DNA from: Proteiniphilum sp.
GTDB taxonomy: Bacteria; Bacteroidota; Bacteroidia; Bacteroidales; Dysgonomonadaceae
Length of the DNA: 44,323 nt
NCBI GenBank assembly: GCA_041656815.1
Contig: JBBACU010000001.1
Coordinates: forward strand, 1 to 44,323
Direction of reading: 5' to 3'
Shown here: positions 1-44,323 of the stretch, piece after piece
Layout of the letters: every line of letters begins with the position of its first letter
Numbering within the stretch: the stretch's first letter is position 1
Made by a program: the position numbers and the translations under genes
The notes under the pieces: model-generated
What the model saw: the letters and a program-made list of their open reading frames with translations, nothing else
Databases searched by the model: none
What the model was told of the DNA's origin: nothing

Positions 1-1209
1 GCCGAGCTCGGAGTACCCGCCCCAGAGCCACACTTGACCGTTAGCACCGTAAAAATAGCGGTCGCCATAGCTTATACCCGATTGGGTCGCGTAGGGGAAC
101 ATGAATACGCCCTGTTCAGGCCCGGTGATGATGTTCATCTTTTCATTACTGGTAATCGTCGCCGTGTGACGCTTCAGGAGCATCGTTTTCACGCTCGCGA
201 AATCACTCTTTACCGGTGCGGCCGAGCTGGGCATAAAATTTTCACGCCACGCGAACACGTCGGTATCAAAGCTGCACAGGTGGCCGTCGAATTCCCAGAA
301 CTGACCCCATGGATTTTCAAAGGCCGCTACTTTCACGCTGTGGCATAGAGCATCCTGGCTATCTCTCACACCCACCTTGCCGTCTTGCGTGCCTAAAATG
401 AGCGTGGCTCCCGTGGGTATCGTGTACTGGTCGGTTGCGGTTGCGCTTTCAGAGCCGTCCAGGCCCACGCCCCAAACGGGGGTTCCGTCTTCCAGCTTGC
501 ACTCTTGACTGCCGCGTTGACCGTACTTGGCCATCATGTACCATAGCAGGAAATTACGGAAGTAAACGCCGGCAAGGCCGTAATCTTCCCCGTAGTTTTG
601 CGCGGCGTCCCAGAATGACTGAACGGTTCTCGACCGGGTGGGTGCCTTGTTGGGCACCGACCGCAAGCGACCGTTTCCATCAACCCACCCTTTGAACATA
701 CCTACCATTTGCGCGGGCTCTTGCCATCCGGGTAGAGGAAGAAGGGAGAGCCACAATCTGTTAATGGTTTTCCCGCCCATCTCTATCGTTTGCACGTAGC
801 ATCCTGTCTGGGGTATTCGGGATACGAAATTGCAATCCGAGATACCGGGCATCGGCTCGCGGGTTTCAAGATCCACGGCCTGCGATCCATCCGCGAAATA
901 ACGGTTGTCCACTCTCGATAGCGGCGACCAGTTTCCTTCTTGATTTAGGACTCCGCCCTCGATTAAGGCCTCCCATGCCTTGAACATCTCCCTGTTCCCG
1001 CCTACATTCACGCTTAAAGCAGTGTCGCCGGGTTCGTTGATGTCGATGAAAAAAGCAACTTGCTGCAAATACAGGTCGTTGTTCTCAACAAGGGTTTTCT
1101 TCAGGTTCTCGAGATGAATCTTAACCGGTATATTACCGGCGAAACCCATGAGAAAGTCCTGATCGGTCATCGTTTCCACGATGTCCACGTTATGTAAATA
1201 TTTTCCCAT
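1..1209 (-). CDS. Partial (runs off left edge) tail/receptor-binding protein with C-terminal C-type-lectin (FGE/Mtd-like) domain; likely DGR target
   Basis: Not in the ORF track. Translated by hand from ATG 1209 (MGKYLHNVDIVETM...), open for 403 codons to the edge. Contains FENPWGQFWEFDG and ends ...YGDRYFYGANGQVWLWGGYSELG, typical of CLec-fold DGR targets. Last gene of the tail operon within the window. Confidence 0.75.
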   Translation of the reverse strand, partial: MGKYLHNVDIVETMTDQDFLMGFAGNIPVKIHLENLKKTLVENNDLYLQQVAFFIDINEPGDTALSVNVGGNREMFKAWEALIEGGVLNQEGNWSPLSRVDNRYFADGSQAVDLETREPMPGISDCNFVSRIPQTGCYVQTIEMGGKTINRLWLSLLPLPGWQEPAQMVGMFKGWVDGNGRLRSVPNKAPTRSRTVQSFWDAAQNYGEDYGLAGVYFRNFLLWYMMAKYGQRGSQECKLEDGTPVWGVGLDGSESATATDQYTIPTGATLILGTQDGKVGVRDSQDALCHSVKVAAFENPWGQFWEFDGHLCSFDTDVFAWRENFMPSSAAPVKSDFASVKTMLLKRHTATITSNEKMNIITGPEQGVFMFPYATQSGISYGDRYFYGANGQVWLWGGYSELG

Positions 1210-1220
1210 ATATAGTAATG

Positions 1221-2270
1221 TTATATTAGTGTCACGTTAACCTCTCCCACGTAATTGGCGTCGCTGTAGTATTGCGCGCCACCGGCAAGAGGTATGTTCA
1301 AGCATTCGTCCTTGGTGATCACGAGATCCTTCCCGACGCCGCTCTTGGTTAAATCGCCCATGGCATTGTATACTTGCCAACTCCACAATTCATTTTCCGT
1401 GGGGATCGTATTGCCATTTCTCAACAGGTAGAACTCGTATTGCGCGTTTACTTTTTCGGTGACAAAGTCGTTGAATTTATGCACGCGCACCTGAAATTCA
1501 TCGGCCACGTCATTAATGTGCTGCCCGTCCTGGGCTACCGGCACGCCGTTATGCAGCAGCCGGGCCATGAACATGCTCGCTCCATGGATATCGTCGCGAT
1601 GAACGGTCAGGGCGGCATCGGTATGCGCCATCTTCACGTTGTCTTGGTACCATTCAACCGTGTAGCCATCTTGACCAATGGTAATGGCTTTCACGCCATA
1701 GGTGGCCTGCAGCGTCAAGGTTGTGGAAGGGTTGGCCTCGTCGAGAATGATTCGAGGGGTGGTGATGATGGCGTGGTGAGAATCGCTTCCGGCCTGCTGG
1801 ATCACGATGTCCATGCTGCCCACGTAGCTGTTGATCACGCCATTCGAAATGTATGACAGGTTGTAGCTAACCATCCGGTTGGCAACGTTGGCGGGAGAGG
1901 CGATGTTGTCAATGATCTTGAAGAACACTTTTCCTTCTTCATGCTTTATTTGGAATTTGCCGTTGGTCGACGTGCGCCAACCGTCGGGATCCGCCGTGCT
2001 GAATACCAGCTGTTCGCCATCGTATACCCAGCTACTCTCCGTTATGCTTACCGGGTAGCCCACGGCCGAAACGGCTCGAAACTCGCAAATGGGTTGCTGA
2101 TTTGGGTCCGTCCAGTCCACGCTTAATGCGCCGGAGGTGGTGTCCACCGCCTGAAACAGCGCGGCTCCCTTTTTTATGCCGTTATCTATCCTGTATATTT
2201 CTCTAACGATATAAACATCGTCGCCAATCCTCAAAAAACGTACAGTGAATGCTCCTTTTACTGATTCCAT
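1221..2270 (-). CDS. Virion/tail structural protein, beta-rich (Ig-like) domains
   Basis: 349 aa, beta-strand-rich (YTVEWYQDN, WSWQVYN), in the late operon. Confidence 0.55.
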   Translation of the reverse strand: MESVKGAFTVRFLRIGDDVYIVREIYRIDNGIKKGAALFQAVDTTSGALSVDWTDPNQQPICEFRAVSAVGYPVSITESSWVYDGEQLVFSTADPDGWRTSTNGKFQIKHEEGKVFFKIIDNIASPANVANRMVSYNLSYISNGVINSYVGSMDIVIQQAGSDSHHAIITTPRIILDEANPSTTLTLQATYGVKAITIGQDGYTVEWYQDNVKMAHTDAALTVHRDDIHGASMFMARLLHNGVPVAQDGQHINDVADEFQVRVHKFNDFVTEKVNAQYEFYLLRNGNTIPTENELWSWQVYNAMGDLTKSGVGKDLVITKDECLNIPLAGGAQYYSDANYVGEVNVTLI

Positions 2271-2473
2271 AACTCTGAATTTATTTGTTCTGTCAATTGC
2301 TGCCTACTCACGAGATCCCCGCCTAATTCACGGGCTTTTTTCTTCGGATCACCCAAGTAGCGAAGCTCGTTTTCATTAACGATCATCCTGCTTTTCGTGG
2401 GGCTCAATACGTGATGCTCGGTTTTAATCCCGGCTTTCACGGCATCCATCGTATTTACTATCGCGTATTTCAT
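2258..2473 (-). CDS. Small hypothetical protein of tail operon
   Basis: 71 aa, overlaps both neighbours (translational coupling). Confidence 0.6.
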   Translation of the reverse strand: MKYAIVNTMDAVKAGIKTEHHVLSPTKSRMIVNENELRYLGDPKKKARELGGDLVSRQQLTEQINSELWNQ

Positions 2474-3729
2474 ATCAAAAATCTATTGCCTTCGTTGTCA
2501 GTGAAAACGTGGCCGTCCGTGTCCATGGCCAGCGATGCGGCACCATGCGGGGTCACGTCAAAACCTACTTCAAAGTAGTTGTTGTTTTTCGTTCTTCCAA
2601 CGCCAATGTCGGCCACCGGGATGGAGAGCTTCACACCCAGGTTGTGTTTTTTTTCTCCCGCCGGGATCCAGTCGTTGCTTATGCTGTCGAATATTCGCGC
2701 TTGGGTGAACCATTCAATCCGGTACCATATTTCCGGATGCACCAGGCTGTGATCTTTGAGGCTCACGAGTGCCCAGTTGAAATACATTTGTTGATGTGGT
2801 GATATATCGGATCCGAACACGGGCATGCACTCGTGCACCGGCTCATCTTCACGGCGGATGGAGAACGTGTACCTCGACAATATTTTCTCGCCACGCTTAA
2901 GGCGTAATTCGTACTCTTTCTTCTCGATCAATCTCAAATCAAAATCTATGTGAGGGAATTGCAGATCGCTTACCTCCGGATGCAAAATGCTTCCCGGTAC
3001 TATGGGGCCGCCTCCCTTTTCTCTCAACTCGATATCAAGATCGGCGGGAAGTGCTTCCACGTTCGAATCTCCACTGTTCAATAGAATGACAACGCGCCGC
3101 TCGAACGAATGCATATCCTTGTAGGATTCCCTGTTCCCTCCCTCGTGTAGGCCCGCGCCTATCATGTAGTCGTATATCAATAGATTGTCGAGTACTGGGC
3201 GGTACACGATGTGTTGCACTTCAGTGCTTATGCGGTAAATATCCTCTCCTATATCGGAGGTGCTCATCGTTAACTCGTTGCTCTGCGCGGTTTCAATCTT
3301 ACCCCGCCTCCAGTCCTCGAGCTGTGCCTCGAAGCTTATAACGTATCGTTCCGTGACCGGGATATTCCGGAATATCCGGATGGATCCCCGTAATTCATTC
3401 TCGGTTTGAATGATTTCATATTTACCGGCAAATTCGGGAATATCCTGTATGGGTACACCGTTAAAGAACCATTTAATGCTATCGATAGAGAGCCGTTCGT
3501 TAACGTTACCATCGACAAATACTTTATCGGGATCGCGCACCTCAACGAACGGACGGATCACGCACGGGGTGAATTCCCGGTCGGGTTCATATTCGTTCAA
3601 CAGGGCATTAGAGACCTGCACCAGGGGCGAAGCGGGCGTTACACACTGTATCGAGCAGCTGATCCTCAACGGCTCGAAAACAACTTCTGTATGCTTGACC
3701 TGACTTCTTGTTGTATTTTTATTTGCCAT
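2470..3729 (-). CDS. Virion/tail structural protein
   Basis: 419 aa, beta-rich, tightly coupled within the late operon. Confidence 0.55.
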   Translation of the reverse strand: MANKNTTRSQVKHTEVVFEPLRISCSIQCVTPASPLVQVSNALLNEYEPDREFTPCVIRPFVEVRDPDKVFVDGNVNERLSIDSIKWFFNGVPIQDIPEFAGKYEIIQTENELRGSIRIFRNIPVTERYVISFEAQLEDWRRGKIETAQSNELTMSTSDIGEDIYRISTEVQHIVYRPVLDNLLIYDYMIGAGLHEGGNRESYKDMHSFERRVVILLNSGDSNVEALPADLDIELREKGGGPIVPGSILHPEVSDLQFPHIDFDLRLIEKKEYELRLKRGEKILSRYTFSIRREDEPVHECMPVFGSDISPHQQMYFNWALVSLKDHSLVHPEIWYRIEWFTQARIFDSISNDWIPAGEKKHNLGVKLSIPVADIGVGRTKNNNYFEVGFDVTPHGAASLAMDTDGHVFTDNEGNRFLI

Positions 3730-3730
3730 C

Positions 3731-4279
3731 TTAATTTATGCTGAAATTGAAATCATTTACCAATGTCTGTTGTCCTCGCCGGGCGAAAACAAGGAATTTC
3801 GTCGACATCCTGTCCTGACGAAAATTTAGATCCTCGAACGTGATCGTGAACTCGAAACCTTTGTTTCGTCCGTGCTGATTGTTCCAGTTCTGATCCGTGT
3901 AGTAATCCCCGCTGTCCCGCTCTAAATCAACCTGGCTGTATTGACTGGTGACGTCCCGGTTGTAGCCGTCGTAGATGAATACTTTTATTACCTGCTCCTC
4001 GCGGGGAGACATGGACTCTTTTTCCTTTTCTATGATCATGAATCGAATCTGATTCACGTTCTCGCTTCCAAGGTGAAGCAACGCCCATTTCTTCGTGTCC
4101 GGCTCCCAGTACGCGAAGCTTTTCAAAGCATACACGAATGCAATCCATCCATACTCGCCCCCGTCGGGATAGCGTTCGTACAAATCACCTATAGACTCGG
4201 CGGGTTCTTTCAGGTATTTCAATACCGGGATCCGCTCGAGGCCGGGAATGGTGGAAGGTTCTTTTTTCGTGCAGCTCAT
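3731..4279 (-). CDS. Putative tail-associated protein
   Basis: 182 aa, YPDGGEYG and RDSGD..D..WN motifs, position in operon. Confidence 0.5.
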   Translation of the reverse strand: MSCTKKEPSTIPGLERIPVLKYLKEPAESIGDLYERYPDGGEYGWIAFVYALKSFAYWEPDTKKWALLHLGSENVNQIRFMIIEKEKESMSPREEQVIKVFIYDGYNRDVTSQYSQVDLERDSGDYYTDQNWNNQHGRNKGFEFTITFEDLNFRQDRMSTKFLVFARRGQQTLVNDFNFSIN

Positions 4280-4283
4280 GTTT

Positions 4284-4985
4284 CTATTGTTTTGTTGTTA
4301 CAATATTTCCGACGACCGACTCCAGGCCGGGAAGCATCTGAACGGCCCGCGTCTCGAGTGCCTTGGCTACCTCGTCTTTCTCGTGCATGGTGAATACCGT
4401 GCTCGCGGTTATATAGGCTATCGGCTCAACGATCTGGTCGCTGATGCCCATGTCGTCTTCTTTGGCGAGTTCCTTTAGGGGCTTCACTACCGGCACGTAG
4501 ATGGCTGTCTCTACCTCGTGATCAGCAGCTCCCTTTTTCAGGGAGTAGTACCTCAACACGTGCTTGATCACCCCGTTCACGTCCTGCAGATCGATCACGC
4601 ACACGGGCCGAATCTCGCTACCGCGGGTATATTCGTTGCTCTGGATAGCCATTACACGATCGTTGCTTACCGACGCCTCGTGCACCGCCTTCTGCCATCC
4701 CTTCATCTTAAAAGCGGACAACAAGTAAAAATCGGACGGCAATTCAACATAGCCGGTGCCGCCTGCCTTGTCAAAAACAAGCCCCTGCTGCTTGAACGAC
4801 TTGTTAGATAGCCACGCACGCGATACCACCTTTGCGCAACGTCTCCACGCGTCAACATACGCCCCCTCGATCTGCTTGTCCACCTGTGCTTGATCGGCAC
4901 CGATGAACATCTGCCCAGACTTGTCGGCCATGCTCGCTTCGTTCATGATGAGCAATACCCGGTTAATAAAATCTTGTTTGGTCAT
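4284..4985 (-). CDS. Putative head-tail adaptor/connector
   Basis: 233 aa. N-terminal helix MTKQDFINRVLLIMNE, YVELPSDFY motif and helical C-terminus match podovirus adaptor architecture. Lies downstream of the capsid gene. Confidence 0.5.
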   Translation of the reverse strand: MTKQDFINRVLLIMNEASMADKSGQMFIGADQAQVDKQIEGAYVDAWRRCAKVVSRAWLSNKSFKQQGLVFDKAGGTGYVELPSDFYLLSAFKMKGWQKAVHEASVSNDRVMAIQSNEYTRGSEIRPVCVIDLQDVNGVIKHVLRYYSLKKGAADHEVETAIYVPVVKPLKELAKEDDMGISDQIVEPIAYITASTVFTMHEKDEVAKALETRAVQMLPGLESVVGNIVTTKQ

Positions 4986-4998
4986 AGCTGTAAATTGA

Positions 4999-5039
4999 AA
5001 GGGGCTGTCGGCGCCTTACCGACTAACCAACAGCCCCTT
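4999..5039 (-). terminator. Stem-loop, possible terminator or processing site
   Basis: AAGGGGCTGT (4999-5008) / ACAGCCCCTT (5030-5039) inverted repeat in an intergenic gap; weak U tail. Confidence 0.45.
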
Positions 5040-5068
5040 ATAATGAACTTCAAAAAATAAAAACAATA

Positions 5069-5545
5069 CTACTCTTTGGCAGGCGGTATATTGGGAAATG
5101 ACACGCCCATCTCGGCAGCCTTAGCGAATACCTTCTCGCGGTTATTCATCTCGGAAGGATCCACGCCGAACTCCGCTTCGAGTATCACTCGGGCTGCCTT
5201 AAGCGTGGTTACCTCGGGATATTCGGTGGGAGGATTAGGATCTGCTGGAGGACCTGCTGGAGGATCCTGGTTTTCATCATTCGGATCGACAGGAGGCGTG
5301 CCGGGTTCTTTGGCTTTGACTTTGGAGGGGTTGGATTTCTGATTCGAGAAAATCAGCTTGATTCTTTTCTCTTTAAATCTGGGAGACTCTTCGATCGCAT
5401 CCTGTAGCTTCTCGTCTTCCGTGGAGAACTGGGCTACGCGGTCGGTGGGGGATGCTTTCTCGAATTTAACGTAAACGTTCTTATCCCCGACCTTGAACGG
5501 CATCGTGTGCTCTTGTCCAATCGTTTTTAAACTATATATTTTCAT
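5069..5545 (-). CDS. Capsid-adjacent protein: two domains joined by a Pro-rich linker
   Basis: 158 aa, linker PPVDPN..PPAGPPADPNPP, small helical C-terminal domain. Confidence 0.6.
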   Translation of the reverse strand: MKIYSLKTIGQEHTMPFKVGDKNVYVKFEKASPTDRVAQFSTEDEKLQDAIEESPRFKEKRIKLIFSNQKSNPSKVKAKEPGTPPVDPNDENQDPPAGPPADPNPPTEYPEVTTLKAARVILEAEFGVDPSEMNNREKVFAKAAEMGVSFPNIPPAKE

Positions 5546-5568
5546 TGTTTTTGCTTTATGCTGTTTGT

Positions 5569-5605
5569 AAAAAACCTCACCTCCATCGCCCGATGGAGGT
5601 GAGGT
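5569..5605 (-). terminator. Rho-independent terminator after major capsid gene
   Basis: Perfect 15-bp inverted repeat ACCTCACCTCCATCG (5574-5588) / CGATGGAGGTGAGGT (5591-5605), followed by a T-run on the minus strand. Confidence 0.85.
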
Positions 5606-5614
5606 AAATAAGGT

Positions 5615-6973
5615 TTACACCAGTTGAACGCGACAGTGCGCCTTCGCGTTAGTGAGTACCAGTCCGAACGTGTCGATGTAGACTTGCGATTTCGAGTCGC
5701 TTGTACCAAGGCGGTAGTTGTCAAGCTCGTTTGAGCGCCAGTCGTGCATGTACTTCGTTAAATAAGCTTCGTCCATTACGATCGCGCAATCGGACATCTT
5801 CGCGTCGTCAAATGCTGGCTCATTGATGATGATCAACGTGTATTGACCGTAAATAATACGTTGCACATCCAGGCCAAACGCTTGCCCGGGTTTGCCGGGA
5901 TATATGACTTGATTGTAGTCAATTTTGTTGATGGTCTCTACCACATCGGATCCGGCCAGTAAAACCTTCGTGTTGCTCGAAGCGTTACCCACGAAAGCGG
6001 TTTTCATGAAAGTGATCAGGTCGTTCCGGGTAGCATTCGCGGGCAATTCAAAGTCTTTACCCGGCTGCCACCAGATGCCTTCCTGGAAGTACGTGTCCTC
6101 CAGTTTATTCCCGTTGAACTTGTTTGCGATCTGCAATTTGCGCTTCTTACCCAATAACATGTCCGCCTCCGCGGTAAGCTTGTGTTCGAAAATAGCGAAA
6201 TCGGTGATCTCGGTTTTTTGCCATTTAACGTCAGCAGCTTTTGCAGCGAGCACGAAGAACGTCGTTTCTTCTGTTTCCAGTATCATTTTCTGCATGTACT
6301 GCGACCTCTTGACGGGCACGGACGCCATCGGTGCGGTGCGGCTCTGCTTTTCACTCGCGGTCCTCACCCCTCGAATAACCACGGTATTCGCGGGAATAGA
6401 CGGGATCGTGTTTTCTAAACCTCCAACCGCAACACCGTTCACGGGAACAATGATTGGCTTTCCGGAGTTGTCCTGGTCTTTCACGTAGGCTTGGAACCAT
6501 CCCTCAGCGGTTACACCATCCTCTTTATATCCATCAATCCCCTTGAAAAACAATGTCTGGTTGATTGATACGAGGTGATTGTCGGTTAGGTCAATCACGT
6601 CCTGCGCGCGTCCGTCGCCCGGCGCTTCATAGGCGGTCCGCACGGTTGTTGCCAAGGGCAGAGTTTCAATTTCATGGTACTCCACGAGCGGATTGCCGCC
6701 TTTCCTTGTTTTGCCTCGTTTACTCGCTATCGTGTATAAAGGAGTCAAGTGGGGCTTGATGACCACCACCTCTCTTTCGATAGTAGCTTTCACGATATCG
6801 CTGTCGTACTCGTTGGCGTATTGAAGCGACACGGGTTGGTCAAAAGTCACGGCACCGGCGGTTTCCGCGGAAACAATGGCTTCCGCTCCAACTAATCCGA
6901 AGACCGAGCATAAGAACATGATCGCGAATATGAAAAATCCGCTGTTTTTGATCCGGTTGAATAAATCTTTCAT
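5615..6973 (-). CDS. Major capsid protein with N-terminal hydrophobic (signal/TM-like) leader
   Basis: 452 aa, directly after a scaffold-like gene and followed by a strong terminator. HK97-fold-like features: TPLYTI near the N-terminus, YMQK, E.DMLLG, FG+V..I...G.L.II.EP.F, GLVL near the C-terminus. Residues ~12-35 are hydrophobic. Confidence 0.8.
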   Translation of the reverse strand: MKDLFNRIKNSGFFIFAIMFLCSVFGLVGAEAIVSAETAGAVTFDQPVSLQYANEYDSDIVKATIEREVVVIKPHLTPLYTIASKRGKTRKGGNPLVEYHEIETLPLATTVRTAYEAPGDGRAQDVIDLTDNHLVSINQTLFFKGIDGYKEDGVTAEGWFQAYVKDQDNSGKPIIVPVNGVAVGGLENTIPSIPANTVVIRGVRTASEKQSRTAPMASVPVKRSQYMQKMILETEETTFFVLAAKAADVKWQKTEITDFAIFEHKLTAEADMLLGKKRKLQIANKFNGNKLEDTYFQEGIWWQPGKDFELPANATRNDLITFMKTAFVGNASSNTKVLLAGSDVVETINKIDYNQVIYPGKPGQAFGLDVQRIIYGQYTLIIINEPAFDDAKMSDCAIVMDEAYLTKYMHDWRSNELDNYRLGTSDSKSQVYIDTFGLVLTNAKAHCRVQLV

Positions 6974-6996
6974 AATTATTATTGTTGTTTATGGGT

Positions 6997-7842
6997 TTAA
7001 TCTCTGTCTTTTACACTCTCGGAGAGCGTGGGTGAACGCTGTGAAGTGAATGACGGCCGAGGGCTGGGCTGCGTTGCCTTGCCTTTCAAATCCGGCAATG
7101 GGCTTTTGTCGCTCTTCTTGTTCTTTATCTGCTGGATGGCTTCGTTTTTGCCGGCAAGCTTGGCGGCTTCTTCACGCGCTGTTTTCTCGTCGTCATAATC
7201 CATGCCTTTCCAAATGTTGTCAATGATCTCGTAGGTGATCTCACCGGCGTTAAGAGCCTCGGCGATGTCCAGGATGGTATTGTTAACGTCGGCCACGTTC
7301 TCCTCGCTCAAGCCGTGTTCTTCCGCGTACCCTTTCAAGGTGTTTTCGTATTTCTGGAAGTTCTCGCGCATTTGCTTCACTCTGCCGGAGTACTCCTGTT
7401 GTCCCGATCTAAGTTGCTCGAGCCCTGCGTCGTCCAGCTGGTCTATGATGTTGCCGAACGTCTTTCCAAGCGCGTACATCAAGTTTTCACCGTTGCCAAT
7501 CATCGAAATGAATTGAGCGAAACGTGGATCTTCCGAGATCGTCTGCGCTAACCTTTCGTTCGATCCGTTAATCTGGTCAAATCTACCCTGCAGCTCTTCG
7601 CGCTCGCTCCATCCTTGTCCCGCGTATTCGAACAATTTATCATCGTCAATGTCATCATCGCCAAGATCCGGGAAGGCACCCCGGTATCTTTGTATGAAAG
7701 CATCCCTGCCACTCAAAGGGGGAGGGTCGCCAATATCTTCCTCAATTGCCTCCTCTGCAGGCGGCACTTCTGTAGGAACAGTATCGACGGGAGCATCCAC
7801 TTGTTCCGCCGGAGGTGTTTTTTTATCTTCTTCTACCTTCAT
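6997..7842 (-). CDS. Capsid scaffolding protein
   Basis: Acidic and helical with a basic/Pro-rich C-terminus, immediately upstream of the capsid gene. ATG 7842 (MKVEED) preferred over 7872. Confidence 0.65.
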   Translation of the reverse strand: MKVEEDKKTPPAEQVDAPVDTVPTEVPPAEEAIEEDIGDPPPLSGRDAFIQRYRGAFPDLGDDDIDDDKLFEYAGQGWSEREELQGRFDQINGSNERLAQTISEDPRFAQFISMIGNGENLMYALGKTFGNIIDQLDDAGLEQLRSGQQEYSGRVKQMRENFQKYENTLKGYAEEHGLSEENVADVNNTILDIAEALNAGEITYEIIDNIWKGMDYDDEKTAREEAAKLAGKNEAIQQIKNKKSDKSPLPDLKGKATQPSPRPSFTSQRSPTLSESVKDRD

Positions 7843-7900
7843 AATGAGTTGTTCTTTGAGGTTTATTCTCACACAAATAAAAACTTTTTATTCAGTTTTA

Positions 7901-7916
7901 TTTGCCCAAAATCGTA
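7901..7916 (-). promoter_or_regulatory. Putative phage late-promoter/operator motif TACGATTTTGGGCAAA (copy 1)
   Basis: Identical 16-mer at 31588-31603; both lie 50-60 bp upstream of the first gene of a virion operon. Confidence 0.65.
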
Positions 7917-7933
7917 TTAATGATAAAAATTAC

Positions 7934-7941
7934 TACATTTG
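7934..7941 (+). promoter_or_regulatory. Bacteroidota -7 promoter element TACATTTG for the plus-strand block
   Basis: Matches TAnnTTTG, about 35 bp upstream of ATG 7975. Confidence 0.4.
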
Positions 7942-7974
7942 TATTTATTTAATACAAATGGAGGATTCTACTAC

Positions 7975-8319
7975 ATGAATAAAGAGGAGAGAAACAAGCG
8001 GATCTATATGATGTGGGATGAGGCGGGACTCACGTATGAACAGATCGCGACATTTAAATTCAAGGCGTGCATGTCTCGTAAAAGAGTTGGTAATATCATA
8101 TATGGCGGCCCCGGGAGACTGAAAAGTGAATTGGAAAAAGAGGTCTACCGAATCTACCGACTGAAATTCCTGGAATTAAAAGATGTTCAAAAAGCGCTTC
8201 AATTCACCTTTGAGAACCAGCCTCACCGGCACATCACGGTAAATCATATCCGGCACATCATTAACATTGAACGTCAAAAAAGACAAGTATGTGTCGATAA
8301 ACTTAAAATCAGCGAATAA
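7975..8319 (+). CDS. HTH DNA-binding protein, candidate transcription regulator
   Basis: RNKRIY..W...GLTYEQIA....MSRKRVGNII resembles a Mor/sigma4-type HTH. Start taken at ATG 7975, with GGAGG at 7960. Confidence 0.55.
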   Translation: MNKEERNKRIYMMWDEAGLTYEQIATFKFKACMSRKRVGNIIYGGPGRLKSELEKEVYRIYRLKFLELKDVQKALQFTFENQPHRHITVNHIRHIINIERQKRQVCVDKLKISE

Positions 8320-8344
8320 ACATCAATCAATAAAACAATAATCA

Positions 8345-8875
8345 ATGAAAGCAGAAATACTCACGTACTCCGGGAAAATATTCAATATCCTGTACCCGAA
8401 AGCGGAACTGATCGATATTAACGATATTGCCGAATCGTTAGCAAAACAGTGCCGATTTAATGGGCATATAAAAGGTTTTTACTCCGTCGCCGAGCACTCG
8501 GTGAGATGTTCTTCAATCTGTAAAAAATATCCACTCGATGCGCTTATGCATGATGCGGCCGAAGCATACACGGGAGATATTGTTGCGCCTTATAAAAATA
8601 TATTCCCGGGAATGAAAGCAATTGAAGATCATATCTACAAAGTTATCTGTGGAGTTTTTGGCCTTCGGTATCCATTGCCTAAAGAGGTGGATGATGTAGA
8701 TAAAGAGATAATGTTACGTATCGAACAAGAAGATCTCCAGTGGAGCAATTTTGATAATACGTTCGAAAAAACTCCTACTCCAATTCACTACCAGAGAATA
8801 ACCCATGGAATGGAATGGGAGGTTGCCCGGGATATTTTTTTATCACGATTTAAAGATTTAACAAATGACAAATAA
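8345..8875 (+). CDS. HD-domain 5'-deoxynucleotidase (YfdR/YfbR-like)
   Basis: DIAESLAKQCRFNGH, YSVAEHS, ALMHDAAEAYTGDI motifs. Confidence 0.85.
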   Translation: MKAEILTYSGKIFNILYPKAELIDINDIAESLAKQCRFNGHIKGFYSVAEHSVRCSSICKKYPLDALMHDAAEAYTGDIVAPYKNIFPGMKAIEDHIYKVICGVFGLRYPLPKEVDDVDKEIMLRIEQEDLQWSNFDNTFEKTPTPIHYQRITHGMEWEVARDIFLSRFKDLTNDK

Positions 8876-9095
8876 TGAACAACTTGTAGAGGCCACTAAG
8901 GTGGCAATTGGTTACACCCCCACGGCACGCATCTGCGTGAACTGCCAGCACGCCATTAGCGATGATGATCCGTTCACGGGTAGAGCACTTATCTGCACGG
9001 TAAGCAATATCTGCAGCTTCGAGGTAAACGAGCTCGCTACATGCGATAAATTCCGTCTAAACGTGATTTTAAAAGTGAGGGAGGAAGAAAAATGA
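8865..9095 (+). CDS. Small Cys-rich protein
   Basis: 76 aa, CVNCQH...C...C...C, overlaps its neighbours. Confidence 0.6.
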   Translation: MTNNEQLVEATKVAIGYTPTARICVNCQHAISDDDPFTGRALICTVSNICSFEVNELATCDKFRLNVILKVREEEK

Positions 9096-9652
9096 AGCAC
9101 ATGTTCGTCATCACGTTCATCCTCGTGTACCTCTTCGCCGGAACTGAATTAGGGTATACCGACGTGCTACCGGTATGGAATCATTTCACGTATAATTTCC
9201 AGCACGGCAGCATCATGCACCTGGTCATTAATTCCATCGTGTTTTTCCTTTTTTTCCGGACGTTGCAGAATTACTTCACGTCCTGGCAAATCGCTATCGC
9301 GTCACTGGCCTCGGCATTCATCATGTCGTTCTTTTGCATCTACGATCTACCGGTGGTCGGGGCCTCGGGAATGATCTACGCCATGATCGGCATGTACTTC
9401 TTCCTGCTCGTGACAAGCAGAATGACTTATCGGGATCCCCTACACCTCTACGTGTTCTTGCTGTCTATTTCGGCCATGCTGGTAGCGGGATTCCTGAAAG
9501 AGAATAGCGCGGGGTTACTTCACCTGCTATGCCTCATCGCCGGATTTTTAGCAGCGATGTGGATTAAGAAAGGTGAGAGAATTCATATCACTTGGAAAAA
9601 CAAACATGAGAATGGAAAAAGATTATCGATTGATAAAAAATTGCGGGGTTGA
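9092..9652 (+). CDS. Rhomboid-family intramembrane serine protease
   Basis: About 6 TM segments. WNHFTYNFQH (WR/L1-like), HLVIN, catalytic GASG, and catalytic His in LLHLLCLIAG. Confidence 0.9.
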   Translation: MKHMFVITFILVYLFAGTELGYTDVLPVWNHFTYNFQHGSIMHLVINSIVFFLFFRTLQNYFTSWQIAIASLASAFIMSFFCIYDLPVVGASGMIYAMIGMYFFLLVTSRMTYRDPLHLYVFLLSISAMLVAGFLKENSAGLLHLLCLIAGFLAAMWIKKGERIHITWKNKHENGKRLSIDKKLRG

Positions 9653-9845
9653 TGACTTCCCTTTTCGTGAAGGAGACGACGTTTTGATAAAATGGAACAA
9701 GAATCACGTGGAAAAGGGAGTTATATCTACGATTCACACGAGTATGCAATGGGGTGTAAATATTGTTCATGCCGTATGCGTGAGGACAGACAACTTCCCC
9801 GTGGAATTTGTCGTGAATGCGAACTTACTTGAAAAAATAAAATAA
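9606..9845 (+). CDS. Hypothetical protein
   Basis: Likely ATG 9606 or 9612; FREGDDV...KGVI suggests an SH3/KOW-like fold. Confidence 0.5.
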   Translation: MRMEKDYRLIKNCGVDDFPFREGDDVLIKWNKNHVEKGVISTIHTSMQWGVNIVHAVCVRTDNFPVEFVVNANLLEKIK

Positions 9846-9852
9846 AGACGAA

Positions 9853-10152
9853 ATGACAAAAATTACAGCATTAAACCAGATGGATCACGCGACAAATGTA
9901 GAACCTTGTAAAATTACAAGATATGTCCTTAAAACAAGAATAGCGGGTAGAATATATTACCTCCGGGAGGCACTAACCTGGGATCGCAGCTTTCTCGAAG
10001 AATCCGTTAAGCTGGCAACCAAATACCAAAGTAAGGAATGGGCCGAAAATGCGATCGAAAGGGAAAAGAATAGGAACTCGCTTAGTGAACTGGGATACAA
10101 GATAGAAGAGTGCGTAATACACGTGTCCCGTAATCATTATATTAGCGGTTAA
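9853..10152 (+). CDS. Hypothetical protein
   Basis: 99 aa, A-rich leader, tight spacing. Confidence 0.55.
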   Translation: MTKITALNQMDHATNVEPCKITRYVLKTRIAGRIYYLREALTWDRSFLEESVKLATKYQSKEWAENAIEREKNRNSLSELGYKIEECVIHVSRNHYISG

Positions 10153-10155
10153 GAA

Positions 10156-10419
10156 ATGGAATCAAAAAACAATAAATCATTTGTAGAGCAGGTTGAAAGA
10201 GATGTTTACTTTTTCAACCAAGGATTCAAGTCGGGCACCGAGGAAGCTTTCAGGTGGAGAGACATATTCGAGGAGCCAATCCCGGATCCCGACATGCCGG
10301 TATTGACTAAAATAAGCGCCGAAGACGCACCCTTGGTTAAAACCGGTGACTGGGTTGATAAGCATGCTTGCACTTATAGATACTGGCGACCGATCAACTT
10401 GGAGGAGGATAACTATTAA
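10156..10419 (+). CDS. DUF551-like small phage protein
   Basis: EAFRWRDIFEEPIP...VLTK...YWRPI; paralogous to the repeats in 37195-37902. Confidence 0.6.
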   Translation: MESKNNKSFVEQVERDVYFFNQGFKSGTEEAFRWRDIFEEPIPDPDMPVLTKISAEDAPLVKTGDWVDKHACTYRYWRPINLEEDNY

Positions 10420-10430
10420 AACAAAAAATT

Positions 10431-11228
10431 ATGATTGATAAGAAACCATCAGAACTACGAGGAAGATTGTCAAAACTACCGACAGGCAAGGAGATCATGG
10501 ACCAACTTGTAAAATTAAGCAGCGAGCGGGAAATAGAGATGCCGGATACTGGTCAAAAAGAATACAAATATGGCGATTATGGCCCGGTTTGTCGAATATT
10601 TGAAGCAGACACTACGGAAGAGACGCCGGAAACAATCAAGGGGATATATCATCAAGTTAAAGATTACGAGGAGATGGACCACACAATGCCGTTTACCACG
10701 AAAGAAGATATACGTAAAAGAGGCCTTATAAAAGATGATCCCAGGCCAAGGTATATAGCGATGGGGAGAGACCAATACGAAAAGTTTCACGTGACTACAT
10801 TCAATATGATGGGAGGTGAGGTAACCAAGGATATGTCCTATTTGCATGAAATAGAGAGGGAGTGCTTCATGCGTCAAAATGTAGAAAGGAACATGATCAT
10901 CGAGTACATACTGCGCAAGGTGATCAAGAAACCTATCAGGGGAAAAATCACAAAGCGAAAGATAAAAAGGCGTGGATTAATGCTTACCTACACGTATCCA
11001 TCATGGGCGATAACAGTAAGACCCCCAGAAATTGACTCGAATGCCAGGTATGGAGTGTATGAACGTTCCGGCAAAATACATTGGCTATTGGATTACAAGG
11101 AGGAAGCAATGCTTAAATCGAATTGGGATAAAGACAATGTTAAGGAAATGCGTGAACGTTCCAACAGCTTGGCGAGGTGCGGAAACCCTTGCCGAAACAT
11201 TAATATAAACACAAACTTTAAAAATTAA
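10431..11228 (+). CDS. Hypothetical protein
   Basis: 265 aa ORF, A-rich leader. Confidence 0.55.
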   Translation: MIDKKPSELRGRLSKLPTGKEIMDQLVKLSSEREIEMPDTGQKEYKYGDYGPVCRIFEADTTEETPETIKGIYHQVKDYEEMDHTMPFTTKEDIRKRGLIKDDPRPRYIAMGRDQYEKFHVTTFNMMGGEVTKDMSYLHEIERECFMRQNVERNMIIEYILRKVIKKPIRGKITKRKIKRRGLMLTYTYPSWAITVRPPEIDSNARYGVYERSGKIHWLLDYKEEAMLKSNWDKDNVKEMRERSNSLARCGNPCRNININTNFKN

Positions 11229-11290
11229 ACAATATGTCCAAAGATGACCTTAACAATGCATCTTGCCAAACTGCTGTTATACGCAGGATT
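11165..11290 (+). repeat. attC-like imperfect inverted repeat ending in a GTTA core
   Basis: Arms CAGCTTGGCGAGGTGC (11165-11180) and GCATCTTGCCAAACTG (11258-11273), then GTTATACGCAGGATT. Its near-complement AATCTTGCACATAAC is at 11436-11450. Confidence 0.5.
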
Positions 11291-11449
11291 AAAAGGACTT
11301 GTAATGGATGTAGAGCATACGATTTCATAAATAATGTCGATCAGGTGTGTTCTTTAGGCTATTATCAAGAATATGGAGAACCTAAAGAGTTTTGTCCAAA
11401 ACCTAAAACTATTAACTCCTTAATTAATGCTCCTAAATCTTGCACATAA
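11234..11449 (+). CDS. Small Cys-rich protein in a cassette-like unit
   Basis: 71 aa, CNGC...C...CPKP; the stop codon is the TAA of the TAAC core. Confidence 0.6.
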   Translation: MSKDDLNNASCQTAVIRRIKRTCNGCRAYDFINNVDQVCSLGYYQEYGEPKEFCPKPKTINSLINAPKSCT

Positions 11450-11529
11450 CGCGGTGTTGTGCTTTCTACTGATTTACCAAATGGAAGAAACTTGTTTTTA
11501 GAGGCAATGCTCAATGATTGCAAGAAAGA

Positions 11530-11823
11530 CTAATTGATATGACTGAACGAAGTGATGGCGATTATCAAAAACAACCAGAACGCGGCTCCAGTGAATTTTT
11601 GGAAGGTGGCGTTTGAAATAGGCTTCCTCGAGATTAGTGAGTAAAGTAAATAAACAAGGCCGCCTGTTATGATCGATCCTATCACAATTGCAACTGCTAC
11701 ACCGATCGCGAATCCTGTGTAACCGGCAAGCCCTTGCAGTAAAATATCGGTCTCCAGGCTCATATAGATCCCAACGGCCAGGGCAATCAAAAACATGTAG
11801 AGAAAATTACGGTACTTTTTCAT
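11530..11823 (-). CDS. Small 3-TM membrane protein (moron-like)
   Basis: Start ATG 11823 (MKKYRNFLYMFLI), three hydrophobic segments, own promoter. Confidence 0.65.
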   Translation of the reverse strand: MKKYRNFLYMFLIALAVGIYMSLETDILLQGLAGYTGFAIGVAVAIVIGSIITGGLVYLLYSLISRKPISNATFQKFTGAAFWLFLIIAITSFSHIN

Positions 11824-11849
11824 TTTATTTGATTTACAACGTGATTTGT

Positions 11850-11857
11850 CAAAAATA
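11850..11857 (-). promoter_or_regulatory. Bacteroidota -7 promoter element TATTTTTG
   Basis: Exact TAnnTTTG about 27 bp upstream of ATG 11823, downstream of the terminator. Confidence 0.5.
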
Positions 11858-11888
11858 CAAATAATTTTTAAAACAGTGCCATTATAGA

Positions 11889-11928
11889 CAAAATAACCCG
11901 CCACCTGATCATTCAAGTGGCGGGTTTT
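11889..11928 (-). terminator. Terminator after the giant gene (possibly bidirectional)
   Basis: AACCCGCCAC (11895-11904) / GTGGCGGGTT (11917-11926) with T-runs on both sides. Confidence 0.8.
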
Positions 11929-11946
11929 CTATCGCGTGGGTGAATA

Positions 11947-14900
11947 TTACTGTAACTCTTCGAATTTCAATAAAAGCATGTCCACCTGGCGTTCGGCCTC
12001 CTCACCCCCAATCAGGCCGGCATCTATTCTTTTTTGAAGCATCTCGGACATCTGTATCAAACCGAACATCTTGTTTTCGTCTGTGCCATCTCGCCATAAG
12101 CGATGCTGGAATTCAACCGGATCCCGTCGTCCAAGCTGGCCGCTGTTCGCGTGAAAGCTGGTGATACGCTTGTACCTCTCCGGGTTGTTCTTCTTCACCT
12201 CGTTGTATTGCGTTTTGTAGAAGCTGGTTTTATCACTTAATTTCCACAGCTTGCTTTCCAGCACCGAAAAATCACGCGGTTGCTTCCATAGCACGTTGGC
12301 GATGGCCATCCGGCTCACGTCGACCTCTTTTTCAGGGTCCGCGATCTGGATGCCGAGCGTCACGAGATCCATCACGAATTTACCGGTACCGGCAGCGTAC
12401 CCGCGTGTGAGTGTCTCGATCACCGACGGGTTCACGTCAAAGAATGCCGGCACTACTTTCGTGCCTTCCTTCCGCAGTCGACTGTCGTCCGCGATATCGC
12501 CCCCTCCCCACACCCATAATTTGTCTGATATCTTTTGTGCCGCTTCGCTCACGTTTCTTTTACCCAGTGATCGCTCGGCTTTCGTGTCGGCCAGAGCGTT
12601 GGTGAATTCCGTGCGATAACTGGTGCCGCCCATGAAGTTGGTGTTCTGCCACACGTCGTACATCGGCTGCATGGTGGTCGGGATCGCACCTCTTACGGCC
12701 ATGGTGGTGTTGAAGGTGAGCTGATCGGTCGTGTCGTCTATTTCCAGACCGTTTGCCCAGAAAATCAGCTGTTCCGGGATCAACTCCCCGAAGAAGTAAT
12801 GAGTGCCTTCCAGGAGCGCGCTATCAACTCCCTTCATGCCGCGTGAGGCTAATCCCATTTGGGTACCGAATCCCCAAAAAGCGCGTAATCCCTGGGGTAG
12901 GGGGATCTTCACTTTCCCCAGGCAGAGGTTTTGCATCAATTCCCACTCGGTAAACATTCGGTCATCGTCATCGTCGGGATCCGGCATGAGCATAGCTTGA
13001 AGAATCCCTCCGGCCGTGAGCATCGCGGATATCCCGATCATCCTGTTTCGCACCTTGGGATTTCGGATCATCCGGAAGAGTTTGTTGGTACCCTGAATCG
13101 TCGCGTTGAAAAAGGAGAAGAGGGTGCCGAAAAACTTTTGATTGCCCTTACGGTCAAAATTCACGGAGATTTCCTTGGCGTGGATGGCTGCTTCTTCTCG
13201 GGTGAATCGAGGAGTACCGTCGGGGTTTTTCATCTCCCGGCTGGTCACGTACTCGGCAAAACGGGTAGTGAGCTCGCTGGCCTCGGTGAGCATCCCGAAT
13301 GCTTGTTTTAAGCCGGCAGCATTCCATAAACCAAACTTCCCATGCAGGATAAAATCACTCTTCTTGGGATCGACGGCGCGCTTCATATCGGTCCTCAACT
13401 GCTCGATGTCTTTAAGAAAGCTCCAGCCGGTTGCGGCACCGTCCTCGAAGAATTCTTTCATCATCTTGCCGTAATATCCATCTGAGTACTCTTTTCCCAT
13501 GCCCCACTGCTCGGCAGCTGCATATTTCCAAACAGCCGGCTGAACGGCTGCCGTGTTTTTCATGAATTTCAGCTGGTAATCCAACCCGAATTCAGCCATG
13601 TTGCTGATGCTTCCGATCCCCCAGTCACGAATAAAGTTGGCGACAGAGAAGGTGGGGTTATATTGAGTCATCATCGCGCTCATGAACCGGGTACCTCGGC
13701 GAAGGCCTTCGTTCACGTTCTGCATGAACTTGAGGTCTCCATCCACTTCCCTACCGAAATTGCGATTAAGAGCGTTAGCCACACGCTCACCGTCATAATT
13801 CTGACTGAACTGGATCTCGTATTCCTTTCCATCGCGTAGAATAATAACGTTGTGCTGCTGTCGTTCCTTTGCCGTCACTTGAGCAATCCTGCTCGCCTCG
13901 CTATCGGCATATCGCACGTTTATTGAGTTGCGTAACTTGCGTTCCTGATCGCTTAGTCGTTTCATGAGGCGATCGTATTGATTTTTGGTAATCTTTTTAT
14001 GCACGATGTAATTTTGTCGTGCCTCTATCTGTTTGTTCGGGATCTCGAGGAGTTTCTTGTTGGTCTTTTTATCCGCGTCGATTTGTTCTTGAGAAGGTGG
14101 CTCGTACGTTCGTTCATATATAGCATTTCCATCAGCATCTACTTTACCGGTATTCATGTAGTAAACTCTCTTGAAAGCGAAGAAATCGTGGATGCGGGCG
14201 AAGTCTGAATTAGCCTCGGCGAAATCCAAGAACTTCTGCTTTGTCCTGTTTTTCAAGGCAGCCATGACCGTACTCTCGCCGATACTCTGCATGTATGCAA
14301 GCGGATCGCCGGCCAGCGTTTCCCGTCCGCGCGCTTTCACCAAGGCAACATTGAAGGGGTTGTCTGGACCAGATGATTTGTCGAGCGTGTAATAAAGCTT
14401 GTTCCCAGCGATATCCCGTTCTCTCCATCCTCGCTGGGGCACGTAGTGCTGACGGGTGCCGTCCGTGTATTTCGCGTATACATCCGAGTCAATTAAGCCG
14501 TATTCCAGCTGAAGATCCAATGCCCATTTATTTACAGCGCGTATCTTGTTCCAAAGATCGTCAACGGTTTTTTTGCCGACAGCCTTCTCGAATTCATCAA
14601 TGTAGTCGTTCGGATCCACCTCATCGCCTTTGTTGTCTCTCACGTTCTTTCGGAATCCTTCTTCACCGCGATCTGCAATGTCCAGGGTTGATGCCTCAAC
14701 AATATCTTTTGCCTGCAAGTACAGGCTTACACGGTCGTAATCGCTTATTTCTTTATCGTTGATAACCTCGCCGGTGCTCTCGTCGATGATATGCCATTTG
14801 TAAATCGGCAATTGACTTAATTTGCTTTTTTTGCCGCCTCGGAGTATCGTTCTCAACGATTCTTGTAATGGCTCTATGCGTGTTTTATTGTAGTCCTGAA

Positions 14901-17900
14901 TCAGGTGAGTGGCCCGGCTCGAGGAGGTGATGTAATCCCAGTACACGCTTTCTCCCGGCTTCGCTCCTTTTTCCTGCATCAAAGCTTGATACTTCTCTAA
15001 CGGGCGTGCACGGTCAACGAAAGTGGTATATAGCGAGCTTATTTTTGCCATCTCTATATTCACGTCCTTGAAAACCTTATCCGTGTGGTTTTTGAACTCC
15101 GTCACGAGATCTGCAATATCGAGGTTATTCATACCGGCATGCAACACGGGCGGAATGGGTAGGCCGTCTTTATCAAGCTGTACTCGGAATCTTATGCCGT
15201 TGGCATCGTTATAATCGGTGATTTCTTGCGCGTATTCGGAGATAGGCTGTCCGTTATACTTCGGTTTGGACTCCTCAACATTGGGGGAATCTTCGCTTAT
15301 TTCACGGCCTTGAACGTTTTGTTGCTCATTGTACTGGTTCACCTCGGCTGCGTAATCAAATATTGATTGACCTTTGTATGCCGGAGCCTCCTCGCGGAAA
15401 CGGATGTCTGCTTTATATCCCGGGAAAATTTCAGCCATTTTTCTTTCATAATCGTTATGGTTATCCCTCTCAACCTTTCTCCTGTCCTCTTCTGAAAGTA
15501 GTTTTTTAAGCCGATTTATGTTATTCCTATCATCATAGCTTTGATCTCCTATTTTCGATTCATCTTTAAGCCCGGATGAAAAGTCAACTACTACGAGTTC
15601 ATTTGTTTCAGGTCGCCTCATTACAGAAACTAAGTCGTTTACGAAATAGCCTTTGTCGTTGATAGTCTTTAGAATATCTCTAACGCCATTGTATTCGTTA
15701 TACGTGAGGCTCTCTATCTCGTTTAGTCTCTCTATTTCAAACATTGGCCCGTGCGTGGTTTCAATCTTTTCGCCCACCTTCACGATGTTGTTATTATCTT
15801 GGAGTTCTTTCAGTATCTCATATTCTCTTGACTCACCTGGCACATCTTTCTTTGTCCACTTTTTGGCCTCTTTGTTGTATGCATTTTCCTGTCTTACCAA
15901 TGACTTGTACAAATTCCCTTCATTGTCTTGAAACACTCCTTTCGTACCCCCTTCGCCATATTTGAATAGCGATACTTCTTTTCCATCAACTGTACGAAAC
16001 CGGATATCGTTGTCATTAACGGAATTTAATAGCACTATCTGATCGTCTCTTGCCACGTCCTCTGTTTCCGCCAGTAAAGTACTACGGCGTTCTTCGGGTG
16101 TCATCGTCTCGCGGGCTTGCACGTTCCGAGCCTCTGTCTCGCCAGCGAGAGATTGATAGACGTGGTAGGGGTCCAATCCTTTTAAAAAGAAGTCCGCGAT
16201 CTGATCCTCTGAGAGACCCGTCTCTGTCTCAAGTTCACGCACACGGGAGTCGTCAGCTTGTTCCCCAAGGACTACTTGCTCTGTTATGCTTTTTATCTGA
16301 TCGTCGGTTAGTTTGTATCCTTTCTTCCTTGAGTGCTCTTCGACCGACTTTAGCACATATTTCTCTCTCTGCTCGCTGGTTAATTTCAGGCCTAGGGCGA
16401 GACGCTCGCTTCCGCCTTGGGCGAAACCCTCTCTTTCTTGGATCGCGTGCTGTATTTCATGCAAAAGGATAGATTTGGCTGATTCTATGTCTTTAGCCTC
16501 AACTTTTATCTCTTCTTCTAAGGGAAACAGTCCTTCATAGCTTCTGTCTGTAAAGGGTATATATTCCCCCCCGTTGTTGTTTGTCTCATTTATGTCGACT
16601 TGAACGAGCATATCTCTCATGCTAGGGTAGGATCGTAGCAAATCGGATGAATCCGGCAGTATTTCGGACATTAGGTAGAATTTTTTCTGCTCTGAAATAT
16701 TAAGCTCTAGATCTGGAACCTCGTATCTCCATTTTTTATCTATGCCCCGTTCCCATCCGGTTGCCATTCGTATGCTTTTTGCATCCTTGCCGCCCGCTTC
16801 CATTTGTCTTGCAACGGAAAGATCATTCATCACCATCTCGGCACCTTCCATCCGACTTGCTCCTATTTCACCGATGATCCGGAACAGCGGACTCTGATAC
16901 TCAACCTCCGGCTCAAGAAGGCCTTCATCGGTAAAACTCTTGTAATTATCGATGATATCCTGATCTTGTTGAACTTCCAAAACATCAATAAGAGCCACAC
17001 CCATTGGGTTTAACGCGGATTTAATTGTATTAATTGTATTTTTACCAATTGGGAAATTGGAAGCTAAAGCCACGGAATCACCATGTTTAGCGATTTCGCT
17101 AATTATTTGCTTGATTAGCCCGGTGGTTCCGGCATTAGCATCAAGCAAAAGATACCTGTTGACTCCTAACGATCTATCAAGGATTATCGCGTGAAGTTTA
17201 TTGCCGGTACCTCTTTTTTGTTTACTCAAAAATTCAGCGATATCACGTGAAGTACGAATGTATGTTCTTTCGCTGGAAGGACGGTGTAGAACAAGGCGGT
17301 CAAATTGATGAACGTTTATGGAGGATATGTCGTTAGTAATAGCGGTTCGATCACTAACGGTATAAGTTCGATCACTTGAATCAAATTCCGCGTATTGGCC
17401 GCTGTCAAGGTTAATAATGATCCCGGGGTTCACGTGAATGCCGGCGGCACGGGCAGAGGTCCACAAGTTGTTGTTAGATTGATAATCTGCTGTGGATGGG
17501 ACTAATCTGCCGGACGGGTGGTTGTGAACGAGTGTTATTTCAGTTGCTCCATATTCGATGGCAGCACCAAGAATTAACTTGTCGTCAATAAGAGCACCAG
17601 AAGTATGTCCAGTGGAAATGTATAATACCCTGTAATTTCCATCCTTGTTTGCTAACACTGCAAACGCGTTTTCGGTGGCTGCCGATTCAAGGTTTTTAAA
17701 TAAAAATGCAATGTCGTTGGGAGAGGTGATCTTGGCGGGTCCAGTTAAAGGTGAGCCCATGAAGTTTAATTGTCCAAGGTCGGACAACTGACGCTCGACG
17801 AAAGTTAATGAATTATCGTCGGTTTGAACGTAACCTTTTTCCCGTTGTAGGTTACCGACTTCGGGGTCAGAATCGATGGCTTCGGATCGTCTAAACGGTA

Positions 17901-20900
17901 ATGCGCCTTCGTCCCAGTTGAGTTGCAGCTGGATTCCTGAATTGGCTTTCCGTTTATTTTGCCTGAACCTTGTTTCATTTTCTCCTGATTTTTCATCAAA
18001 GATATTACTATTTTCCGAACTATCAATGTCTTGCGAGCTATTTTTTAATTCAATATTGGCGACTAATTTCTCATACGCTTTTTTAATAGCATTAACCTGG
18101 GAATCCACGATCCTCTCCGCGATTGGCGTGAGGACTCCATCTTCAACGTTACCCGGCGTGCTCTCGATGTGCTTTTCTTTCACCAGCTGCCGCATATTGT
18201 AATTTATGTTCGCGGTTGGTTGCACGTAAGTTTCTTTCCATTCCGACACCGGGATAGAGAATTTAGAGAGGGTTTTCCTGCCAAATTTGTTCAACACGGT
18301 AATATTGTCGCCTTTGATTATCGCTTGCTGTGGATAGTCAGTCACAGATTTGTCGCTATGTCTAAATGTTTCCGGCTTTCTGTTTACAGGGATATATGTT
18401 TTCGATTGCCTCAGCCTCTCCGCACTGTCCTTCAGCATATCGTTTGCCATGCGCTCGGCGGTGGAGAGTTGGATATCGATGTTGCTTCCGGAGAAGAACT
18501 CACGGATAGCATCAACAATACGCTGGAATAAATTACGGTTATTAATGCCCATGAACTCTCCGCGCTCGGCCACGGTGGCTATAAATTCGTCGGCAGCCGC
18601 GTATTTATTCCCGAATCGTTTCAGCAGCTCGTTTTGAACTTCTGAAGGTAAGCCGTCGAAAAATGATTCTAAAACAACCCGGTGGTTTTCTCCAAGCAGA
18701 TCCTTTATGCCTTTGTGCGCGACGACTTCATGGAAAAAGGTTTCCTGTACATCTTGCACGTTTTCGGCGTTGGGCAAATAGATGTGAACCTTATCATCCA
18801 CGTACCAGCCTTTCACGTTACGTCCGGACTCGATAGCTTCGCGAGCGGCGGGGTTGGTCACGGTACTCACTTCGGAGTGCACCTCAACGGGGGCGTTGAA
18901 TATTTTCGATAAACGGTCGATTTCTTCCCTGAATACCGATGTTGTTTGAGAAGTATTCGACGGCTTGTTTTCAGCGTACTCGCTGAATGCTTTTCTTTGC
19001 CTTTTACCATCGTATAGCCAGGGCTTGAAATCTTCCACTCCCACCTCCGTGATCGCTCCCAGTCCCTGCCATCCTTCTTCGTAGTTCGACAGGTACGCCG
19101 CGCGTGCTTCATCTACCGTATCAAACCCAAGCATCACCTTGCTTTCATCGAAGACGCCAGTTTGTGGATCCACCTGATCAACGACGAACACTTTCCCGCT
19201 CTCCGGATTGGGGCCGACGAACACGTCTATCTGATCGCCGTCTTTTCCTTGGGTTCGCTTGAAATACCCGTAATGGTTTTGCATCTCAACGCTCCATGTG
19301 TTTCCTTGGGCATCGGTACCGGAACGAACGGATCCGGCGGGATTTTCGATTGTGATATCGAATCCCTGCACGTTCACGTGTCCTTTCTTGTAGTTGCCGG
19401 CTTGTTTTTGTGCTTCGGAGGGATTGGGGTCTACCTGCTCACCCTCGCGGGCTATTTCGTTGTTTTTTACAACCGTATTTGCCAAATCAAGTATATCGAC
19501 TGGCTGTGCTGGTTCTCCTTTTTGTTGACTTTCTGATACTTCGATTTCTGTACTTGATTGATCATCAGTGATTGCTGTGTCGGTATCCGAAATGTTTTCT
19601 TGTGTATTACCCTCTATTGTTTGCCTATTTGGTAAACTTTCGGTTAATCCTGTGTCGGGTTGTTGTCCGTCTGTGCTGGTTGATCCTGTGTCAGATCGGG
19701 TTCCGGATTCTTCACCTTGTCGATCGACGACAGCAGGAGATCCAGCTTGTTCAATGCTCGCTTCTTGTCCTTGTTGTCCATAGCTGTTTATGATTTGTTG
19801 TAATAATTCCGGTTTCGAGAGAACGCCATCGAAAATGTCGATCTGACCGGCTTCAAGGTCTATCGCCCTGGCGTTATATGTATCGAAGATCGAGCGGAAA
19901 TCACTGTCTTTCTCTCCCTCGAGCATCAAAGATAGTAATTTTTCTGTCTCGGAATAAATTTCTTCCGCGGTGGCTTCGAAGATATTCCCCTGCATTAAAT
20001 GGAGTTTCACTTTACTCCCGCTTTGTTTCGCATCATACAACAGGTGAATGGCGTTGTTCAGCTCTTCAATCAGCGAATATTCCGACAATGATGCGTTTCT
20101 CAATAACTGGGGCATGGTACGCATCAGGGTTTGACGGACCGAGCGCATTTTATCCACCTGCCTCAATGCTTCTTCGTTAAGTACCGAACCCAGCATCAAG
20201 GTTTCAAAAAATGAACGCCCCTCGGCACTCAACGACTCACCGTCCATCATTCGAGCCACTTCGTTTGGTTGTATGACGCCGTTGTTCAACAGGATCTGTA
20301 TGGCATTCTTCACGGCGGCCGGGTTGGTGTAGAAATCATTCAGCTTCTCGAATTTCTCTACCTCCTGGGCGAGCGGTATGATGGCATCACGGGAAACACT
20401 TTTGCTTGCCTTGATGGCTGTTTCAAGGCTGCTTTGTGTTTTCTTCTCCTCGGCGTTGAATTTCGCGAAAGTGGCGGTATCGTAGGGAAGATCTATCGTC
20501 GGCACGAACACCACGCGGGGGTTGGGCATGGCTTGCACTTGTTCCGTGGTGAATCCCCAACGTGGCGCGAACCGGGTGATGTAGTCCACGTAGGCTCCAT
20601 CGGTGCCGTTGCGGGCGGCTATCTGGCCCGCCATGGTGCGATCGTTGCCGGAAAGTACTATTCCCTCACGGCTGACAACAACGGGCGTCTGAACGGCTCT
20701 CTCGTCGTAATTGTTCGCTCGCTGTTGCACGAGCAGTTGAGCTTGCTGGTCGGCCTCGTAATCGCGATCGTTCACGGTTTTCCCTTGATCATTGGTCGGG
20801 AATCCTTCCGTCTTGGCAAAATTGCGGTTGATATCGTGACTTGGCGATGGCGCCTCCGAGGTGGTGAGAACGTAGCGACCGGGTATTTTTTCCCCGTTGG

Positions 20901-23900
20901 CAAGGGTGATCACATCTTCCATGCCTTCCACCTTTTCCGAGTCGTTCCATTTTTCCGTGATGGACTGGGCGGCGGTACCGACACGGCCGGCCTCTTCGGT
21001 GCTGATCGCGTCACGTCGTGCTTGGCGATCCGTTGCAACGGAGGTGGGTTGTTCTGCCTGGCGTTGCATCTGTTCTTCTATGCCGGCCATACGCGCTGTA
21101 TTCACGTAATCGGAATATATCTGTAGTTCACTTTCAATGCCGGCAACCTTTTCCGTCTGCTCGATATTGAAGGGGTCGTTATCGAGTTTCTTTTGCTCTC
21201 TCCCCAATGTTTTCTTCATGTTGTCGACCTGCTTGATGGCCGCCTGAAGCGTGCGCTCATTCCCGTACTGGTATTCAAAATACTTCAACGTTTGCTCGGG
21301 AGTCATCTGTCGCTGATCGATCTGCCCTTGGTTTTTTCCGCTCTCGATAATTGGAAGGCTTTCCATGAACGTGACCCGTTCCGCTTCTTCGGGTGAAATT
21401 TCCGTTTCGGGTGGGATTGTTTCCGTTTCCATGTCAGAAATTTCCGTTTCAGGCGTGTTTTCCACTGATTTTGGCTGATTCTCTACCGTTTCTTGGGATA
21501 TTATTTCATTTTCGGGCGAAATATTTCCACTTTCAGGGGTTACTGTTTCCGGCTGCATGAATCCATATTGAGTCATTCCTGCCGGCTGCACGGTTACCTC
21601 GGTGAGCGATCCGTCGGTGGCCTCAACATCCAGCGTGATGCTTCCATCTTCGTTAAAGTCTATGATCTGTGCCGTGCTCCCGTCGGGGCCGGTGGCGGTT
21701 AAACCTATCGTCCAGGGGCCGGGTGATGGTTGGCCAGCCCGGACTTGGTTTCGTGCGATAAGTAGATTATCCACTTCTGAATTTATAGCCTGCTCGGAGA
21801 TAGCCCTGGCAAAGCGCTCTGATTGCTCGAGTTCGGCGATGGCTTCGGCCACGTCCATACTTTCTTCTACCTCTATCATATCGGCGGTCGTAACCTGCGT
21901 TTTACCTTCCGCGTCGATGTAATAAACGGCCTCATCGCTCGTTTCCGTATCGATAATGTATGCGCCTTCCTGATTTACATCGAAAGATAAACCTCGAATG
22001 ATCGCGACAGGTTGATCGTTGTCTTTGATTCTTCCTGTCACGAGCGTACCGGTTTTCTCGTTGACGTTTTTTGTCAAATTCAAGGTTTGCTCGCGAAGGG
22101 ATTCTTCCTGCATCGATGAGAGCTGATCGATTAATTTCTGATTTATCGCCGCTGCCTGAACTAATCCAGCGATGGCATTATGTTGCTCTTCGGTATAGGA
22201 GTCATCAAGAAAGATCTCGAACAGGATCTGCTTCTGCTCGTCGGCGTCGCGGGTTAAGATGTGTTGCTTATCAAATGGGGCTGCCGAACCCTCGAACGCG
22301 GAGTCGAATTGCTCTTCGGCGAGCGCAATCTGGTAGCGAGCGGCTATGTGGCTATCGCTGGACATTGGGTCCACATCCTCGCGTATCTCGGGATTGACGA
22401 CGGCCTCAAGAATTTCGTAACCTTTTGCGGCGTCCTGTTGGATTTCGCTGCTGTTCACAACTACTTTTCCGGACTCTTCGGCAACCTCGTTGGAGAATTG
22501 CTTGAACTCGCTCCAGTTCACGGTAGTCCATTCTTTCACGGCCGATTTCGGGATCTCGGTCACCTCGCCTGAATTCTTCAACACCGAATAAGTGTCTTCT
22601 TTCTCGCCGAGGATCTCCACGATGCCGGCATCTGTGTCGGCAAAGGTCACGTTTTCTTGCTCTTTTCTACGCTGATTTTGTACACGGTTGTTCACGAGCG
22701 TGGATCCTCCGCCAAGGAAGGCTCCCATGAACACGCCGGCCTTGGCACCTTCCCATCCGTTAAACAGGATCTCTTTTAATTCCGGGTAGTCCTCCTCCTC
22801 GGAGTAGATCAAGGGTACCAGCGTGCCGGCACTCTCGGCCACGAATTCCGATAGTCCCTCGGCGGTCACCTGACGAAGGTAGTTTGCTGCTGCTCCCTTG
22901 TTCAGCGTGCCGGGTACACTCTTGGCTACGCGCTTTAACAGTACGTCGGCTTCTTTGCGTGCGGCTGGGTTATCGATAATGTCTTTGGCAACCTGTTTCC
23001 CCAGACGCTTCTTTATCGTGCGTCCTGCCCCGGCTAAATACATTTCCAGCGGTGGAATTTCAGTGACGATCTCGATGGCGGCAGCGAGCGCGCCGGATTT
23101 CTGGATATCTGATTCGGAAACATCAATGCCTGTATCCTCGGCGTACTGCCGGGCCTCTGCAATGGCGGCTCCCCCCGATGCGGTGGAAAGGACGCCCATC
23201 CCGGCCATGCCCACGGGACGGGCAAGAGGCCGTGTGGCGGGGTGAATTGAAAGGCCTATGGCAAGGGCGTTGGGTACCATTTGTGGAACAAGGTTTCCCA
23301 CCCAGGCCCCGAACCCTTCCGGCTGTGGAATCCGCGCCATCTTTTCCGATGCATCCTTCTCCACGCGATCTCCCCAGGTGGGGGCCTGTGCTTTTTCAGA
23401 CAGATAGGATTTGGCTTCATTAATGGATCCCTGCCTCAACGCTTCTTCGACAAGTTTATAAGGGCGGTAATCCGCGTGGTCTAAAAACGCGTCGCTCAGC
23501 CCCGTCGAGACGGACGGAGCGGCAGATAGCGGGTCCTTCGGCTTTTTAGGTGCTTGGAGGCGCAGCATGGACTTCGCGCGGTCGAGCAGGCGAGGGTTTT
23601 CTTTCCCCCATCTTTCGCGGGCCTTGTGGTACGCTTCCATCTCGGCATCATATTGTTCTTGTCTGTCAGCGGTGAACGCTTTCCGGGGATTGAATTTTTC
23701 ATCCCCGTGCTTCTCGAGAATTTCAAGCGCGCGTTGGGCATCACGGCTGCTGCCGGTAAATTGATTCACGAAGTTGGCCGCGGATATTTTACCGCCCTCG
23801 ACAAGCTGGGGCACGCCGGATTCCTTGATTGATTTCCCTAACCCGCGAACTGTATTGGGCACGGGCGTGAATGCTTGTTGTCCCCATCGAGGGGCGGTAG

Positions 23901-24255
23901 GATCGATCTCCTCATCAGCTGCCACGCGTATATCGGGGTTGGCTTTCACGAAGGCATCTATATCGTGCTCGCCGACCGTGTGCTGTTCGCCGGTTTGATT
24001 TTCTATGAATGTTTGCGTTCGTGGTTTGGCGGGTGTTGCAGGCCGCGTGTCGGCAGCAGGCTGGGCGAATCCCATATCACTGACGAATTCATCGTACGTG
24101 CGCGTAAACCCCGGGTCGATTTTCCCGAGCGACGTGTGTAGACGCCTCCTCTTATTTTCATCTTGCATATCGGCACTGAACTCGTCATAAGAACGCGTAA
24201 ACCCCGGGTCGATTTTCCCGAGGTTGGCGTGAAGTTTCTGTAAGTTGTCATTCAT
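11947..24255 (-). CDS. Giant polyvalent (probably virion-ejected) protein: ddrB-like ParB, inorganic pyrophosphatase-like, zincin peptidase, JAB/RadC x2, LPD23 plus peptidase, kinase-like, C-terminal LPD38-like
   Basis: 4102 aa. SGNDRTMAG (~20640); AGNYKKGH...DGDQIDVF...FDESKVMLGF (19040-19400); FHEVVAHKG (~18720); HNHPSG (~17520); ATGWERGIDKKWRYE (~16740); LLHEIQH...LAGETEAR (16120-16460); GEGGTKG...VVDFS (15570-15960); VNFDRKG..FFNATIQG..KIPLP (12900-13170). Confidence 0.85.
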   Translation of the reverse strand: MNDNLQKLHANLGKIDPGFTRSYDEFSADMQDENKRRRLHTSLGKIDPGFTRTYDEFVSDMGFAQPAADTRPATPAKPRTQTFIENQTGEQHTVGEHDIDAFVKANPDIRVAADEEIDPTAPRWGQQAFTPVPNTVRGLGKSIKESGVPQLVEGGKISAANFVNQFTGSSRDAQRALEILEKHGDEKFNPRKAFTADRQEQYDAEMEAYHKARERWGKENPRLLDRAKSMLRLQAPKKPKDPLSAAPSVSTGLSDAFLDHADYRPYKLVEEALRQGSINEAKSYLSEKAQAPTWGDRVEKDASEKMARIPQPEGFGAWVGNLVPQMVPNALAIGLSIHPATRPLARPVGMAGMGVLSTASGGAAIAEARQYAEDTGIDVSESDIQKSGALAAAIEIVTEIPPLEMYLAGAGRTIKKRLGKQVAKDIIDNPAARKEADVLLKRVAKSVPGTLNKGAAANYLRQVTAEGLSEFVAESAGTLVPLIYSEEEDYPELKEILFNGWEGAKAGVFMGAFLGGGSTLVNNRVQNQRRKEQENVTFADTDAGIVEILGEKEDTYSVLKNSGEVTEIPKSAVKEWTTVNWSEFKQFSNEVAEESGKVVVNSSEIQQDAAKGYEILEAVVNPEIREDVDPMSSDSHIAARYQIALAEEQFDSAFEGSAAPFDKQHILTRDADEQKQILFEIFLDDSYTEEQHNAIAGLVQAAAINQKLIDQLSSMQEESLREQTLNLTKNVNEKTGTLVTGRIKDNDQPVAIIRGLSFDVNQEGAYIIDTETSDEAVYYIDAEGKTQVTTADMIEVEESMDVAEAIAELEQSERFARAISEQAINSEVDNLLIARNQVRAGQPSPGPWTIGLTATGPDGSTAQIIDFNEDGSITLDVEATDGSLTEVTVQPAGMTQYGFMQPETVTPESGNISPENEIISQETVENQPKSVENTPETEISDMETETIPPETEISPEEAERVTFMESLPIIESGKNQGQIDQRQMTPEQTLKYFEYQYGNERTLQAAIKQVDNMKKTLGREQKKLDNDPFNIEQTEKVAGIESELQIYSDYVNTARMAGIEEQMQRQAEQPTSVATDRQARRDAISTEEAGRVGTAAQSITEKWNDSEKVEGMEDVITLANGEKIPGRYVLTTSEAPSPSHDINRNFAKTEGFPTNDQGKTVNDRDYEADQQAQLLVQQRANNYDERAVQTPVVVSREGIVLSGNDRTMAGQIAARNGTDGAYVDYITRFAPRWGFTTEQVQAMPNPRVVFVPTIDLPYDTATFAKFNAEEKKTQSSLETAIKASKSVSRDAIIPLAQEVEKFEKLNDFYTNPAAVKNAIQILLNNGVIQPNEVARMMDGESLSAEGRSFFETLMLGSVLNEEALRQVDKMRSVRQTLMRTMPQLLRNASLSEYSLIEELNNAIHLLYDAKQSGSKVKLHLMQGNIFEATAEEIYSETEKLLSLMLEGEKDSDFRSIFDTYNARAIDLEAGQIDIFDGVLSKPELLQQIINSYGQQGQEASIEQAGSPAVVDRQGEESGTRSDTGSTSTDGQQPDTGLTESLPNRQTIEGNTQENISDTDTAITDDQSSTEIEVSESQQKGEPAQPVDILDLANTVVKNNEIAREGEQVDPNPSEAQKQAGNYKKGHVNVQGFDITIENPAGSVRSGTDAQGNTWSVEMQNHYGYFKRTQGKDGDQIDVFVGPNPESGKVFVVDQVDPQTGVFDESKVMLGFDTVDEARAAYLSNYEEGWQGLGAITEVGVEDFKPWLYDGKRQRKAFSEYAENKPSNTSQTTSVFREEIDRLSKIFNAPVEVHSEVSTVTNPAAREAIESGRNVKGWYVDDKVHIYLPNAENVQDVQETFFHEVVAHKGIKDLLGENHRVVLESFFDGLPSEVQNELLKRFGNKYAAADEFIATVAERGEFMGINNRNLFQRIVDAIREFFSGSNIDIQLSTAERMANDMLKDSAERLRQSKTYIPVNRKPETFRHSDKSVTDYPQQAIIKGDNITVLNKFGRKTLSKFSIPVSEWKETYVQPTANINYNMRQLVKEKHIESTPGNVEDGVLTPIAERIVDSQVNAIKKAYEKLVANIELKNSSQDIDSSENSNIFDEKSGENETRFRQNKRKANSGIQLQLNWDEGALPFRRSEAIDSDPEVGNLQREKGYVQTDDNSLTFVERQLSDLGQLNFMGSPLTGPAKITSPNDIAFLFKNLESAATENAFAVLANKDGNYRVLYISTGHTSGALIDDKLILGAAIEYGATEITLVHNHPSGRLVPSTADYQSNNNLWTSARAAGIHVNPGIIINLDSGQYAEFDSSDRTYTVSDRTAITNDISSINVHQFDRLVLHRPSSERTYIRTSRDIAEFLSKQKRGTGNKLHAIILDRSLGVNRYLLLDANAGTTGLIKQIISEIAKHGDSVALASNFPIGKNTINTIKSALNPMGVALIDVLEVQQDQDIIDNYKSFTDEGLLEPEVEYQSPLFRIIGEIGASRMEGAEMVMNDLSVARQMEAGGKDAKSIRMATGWERGIDKKWRYEVPDLELNISEQKKFYLMSEILPDSSDLLRSYPSMRDMLVQVDINETNNNGGEYIPFTDRSYEGLFPLEEEIKVEAKDIESAKSILLHEIQHAIQEREGFAQGGSERLALGLKLTSEQREKYVLKSVEEHSRKKGYKLTDDQIKSITEQVVLGEQADDSRVRELETETGLSEDQIADFFLKGLDPYHVYQSLAGETEARNVQARETMTPEERRSTLLAETEDVARDDQIVLLNSVNDNDIRFRTVDGKEVSLFKYGEGGTKGVFQDNEGNLYKSLVRQENAYNKEAKKWTKKDVPGESREYEILKELQDNNNIVKVGEKIETTHGPMFEIERLNEIESLTYNEYNGVRDILKTINDKGYFVNDLVSVMRRPETNELVVVDFSSGLKDESKIGDQSYDDRNNINRLKKLLSEEDRRKVERDNHNDYERKMAEIFPGYKADIRFREEAPAYKGQSIFDYAAEVNQYNEQQNVQGREISEDSPNVEESKPKYNGQPISEYAQEITDYNDANGIRFRVQLDKDGLPIPPVLHAGMNNLDIADLVTEFKNHTDKVFKDVNIEMAKISSLYTTFVDRARPLEKYQALMQEKGAKPGESVYWDYITSSSRATHLIQDYNKTRIEPLQESLRTILRGGKKSKLSQLPIYKWHIIDESTGEVINDKEISDYDRVSLYLQAKDIVEASTLDIADRGEEGFRKNVRDNKGDEVDPNDYIDEFEKAVGKKTVDDLWNKIRAVNKWALDLQLEYGLIDSDVYAKYTDGTRQHYVPQRGWRERDIAGNKLYYTLDKSSGPDNPFNVALVKARGRETLAGDPLAYMQSIGESTVMAALKNRTKQKFLDFAEANSDFARIHDFFAFKRVYYMNTGKVDADGNAIYERTYEPPSQEQIDADKKTNKKLLEIPNKQIEARQNYIVHKKITKNQYDRLMKRLSDQERKLRNSINVRYADSEASRIAQVTAKERQQHNVIILRDGKEYEIQFSQNYDGERVANALNRNFGREVDGDLKFMQNVNEGLRRGTRFMSAMMTQYNPTFSVANFIRDWGIGSISNMAEFGLDYQLKFMKNTAAVQPAVWKYAAAEQWGMGKEYSDGYYGKMMKEFFEDGAATGWSFLKDIEQLRTDMKRAVDPKKSDFILHGKFGLWNAAGLKQAFGMLTEASELTTRFAEYVTSREMKNPDGTPRFTREEAAIHAKEISVNFDRKGNQKFFGTLFSFFNATIQGTNKLFRMIRNPKVRNRMIGISAMLTAGGILQAMLMPDPDDDDDRMFTEWELMQNLCLGKVKIPLPQGLRAFWGFGTQMGLASRGMKGVDSALLEGTHYFFGELIPEQLIFWANGLEIDDTTDQLTFNTTMAVRGAIPTTMQPMYDVWQNTNFMGGTSYRTEFTNALADTKAERSLGKRNVSEAAQKISDKLWVWGGGDIADDSRLRKEGTKVVPAFFDVNPSVIETLTRGYAAGTGKFVMDLVTLGIQIADPEKEVDVSRMAIANVLWKQPRDFSVLESKLWKLSDKTSFYKTQYNEVKKNNPERYKRITSFHANSGQLGRRDPVEFQHRLWRDGTDENKMFGLIQMSEMLQKRIDAGLIGGEEAERQVDMLLLKFEELQ
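24101..24222. repeat. 93-bp-period duplication at the N-terminus of the giant protein
   Basis: Identical 29-mer CGCGTAAACCCCGGGTCGATTTTCCCGAG at 24101 and 24194 (LGKIDPGFTRxYDEF twice). Confidence 0.9.
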
Positions 24256-24269
24256 AGCTTCGTGTAATT

Positions 24270-25274
24270 TTAATAGAGACTTCCGGAGGAAGTGGGTTGG
24301 GATCTCTCCAATCCCCCGGCACCAATGTCAGGCCTATCCGTTGCGACGGCCGGTTGAGGTGAACCAAATTGCCTATTGTATAAATATTGCGCGTACATCC
24401 ACGCGAGGTTGTTGTCGTTAGTTAAGCCTTTAATCATCCTTCCGGAGACAGGATCGAAGGAGTCCACGTACGCGTGTGGCGTTTGGTCCAGGAATGCTTG
24501 ATCGGATTTCGCTGAATTAGCGTAGCCTGATATTTGTTCTTTCGTGAATTGAAAGGGAATTACCTTCCTTCCCATGCTGTCGGTAGTGGCATTGGGATCG
24601 CCCGGGTGAGCGTTTAATACCATGTAACCCTCGTTTTTTTGTGTCGAAGTTGGTGGCCTGTGACGTGCGCGTTCTCGTATAAGTTCCTTGTCCCGCTCGA
24701 ACTTGGTTTGTGCGGAGGCTTCCTTGTCCCTTCGGTCACGCTCGTATTTCGCCTGATCCTGGATTGCCTTGTTTTCGGCCTGTTCTCGCTGCCATGCCTT
24801 CTCCGCTTTTCCGGTTAATAGTTTCCGCTCCTCTTCTCTCGATCGGATGGCGTCCTGAAGATGAGCGGCAAAATCTTTCGCTTGAGCATCGCCCAGCGCG
24901 GCATTGTACCGGAGAAGATCGTCTTCATACTTTTCCTGCATCTGCATCAGGCGGTCATTGGTTGCCTGCTGGCTGCTTTGGCCTCCTCGTTGTTTAATAT
25001 TCGCACCGCGTGAATGAGCGAATATCTCCGCGAGGGTTCCGAAGGTGTCCGTCATGGCCGCGCCGAAGCGTGCTTTCTTCGCTTGCTCGGGAGTGATCCT
25101 CATCTCGGGAGGCGTGTAATTACTCATCAGGGCGTCCAGTAACGGTTTTTTCCCGCCCTGCCACTCCTCGAATGCTTGCTGCCTATTAAATGCCGGCATT
25201 GCTTCGATTTCCTGCACGTGATCATCGTACGTTATGTCAGGTCGCAACCTCTTGTTGATTTCTTCCTGTGTCAT
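24270..25274 (-). CDS. Putative internal virion/ejection protein
   Basis: 334 aa, Ala/Gln-rich coiled coil, just upstream of the giant gene. Confidence 0.55.
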   Translation of the reverse strand: MTQEEINKRLRPDITYDDHVQEIEAMPAFNRQQAFEEWQGGKKPLLDALMSNYTPPEMRITPEQAKKARFGAAMTDTFGTLAEIFAHSRGANIKQRGGQSSQQATNDRLMQMQEKYEDDLLRYNAALGDAQAKDFAAHLQDAIRSREEERKLLTGKAEKAWQREQAENKAIQDQAKYERDRRDKEASAQTKFERDKELIRERARHRPPTSTQKNEGYMVLNAHPGDPNATTDSMGRKVIPFQFTKEQISGYANSAKSDQAFLDQTPHAYVDSFDPVSGRMIKGLTNDNNLAWMYAQYLYNRQFGSPQPAVATDRPDIGAGGLERSQPTSSGSLY

Positions 25275-25288
25275 GTTGGTTTATATTT

Positions 25289-25804
25289 TTACGGGAAACT
25301 GGGGAGTCGCCTCATCGGGGTTGATTTTCTTATTAACAGCCTGCGTATATCGTAGAGCAACGTTTCCAGCCGCGAGAAGAAAAAAACAGCATCGTCGGGC
25401 GACTTTGTTTCAAGCCATCTCCAGCAAATGTAATCGATTAGAAATTGCTCGATCTTCACATCGATGCTCTTCTTGTATTGCAGCGGGAAATCGCAGTGCA
25501 TCTTCAAGTACAGCGCAAAATCACGGTCCTGCTGAAAGTCCGGGAATTCCCTGTAAATCTCCCCCATGTCGGTAGGCATCTCGGTGAGGTAGTTCGACGA
25601 GATGTTTTGAACTATCTCCGCGCGGGCCTGATCAAATAGTCGTTTGAAAAGCACGTCGTACTCTTCGTCCATCACCAGTTCCTGAAAGAGTTCCTGGAGT
25701 TCCCCTGTTTTCAATTCACGAAAACGACGTTCAGCAAGCAATGATGTCTCCAGCTTCACGCCTTTTTGTATCGCGTCGCGCGAGAAAATGAAAAAGATTA
25801 TCAT
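25289..25804 (-). CDS. Putative adaptor/neck protein
   Basis: 171 aa, helical, IEQFLIDYICWRWL; in the virion operon. Confidence 0.45.
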   Translation of the reverse strand: MIIFFIFSRDAIQKGVKLETSLLAERRFRELKTGELQELFQELVMDEEYDVLFKRLFDQARAEIVQNISSNYLTEMPTDMGEIYREFPDFQQDRDFALYLKMHCDFPLQYKKSIDVKIEQFLIDYICWRWLETKSPDDAVFFFSRLETLLYDIRRLLIRKSTPMRRLPSFP

Positions 25805-26211
25805 GCCGGTTGTTCTTTAATTCGTTGGTTCATCACGCGTTGATAACGCATGTATTTCTGCATAGCCTTTCGCCTATCTTCGCGCGATAACGAGTTGTTC
25901 CGGCTTAGGGGGGTGGCGTAAAACGACTTCTGATGCAACTCCACCGTTGTCATTCGCTTCGGGAGCATTCCCACGCGCTTTAGGTGTTTAAACATCTCGT
26001 TATCGATACTTCTTAGCTTCTCGATAGGCTTGCCGTTCTTCGTGAATCCCGCATGGACCAGAACGACAAAATACCGCCGATTGCGGGCTTTCTGACGTAT
26101 GTCCGCAAGGTGAATGGCGAGCCTAAGTTTAAGCGCCTCGATCCATAAGGTGATTGACAAACGCACGTGGTATGTCAACTCGGAAAACAGTTCAGTTATT
26201 TTTTCTTTCAT
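25801..26211 (-). CDS. Hypothetical basic protein
   Basis: 136 aa, ATGA overlap with the next gene. Confidence 0.6.
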   Translation of the reverse strand: MKEKITELFSELTYHVRLSITLWIEALKLRLAIHLADIRQKARNRRYFVVLVHAGFTKNGKPIEKLRSIDNEMFKHLKRVGMLPKRMTTVELHQKSFYATPLSRNNSLSREDRRKAMQKYMRYQRVMNQRIKEQPA

Positions 26212-26217
26212 GAGGTA

Positions 26218-26910
26218 TTACTTGTATTTTGGAATTATGCCGCCGAGATCCCGAGACTTCGGTGTCCCGATCGTCATTTTAGTAGTATCGGAAGCTTTTA
26301 TAGGTGCGCCCACGGACGGACTCAATGTTTTCCAGAAAGGTTTTTTATCGCCGCTGAACATCCCGGACCAATCGGTGCCGGCTAATGAGCCCAGGCCGTT
26401 GTAAAATAGATTTCCGGCACTCTCTGCCTGTTGGGCGAGATCGCCGTACTCCATCATGTCGAGCTGGTTCTTCCGGTGCAGGTAACGATCCTTCGCTCTA
26501 TCCTTGTGTCGCTGTCCCATAGCTCCCAGGTTACCCATTAAATTGCTCATCGCCCGGTTGCGGCCTTCTTTTCGTGCCGCGTCGGCCTCGGCCGTGCCGC
26601 CGGTGATCACGCTCGTGTTACGATCTCTCTTGGATTCACGGTCAAACTGGTCCCGCATCTGCCGGATGATGTTCTGCGCGTCGGCACGTTGCGTGTAATC
26701 AGATAAATACTCTGAATCGAACATGGCTTTGTTTTCTGATTGCCAACCGGCACGCTTACGGCGCATCTCGTCGTTTTTCTTTCCTTGCTGAACAGCACCA
26801 TACCCCGTGGCAACAGCACTCGCTAACATCGGGATGTATTGAACCCAGGCCATGACGACATCGCCGGGTGAGGCCAATAATTCTTGCAATAGTGATAAAA
26901 TTGTGTTCAT
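26218..26910 (-). CDS. Putative DNA pilot/ejection protein
   Basis: 230 aa; Ala/Gly-rich hydrophobic segment (IPMLASAVATGYGAV) followed by Gln/Arg/Ala helices, as in P22 gp7/gp20-type proteins. Confidence 0.55.
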   Translation of the reverse strand: MNTILSLLQELLASPGDVVMAWVQYIPMLASAVATGYGAVQQGKKNDEMRRKRAGWQSENKAMFDSEYLSDYTQRADAQNIIRQMRDQFDRESKRDRNTSVITGGTAEADAARKEGRNRAMSNLMGNLGAMGQRHKDRAKDRYLHRKNQLDMMEYGDLAQQAESAGNLFYNGLGSLAGTDWSGMFSGDKKPFWKTLSPSVGAPIKASDTTKMTIGTPKSRDLGGIIPKYK

Positions 26911-29492
26911 TATCTTAATTTTTCGTCGTTGTAATTTTTCTCTATTTCGAATTCAAGGAGGCGCAACTCGGTCTCCTCATCAAATGTGCCGGTAAGCACG
27001 AAGATGTATTGACGGTAAGTCTGCCGGGCGAGCAAGCCAAGATCGAGATCCTTGTAGCTTTTCCCCGCGCCAAAGTTGTATCCTTTTGACGGGGTAAAGT
27101 TCACACCGTCCATGGAGTGATACAATGCCACTTGCGCCTCCTCTGTATTGTACATTAATGCTCTAAGCATTACCCGGTGAAGCTTCTTCACGTCGTACGC
27201 CCCAAATCGTAAAGGACGTGTCATGATTGCTATATCAGCCGCCTTTCCGGATCCCTCTGAAATGTCTTTCACGCTACGGTCAGACACGAGGTATACTTTT
27301 GGAAAGGTATTAAGGATACTCCTACCGGCGAGATGGGTAGAGATGTGAAACGATTTCGTTGGAAAATCATACACGAGGCTATATTCTTCTGGCCCCGATA
27401 TAATCAATTCATCATTATAGGGATTGTAAGCCATTTGGTTGATGCCGGCGAGATACTCTTTGAATGATAATAGGGGATATTGAATCAATGAAGAGGTAAA
27501 TTCAGAAATATCTATTTCTAAACGATCACCTCTTTCCCTTATCATCGGTGAGATGTACTCAACCCCGTTCTGATTGATTATCATTAAACCCCTGTTGGTT
27601 ATGAAAACTACGCCCCAGGGGGTCGCGCAAATAACACTTGATATCGGCGGCTCTAAAAAGGTGGGTGCCTGAACTGATTGATGAACGGTATCATCCATTG
27701 CACCGCTCATGGTATAAACGCCATCAGGCGTGAACACGAACACAGGCTGTTGGCCGTAATTCCTGTCCGTCACGTTCATTGCTACAGAGGACTGGTTGAG
27801 GATATCTTTATAACCGATACGATAAGTGTTTTCTGCCGGGAATAAAAATGGATTGTCTATTTCAGAGATAACAAGTTTGCCAGCCTCGTACAACTCACCG
27901 TTATTCGTGTTGACTTCGGGTGGATCTTCGTACAAATATATTTCGCCGTTAGCGTGTAGAGTGGGGTGCAAATGATAGGATAAATTAAAACTGGCATGCG
28001 GGACAAGCTTCACCCTGCATAGACGAATCCATCGGCCCATTGTTGTAAGTGCATAGATAGCTATTTCTGTTGCTCTCACGTCAGGATATGACAACAGGGA
28101 TGATATATTTGGCTTACCCGATCCATCCATAACGATAGTTGAAACTAATTTTCGAGTCATCCCTCCCGCGTTTAGTGTAACTTCTGCTCGCATTTCATCT
28201 ATATTAAACGCGGGGCGCGTGCCTCCCCCTTCGGGTGAAGACATGCTTGAGCTTCCATTGTATGATGAATCATAAGAAAAATATCCCGGGTGAAATCCTT
28301 TATAGAAAGTTGTTTTCGTGTTATGCAGGCGCAGTCTATTGTTATACGTGAGGCTCCCGGTTGCCCCGATAGCGTGAGAGCTAAAATTATCGTTAGGCAT
28401 AAGGTCCTGATTCAATAGATTTTTAAATCTCTCTCCCGGTTTGAGTCCTTTTTCACCGGCAAATAAAGCGTGGAATGAACCTGCAACAGGTATTTCATCA
28501 ATCGGGATGCTGTCAACGAAATACAAGCTACCGGTTTCTTTAACTTGTTCAATGTTTTTCGGGGTTATCACGTTAATGAGATTCATGTAGTACGGAAGGT
28601 TTTGAATCTCCGGAGGAAGTTCAAGAGGTACTTTTCGAATAATATTTTCGATATTGGATATTCCTACAGGAGGTGAAATAAATATATCGATTGATTTTAT
28701 GATATCATGATATACCTCCGGGATTGTTTCTGAAAATGTCAGCATAGGACGATAGCCTACTATTTTTACAGTTCTCCAGGGCACCTTGTAAACAAGCTGT
28801 TTTAACGTCAATATGTGAGATGACGGCATCAACAGAATGGGTGGAGAGTATTTCACGAGCGAGTCATCGTATAGCCGGAAGGCATACCTGATAATATGCG
28901 CGTCAAACAAAAATTGCCCTTGCCCCTCGTATGTATTGCCCGCCTCATCGGTGCCGCCTTCAGTGAGGTACTCCATGGCGACATAGATCGCTGCTTTGAT
29001 GCTGTTTGAGTATTCTTCTTCAGTACTGCTCGGCACGGGGGTACCGATGGCTTCACCCGGCGTCATTTCAAAGGGACGATCGTCGATAATGAAAGTGGCA
29101 AAAGGTATGTCCGGCAGAATTCCCAAGAACATCCACGTCCCGTCTTGACTTAACGCGTAATAAACATTACTATCCGTGATGAATGATAGCGTGTAGCCAA
29201 TTTGTTCCACTGAATTGATGTTTTCATCTATATCCGATAATAATAAACGAGATCCCGTGTTTATTGATGTGAATATCTTCGATCCTTTAATTCCAATCCA
29301 GTCTTCTTCCTCGTTCATTCGAAAAACGAATATTATATCATAGTCATCCGATAAGATGTTTATTGTTTTCCTTTCGGGTACCGGCTTCCACGCCCCGTTC
29401 GACGGGCGTAAGTTAACCAACGTCCTGCATTCGCCATCGGCGTGATCCGGGCGGGTAGTAATTCCTGATATTGCTGTTTTAATGCGCGACAT
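26910..29492 (-). CDS. Tail nozzle / DNA-stabilisation protein (P22 gp10/T7 gp12-like)
   Basis: 860 aa beta-propeller-like protein after the portal; ..LVNL.P..G start, VFVFTPDGVY, GVVFITNRGL, TRPLRFG. Confidence 0.7.
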   Translation of the reverse strand: MSRIKTAISGITTRPDHADGECRTLVNLRPSNGAWKPVPERKTINILSDDYDIIFVFRMNEEEDWIGIKGSKIFTSINTGSRLLLSDIDENINSVEQIGYTLSFITDSNVYYALSQDGTWMFLGILPDIPFATFIIDDRPFEMTPGEAIGTPVPSSTEEEYSNSIKAAIYVAMEYLTEGGTDEAGNTYEGQGQFLFDAHIIRYAFRLYDDSLVKYSPPILLMPSSHILTLKQLVYKVPWRTVKIVGYRPMLTFSETIPEVYHDIIKSIDIFISPPVGISNIENIIRKVPLELPPEIQNLPYYMNLINVITPKNIEQVKETGSLYFVDSIPIDEIPVAGSFHALFAGEKGLKPGERFKNLLNQDLMPNDNFSSHAIGATGSLTYNNRLRLHNTKTTFYKGFHPGYFSYDSSYNGSSSMSSPEGGGTRPAFNIDEMRAEVTLNAGGMTRKLVSTIVMDGSGKPNISSLLSYPDVRATEIAIYALTTMGRWIRLCRVKLVPHASFNLSYHLHPTLHANGEIYLYEDPPEVNTNNGELYEAGKLVISEIDNPFLFPAENTYRIGYKDILNQSSVAMNVTDRNYGQQPVFVFTPDGVYTMSGAMDDTVHQSVQAPTFLEPPISSVICATPWGVVFITNRGLMIINQNGVEYISPMIRERGDRLEIDISEFTSSLIQYPLLSFKEYLAGINQMAYNPYNDELIISGPEEYSLVYDFPTKSFHISTHLAGRSILNTFPKVYLVSDRSVKDISEGSGKAADIAIMTRPLRFGAYDVKKLHRVMLRALMYNTEEAQVALYHSMDGVNFTPSKGYNFGAGKSYKDLDLGLLARQTYRQYIFVLTGTFDEETELRLLEFEIEKNYNDEKLR

Positions 29493-29503
29493 TTCTTGTC
29501 CTC

Positions 29504-31537
29504 CTAATTAAGTGCCCCGGCCTGTTGCAAGATCGATTCCTGAACATCGGAGGGAAGTGTTCCTAATTGCTCCATCACCTCGGGCGGGAATTGGTATTGC
29601 GACATTTCGGCCGCCAAATCTTCCGGCAGGCCTGAAGGTTGCCCCATCTGTTCTTCCCGCATCATCTCGGCCATTTCTTGTTCTCTCTGGTTCAAGTAGT
29701 CGAGAAGCTTCTCCTTGAACGGCCAGTTACCGACCTCCACGAGGCCTTTCAAATCGATCATGTTGTTGGTGTCGAATTGTTTCAACTGTATGAGGATATC
29801 GTTCACCATTAACCGGTAGGCCGGCGTGTTGGTGTTCTCCACGATGGATATCTCCACGTCGATGTTTTTCACGCGCTCCTCATCATAGAGTAATTCGATG
29901 CCGTTGTCCTGATCGTAGATGTATTTTTTTCCCTTGTAGTATTGTTGCATCAGCTGCACGTTCATCTTGTCTCTCCGGGTGCGGTACGAGTTAATGGACT
30001 CGAATAGATCAACGAGCGATGTAGCAGAGTTCTGTGACTGCTGCAGGAAGCTTTGTGCCGGGGTGCCGGCCGTTGGCGTTTGCCCTTGCAGCGCGCCGTA
30101 TACGCCGGAGACTTGTTCGGATAGTTTTAGGTACATGCTTACGACATTCAGAGGGGTAAATGCCTCACCAATGGACGATATGAATTCTGGCTTGGTTAGC
30201 CCTTGATTCCCTTTATAAGGGATCACCGCATCATACCTGGTCATATTCCTCTCGACGTAATCAACCCCGTAGCCGTCCTCATCTGCAAGATTCTCAACCG
30301 GCATAAATAGCAGCTGCTTGGCCGAGTGCTTCGTGAGCAACTCCGACATGGCGGAGAGCTTGTTGATTTGCTTGTTGGCGTCAATGAGATCCTTGATGAA
30401 TGGGTAGATTTTACCGACGAAAAACTCGTGCAATTCGAAGACGATCGGGGGTTGTTCATGCCAAAAGGGGTTGATGCCTTCCTGCAGTACGTCTCCTGTC
30501 GATGTAAGGTAATAGTACTTCCAGTAGCTGTCTCTGCCCCATTCCCACTCGAGGAAGAGCATATCTTCTTCCTCCATTCCCATCTCCGTGTATTCTTTAC
30601 GACGAAGGGAGTTTTCCTTCTCCAGGTCCGATTCACTCGAATTAAAATCAGGGTAATATTCACCGTTGCGCCAGTCGTGGATCCAGTAGCATTCGGCACT
30701 CTCTTTTCGCCATATTTCAAATATTCGTCCAAGCCCAGAGTATTCCACGGCCGGATGAAAGAAATCTTTTTCGATCCTTTCTTCAGTAAAGGTTTCCACC
30801 CATTGCAGCGCGTCTTCATCCCATCCGCCCCCGTATAATTGCCTGATCTTTTTCGCGCGATCCTTACTTCCTTCCGCGAACATGGCGGCAATATCGTCGA
30901 TCGGGAGATCATAAAAGCAGCCGACCAGCGTGCAGTCCTTGTATCGTGGATCCTTCATGCGGTTGTCAACGAAGAACGTGAAGGGATCTATGTAATCACT
31001 CACCACGTCAGAATCACCATCACGGTTCACGTAGTGGATCTTGGAAGCGGACAATCCGGTTATGAGAAGCTGTTTTAATTCGGCTATATCAAGCTTCCAT
31101 AGTTCGTTTTTACGGTAGAGAGCATGAAGAGTGGCAGTGAGGATATCGGACTCCTCTTGATTTTCATCCTTTTGCGCAATGCAGCTGGGGAGTGTCTTGT
31201 TGGACGACCAAAAACCAACGATGGTCCTAATAACGTTGCGAATGATGTTGTATTGAGAAGGCTCTAAACCCTGCTCACGAAACATCTGTCGCTCGGTTTT
31301 GAGCTTACTGTCGTTATGATCATACACGCGGTCGAGGTGCTGATCACCGTACACGAACTCCTCGTTGCGACGAATATCATCACGCCACGTGGAGAGGGAA
31401 CTCCAGGCGTTATGCGCGGACACAAGTAGTGTTTGATTGCGAGTAAACCCGGTCACCTCGGGTGTTAATCGCTTGTCTCGCTTGTCTCGCTTGTACTTGC
31501 GCGCGTAGGTTTTTAGGCTTCTCGTCTTACTTTGCAT
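29504..31537 (-). CDS. Portal protein (P22-like)
   Basis: 677 aa; EFVYGDQ, YNIIRNVIRTIVG, DPFTFFVD, IKDLIDANKQINKL, SGVYGALQG, Gln-rich C-terminus. Confidence 0.85.
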   Translation of the reverse strand: MQSKTRSLKTYARKYKRDKRDKRLTPEVTGFTRNQTLLVSAHNAWSSLSTWRDDIRRNEEFVYGDQHLDRVYDHNDSKLKTERQMFREQGLEPSQYNIIRNVIRTIVGFWSSNKTLPSCIAQKDENQEESDILTATLHALYRKNELWKLDIAELKQLLITGLSASKIHYVNRDGDSDVVSDYIDPFTFFVDNRMKDPRYKDCTLVGCFYDLPIDDIAAMFAEGSKDRAKKIRQLYGGGWDEDALQWVETFTEERIEKDFFHPAVEYSGLGRIFEIWRKESAECYWIHDWRNGEYYPDFNSSESDLEKENSLRRKEYTEMGMEEEDMLFLEWEWGRDSYWKYYYLTSTGDVLQEGINPFWHEQPPIVFELHEFFVGKIYPFIKDLIDANKQINKLSAMSELLTKHSAKQLLFMPVENLADEDGYGVDYVERNMTRYDAVIPYKGNQGLTKPEFISSIGEAFTPLNVVSMYLKLSEQVSGVYGALQGQTPTAGTPAQSFLQQSQNSATSLVDLFESINSYRTRRDKMNVQLMQQYYKGKKYIYDQDNGIELLYDEERVKNIDVEISIVENTNTPAYRLMVNDILIQLKQFDTNNMIDLKGLVEVGNWPFKEKLLDYLNQREQEMAEMMREEQMGQPSGLPEDLAAEMSQYQFPPEVMEQLGTLPSDVQESILQQAGALN

Positions 31538-31587
31538 TGGATGATATGCTTTTGTTCAATCAAAAAAACATATTTTTAATTGCTTTT

Positions 31588-31603
31588 TTTGCCCAAAATC
31601 GTA
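31588..31603 (-). promoter_or_regulatory. Putative late-promoter/operator motif TACGATTTTGGGCAAA (copy 2)
   Basis: Identical to 7901-7916, about 50 bp upstream of the portal ATG. Confidence 0.65.
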
Positions 31604-31670
31604 CAAGGTTAATACCGAAAGCTTTTATTGACAGGGTTATTTATTATTTTGCAAGCTAAAGGATTGGAAT

Positions 31671-31952
31671 ATGGCACGACCGAAAGGCACGCCCAAAACG
31701 GGGGGAAGAAAAAAAGGCACGCCGAATAAATCCACGGCGGAAATGAGGGATCTTGTACAAAGGTTGCTCGAGAAGGGATTGGAGCACCTTGAAAACAACA
31801 AGGATAATGCCGATGCTGATTGGCTCGCTATCGTCAAAACTACACTCCCCTTCGTTCTTTCAAAGAAGACGGAGAACACGATCTCCTTTGATGAGAAAAC
31901 AATGCAGGCAATGAAGGATAGCATTGATAAAGTTAACTCCCTGTTCGATTAA
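31671..31952 (+). CDS. terS: Putative terminase small subunit
   Basis: N-terminus MARPKGTPKTGGRKKGTPNK, helical remainder, next to the portal gene. Confidence 0.6.
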   Translation: MARPKGTPKTGGRKKGTPNKSTAEMRDLVQRLLEKGLEHLENNKDNADADWLAIVKTTLPFVLSKKTENTISFDEKTMQAMKDSIDKVNSLFD

Positions 31953-31998
31953 TATTTTTTCATTGATAATAAATATGATTTTCAGTCTCGCTTGAGTG

Positions 31999-32129
31999 TT
32001 GGAAAATCCAATGCGCGTTGACCCCGTGCGCCAGGCGCAGTTGACCCCTTGAACCAAAATAAGATTGCTCCCTTGTGCCAATATATAAATGACCCCTGCC
32101 AGATTAGATTCCGACAGTGGATTTTCCAA
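31999..32129. repeat. Four 23-24-bp-periodic direct repeats inside a 12-bp perfect inverted repeat (ori/pac candidate)
   Basis: TTGGAAAATCCA (31999) / TGGATTTTCCAA (32118); units TTGACCCCkTGnnCCA at 32018, 32041, 32065 and 32089. Confidence 0.65.
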
Positions 32130-32418
32130 GTGTGAACGTAAGCGGGGTTTTTCATTTTATTGCATACCGTGAATGTAGTTTTACTAACCTTTCTATTCCT
32201 ATCTACTTTAGATACTAACCAGTATTATCATCATTCAATAAATACTTCTCTAACCCTCAAATACTTCTAATAATCAATCATGTATATTGATTTAAGTTAT
32301 CACTTTGTTCTCTTTAATCCCCCTTCTCTCTTTCAGTTTCTTCCCTTTAAAGCGTGTTTTTCAAACCCGCTTCTTTTGGGAAGTATAGGACAAGCTGCCA
32401 AGAATCGATTTTTTGGGC

Positions 32419-32458
32419 AAAAAAATACCCCGCGGAGGGGGTGATCCTCGGCGGGGTA
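32419..32458 (-). terminator. Terminator ending the early operon
   Basis: TACCCCGC.GAGG / CCTC.GCGGGGTA stem followed by T7 on the minus strand. Confidence 0.75.
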
Positions 32459-32573
32459 AAAATCATTCTTGGCACCTATATGCGCCACGAAAGTCTGTAA
32501 GTTGCTGATAATCATTCAGCGGTTTTCAACCCATATCTCATTATCAATGTGTTACGTGTGCCCATATGGGCAT

Positions 32574-33521
32574 TTATTTATTTGCTTGCTGAAACACCTT
32601 GTGTAACAGCCTTTTATATTCTGTTTCTTGCGCCGACACCTCTTGGCTGAATCTGTGCTTATTATCCTCGAAATCACGGGCGAACTCCCGTATCGTCCTG
32701 AACTGTTTGGGCGTTATAATTCCCTTTTCCAGCTCTTCGCGCGACTTTTCGAGGTATTCTTCGGTGCCAAGGTCGAAGCATCGTCTGGCGCGTTCTATCT
32801 CGCTTTTACGCGTGCCCTTATCGGCACGGATATTTCTAAAAAAAAACAGCGAATCCCAATCAATCAAAAAACGTTGCGCGAGGCGGTTCACATTGCGATC
32901 TGTGAAGAAGGTGGAGGCTGCTTCGGAATGCCGACGAAACACCGTCTCGCACCGCAACACGTGATCACGGGTTTTCATGCTGTCAGCGAATCTTTTCTTC
33001 TCCTGCATCTCGAATCCCTTATCGTATATCTTGAAGTACTTCCGTATGTGTCGGTGCTTCTCTGTTGTTTTCTGTCGGTTCACGCGGAAGTTGGCATCGA
33101 TGAACATGGCCTTGTCCCGGTTGCATATATATCGGGCGCGTTCGATGAATGATATCGGATCGCGGCTCACGATCAAGTTAAGCCCGATCTCGAACTGCAC
33201 CACACGGGTTCGCTCCGGGGCGAGATCGTTTTCATGCAGGAGCATCTCGGCGGCCAGCTTGGCTTCCGATATGGTGAAGAGGTTGTCGTTCCTTAGCGTG
33301 CCGGACACCCGGCTATTATAGAACTTGTGAAGGCTTGTTTTAATCGTCACCTTGTTCCTAATTATTTTCACCTCGATCCCTGTCAGCTTCGCGTATTCGC
33401 TACTGCGGTATTCCACCTGCGTACCGGCCTCGTTTACCCACGCGTGCAAGCGATGAAGGTGTGCCAAGTTGACGCACTCCTCATCGCTTAGTGTAGCTCG
33501 TATGGTTATTTTATCGAACAC
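32574..33521 (-). CDS. Rep_trans / gene II-X-like replication-initiator-fold protein
   Basis: GTG start; MFD, SLHKFY..N.FT, FEIGLN, KIYDK, LRCE motif order. Confidence 0.55.
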   Translation of the reverse strand: MFDKITIRATLSDEECVNLAHLHRLHAWVNEAGTQVEYRSSEYAKLTGIEVKIIRNKVTIKTSLHKFYNSRVSGTLRNDNLFTISEAKLAAEMLLHENDLAPERTRVVQFEIGLNLIVSRDPISFIERARYICNRDKAMFIDANFRVNRQKTTEKHRHIRKYFKIYDKGFEMQEKKRFADSMKTRDHVLRCETVFRRHSEAASTFFTDRNVNRLAQRFLIDWDSLFFFRNIRADKGTRKSEIERARRCFDLGTEEYLEKSREELEKGIITPKQFRTIREFARDFEDNKHRFSQEVSAQETEYKRLLHKVFQQANK

Positions 33522-33532
33522 CCGGGAATTAC

Positions 33533-33934
33533 CTAACAGACTGCTCTACTATTTTCTAATAATCTCCGACGTTCTGTAATGCCTTTTGCCCAATCGGGCA
33601 TATTGTACGTATCATTAGCAAGCCCGTCATACGTGCGTGTCTTCTCTATCCTCTTCATAGTGTGTGTCTCGTACCAGTAGGTAGTTTCTATCCAAGTATT
33701 GTGATTTCGGCCGGATTGATAATAATACCTGTCAACTCTTTCAATCTGCCACGACTCAAAACCTTCAGGGAGACTACACTCGGCATGCGCGGAGCTTATA
33801 GAAGCGTCGTCGTCGATTATATAAGTTGTCATACATAATTTTTGGGACTCTTTATCCCAAGACAAAATAACGCACTGGTTCTTCTCGTATTGCTCGCAAA
33901 AATCCTTCGCGGCTTCAAATGGTACTTTTTTCAT
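33533..33934 (-). CDS. Hypothetical protein
   Basis: 133 aa ORF in the early operon. Confidence 0.55.
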   Translation of the reverse strand: MKKVPFEAAKDFCEQYEKNQCVILSWDKESQKLCMTTYIIDDDASISSAHAECSLPEGFESWQIERVDRYYYQSGRNHNTWIETTYWYETHTMKRIEKTRTYDGLANDTYNMPDWAKGITERRRLLENSRAVC

Positions 33935-33989
33935 ATAATTTCCGTTTTTTATTGTATATAATTTTGCGCGATTATTGTATTTCCAGTAA

Positions 33990-34448
33990 TCACTTTTTAC
34001 TTGTTTTCTTGAAACTAAAAATCTGTGGCTTAATACCGACTCTCCTCATGATTGATCGGATTAAGGCCAGCTCTTCAGTATGGTCCGCCTGTTGTGGCTC
34101 GGGCTCTTTAATTTTTACCACTCTTTTGTTTTCATTCACGTAAAGCAACCCCCACTTTGGCGGTAACTCGTCGATGGAGATCAATCCTTCCGGACAGAGA
34201 TAACTTCTGAAGGTTCCAAGCCCAAATTCAGGGTTGATCCTGAAGAACTTCTTTTTATCGGCCAGAAAATCACCGCGGCTTAATTTAACCTCTATCAATT
34301 GCGTGCCACACGATCCAAAACCAAACGCGTCCGGCTGCTCACATTGTCGCACAAGATCAACAACAACATATTGGCATCGATGAAAAGGCTGAATCCCTTG
34401 GTTACGAAGATATTTCGCGGCGATATGGCAAAGATCGTGATGGGTCAT
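33990..34448 (-). CDS. PD-(D/E)xK nuclease-fold protein (MmcB-like)
   Basis: EQPDAFG...LIEVKLSRGDFLAD...ELPPKWGLL. Confidence 0.65.
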   Translation of the reverse strand: MTHHDLCHIAAKYLRNQGIQPFHRCQYVVVDLVRQCEQPDAFGFGSCGTQLIEVKLSRGDFLADKKKFFRINPEFGLGTFRSYLCPEGLISIDELPPKWGLLYVNENKRVVKIKEPEPQQADHTEELALIRSIMRRVGIKPQIFSFKKTSKK

Positions 34449-34496
34449 AAATATTTTAACTCTGGTTTTCGTAAATATTTTTCATGCCTTTTTCAG

Positions 34497-35333
34497 CTAC
34501 ATTTTCATGGAGGAGAACAAGTCCGGCTCCGGGTCATAATTATAGACAAGCACTTCGGTTCGTGTTTTTATTTCTTGCTTCTTTTTTCCTTTCCCCAGGT
34601 TGGCTATTCTCACGCTCACCTCCATTTCTTTATAGTTCCAGTTGTTTTCACTCACGTACCGACGAAGCAAGTCGGTCCAGTAATTCGAGAGTATGAATTT
34701 CCCTTTTAATTTCTTCAATATCTCGAGAAGCTTGTGTAAATCCTTCATCGTGTAGCCGGCATAATGTTTTTGCTCCGAATCAGGGTAGGGGGGATCCAGA
34801 TAAAAGAATGTTTCAGAGGTGTCGCGCTCCCGGATAACTTTCAAAGCGTCACGACATGATATTTGAACGGTGTTCAGGCGTTCCTGTAACGCCTTCGTGA
34901 AATCATCACGTTTACCCTTCATAAATGTGCCGGTATGGCCGCCTGAACTGCCATTACACCACTTCCAGCCACCGTGCATACTCCCGGAATATGATCCGTT
35001 TGTTGTCACCCATATTGCCCAGGCACGCTCTATGTTCGTTGCGAATACCCTTTCGTTCCATATGTCTTTAGCGTACTTGTGCATGGCTTCGGAATGTAGA
35101 GTTTGTTTCACCAGGTGCTGTAATTCATCAAAATTGTTCTGAACGCACTGGTAAAAATTGATCAAACTGTGATCGTGATCGTTGATCACCTCAATGCCGG
35201 CGCGAGGTTTTGCGAAAAACACGGCACCGCCACCGAAAAAAGGCTCACAATACAACTTGTGCGGTGGAAGCATGGCAACTATTTCCGGGGCAATTCGTTG
35301 CTTTCCCCCGTAGTACGTGATCGGTGTTCTCAT
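34497..35333 (-). CDS. DNA adenine methyltransferase (D12/Dam-like)
   Basis: YYGGK, EPFFGGGAV, IND, YLDPPY motifs. Confidence 0.9.
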   Translation of the reverse strand: MRTPITYYGGKQRIAPEIVAMLPPHKLYCEPFFGGGAVFFAKPRAGIEVINDHDHSLINFYQCVQNNFDELQHLVKQTLHSEAMHKYAKDIWNERVFATNIERAWAIWVTTNGSYSGSMHGGWKWCNGSSGGHTGTFMKGKRDDFTKALQERLNTVQISCRDALKVIRERDTSETFFYLDPPYPDSEQKHYAGYTMKDLHKLLEILKKLKGKFILSNYWTDLLRRYVSENNWNYKEMEVSVRIANLGKGKKKQEIKTRTEVLVYNYDPEPDLFSSMKM

Positions 35334-36148
35334 ATATCAGTGAAATCAGGTGTGTATGCCTCGGAAAATTCCCTCGGCACGTAGGCTGTTATCGTTATCG
35401 GCTTCGCGGCGTCAAGCAAGATGGTTACAGGCTTGACGGTATATTTCAGCCCTTGTTTTCGGTATCGCTCCCCTTGCTCGACCTCCATTTTGTTTAAATG
35501 GTCATTGATAAGCATTAGGGCTCTGTCAATGTTGTAAGTTTGAACGATCGCCCTACTGCTCGACACATGCGTGTCTTCTATGTAGCTGCTAAAATCGATC
35601 TGGTAGAACTTTCGTTCCTCCGCGTCTTTTTCTTCGTCCCGGCCGGAATCCTCACCTACTTTCTTGAGATTGTCAACAAGAATAATCCCGGCGTCGTGAT
35701 CCTTGATCGAGCGAATGATGAACGAATCGGAAAAGTTCAATTCCACGAAATCGACCAGAATCGTGTTGGCAACTTCTATCGAGTTAGCGAACAGTAAAAT
35801 CTTCTTGTTCTTTCCACCAATCATCACAACAGCGATGTGTGGAACCAGATGCTTTCTGTCGACTTGACGAGCCATCCTGCGCTGGCTGCTCACCTCCACC
35901 TCATCTATCTCACCAGCCTCGATGTAAAATTGCAACTCCGGCAAGATGTTTTGATCGATTAGCACTCCCTGATCCAATACCACCTCGTTTCGCTCGATGG
36001 AGACGATCTCGCCGGTATCCTCGTCGGAGAAATCTTCCATCCACGCGCGAAGAACACGCCGCGCGGTAAACTTGTGCAGCATCTTCTTGGGGTCAGAGGT
36101 CGTTAATCGATCCTCCGTGTGTCTGGTTTCAACTTTTTTCATGTGCAA
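35330..36148 (-). CDS. Protein with an N-terminal segment resembling a Bacteroidota RNA polymerase beta/beta' insertion
   Basis: ARRVLRAWMEDFSDEDTGEIVSIERNEVV; not a full RNAP (no DFDGD motif). Confidence 0.65.
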   Translation of the reverse strand: MHMKKVETRHTEDRLTTSDPKKMLHKFTARRVLRAWMEDFSDEDTGEIVSIERNEVVLDQGVLIDQNILPELQFYIEAGEIDEVEVSSQRRMARQVDRKHLVPHIAVVMIGGKNKKILLFANSIEVANTILVDFVELNFSDSFIIRSIKDHDAGIILVDNLKKVGEDSGRDEEKDAEERKFYQIDFSSYIEDTHVSSSRAIVQTYNIDRALMLINDHLNKMEVEQGERYRKQGLKYTVKPVTILLDAAKPITITAYVPREFSEAYTPDFTDI

Positions 36149-36365
36149 CCTCCTTTACGGCTTTAATCTCCTCGGCGATTATATTGAGAAACTGAAAATA
36201 ATATTGCACTTGTGGATCCAGGGTGTACTCTTTCACCAGTACGCCACCGTGATATCGCTTTACCACCTGTTCCTTGAGGTCTGTTACAACCTTTACCTGT
36301 TCACCAAAGTCGTGTGTCATTTCCACGACCGCGCCTTCTGATCGCTTAAATTCTGTTGTCCACAT
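36129..36365 (-). CDS. Hypothetical protein
   Basis: 78 aa, coupled to its neighbours. Confidence 0.55.
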   Translation of the reverse strand: MWTTEFKRSEGAVVEMTHDFGEQVKVVTDLKEQVVKRYHGGVLVKEYTLDPQVQYYFQFLNIIAEEIKAVKEVAHEKS

Positions 36366-36367
36366 GG

Positions 36368-36625
36368 CTAAATTTCTAATTGTTCTTTCAACTCTTCGTA
36401 GCTCGGCGGTTTAATGCCGAATAAAATCAGTATGCCGCAACACTCGTGATAATTAAGAGCGTCGGGCCGTGTCTCAATCCAGTCGTTCCACCCGATTTTT
36501 AGTGGAGTTTTCGGGATAGATAATTTCGCCTCAAACGACCTCTTGTTGTTCAACGAGGTCGCAATGTGAAGATGGTCCTCGAACAGTACCACCCTGAACT
36601 GTTTTTTTAATTTTGATTCAACCAT
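36368..36625 (-). CDS. Hypothetical protein
   Basis: 85 aa. Confidence 0.55.
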   Translation of the reverse strand: MVESKLKKQFRVVLFEDHLHIATSLNNKRSFEAKLSIPKTPLKIGWNDWIETRPDALNYHECCGILILFGIKPPSYEELKEQLEI

Positions 36626-36720
36626 GGCTATTTGTTTATTTGTTCTTCAATTAGTTCGTTTTTCAAATTCGTAGTGTCCCATAATTATTTCGTGCTATTT
36701 ATTTAATTGTTCGTTAACTT

Positions 36721-37008
36721 TTACCATTCGATATTGAAACGATTCATATTGCTATCATGCTTTACGTTAAACCCGGGGTGCTTCATCATAAATAACCTCA
36801 CCGCGCACCTTGTGCAATAGTTGTCCTGATAATTCAAATAGACATAGCCAATGGATGTCTCTGGTATCCCATTTTCAGCTTGACTTATGATGGTTTCTAT
36901 AATTCTTTTGTATTTCAAAAGAATTTCCTCTCGACGGATAATTCTGTCTTCTTTCAGTCTGTTTTTGCTGTTTCTCTTCGTGAGTTTTCTTATTTCTTCT
37001 ATGTTCAT
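36721..37008 (-). CDS. Hypothetical protein
   Basis: 95 aa, AT-rich. Confidence 0.5.
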   Translation of the reverse strand: MNIEEIRKLTKRNSKNRLKEDRIIRREEILLKYKRIIETIISQAENGIPETSIGYVYLNYQDNYCTRCAVRLFMMKHPGFNVKHDSNMNRFNIEW

Positions 37009-37021
37009 GATTAGTCTGTTA

Positions 37022-37198
37022 TTAGTTTACTATGCCTTTTTGCACCTCTTCGATTCGTTTCTTCCACAATGGAAAATTCGATCGTATCGTATGGATCTTC
37101 TCGTGACCGAGGATCTTCTCGACAAACTTGGTCGCCTCACCGGCCCGTGGATGAGTGCCGGGAAAACGCCGACTGAATGTTAGCACGTATGTTTTCAT
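37022..37198 (-). CDS. Short, possibly truncated ASCH/PUA-like protein
   Basis: ATG 37198 overlaps the upstream stop; FPGTHPRAG..T.F..KI...EKIHTIR, stops after 58 aa. Confidence 0.45.
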   Translation of the reverse strand: MKTYVLTFSRRFPGTHPRAGEATKFVEKILGHEKIHTIRSNFPLWKKRIEEVQKGIVN

Positions 37199-37902
37199 AA
37201 GTCCTCCTGTTCTATAGGTCGCCAATGGGTAACATCTGTAATTTCATCGTCACGGCCATCAACCCAGTAGAAGAACCCCTCTTGCTCATCTATAACTCTA
37301 TGCCCCACATATACAAAGTCTCCGCTTTTAAGCAGAACTTCTCTATACTGGTCCGGTACTTCCTCGCTTACATCATGCCATCTGAAGGCTTCCTTTAGTC
37401 CAGCTTTATAAGCTTTTTTGACGTTAACCCCAGGCTTGTAATTTAAATCCGGAGTCTCCATCTCTTCCGGCACGGGAAGCCACTCCATGCTCTTCTCGAA
37501 CTTGTCCATTTGTTTGTCAGTCTCGGGGAATAGATACCCGTGCGACTTCAACATGTCGGAAAGTCGATCTTCAAAATCCACGTCTACACTTTCCTTCATG
37601 TTTATCGGTCGCCAGTGGGTGATTTTATTTAGTACGTAAAACTTCATTGGTGCATCAACATGTATTCGTATCGCATCAATATCTCCAGTCACTTCTTTTT
37701 TTATTAAAATAGGTTCATCTTTAGGTGGAAGCTTTTCACATATCGGTATCCATCTAAAGGCTTCGTTAAAAGCCCAGTTTGCTCCATCCTTAAATGCAGA
37801 TGCAATATCATTTGAATACAACATACCGGTGAGTTTCCCGTGTTTAGTCTGATTGACGATATAATCTTCGGCAGCCTTAGCTGTCTTTTTTTCTGTTGTC
37901 AT
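37195..37902 (-). CDS. Protein with two DUF551-like repeats
   Basis: EAFRWIPICEKLP..ITHWRPI and EAFRWHDVSEEVP..VTHWRPI. Confidence 0.65.
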   Translation of the reverse strand: MTTEKKTAKAAEDYIVNQTKHGKLTGMLYSNDIASAFKDGANWAFNEAFRWIPICEKLPPKDEPILIKKEVTGDIDAIRIHVDAPMKFYVLNKITHWRPINMKESVDVDFEDRLSDMLKSHGYLFPETDKQMDKFEKSMEWLPVPEEMETPDLNYKPGVNVKKAYKAGLKEAFRWHDVSEEVPDQYREVLLKSGDFVYVGHRVIDEQEGFFYWVDGRDDEITDVTHWRPIEQEDL

Positions 37903-37925
37903 ATATTTACCCTCTACCGTTGTTT

Positions 37926-38120
37926 TTACTCGAAATCAGATATAACCACGATTTCTTCCCTTGCAAGCTCTTCACCATCCGGATCCTCCTTCATCGAAAT
38001 TTCTCTTCGCTCTACTTTGTCAGCAAGCGAGAATTCAAAATCGTTCTCCGATTTCTTTATCCATACCTCCATCGTCGGAGGGAATTCTTTAAGTATGTTT
38101 ATTAGCTTCTGTACGTCCAT
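37926..38120 (-). CDS. Hypothetical protein
   Basis: 64 aa, MDVQKLINILKEFPPTMEV-type phage N-terminus. Confidence 0.55.
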   Translation of the reverse strand: MDVQKLINILKEFPPTMEVWIKKSENDFEFSLADKVERREISMKEDPDGEELAREEIVVISDFE

Positions 38121-38190
38121 GATTTTCTTTTTAAAGATTGTTCCTTATTAAAGTTTCTTCCGCTAAACTTAAATAGCGGGGGGGGTAAGT

Positions 38191-38373
38191 TTATAAATGA
38201 TCTTCCTCTATATCCTGCCATATCTCCCCGTCAAACGTGACAAGGTGTCGCGTTCTGTCAACCACAATCATATCGCAATCGGCATTGAAATTATTGGCTG
38301 AATCAAACCAGTTCGTGTAAAACGCCTCCCTTTTTCCCGTTTCGGGGTTGGTGTAGATTATTAAGTATTTCAT
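38191..38373 (-). CDS. Hypothetical protein
   Basis: 60 aa. Confidence 0.55.
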   Translation of the reverse strand: MKYLIIYTNPETGKREAFYTNWFDSANNFNADCDMIVVDRTRHLVTFDGEIWQDIEEDHL

Positions 38374-38391
38374 ATCCTTGTTATTTGGTTG

Positions 38392-39009
38392 TTAAATCTT
38401 CGTATCCCCGAATTTCCCTGTGAAATATTCGTTTACTGTTCTTTCTTTTGCTGACATCCTTTCCTCTACCATCCCGGCCAGTCTCCCGAAGGCGGGGTTA
38501 TACTTTACTTCATCGTCGTGGCGGTTAATGTAGTAATCCACCGTGCTTCTGTCTCGATTCAGGATCCGCCCGATATCCTCTTTCCGCATCTCCTTGCAGT
38601 AGTTCGCGAATATCATGCGGGCGAAGAACGTATCACGGGTTTTGCTTTTACCCGTGTATTGCTCAAAACTTAATCCGGTGGCATCTTTAATCGCCTCTTT
38701 CAAATCATCAAGAATCAGCCTGCTTAGAAACATGACTTCCATACCCCTTTCGACCGCTATCGAATATTCTATTCTCGCACCCTTAGATCGCCTCCAGTCG
38801 TTAAGCATTAGAATTGCGTCACAATCGAACAAGTGCTCGATATCACGAAGCATGTGCTCCTCCCACGTGTTGCAAGCCGATAACCCGTTATTCAGGGGGT
38901 TCACAGGCTCGAATCCCAACTTGATTAATTTATCTTCGGCTTGCCTGAATTTTGCCTCGACGGCTTTACAATCTAACCCGGATATTTTTCCTGAAATATA
39001 AACCTTCAT
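38392..39009 (-). CDS. DUF4406 (nucleoside deoxyribosyltransferase-like) fused to a DnaA-C-like HTH
   Basis: KVYISGKISG, VNP, CDAILML.DW..SKGA.IE; C-terminal SKTRDTFFAR...IGRILNRDRSTV. Confidence 0.75.
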   Translation of the reverse strand: MKVYISGKISGLDCKAVEAKFRQAEDKLIKLGFEPVNPLNNGLSACNTWEEHMLRDIEHLFDCDAILMLNDWRRSKGARIEYSIAVERGMEVMFLSRLILDDLKEAIKDATGLSFEQYTGKSKTRDTFFARMIFANYCKEMRKEDIGRILNRDRSTVDYYINRHDDEVKYNPAFGRLAGMVEERMSAKERTVNEYFTGKFGDTKI

Positions 39010-39022
39010 ATCAAATCCGTTT

Positions 39023-39451
39023 TTAAAATCCTGTAGACCGCTCCATTGATATCTTCTTTTTTGACAACTCTACAAAATCGTCAACCCATTCGCCTATTTT
39101 TTTAGTAAGCACCTTGACTGGTATACTGTACGTCAAGCAGTAGGATATCGCAGCTGTAGTCAGCTCGATGCATTCCGGGAGCATCGGGTCGGTGGTAAAT
39201 GAAAAGAATAGCCCATGCTTTTCAAGTTCTGTCATATTTTTATCGACTTCGGTCCTAAATACTTTGTATGCGTGGCTTTCATCCTTGAAGCACTTTTTCA
39301 ATGTAGGTTTATCCCCTCCCATCACATGCTTCCCCCGCCCTTTCTTGAGATAGCAGTAATCGCATCCATTCGAGCATCCGACGTAAAAATTGCAGGCCCA
39401 TACCGCGTATTCCGACGCCTTCCCGACCGGCTTATAAATTGCTTTACCCAT
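39023..39451 (-). pseudogene. Truncated radical SAM protein
   Basis: CSNGCDYC (CxxxCxxC) and FSFTTDPM, but only 142 aa, too short for the radical-SAM barrel. Confidence 0.55.
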
Positions 39452-39617
39452 AGTTTTCTATTTGTTTGATATACTCTTCCCCCAATTTTTTCATAAGCCT
39501 GAAACACTTCTCGGTTAAAGCCTCCACCTCCGCTTCAAGGGCGATGATACGTACCACGAGTATCACGATTAAGATGAATACAAGTGCGCAGATAATAATT
39601 TGTAATACAGCTTCCAT
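39444..39617 (-). CDS. Small single-TM protein (57 aa)
   Basis: Below the ORF-track cutoff. MEAVLQIIICALVFILIVILVVRIIALEAEVEAL...; fills the gap exactly and overlaps the next start. Confidence 0.6.
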   Translation of the reverse strand: MEAVLQIIICALVFILIVILVVRIIALEAEVEALTEKCFRLMKKLGEEYIKQIENYG

Positions 39618-39621
39618 GGCG

Positions 39622-40044
39622 TTACTTTAAAGGTTTTCCAGTGATGATATAGTATAGCTTCTTCTCGCCCTGGAGAACAGGAGTTGTCGATATGCGAAAT
39701 GTTGCCCCTTTTGTGATGTCGATCTCGCCTGATGCGAGTCCGGGCCTGTCCGTTTTAAGGCTATCTAATATATTCCTGGACATGCTTACAGAGTTTAACA
39801 GGTAGAGCCTGCCTTTTGATCGAAATTGAAAACCCTGCTGGTCATGTGTCAAGCTTATGTACCAATCTTTCGGCACCTCCTCGTTTTGAAAGAATTCCAG
39901 CCTTGCATCCCCGGAATTCATGCCTAATATTCTACCCGCTTCAGCGGATATCGATATAAGCCCCGTCTTTCGAACGAATCGAATCGTTGGGTCACATCGA
40001 CGTGTTCTTGGAGTGTTCTCCTCGTTGAATTTTTTAAGTTTCAT
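39622..40044 (-). CDS. Hypothetical protein
   Basis: 140 aa, overlaps the upstream gene. Confidence 0.6.
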   Translation of the reverse strand: MKLKKFNEENTPRTRRCDPTIRFVRKTGLISISAEAGRILGMNSGDARLEFFQNEEVPKDWYISLTHDQQGFQFRSKGRLYLLNSVSMSRNILDSLKTDRPGLASGEIDITKGATFRISTTPVLQGEKKLYYIITGKPLK

Positions 40045-40273
40045 TGTTTACATTTTTTCGGTTATACTTACTTATCATGATCTCTTTCCCGTTCTTGAAA
40101 TAATAGCATTCAAGCTCCTCGATGTCGGACCCGGAAAGGCCCCATTTCCTTTTTATTGCTTCACCCAAGCCTTTGCTGACAGCTTCCTTACCAATACGCC
40201 CAACGTGCCGAAACGTGCCGTGATACCGGATCGTTGCGCCGCGTTTCAATATGGAGTAGTGAAGCTCTGCCAT
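40034..40273 (-). CDS. Hypothetical protein
   Basis: 79 aa, coupled to pcfJ. Confidence 0.5.
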   Translation of the reverse strand: MAELHYSILKRGATIRYHGTFRHVGRIGKEAVSKGLGEAIKRKWGLSGSDIEELECYYFKNGKEIMISKYNRKNVNNET

Positions 40274-40274
40274 G

Positions 40275-41573
40275 TTATGCCGGTTGTTTTATGATTCCTG
40301 ATACTACCCTCATTATTTCTCGAGAATGAGGATTAAATAATTCAAGTACTCTTTTTTGTAGCGTGGGCGGGAGATCCTCATTGTCTTTACATCTTAGCTG
40401 CAATACTTTACCATCAATCAGGCTGAATTCGATTGTTGCAGTGACAACGTTGTCAACACGCACGGAGAAACACAAGCTTTCTCTCCGATTGTAATAGCTG
40501 CTGGAATCGATGCAGTGATTCAATATCGTTCCTTCTTCTTTGAATTGCTCAAGGGTGAGAAAAGGAGTGATCGTTATATCTCCATTCTTGAAGCAGAAAT
40601 TTTGAAACGGGCTTATAAACTCTCCGTAGCTGGCAGCAACCTTTCTTAGCTTCTCCTTTTTTTCGTTCTCACGGATACGATTGAATTTTCTTACAAGGCG
40701 ATCGTGTGCCTCCTTTATGTTCGCTGGACACACGTAATGCGCGTTGCGGAGATCCCTGCCGTCGCGTTTTAGCATCTCCAGATAGTCTACCCAAGTTTCG
40801 GCCGTCCTAACTATATAGTTGTTGCGTATGCAGATTTTTATCGACGGCCAGTAATCATCTATATTTCGCCAAGTACTGATAAAATATTTCAGCATAGAGT
40901 ACTGCTTTACCTTTAGTAGTGTTTCTGCTTTTGGGTCTGTAAGCAGTAGCACGAATAGTGTTTTAGGTCTTATTCCATGTAGTCCACCCCTGAACCCGTT
41001 CCTTCGCAATTCTTTGATAAACCGCTTACGAGGATAGACGTAATCCGTGTGAGGATTGTATTTCCCTCTCACGCTGCTTGGGCGTCTCACCTCCATCGGC
41101 GAAGAATAGTTCCAGTTGTCGTAATAAATTCCGAAGTATGTTTCTCGTGCCACGTTCGTTACTTTGCCATCCGGGGTTATCCAGTTTTGAATTACCTCGA
41201 CGATACGAGTTTCTGCCGGCTTACCTACTCGAAAACTTTTTTCAACCGTGAAGTGGCGTACCACTTGAAATCCGTCCGATTCGGTGATAATCGAGTAGTA
41301 GTCTCTCCAAACGTTACTGCTGTAAGTACTATGTTGTAATTCGATGCACTCTCCACAAACGGGGCATTCCTTTTTCCCCAGGATCGCATCGTGCATGGTG
41401 TTTTCTGATTTGAAAGTGGATCCACATTCGTGACACCAGATACTTTTCTTGCGTATATATCCTGAGGGTTTGAAAACATTCTTTAAGGCCCATTCGCGTT
41501 GTGCCTCTGACAGAGGAGGCATTTTTTGACTGAGCGCGTATACTCTCTTTTGAAGCTTTGTTCTTGGTTGCAT
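40275..41573 (-). CDS. pcfJ: PcfJ-domain protein
   Basis: N-terminal CxxC..CxxC, WVDYLEML...D......CP.N...AHD, EEG..LNHCI; follows pcfK. Confidence 0.8.
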   Translation of the reverse strand: MQPRTKLQKRVYALSQKMPPLSEAQREWALKNVFKPSGYIRKKSIWCHECGSTFKSENTMHDAILGKKECPVCGECIELQHSTYSSNVWRDYYSIITESDGFQVVRHFTVEKSFRVGKPAETRIVEVIQNWITPDGKVTNVARETYFGIYYDNWNYSSPMEVRRPSSVRGKYNPHTDYVYPRKRFIKELRRNGFRGGLHGIRPKTLFVLLLTDPKAETLLKVKQYSMLKYFISTWRNIDDYWPSIKICIRNNYIVRTAETWVDYLEMLKRDGRDLRNAHYVCPANIKEAHDRLVRKFNRIRENEKKEKLRKVAASYGEFISPFQNFCFKNGDITITPFLTLEQFKEEGTILNHCIDSSSYYNRRESLCFSVRVDNVVTATIEFSLIDGKVLQLRCKDNEDLPPTLQKRVLELFNPHSREIMRVVSGIIKQPA

Positions 41574-41588
41574 AAAATAACACTTGAA

Positions 41589-42014
41589 TCATCCAAACAG
41601 GGTAGGTTGCTCTATATCTTCTTTGCGCCTTTTCTCCGCGGCGCGCTTGCGTTTTTCTATCAACTCGGCTCGCACCTCTTCTTGATACTTCTCGATCGCG
41701 GCACTCTTGGCCTGTTCCTTTTCTTCAGCGGTGAGTTCCGGAACGTGGTCAACGACAATACGCACACTGGAAATCGGTTTGCCTGGCTTGATGTCGTCCT
41801 CATCGTAATAGTGCGCGGCCATGCCGAATATTTCTTCGGCAGCATATCCCGACCTTCCCGACCTCTTTACTTCGTTTACAATATAGGTGCAACAATCCTT
41901 GATGCTCTTTTTCTCATTTGGGTATCGTTCAGCAAACAGCTCGTCGGTCAATGCCCGCTCATCAAGATACTTCTTGATCGTCTTTTCAAAATGATTTGTT
42001 TTCATGCTATTCAA
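41589..42014 (-). CDS. pcfK: PcfK-like protein (AcrIIA9 family)
   Basis: FEKTIKKYLDERA..D.LFA....KKSIKDCCTYI...V....EEIFGMAAHYYDEDDI. Confidence 0.8.
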   Translation of the reverse strand: MNSMKTNHFEKTIKKYLDERALTDELFAERYPNEKKSIKDCCTYIVNEVKRSGRSGYAAEEIFGMAAHYYDEDDIKPGKPISSVRIVVDHVPELTAEEKEQAKSAAIEKYQEEVRAELIEKRKRAAEKRRKEDIEQPTLFG

Positions 42015-43128
42015 TTATCATTGGCATTATTAGTAGTGTTACACCGGCCGTCTCTTCCGGGATAATAGTCGCTGCCTGGCCGGGGGTTGTCAGCCTAATC
42101 TCGCAATGCTTGTCGCTTACCGACGAGAGCAGCAAAATCAACTGTTTCGAGTTAAATCCAATCTGAAAAGATTCGCCGTCATACGATACGGGAATGCTTT
42201 CTTCTCCGGACTGGTTGTAATCCATGTCTTTCGACGTGATCCTCAACTTGTCGCCAATGAAGTACATCGCGATCATCCCCGAGCCATCAGGACTGAATAC
42301 CGACGTCCTCCTGATTGCTCCAAGCAGCACTTGACGATCCACCTTGGCGGTCCATTTGTGCGCCGGGATCACGCTACGATAGTTAGGGTATTTCCCTTCC
42401 GTTAATAGGTACACCATCGTGAAGTCACCTATCTCGATCATGAAGTTCTTTTTCGTGATTTCTATGTTGGCCTCCTCAACTTCCGGATCAATCATCGAGA
42501 GTATCAATTTCGCGGCGTTATTGGGAATAATTAACTGTTGTTCTACCTCAGCGCTATACTCGAAAACTTGCTTGCTTAAAACGTGACCGGAAGAAGCCAC
42601 GAAAGTCACTTCATCCTTTTTAATATCCATGAGCACCGAGGTCATAACAGGCCTCACCTCGTCTTTGCCCGTGAAATCTATTACCTGCTTAAATCCCGTC
42701 GCGATGATCTCCGTTTTCATGTATAAAGGCATATTATCTGTCAAGTTCATGGAGATTTCAGGAAATAAGTTCTCGTCATGCAGCGGGATCTCGAATGATC
42801 CGGTCCAGTATTCCACGCTTAATCTCTTATCGGGATTCACGGTGAGTTTCAGTGGTTGGTCCGGTATTTGTGGAAGTATTTCAAGAAGAACTCTTGAATC
42901 AATGCAGAAGTCCACATTGTTTTCGATCTTCTCGCATTTCACCTTGGCCGACATCTCGCCGGTCATATCAGTTGCGGTAACCGATAGCGCGTCATCCCAT
43001 TGAGGATGCCGTCGGAACCTGAACCAACCGGCAGCCGGGTAAGCCGTGTTTTTTGGCTGCGAGATCCTGCCGATCGTCTTTAATTTCGTCAACAATTCAT
43101 GTTGACTTACCTCGATTACTGTTTCCAT
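42007..43128 (-). CDS. dnaN: DNA polymerase III beta sliding clamp (phage-encoded)
   Basis: 373 aa; ATD, DEVRPVMTSV, VASSGHVL, EGKYPNYRSVIP, IGFN, LLIMPM. Confidence 0.92.
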   Translation of the reverse strand: METVIEVSQHELLTKLKTIGRISQPKNTAYPAAGWFRFRRHPQWDDALSVTATDMTGEMSAKVKCEKIENNVDFCIDSRVLLEILPQIPDQPLKLTVNPDKRLSVEYWTGSFEIPLHDENLFPEISMNLTDNMPLYMKTEIIATGFKQVIDFTGKDEVRPVMTSVLMDIKKDEVTFVASSGHVLSKQVFEYSAEVEQQLIIPNNAAKLILSMIDPEVEEANIEITKKNFMIEIGDFTMVYLLTEGKYPNYRSVIPAHKWTAKVDRQVLLGAIRRTSVFSPDGSGMIAMYFIGDKLRITSKDMDYNQSGEESIPVSYDGESFQIGFNSKQLILLLSSVSDKHCEIRLTTPGQAATIIPEETAGVTLLIMPMIIE

Positions 43129-43154
43129 TGTTGTTTTTTTTGAAGTGATTAGAA

Positions 43155-43248
43155 ACCGGCTCCGACCCTGTCCCTCACGCTTGAGGTAGTTTTAAAAAGT
43201 CCTGTTATTCAATTGTTATAATTATTATTTACAGGGCCGATAGCCGGT
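43155..43248 (-). other. Long-range RNA stem in the dnaN leader
   Basis: 17-bp stem (2 G-U pairs, 1 bulge on the minus-strand transcript) enclosing a 59-nt AT-rich loop. Confidence 0.45.
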
Positions 43249-43254
43249 ATTGGG

Positions 43255-43746
43255 TTAATCCATGTTTTCTATACGCAGTTGCAAAATATCGGAGTATGCT
43301 TGCATCACTTTTAACTGAATTGTCAATAATCTGAACTGCAAAGGCTTTAAACTCGGAGCCTTTTCACTGTTGAGAAAATCATGCAGATTCTTCAATTTTT
43401 CAAGGAGATCGTCTTTTTCACGATTAAGCCTGATCATTAAATCATGTTGCTCACCAAGCGTGTAGCCGCCTTCGAATGCATCTGCCGGAGAATATGAGAT
43501 GTATCCGTCCTCGTAAAACACGATATAGCCCCCGGGTTGTGGTGCATGTCTGCGATCAAATTCTCCATCTACTTTAAATGGTGGGTATACCGTGTTTTCA
43601 GGAGTGATAATGACCGATCCGTCAGTTTCTCTGTTTCCTCCAACATCGGCATCGAAATCTACTTTACCTATCTTAAAGGCGCGGACCTCTTTGTGTGATT
43701 TGTACTTCGGATATCCGGGCTGGTTTGCCGGTTCATTTTTTTTCAT
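43255..43746 (-). CDS. Two-domain phage protein: GY.V.Y.DGY.S.SP...FE domain plus crAss001_48/Y16Q-like helical domain; putative anti-defence
   Basis: Start moved to ATG 43746 because the upstream frame overlaps the tRNA. GGYIVFYEDGYISYSPADAFEGGY; RLNREKDDLLEKLKNL..FL...LL..QLKVMQAYSDILQLRI. Confidence 0.65.
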   Translation of the reverse strand: MKKNEPANQPGYPKYKSHKEVRAFKIGKVDFDADVGGNRETDGSVIITPENTVYPPFKVDGEFDRRHAPQPGGYIVFYEDGYISYSPADAFEGGYTLGEQHDLMIRLNREKDDLLEKLKNLHDFLNSEKAPSLKPLQFRLLTIQLKVMQAYSDILQLRIENMD

Positions 43747-43782
43747 GTCAAATTGTTTTATTATGAGTGCACTATTGCATTG

Positions 43783-43854
43783 TTGCGGGACCTGGATTCG
43801 AACCAGGACCTCGAGGTTATGAGTCTCGCGAGTTAACCACTTCTCCATCCCGCC
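43783..43854 (-). tRNA. tRNA-Met (CAT), initiator-like but atypical
   Basis: GGCGGGA TG GAGA AGTGGTTA ACTC G CGAGA CTCATAA CCTCG AGGT CCTGG TTCGAAT CCAGG TCCCGCA A; no encoded CCA. Confidence 0.88.
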
Positions 43855-43925
43855 AAGTGCCGGGCAATTCACATTGCCCGTTTCCTGCAGTTTTAAAGAA
43901 TCGTTCTACTAATTTGTAACCAGAA

Positions 43926-44261
43926 TCACTGGCAGGTCCGCCAGTATTTTTTTATGTCGGCTCCCCTGTATTGCCGCCTGTATGTTCCCTTCTGAAAGGA
44001 GCATTTGATAAGCCCGTTATCGGTGTGTTTGCGGAGCGTGTCGCGACTGATACCAAGTATTTCGGCGGCCTTGCCGATGGGTACTTTTGCCGAATCCGCG
44101 ATGTCCGGCTCCATGAACTTTCTCGTGTCCTGTTTCTGTTCACCGAAGAGTTCCTTAACCCAGCGTGTTATTTCAGCGTGGCTCTCCCTCATGTCCTCCA
44201 GGATCATTTTCATCTCCTGTAGTTCCTGTTGCCAGTCAGCTGTCATTTCTGTCTGTTTCAT
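43926..44261 (-). CDS. Excisionase/MerR-type HTH DNA-binding protein
   Basis: IGKAAEILGISRDTLRKH...GLIKC....RRQYRGADI. Confidence 0.75.
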   Translation of the reverse strand: MKQTEMTADWQQELQEMKMILEDMRESHAEITRWVKELFGEQKQDTRKFMEPDIADSAKVPIGKAAEILGISRDTLRKHTDNGLIKCSFQKGTYRRQYRGADIKKYWRTCQ

Positions 44262-44323
44262 TCTTCCGGTTCTTGATTCGTTAATAATTCCATGTACAGC
44301 GGCTTAAAGGTTTCGAGGGCATA
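44258..44323 (-). CDS. 3' end of a gene entering from the right edge
   Basis: ...YALETFKPLYMELLTNQEPEE*, ATGA overlap with the next gene. Confidence 0.45.
   Translation of the reverse strand, partial: YALETFKPLYMELLTNQEPEE

Follow-up and report, generated by a model that had tools for sequence, protein, structure and literature searches.

Why should the major capsid protein (MCP) of a tailed phage begin with what looks like a membrane-spanning leader, and could a rhomboid protease encoded two kilobases away be the enzyme that removes it? HK97-fold shells are taken to form from soluble subunits, yet the original prediction for the window (the whole 44,323-nucleotide stretch of DNA analyzed here) was that capsid subunits are tethered to the inner membrane and released by the phage's own intramembrane protease. 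Having followed both genes through their relatives, we consider it somewhat probable that the phage rhomboid cuts the MCP leader at about Ala36, and we set out below what favors this reading and what could take its place.

The identity of the capsid protein is firm. The 452-residue product of the gene at 5615..6973 on the minus strand matches the SU10_MCP family (PF17236, E 4e-17, 63.1 bits against a cut-off of 24.1), and the top Foldseek matches of its AlphaFold model (pLDDT 80.9) are phage capsids, led by that of Vibrio phage VP1 (9in6, E 5.6e-22), with crAss001 (7qof, E 7e-15), HK97 (2ft1, E 2e-7) and 7z45 among the further matches; the HK97 fold proposed at the outset is thus borne out by profile and structure alike. 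Is the leader equally real? The N-terminus first quoted for this protein matches the sequence exactly, and its start, an ATG at 6973, is preceded by an A/T-rich stretch and lies 24 bases past the stop of the upstream scaffold-like gene. Other in-frame ATG or GTG codons occur at residues 19, 42 and 48. Because the leader is in register in 34 of 36 aligned MCP homologs, translation very likely begins at the upstream ATG, and on this conservation we rejected a true start downstream of the hydrophobic segment. A second isoform made from an internal start is unsupported, the Met in the motif being neither invariant nor present there in the window protein.

The leader (residues 1-36; 6866..6973, minus strand) consists of a basic amphipathic n-region, a hydrophobic helix, a short polar linker and a conserved Ala36, the predicted cut site. 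Its hydrophobicity, gauged with Kyte-Doolittle windows and a biological hydrophobicity scale, reaches a Kyte-Doolittle peak of 2.75 at residue 14 in a 15-residue window, the maximum past residue 90 being 1.33. In the AlphaFold model residues 2-9 and 12-24 are helical and 26-39 disordered, which brings the core helix closer to 13-18 residues than to the 20 or so of the original prediction, whose basic n-region followed by a hydrophobic helix otherwise stands. Net charge is +2.9 before the hydrophobic helix and -2.0 after it, the positive-inside pattern of an N-terminus facing inward, and the early mature region of the MCP is acidic; by sequence, then, the leader reads N-in/C-out. It is present in 159 of 172 MCP homologs, and the leaderless homologs begin near the predicted cut site.

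Might such a segment never act as an anchor, or never be removed? It could be an internal hydrophobic assembly helix, comparable to a delta domain, or could be retained in the virion, possibly with lipid. The N-terminus of an HK97-fold protein sits inside the shell, and AlphaFold gives the leader as a separate helix, its location in the membrane being read from sequence. However, the positive-inside charges, the flexible linker leading to a conserved Ala motif and the starting point of the leaderless homologs all speak against this, and we regard it as very unlikely.

If the leader is removed, by which enzyme? One candidate is signal peptidase I (SPase I) of the host, since the leader shows the basic n-region, hydrophobic h-region and small -1 residue of a Bacteroidetes Sec/SPase I substrate. 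The earlier suggestion of a Sec signal holds to this extent but not in its proposed cleavage site: A-E-A at residues 30-32 was dropped because the alignment conserves Ala36 instead, as the small residue of the leader in 90% or more of aligned homologs. Over 60% of the SPase I substrates of Porphyromonas gingivalis follow the Q-rule (PMC5837995). The phage leaders break this rule, in which Gln at +1 is typical though not obligatory: A/G-Q occurs anywhere near the leader helix in 11 of 154 leaders and, as judged by eye, in none at the conserved site. A-Q is seen in one protein from the lysis region of this phage. We also considered a bulky -3 residue as a bar to SPase I and dropped it, because a crude scan of host x-x-A/G-Q sites found L, V or I at -3 in 42 of 66.

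The other candidate is encoded at 9092..9652 on the plus strand, a minimal six-helix rhomboid of 186 residues (PF01694, E 7e-15) whose model (pLDDT 94.6) has GlpG as its best structural matches (PDB 2o7l and 2nr9, TM-score about 0.6-0.68). The intact GASG serine and TM6 histidine originally described are indeed present as Ser92 (9365-9367) and His144 (9521-9523). H43 and N47 (HxxxN in TM2), G90 and S92 (GxSx in TM4) and H144 are invariant in all 35 rhomboid representatives, and the catalytic residues are unchanged across homologs that share 16-50% identity with the window protein; on these sequence features the enzyme looks active. Its Lys/Arg bias is that of GlpG, which led us to reject an inverted rhomboid with a cytoplasm-facing active site and predicts the site on the periplasmic face. 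The gene is divergent from the MCP gene, as had been noted, with 2,119 bases between their starts. Four ORFs occupy this interval: an acidic, scaffold-like protein encoded ahead of the MCP (6997..7872, minus strand; phrog_22323, unknown function), then, across an A/T-rich divergent intergenic region (7873..7938), gene X (7939..8319, plus strand), an HD-type 5'-deoxynucleotidase (8345..8875, plus strand; phrog_318, E 1e-51) and a 76-residue ORF. Gene X encodes a small basic protein without a significant family match in Pfam and PHROG searches and is by position a candidate small terminase. A gene about as long directly precedes the rhomboid and TerL in relatives (homology judged by position and eye). 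The nucleotidase lies outside the conserved module and is absent from the same place in isolates.

Do leader and rhomboid travel together? From the side of the rhomboid they do, as the MCP is leadered at each of the 77 distinct rhomboid-bearing loci (76 by threshold and one, L102, by eye). A reciprocal scan from the rhomboid gave 38 loci. At 26 a leadered MCP lies no more than 8 kb away, many of these records not being new to the analysis; for the 11 with a farther MCP, the protein was present in 4 of 4 records checked and leadered in 2 of 2 read. Additionally, gene X is retained by the nearest leaderless sister clade (about 56% identity), but none of the three records of this clade, two of them 95-100% complete, has the rhomboid (detection controls, 2/2). 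The reverse does not hold: a leader is found in 56 of 59 terminase-bearing loci without a rhomboid, complete genomes among them, and PF01694 matched in 0 of 22 records of the leadered, rhomboid-less type, 5 of which are 95-100% complete. The coupling is therefore one-way, with rhomboid implying leader but not the reverse, and because large clades keep the leader without a phage rhomboid, the leader does not need one everywhere. Accordingly, the original prediction survives in its components, a real and conserved leader, a rhomboid that looks active and a leader in every rhomboid-bearing phage, whereas a strict two-part system does not.

Could this pattern reflect nothing more than linkage? A 131-row tree (FastTree, with long-branch warnings) shows just three changes of rhomboid state, with one to three independent pairs, which is not significant; since the changes are so few, co-evolution of leader and rhomboid lacks statistical support. 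An X-linked rhomboid query was unmatched in 11 of 14 genomes tested, 9 of those 11 having a leadered MCP. We set aside 80 Muribaculaceae-type chromosomal loci as a test of coupling, because their cassettes are reduced and the rhomboid can sit elsewhere in related genomes. Linkage by descent can account for three state changes if the rhomboid acts on some other substrate (a lysis protein, a 128-residue membrane protein or a host membrane protein) and hitchhikes in the packaging operon while a host protease cuts the leader. Other membrane proteins are encoded, namely a holin, two lysis-region proteins and the ORF at 11530-11916, and the rhomboid gene of phage DLP3 lies near sugar-modification genes (PMC7326821). 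Against such hitchhiking stand the absence of a leaderless MCP from the 77 rhomboid loci, the joint loss in the sister clade, the variation of leader shape with rhomboid presence and the persistence of the rhomboid beside gene X when the genome is rearranged. We consider a different substrate improbable. Counted in favor of rhomboid cleavage are also three genomes whose chromosomal head-gene set is scattered but in which gene X is still paired with a rhomboid that has its Ser motif.

The shapes of the leaders bear on both enzymes. Rhomboid-less leaders are longer and have a second Gly/Ala-rich hydrophobic segment in 54 of 56 cases, versus 7 of 76 in rhomboid-bearing phages, in which this segment is mostly polar or acidic. 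The second segment of the rhomboid-less leaders is compatible with a hairpin cut by a host protease; a hairpin is least plausible exactly in the rhomboid-bearing phages, because of that polar or acidic character. Measured from the last Lys/Arg, the motif is 23-30 residues away in rhomboid-bearing leaders (38/38) and 26-51 residues away in rhomboid-less ones (33 of 38 matched), with the proviso that the search patterns differed between the groups, and in 18 of the 33 the distance is at least 34 residues, which exceeds the usual SPase I geometry. This distance, and the missing Q at +1, weigh against the proposal that host SPase I removes the leader in an aborted Sec export from which the subunit slides back, the rhomboid only clearing leader remnants or mis-inserted subunits. 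That proposal has points in its favor: the n/h/c anatomy of the leader, which closes with an Ala preceded by V, L or M at -3, suits SPase I, a bulky -3 is common in host sites (in the crude scan), many phages are leadered without a rhomboid, and membrane quality control is a known job of bacterial rhomboids (PMC7231995). It would also account for the one-way coupling. We nevertheless judge it unlikely, though it is the alternative we take most seriously.

What would cleavage by the phage rhomboid look like? The leader likely tethers the MCP to the inner membrane, inserting with its N-terminus inside, and the segment after the first helix would loop back as a transient hairpin while the shell domain stays with the signal-less scaffold-like protein and portal. 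The rhomboid would then cut at the G-hydrophobic-x-hydrophobic-Ala motif on the periplasmic side, the short remainder would slip back to the cytoplasm, and the freed subunit would be available for head assembly there. Where the phage has no rhomboid of its own, the longer, more hydrophobic hairpin may be cut by a rhomboid or signal peptidase of the host. Whether many Bacteroidota tailed phages share a membrane-inserted capsid precursor and intramembrane release, some with their own rhomboid and a short leader of fixed length and others with longer hairpin leaders cut by a protease of the host, seems to us evenly balanced.

Counting against rhomboid cleavage with return to the cytoplasm, an N-in leader and a periplasm-facing rhomboid site would by default export the MCP. 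Could the MCP then work in the periplasm, either assembling there or as a secreted form? The N-in/C-out leader, the acidic early mature region and the periplasmic orientation of both candidate proteases would suit it. But DNA packaging requires cytoplasmic ATP, the Q-rule is not followed, and no hydrophobic export signal was found in the terminase, in the scaffold-like protein, which lacks any hydrophobic segment and has a counterpart at the same place in relatives, or in the P22-like portal protein (29504..31537, minus strand; PF16510, E 2e-28), which lacks one also. We regard a periplasmic MCP as extremely improbable.

Is there a conventional prohead protease instead? As first observed, the window holds no recognizable soluble one, with no Pfam or PHROG match to a protease besides the rhomboid among its 46 ORFs. 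Contig C37 joins up with the window into a circle; Pfam searches of its 13 ORFs found no protease family, and no prohead protease is annotated in the head module of phage BF1-TP2. Many ORFs are without a family, and a novel soluble protease may be among them. The lack of a prohead protease tells us little, because P22-type podophages mature without one.

Comparable systems exist. Among animal viruses, hepatitis C core is freed by signal peptide peptidase from a C-terminal anchor and hepatitis B precore undergoes aborted translocation; here too a capsid protein bears a membrane signal, and proteolysis at the membrane releases it on the cytosolic side, but the enzymes are the host's and the folds unrelated. 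In T4, the prohead protease gp21 takes 65 residues off gp23 and proheads begin on the inner membrane via the portal gp20 (PMC9958956). The phages studied here share with such HK97-fold systems an N-terminal MCP extension, predicted to be removed, and a link between assembly and the inner membrane, but the T4 tether is the portal and its protease is soluble inside the prohead, whereas here it is the MCP that bears a hydrophobic segment, and the protease proposed to cut it, a rhomboid, is itself embedded in the membrane. Among other phages of Bacteroidota, the MCPs of P. gingivalis 'Nixviridae' phages, likened by description, have predicted signal peptides, which one sentence ascribes to phage prohead proteases (Matrishin et al. 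2023, PMC10367356); unlike here, these are predicted siphoviruses, and 'rhomboid' is absent from the main text and the examined part of the phage annotation table.

The enzyme has the six-helix fold, GxSG serine, TM6 histidine and charge topology of Providencia AarA and of E. coli and H. influenzae GlpG. AarA trims an N-terminal extension from TatA, possibly outside the helix, under a rule of hydrophobic P4, small P1 and hydrophobic P2', Glu being accepted at P1' (PMC2941825); trimming of the MCP would be similar. The window site, I33-V-S-A36 followed by E, has P4 and P1 as in this rule, with Thr at P2', and P4 is often Ala in close homologs. The TatA motif is N-terminal to its helix and that of the MCP C-terminal to the first helix, so that the AarA-type position (N-terminal to an N-out/C-in helix) is matched only under the hairpin model; the phage enzyme also has no soluble domain. 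Precedent for an outer-loop cut in a hairpin is provided by Bacillus YqgP, which cleaves MgtE between helices 1 and 2 (PMC7231995), although that is degradation of a stable polytopic transporter and not shell maturation. Rhombosortase with its GlyGly-CTERM tag (TIGR03902; PMC3237569) likewise pairs a dedicated rhomboid with a tripartite membrane tag, but a C-terminal one, and the phage rhomboid scores 23.8 bits with that model, below the cut-off of 84.

While the component parts are of known kinds, the leader-rhomboid pairing, or any rhomboid-phage MCP link, is absent from the largely open-access literature we searched; a term search of a 2025 rhomboid family review (PMC12615303) returned neither 'phage' nor 'virus'. 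If cleavage by the phage enzyme is true, it would be the first case of a virion matured by a rhomboid, and the phage would encode both halves of a natural pair of enzyme and substrate; to our knowledge, few bacterial rhomboids have known substrates. Head assembly in common gut phages would gain a membrane step if the capsid precursor is tethered as proposed across at least 159 homologs, many below 35% identity. The cultured phages BF1-TP2, BS-TP4 and BKO1-TP3 hold the minimal rhomboid and its candidate substrate, making the membrane step and the substrate of the rhomboid directly testable, along with the ability of a rhomboid to cleave on the C-terminal side of an N-in helix; one of these relatives, BS-TP4, was detected in 31% of 930 viromes (PMC12694917).

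The pairing of a leadered major capsid protein (MCP) with a phage rhomboid is real and conserved, and we found it undescribed in the literature searched, which yielded no link between a capsid and a rhomboid. The MCP at 5615-6973(-) matches the SU10_MCP profile, and the HK97-type identity originally predicted for it is upheld by its predicted structure, which resembles phage capsids, best those of Vibrio phage VP1 and crAss001; the VP1 capsid was also retrieved by a profile search of solved structures. In the structure model, residues 1-36 form a basic helix, then a hydrophobic helix, then a disordered linker. The basic, hydrophobic leader that had been proposed is conserved in homologs: it is present in 34 of 36 aligned MCPs (38 matches less a partial protein and another that was largely unrelated), with at least 90% conservation of Ala36, the predicted cut site. 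A wider profile search gave 828 clusters, 150 of them listed. Of 172 proteins with an N-terminus, 159 passed a hydrophobicity cut-off of 1.8; the other 13 failed, some through start-calling. The search profile contains leader columns and is biased toward leadered matches.

The rhomboid at 9092-9652(+) matches PF01694, and its model (pLDDT 94.6) matches GlpG structures. Its catalytic Ser and His are intact, as predicted: H38, H43, N47, G90, S92 and H144 are kept in 35/35 representatives chosen at <80% identity out of 75 distinct sequences. A rhombosortase identity was ruled out by score.

In three cultured phages (BF1-TP2, BS-TP4 and BKO1-TP3; MCP identity 27%), the terminase, rhomboid and gene X share one strand, divergent from the scaffold-like gene and MCP; the MCPs are leadered and the rhomboids retain Ser and His. 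No rhomboid is mentioned in the available portion of the paper on these phages (PMC12694917). In the window phage the terminase has been relocated to another contig, C37, with X and rhomboid still divergent from the MCP. Gene X (7939-8319(+)) has no family match; a gene of its kind precedes rhomboid and terminase throughout the clade and survives in chromosomal cassettes, and X is a candidate small terminase. Phage DLP3 also encodes a rhomboid, its gene lying in another context (PMC7326821).

Do leader and rhomboid occur together? For this count loci were collapsed to distinct MCP cores, and those with an ORF start <100 bases from an edge or a missing anchor column were dropped. A rhomboid is present at 77 distinct MCP loci, all but one of which (76) pass the leader threshold, the exception being clearly leadered by eye. 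The reciprocal scan, with the rhomboid as query, gave 38 loci, with a leadered MCP within 8 kb in 26, a fragment in one and no MCP in range in 11; among these 11, an MCP was found in all four records searched, and both MCPs read in those four bear the leader. Yet the leader is also kept at 56 of 59 distinct terminase-bearing loci that have no rhomboid, most of which belong to one clade with the terminase directly after X. PF01694 was found in 0/22 records of such loci, five of them 95-100% complete (four controls positive), and L058 and L059, in a separate clade, behave likewise. The coupling is therefore one-way only: within our sample "rhomboid implies leader" holds and "leader implies rhomboid" fails, so that just the first half of the predicted co-occurrence stood. 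The window's nearest leaderless relatives (L010-L012) keep gene X, their MCP starts near the predicted cut, and PF01694 is absent from their records (95, 100 and 63% complete; two controls positive). The rhomboid changes state three times on a 131-row FastTree, and the one to three independent pairs for the leader-rhomboid contrast are too few for a test. In an even draw from the order, the MCP occurs in 17 of 251 genomes, and a phage-type rhomboid lies within about 16 kb at four prophage-like places (G000, G192, G170:C12 and G128).

Which protease, then, cuts the leader? The likeliest reading, toward which we lean with slightly better than even confidence, is that the phage rhomboid is the leader peptidase in this branch. 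The AarA motif requires hydrophobic residues at P4 and P2' and a small one at P1, tolerates Glu at P1' and may sit outside the helix (PMC2941825, which also mentions Star, a type II substrate); the window site satisfies its P4 and P1. The main rival, in which host signal peptidase I removes the leader and the rhomboid does clean-up, agrees with the -3/-1 pattern of that enzyme in this host, but leaders avoid Gln at +1, the residue at that position in >60% of P. gingivalis signal peptidase I substrates (PMC5837995) and, unlike in the leader, in a lysis-region protein of the window phage. One sentence of Matrishin et al. notes P. gingivalis siphophage MCPs with predicted signal peptides, whose removal is there attributed to prohead proteases (PMC10367356).

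Cleavage by the rhomboid would raise a problem of topology. The charge pattern of the leader is N-in, and rhomboid Lys/Arg are concentrated at both termini and in loops 2 and 4 (2.1-3.0 each), with few in loops 1, 3 and 5 (0.3-0.6), a distribution that predicts a periplasm-facing active site, as in GlpG. Export would then be the default outcome, whereas the scaffold-like protein (6997-7872(-)), portal and terminase of the window phage lack a hydrophobic signal. Because of this conflict we propose that the leader may insert as a transient hairpin or stalled loop, after which the MCP would be let go back into the cytoplasm; HCV core and HBV precore are comparison cases. The rhomboid YqgP makes its cut in a hairpin's outer loop (PMC7231995), and T4 prohead assembly takes place at the inner membrane, via the portal (PMC9958956). 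The proposal is least convincing for rhomboid-bearing phages, because their second segment is polar. A second Gly/Ala-rich, mostly uncharged hydrophobic segment follows the first helix in 54 of 56 rhomboid-less terminase-bearing phages and 7 of 76 rhomboid-bearing ones; the rows are kin, which deprives a p-value for this difference of meaning. Both kinds of leader share a G-hydrophobic-x-hydrophobic-Ala motif, which lies 23-30 residues from the last Lys/Arg with a rhomboid (38/38) and 26-51 without (33/38 matched), the search pattern differing between groups. These designs would fit a hairpin leader cut by a host enzyme in the rhomboid-less branch, with, in the rhomboid branch, a shorter leader adapted to a dedicated enzyme.

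The window makes up contig C1 in a genome 71% complete, and the gene content of this contig is that of a temperate podophage, with a P22-like portal, a 4,102-aa polyvalent protein and replication genes. P22 itself is not known to use a protease in maturation. Both ends of C37 (11,504 bases) overlap C1, closing the pair into one circle of about 55.6 kb; C37 encodes the large terminase together with a reverse transcriptase, a holin, a muramidase, an integrase and HTH proteins. The reverse transcriptase gene lies near a tail-fibre-like one and may belong to a diversity-generating retroelement. The named relatives are Bacteroides phages and Bacteroidales proteins, and the host is therefore likely a member of the Bacteroidales. 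The polyvalent protein (11947-24255(-)) has ddrB-ParB, inorganic pyrophosphatase, RadC, LPD23 and LPD38 domains; directly after its gene, the gene for a 128-aa membrane protein follows (11530-11916(-)), which may be an alternative substrate of the rhomboid or act in exclusion.

In a number of families, the chromosome carries the MCP, the scaffold-like gene and other head genes amid housekeeping genes (loci L410-L420 and L430-L436; genomes G065, G099, G116, G140, G141, G170, G201, G241, G259, G260, G286, G058 and G195), often beside a gene that we take from its N-terminus to be fumarate hydratase. A large terminase was matched at E 1e-154 or better in all 14 genomes tested, mostly on a different contig or at a distance (in G140 the places are about 400 kb and 785 kb on a single contig), and three of the genomes have an X-plus-rhomboid pair elsewhere. 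We found no description of such a scattered set in the literature, including the accessible text of PMC12946183; this dispersed, domesticated-looking set is a candidate gene transfer agent. Muribaculaceae-type chromosomes (L132-L211) hold a reduced cassette of short scaffold remnant, MCP and sometimes a shortened portal, with a rhomboid within 10 kb at 0/80 loci and a terminase at 1/80; about half of these MCPs lack the leader, which the tree resolves into many separate losses. Two chromosomal X-linked rhomboids (L438:1453 and L439:1143; 331 and 339 aa) are fused to an extra domain, which contains a lipoprotein-like segment plus a hydrophobic helix at the C-terminus.
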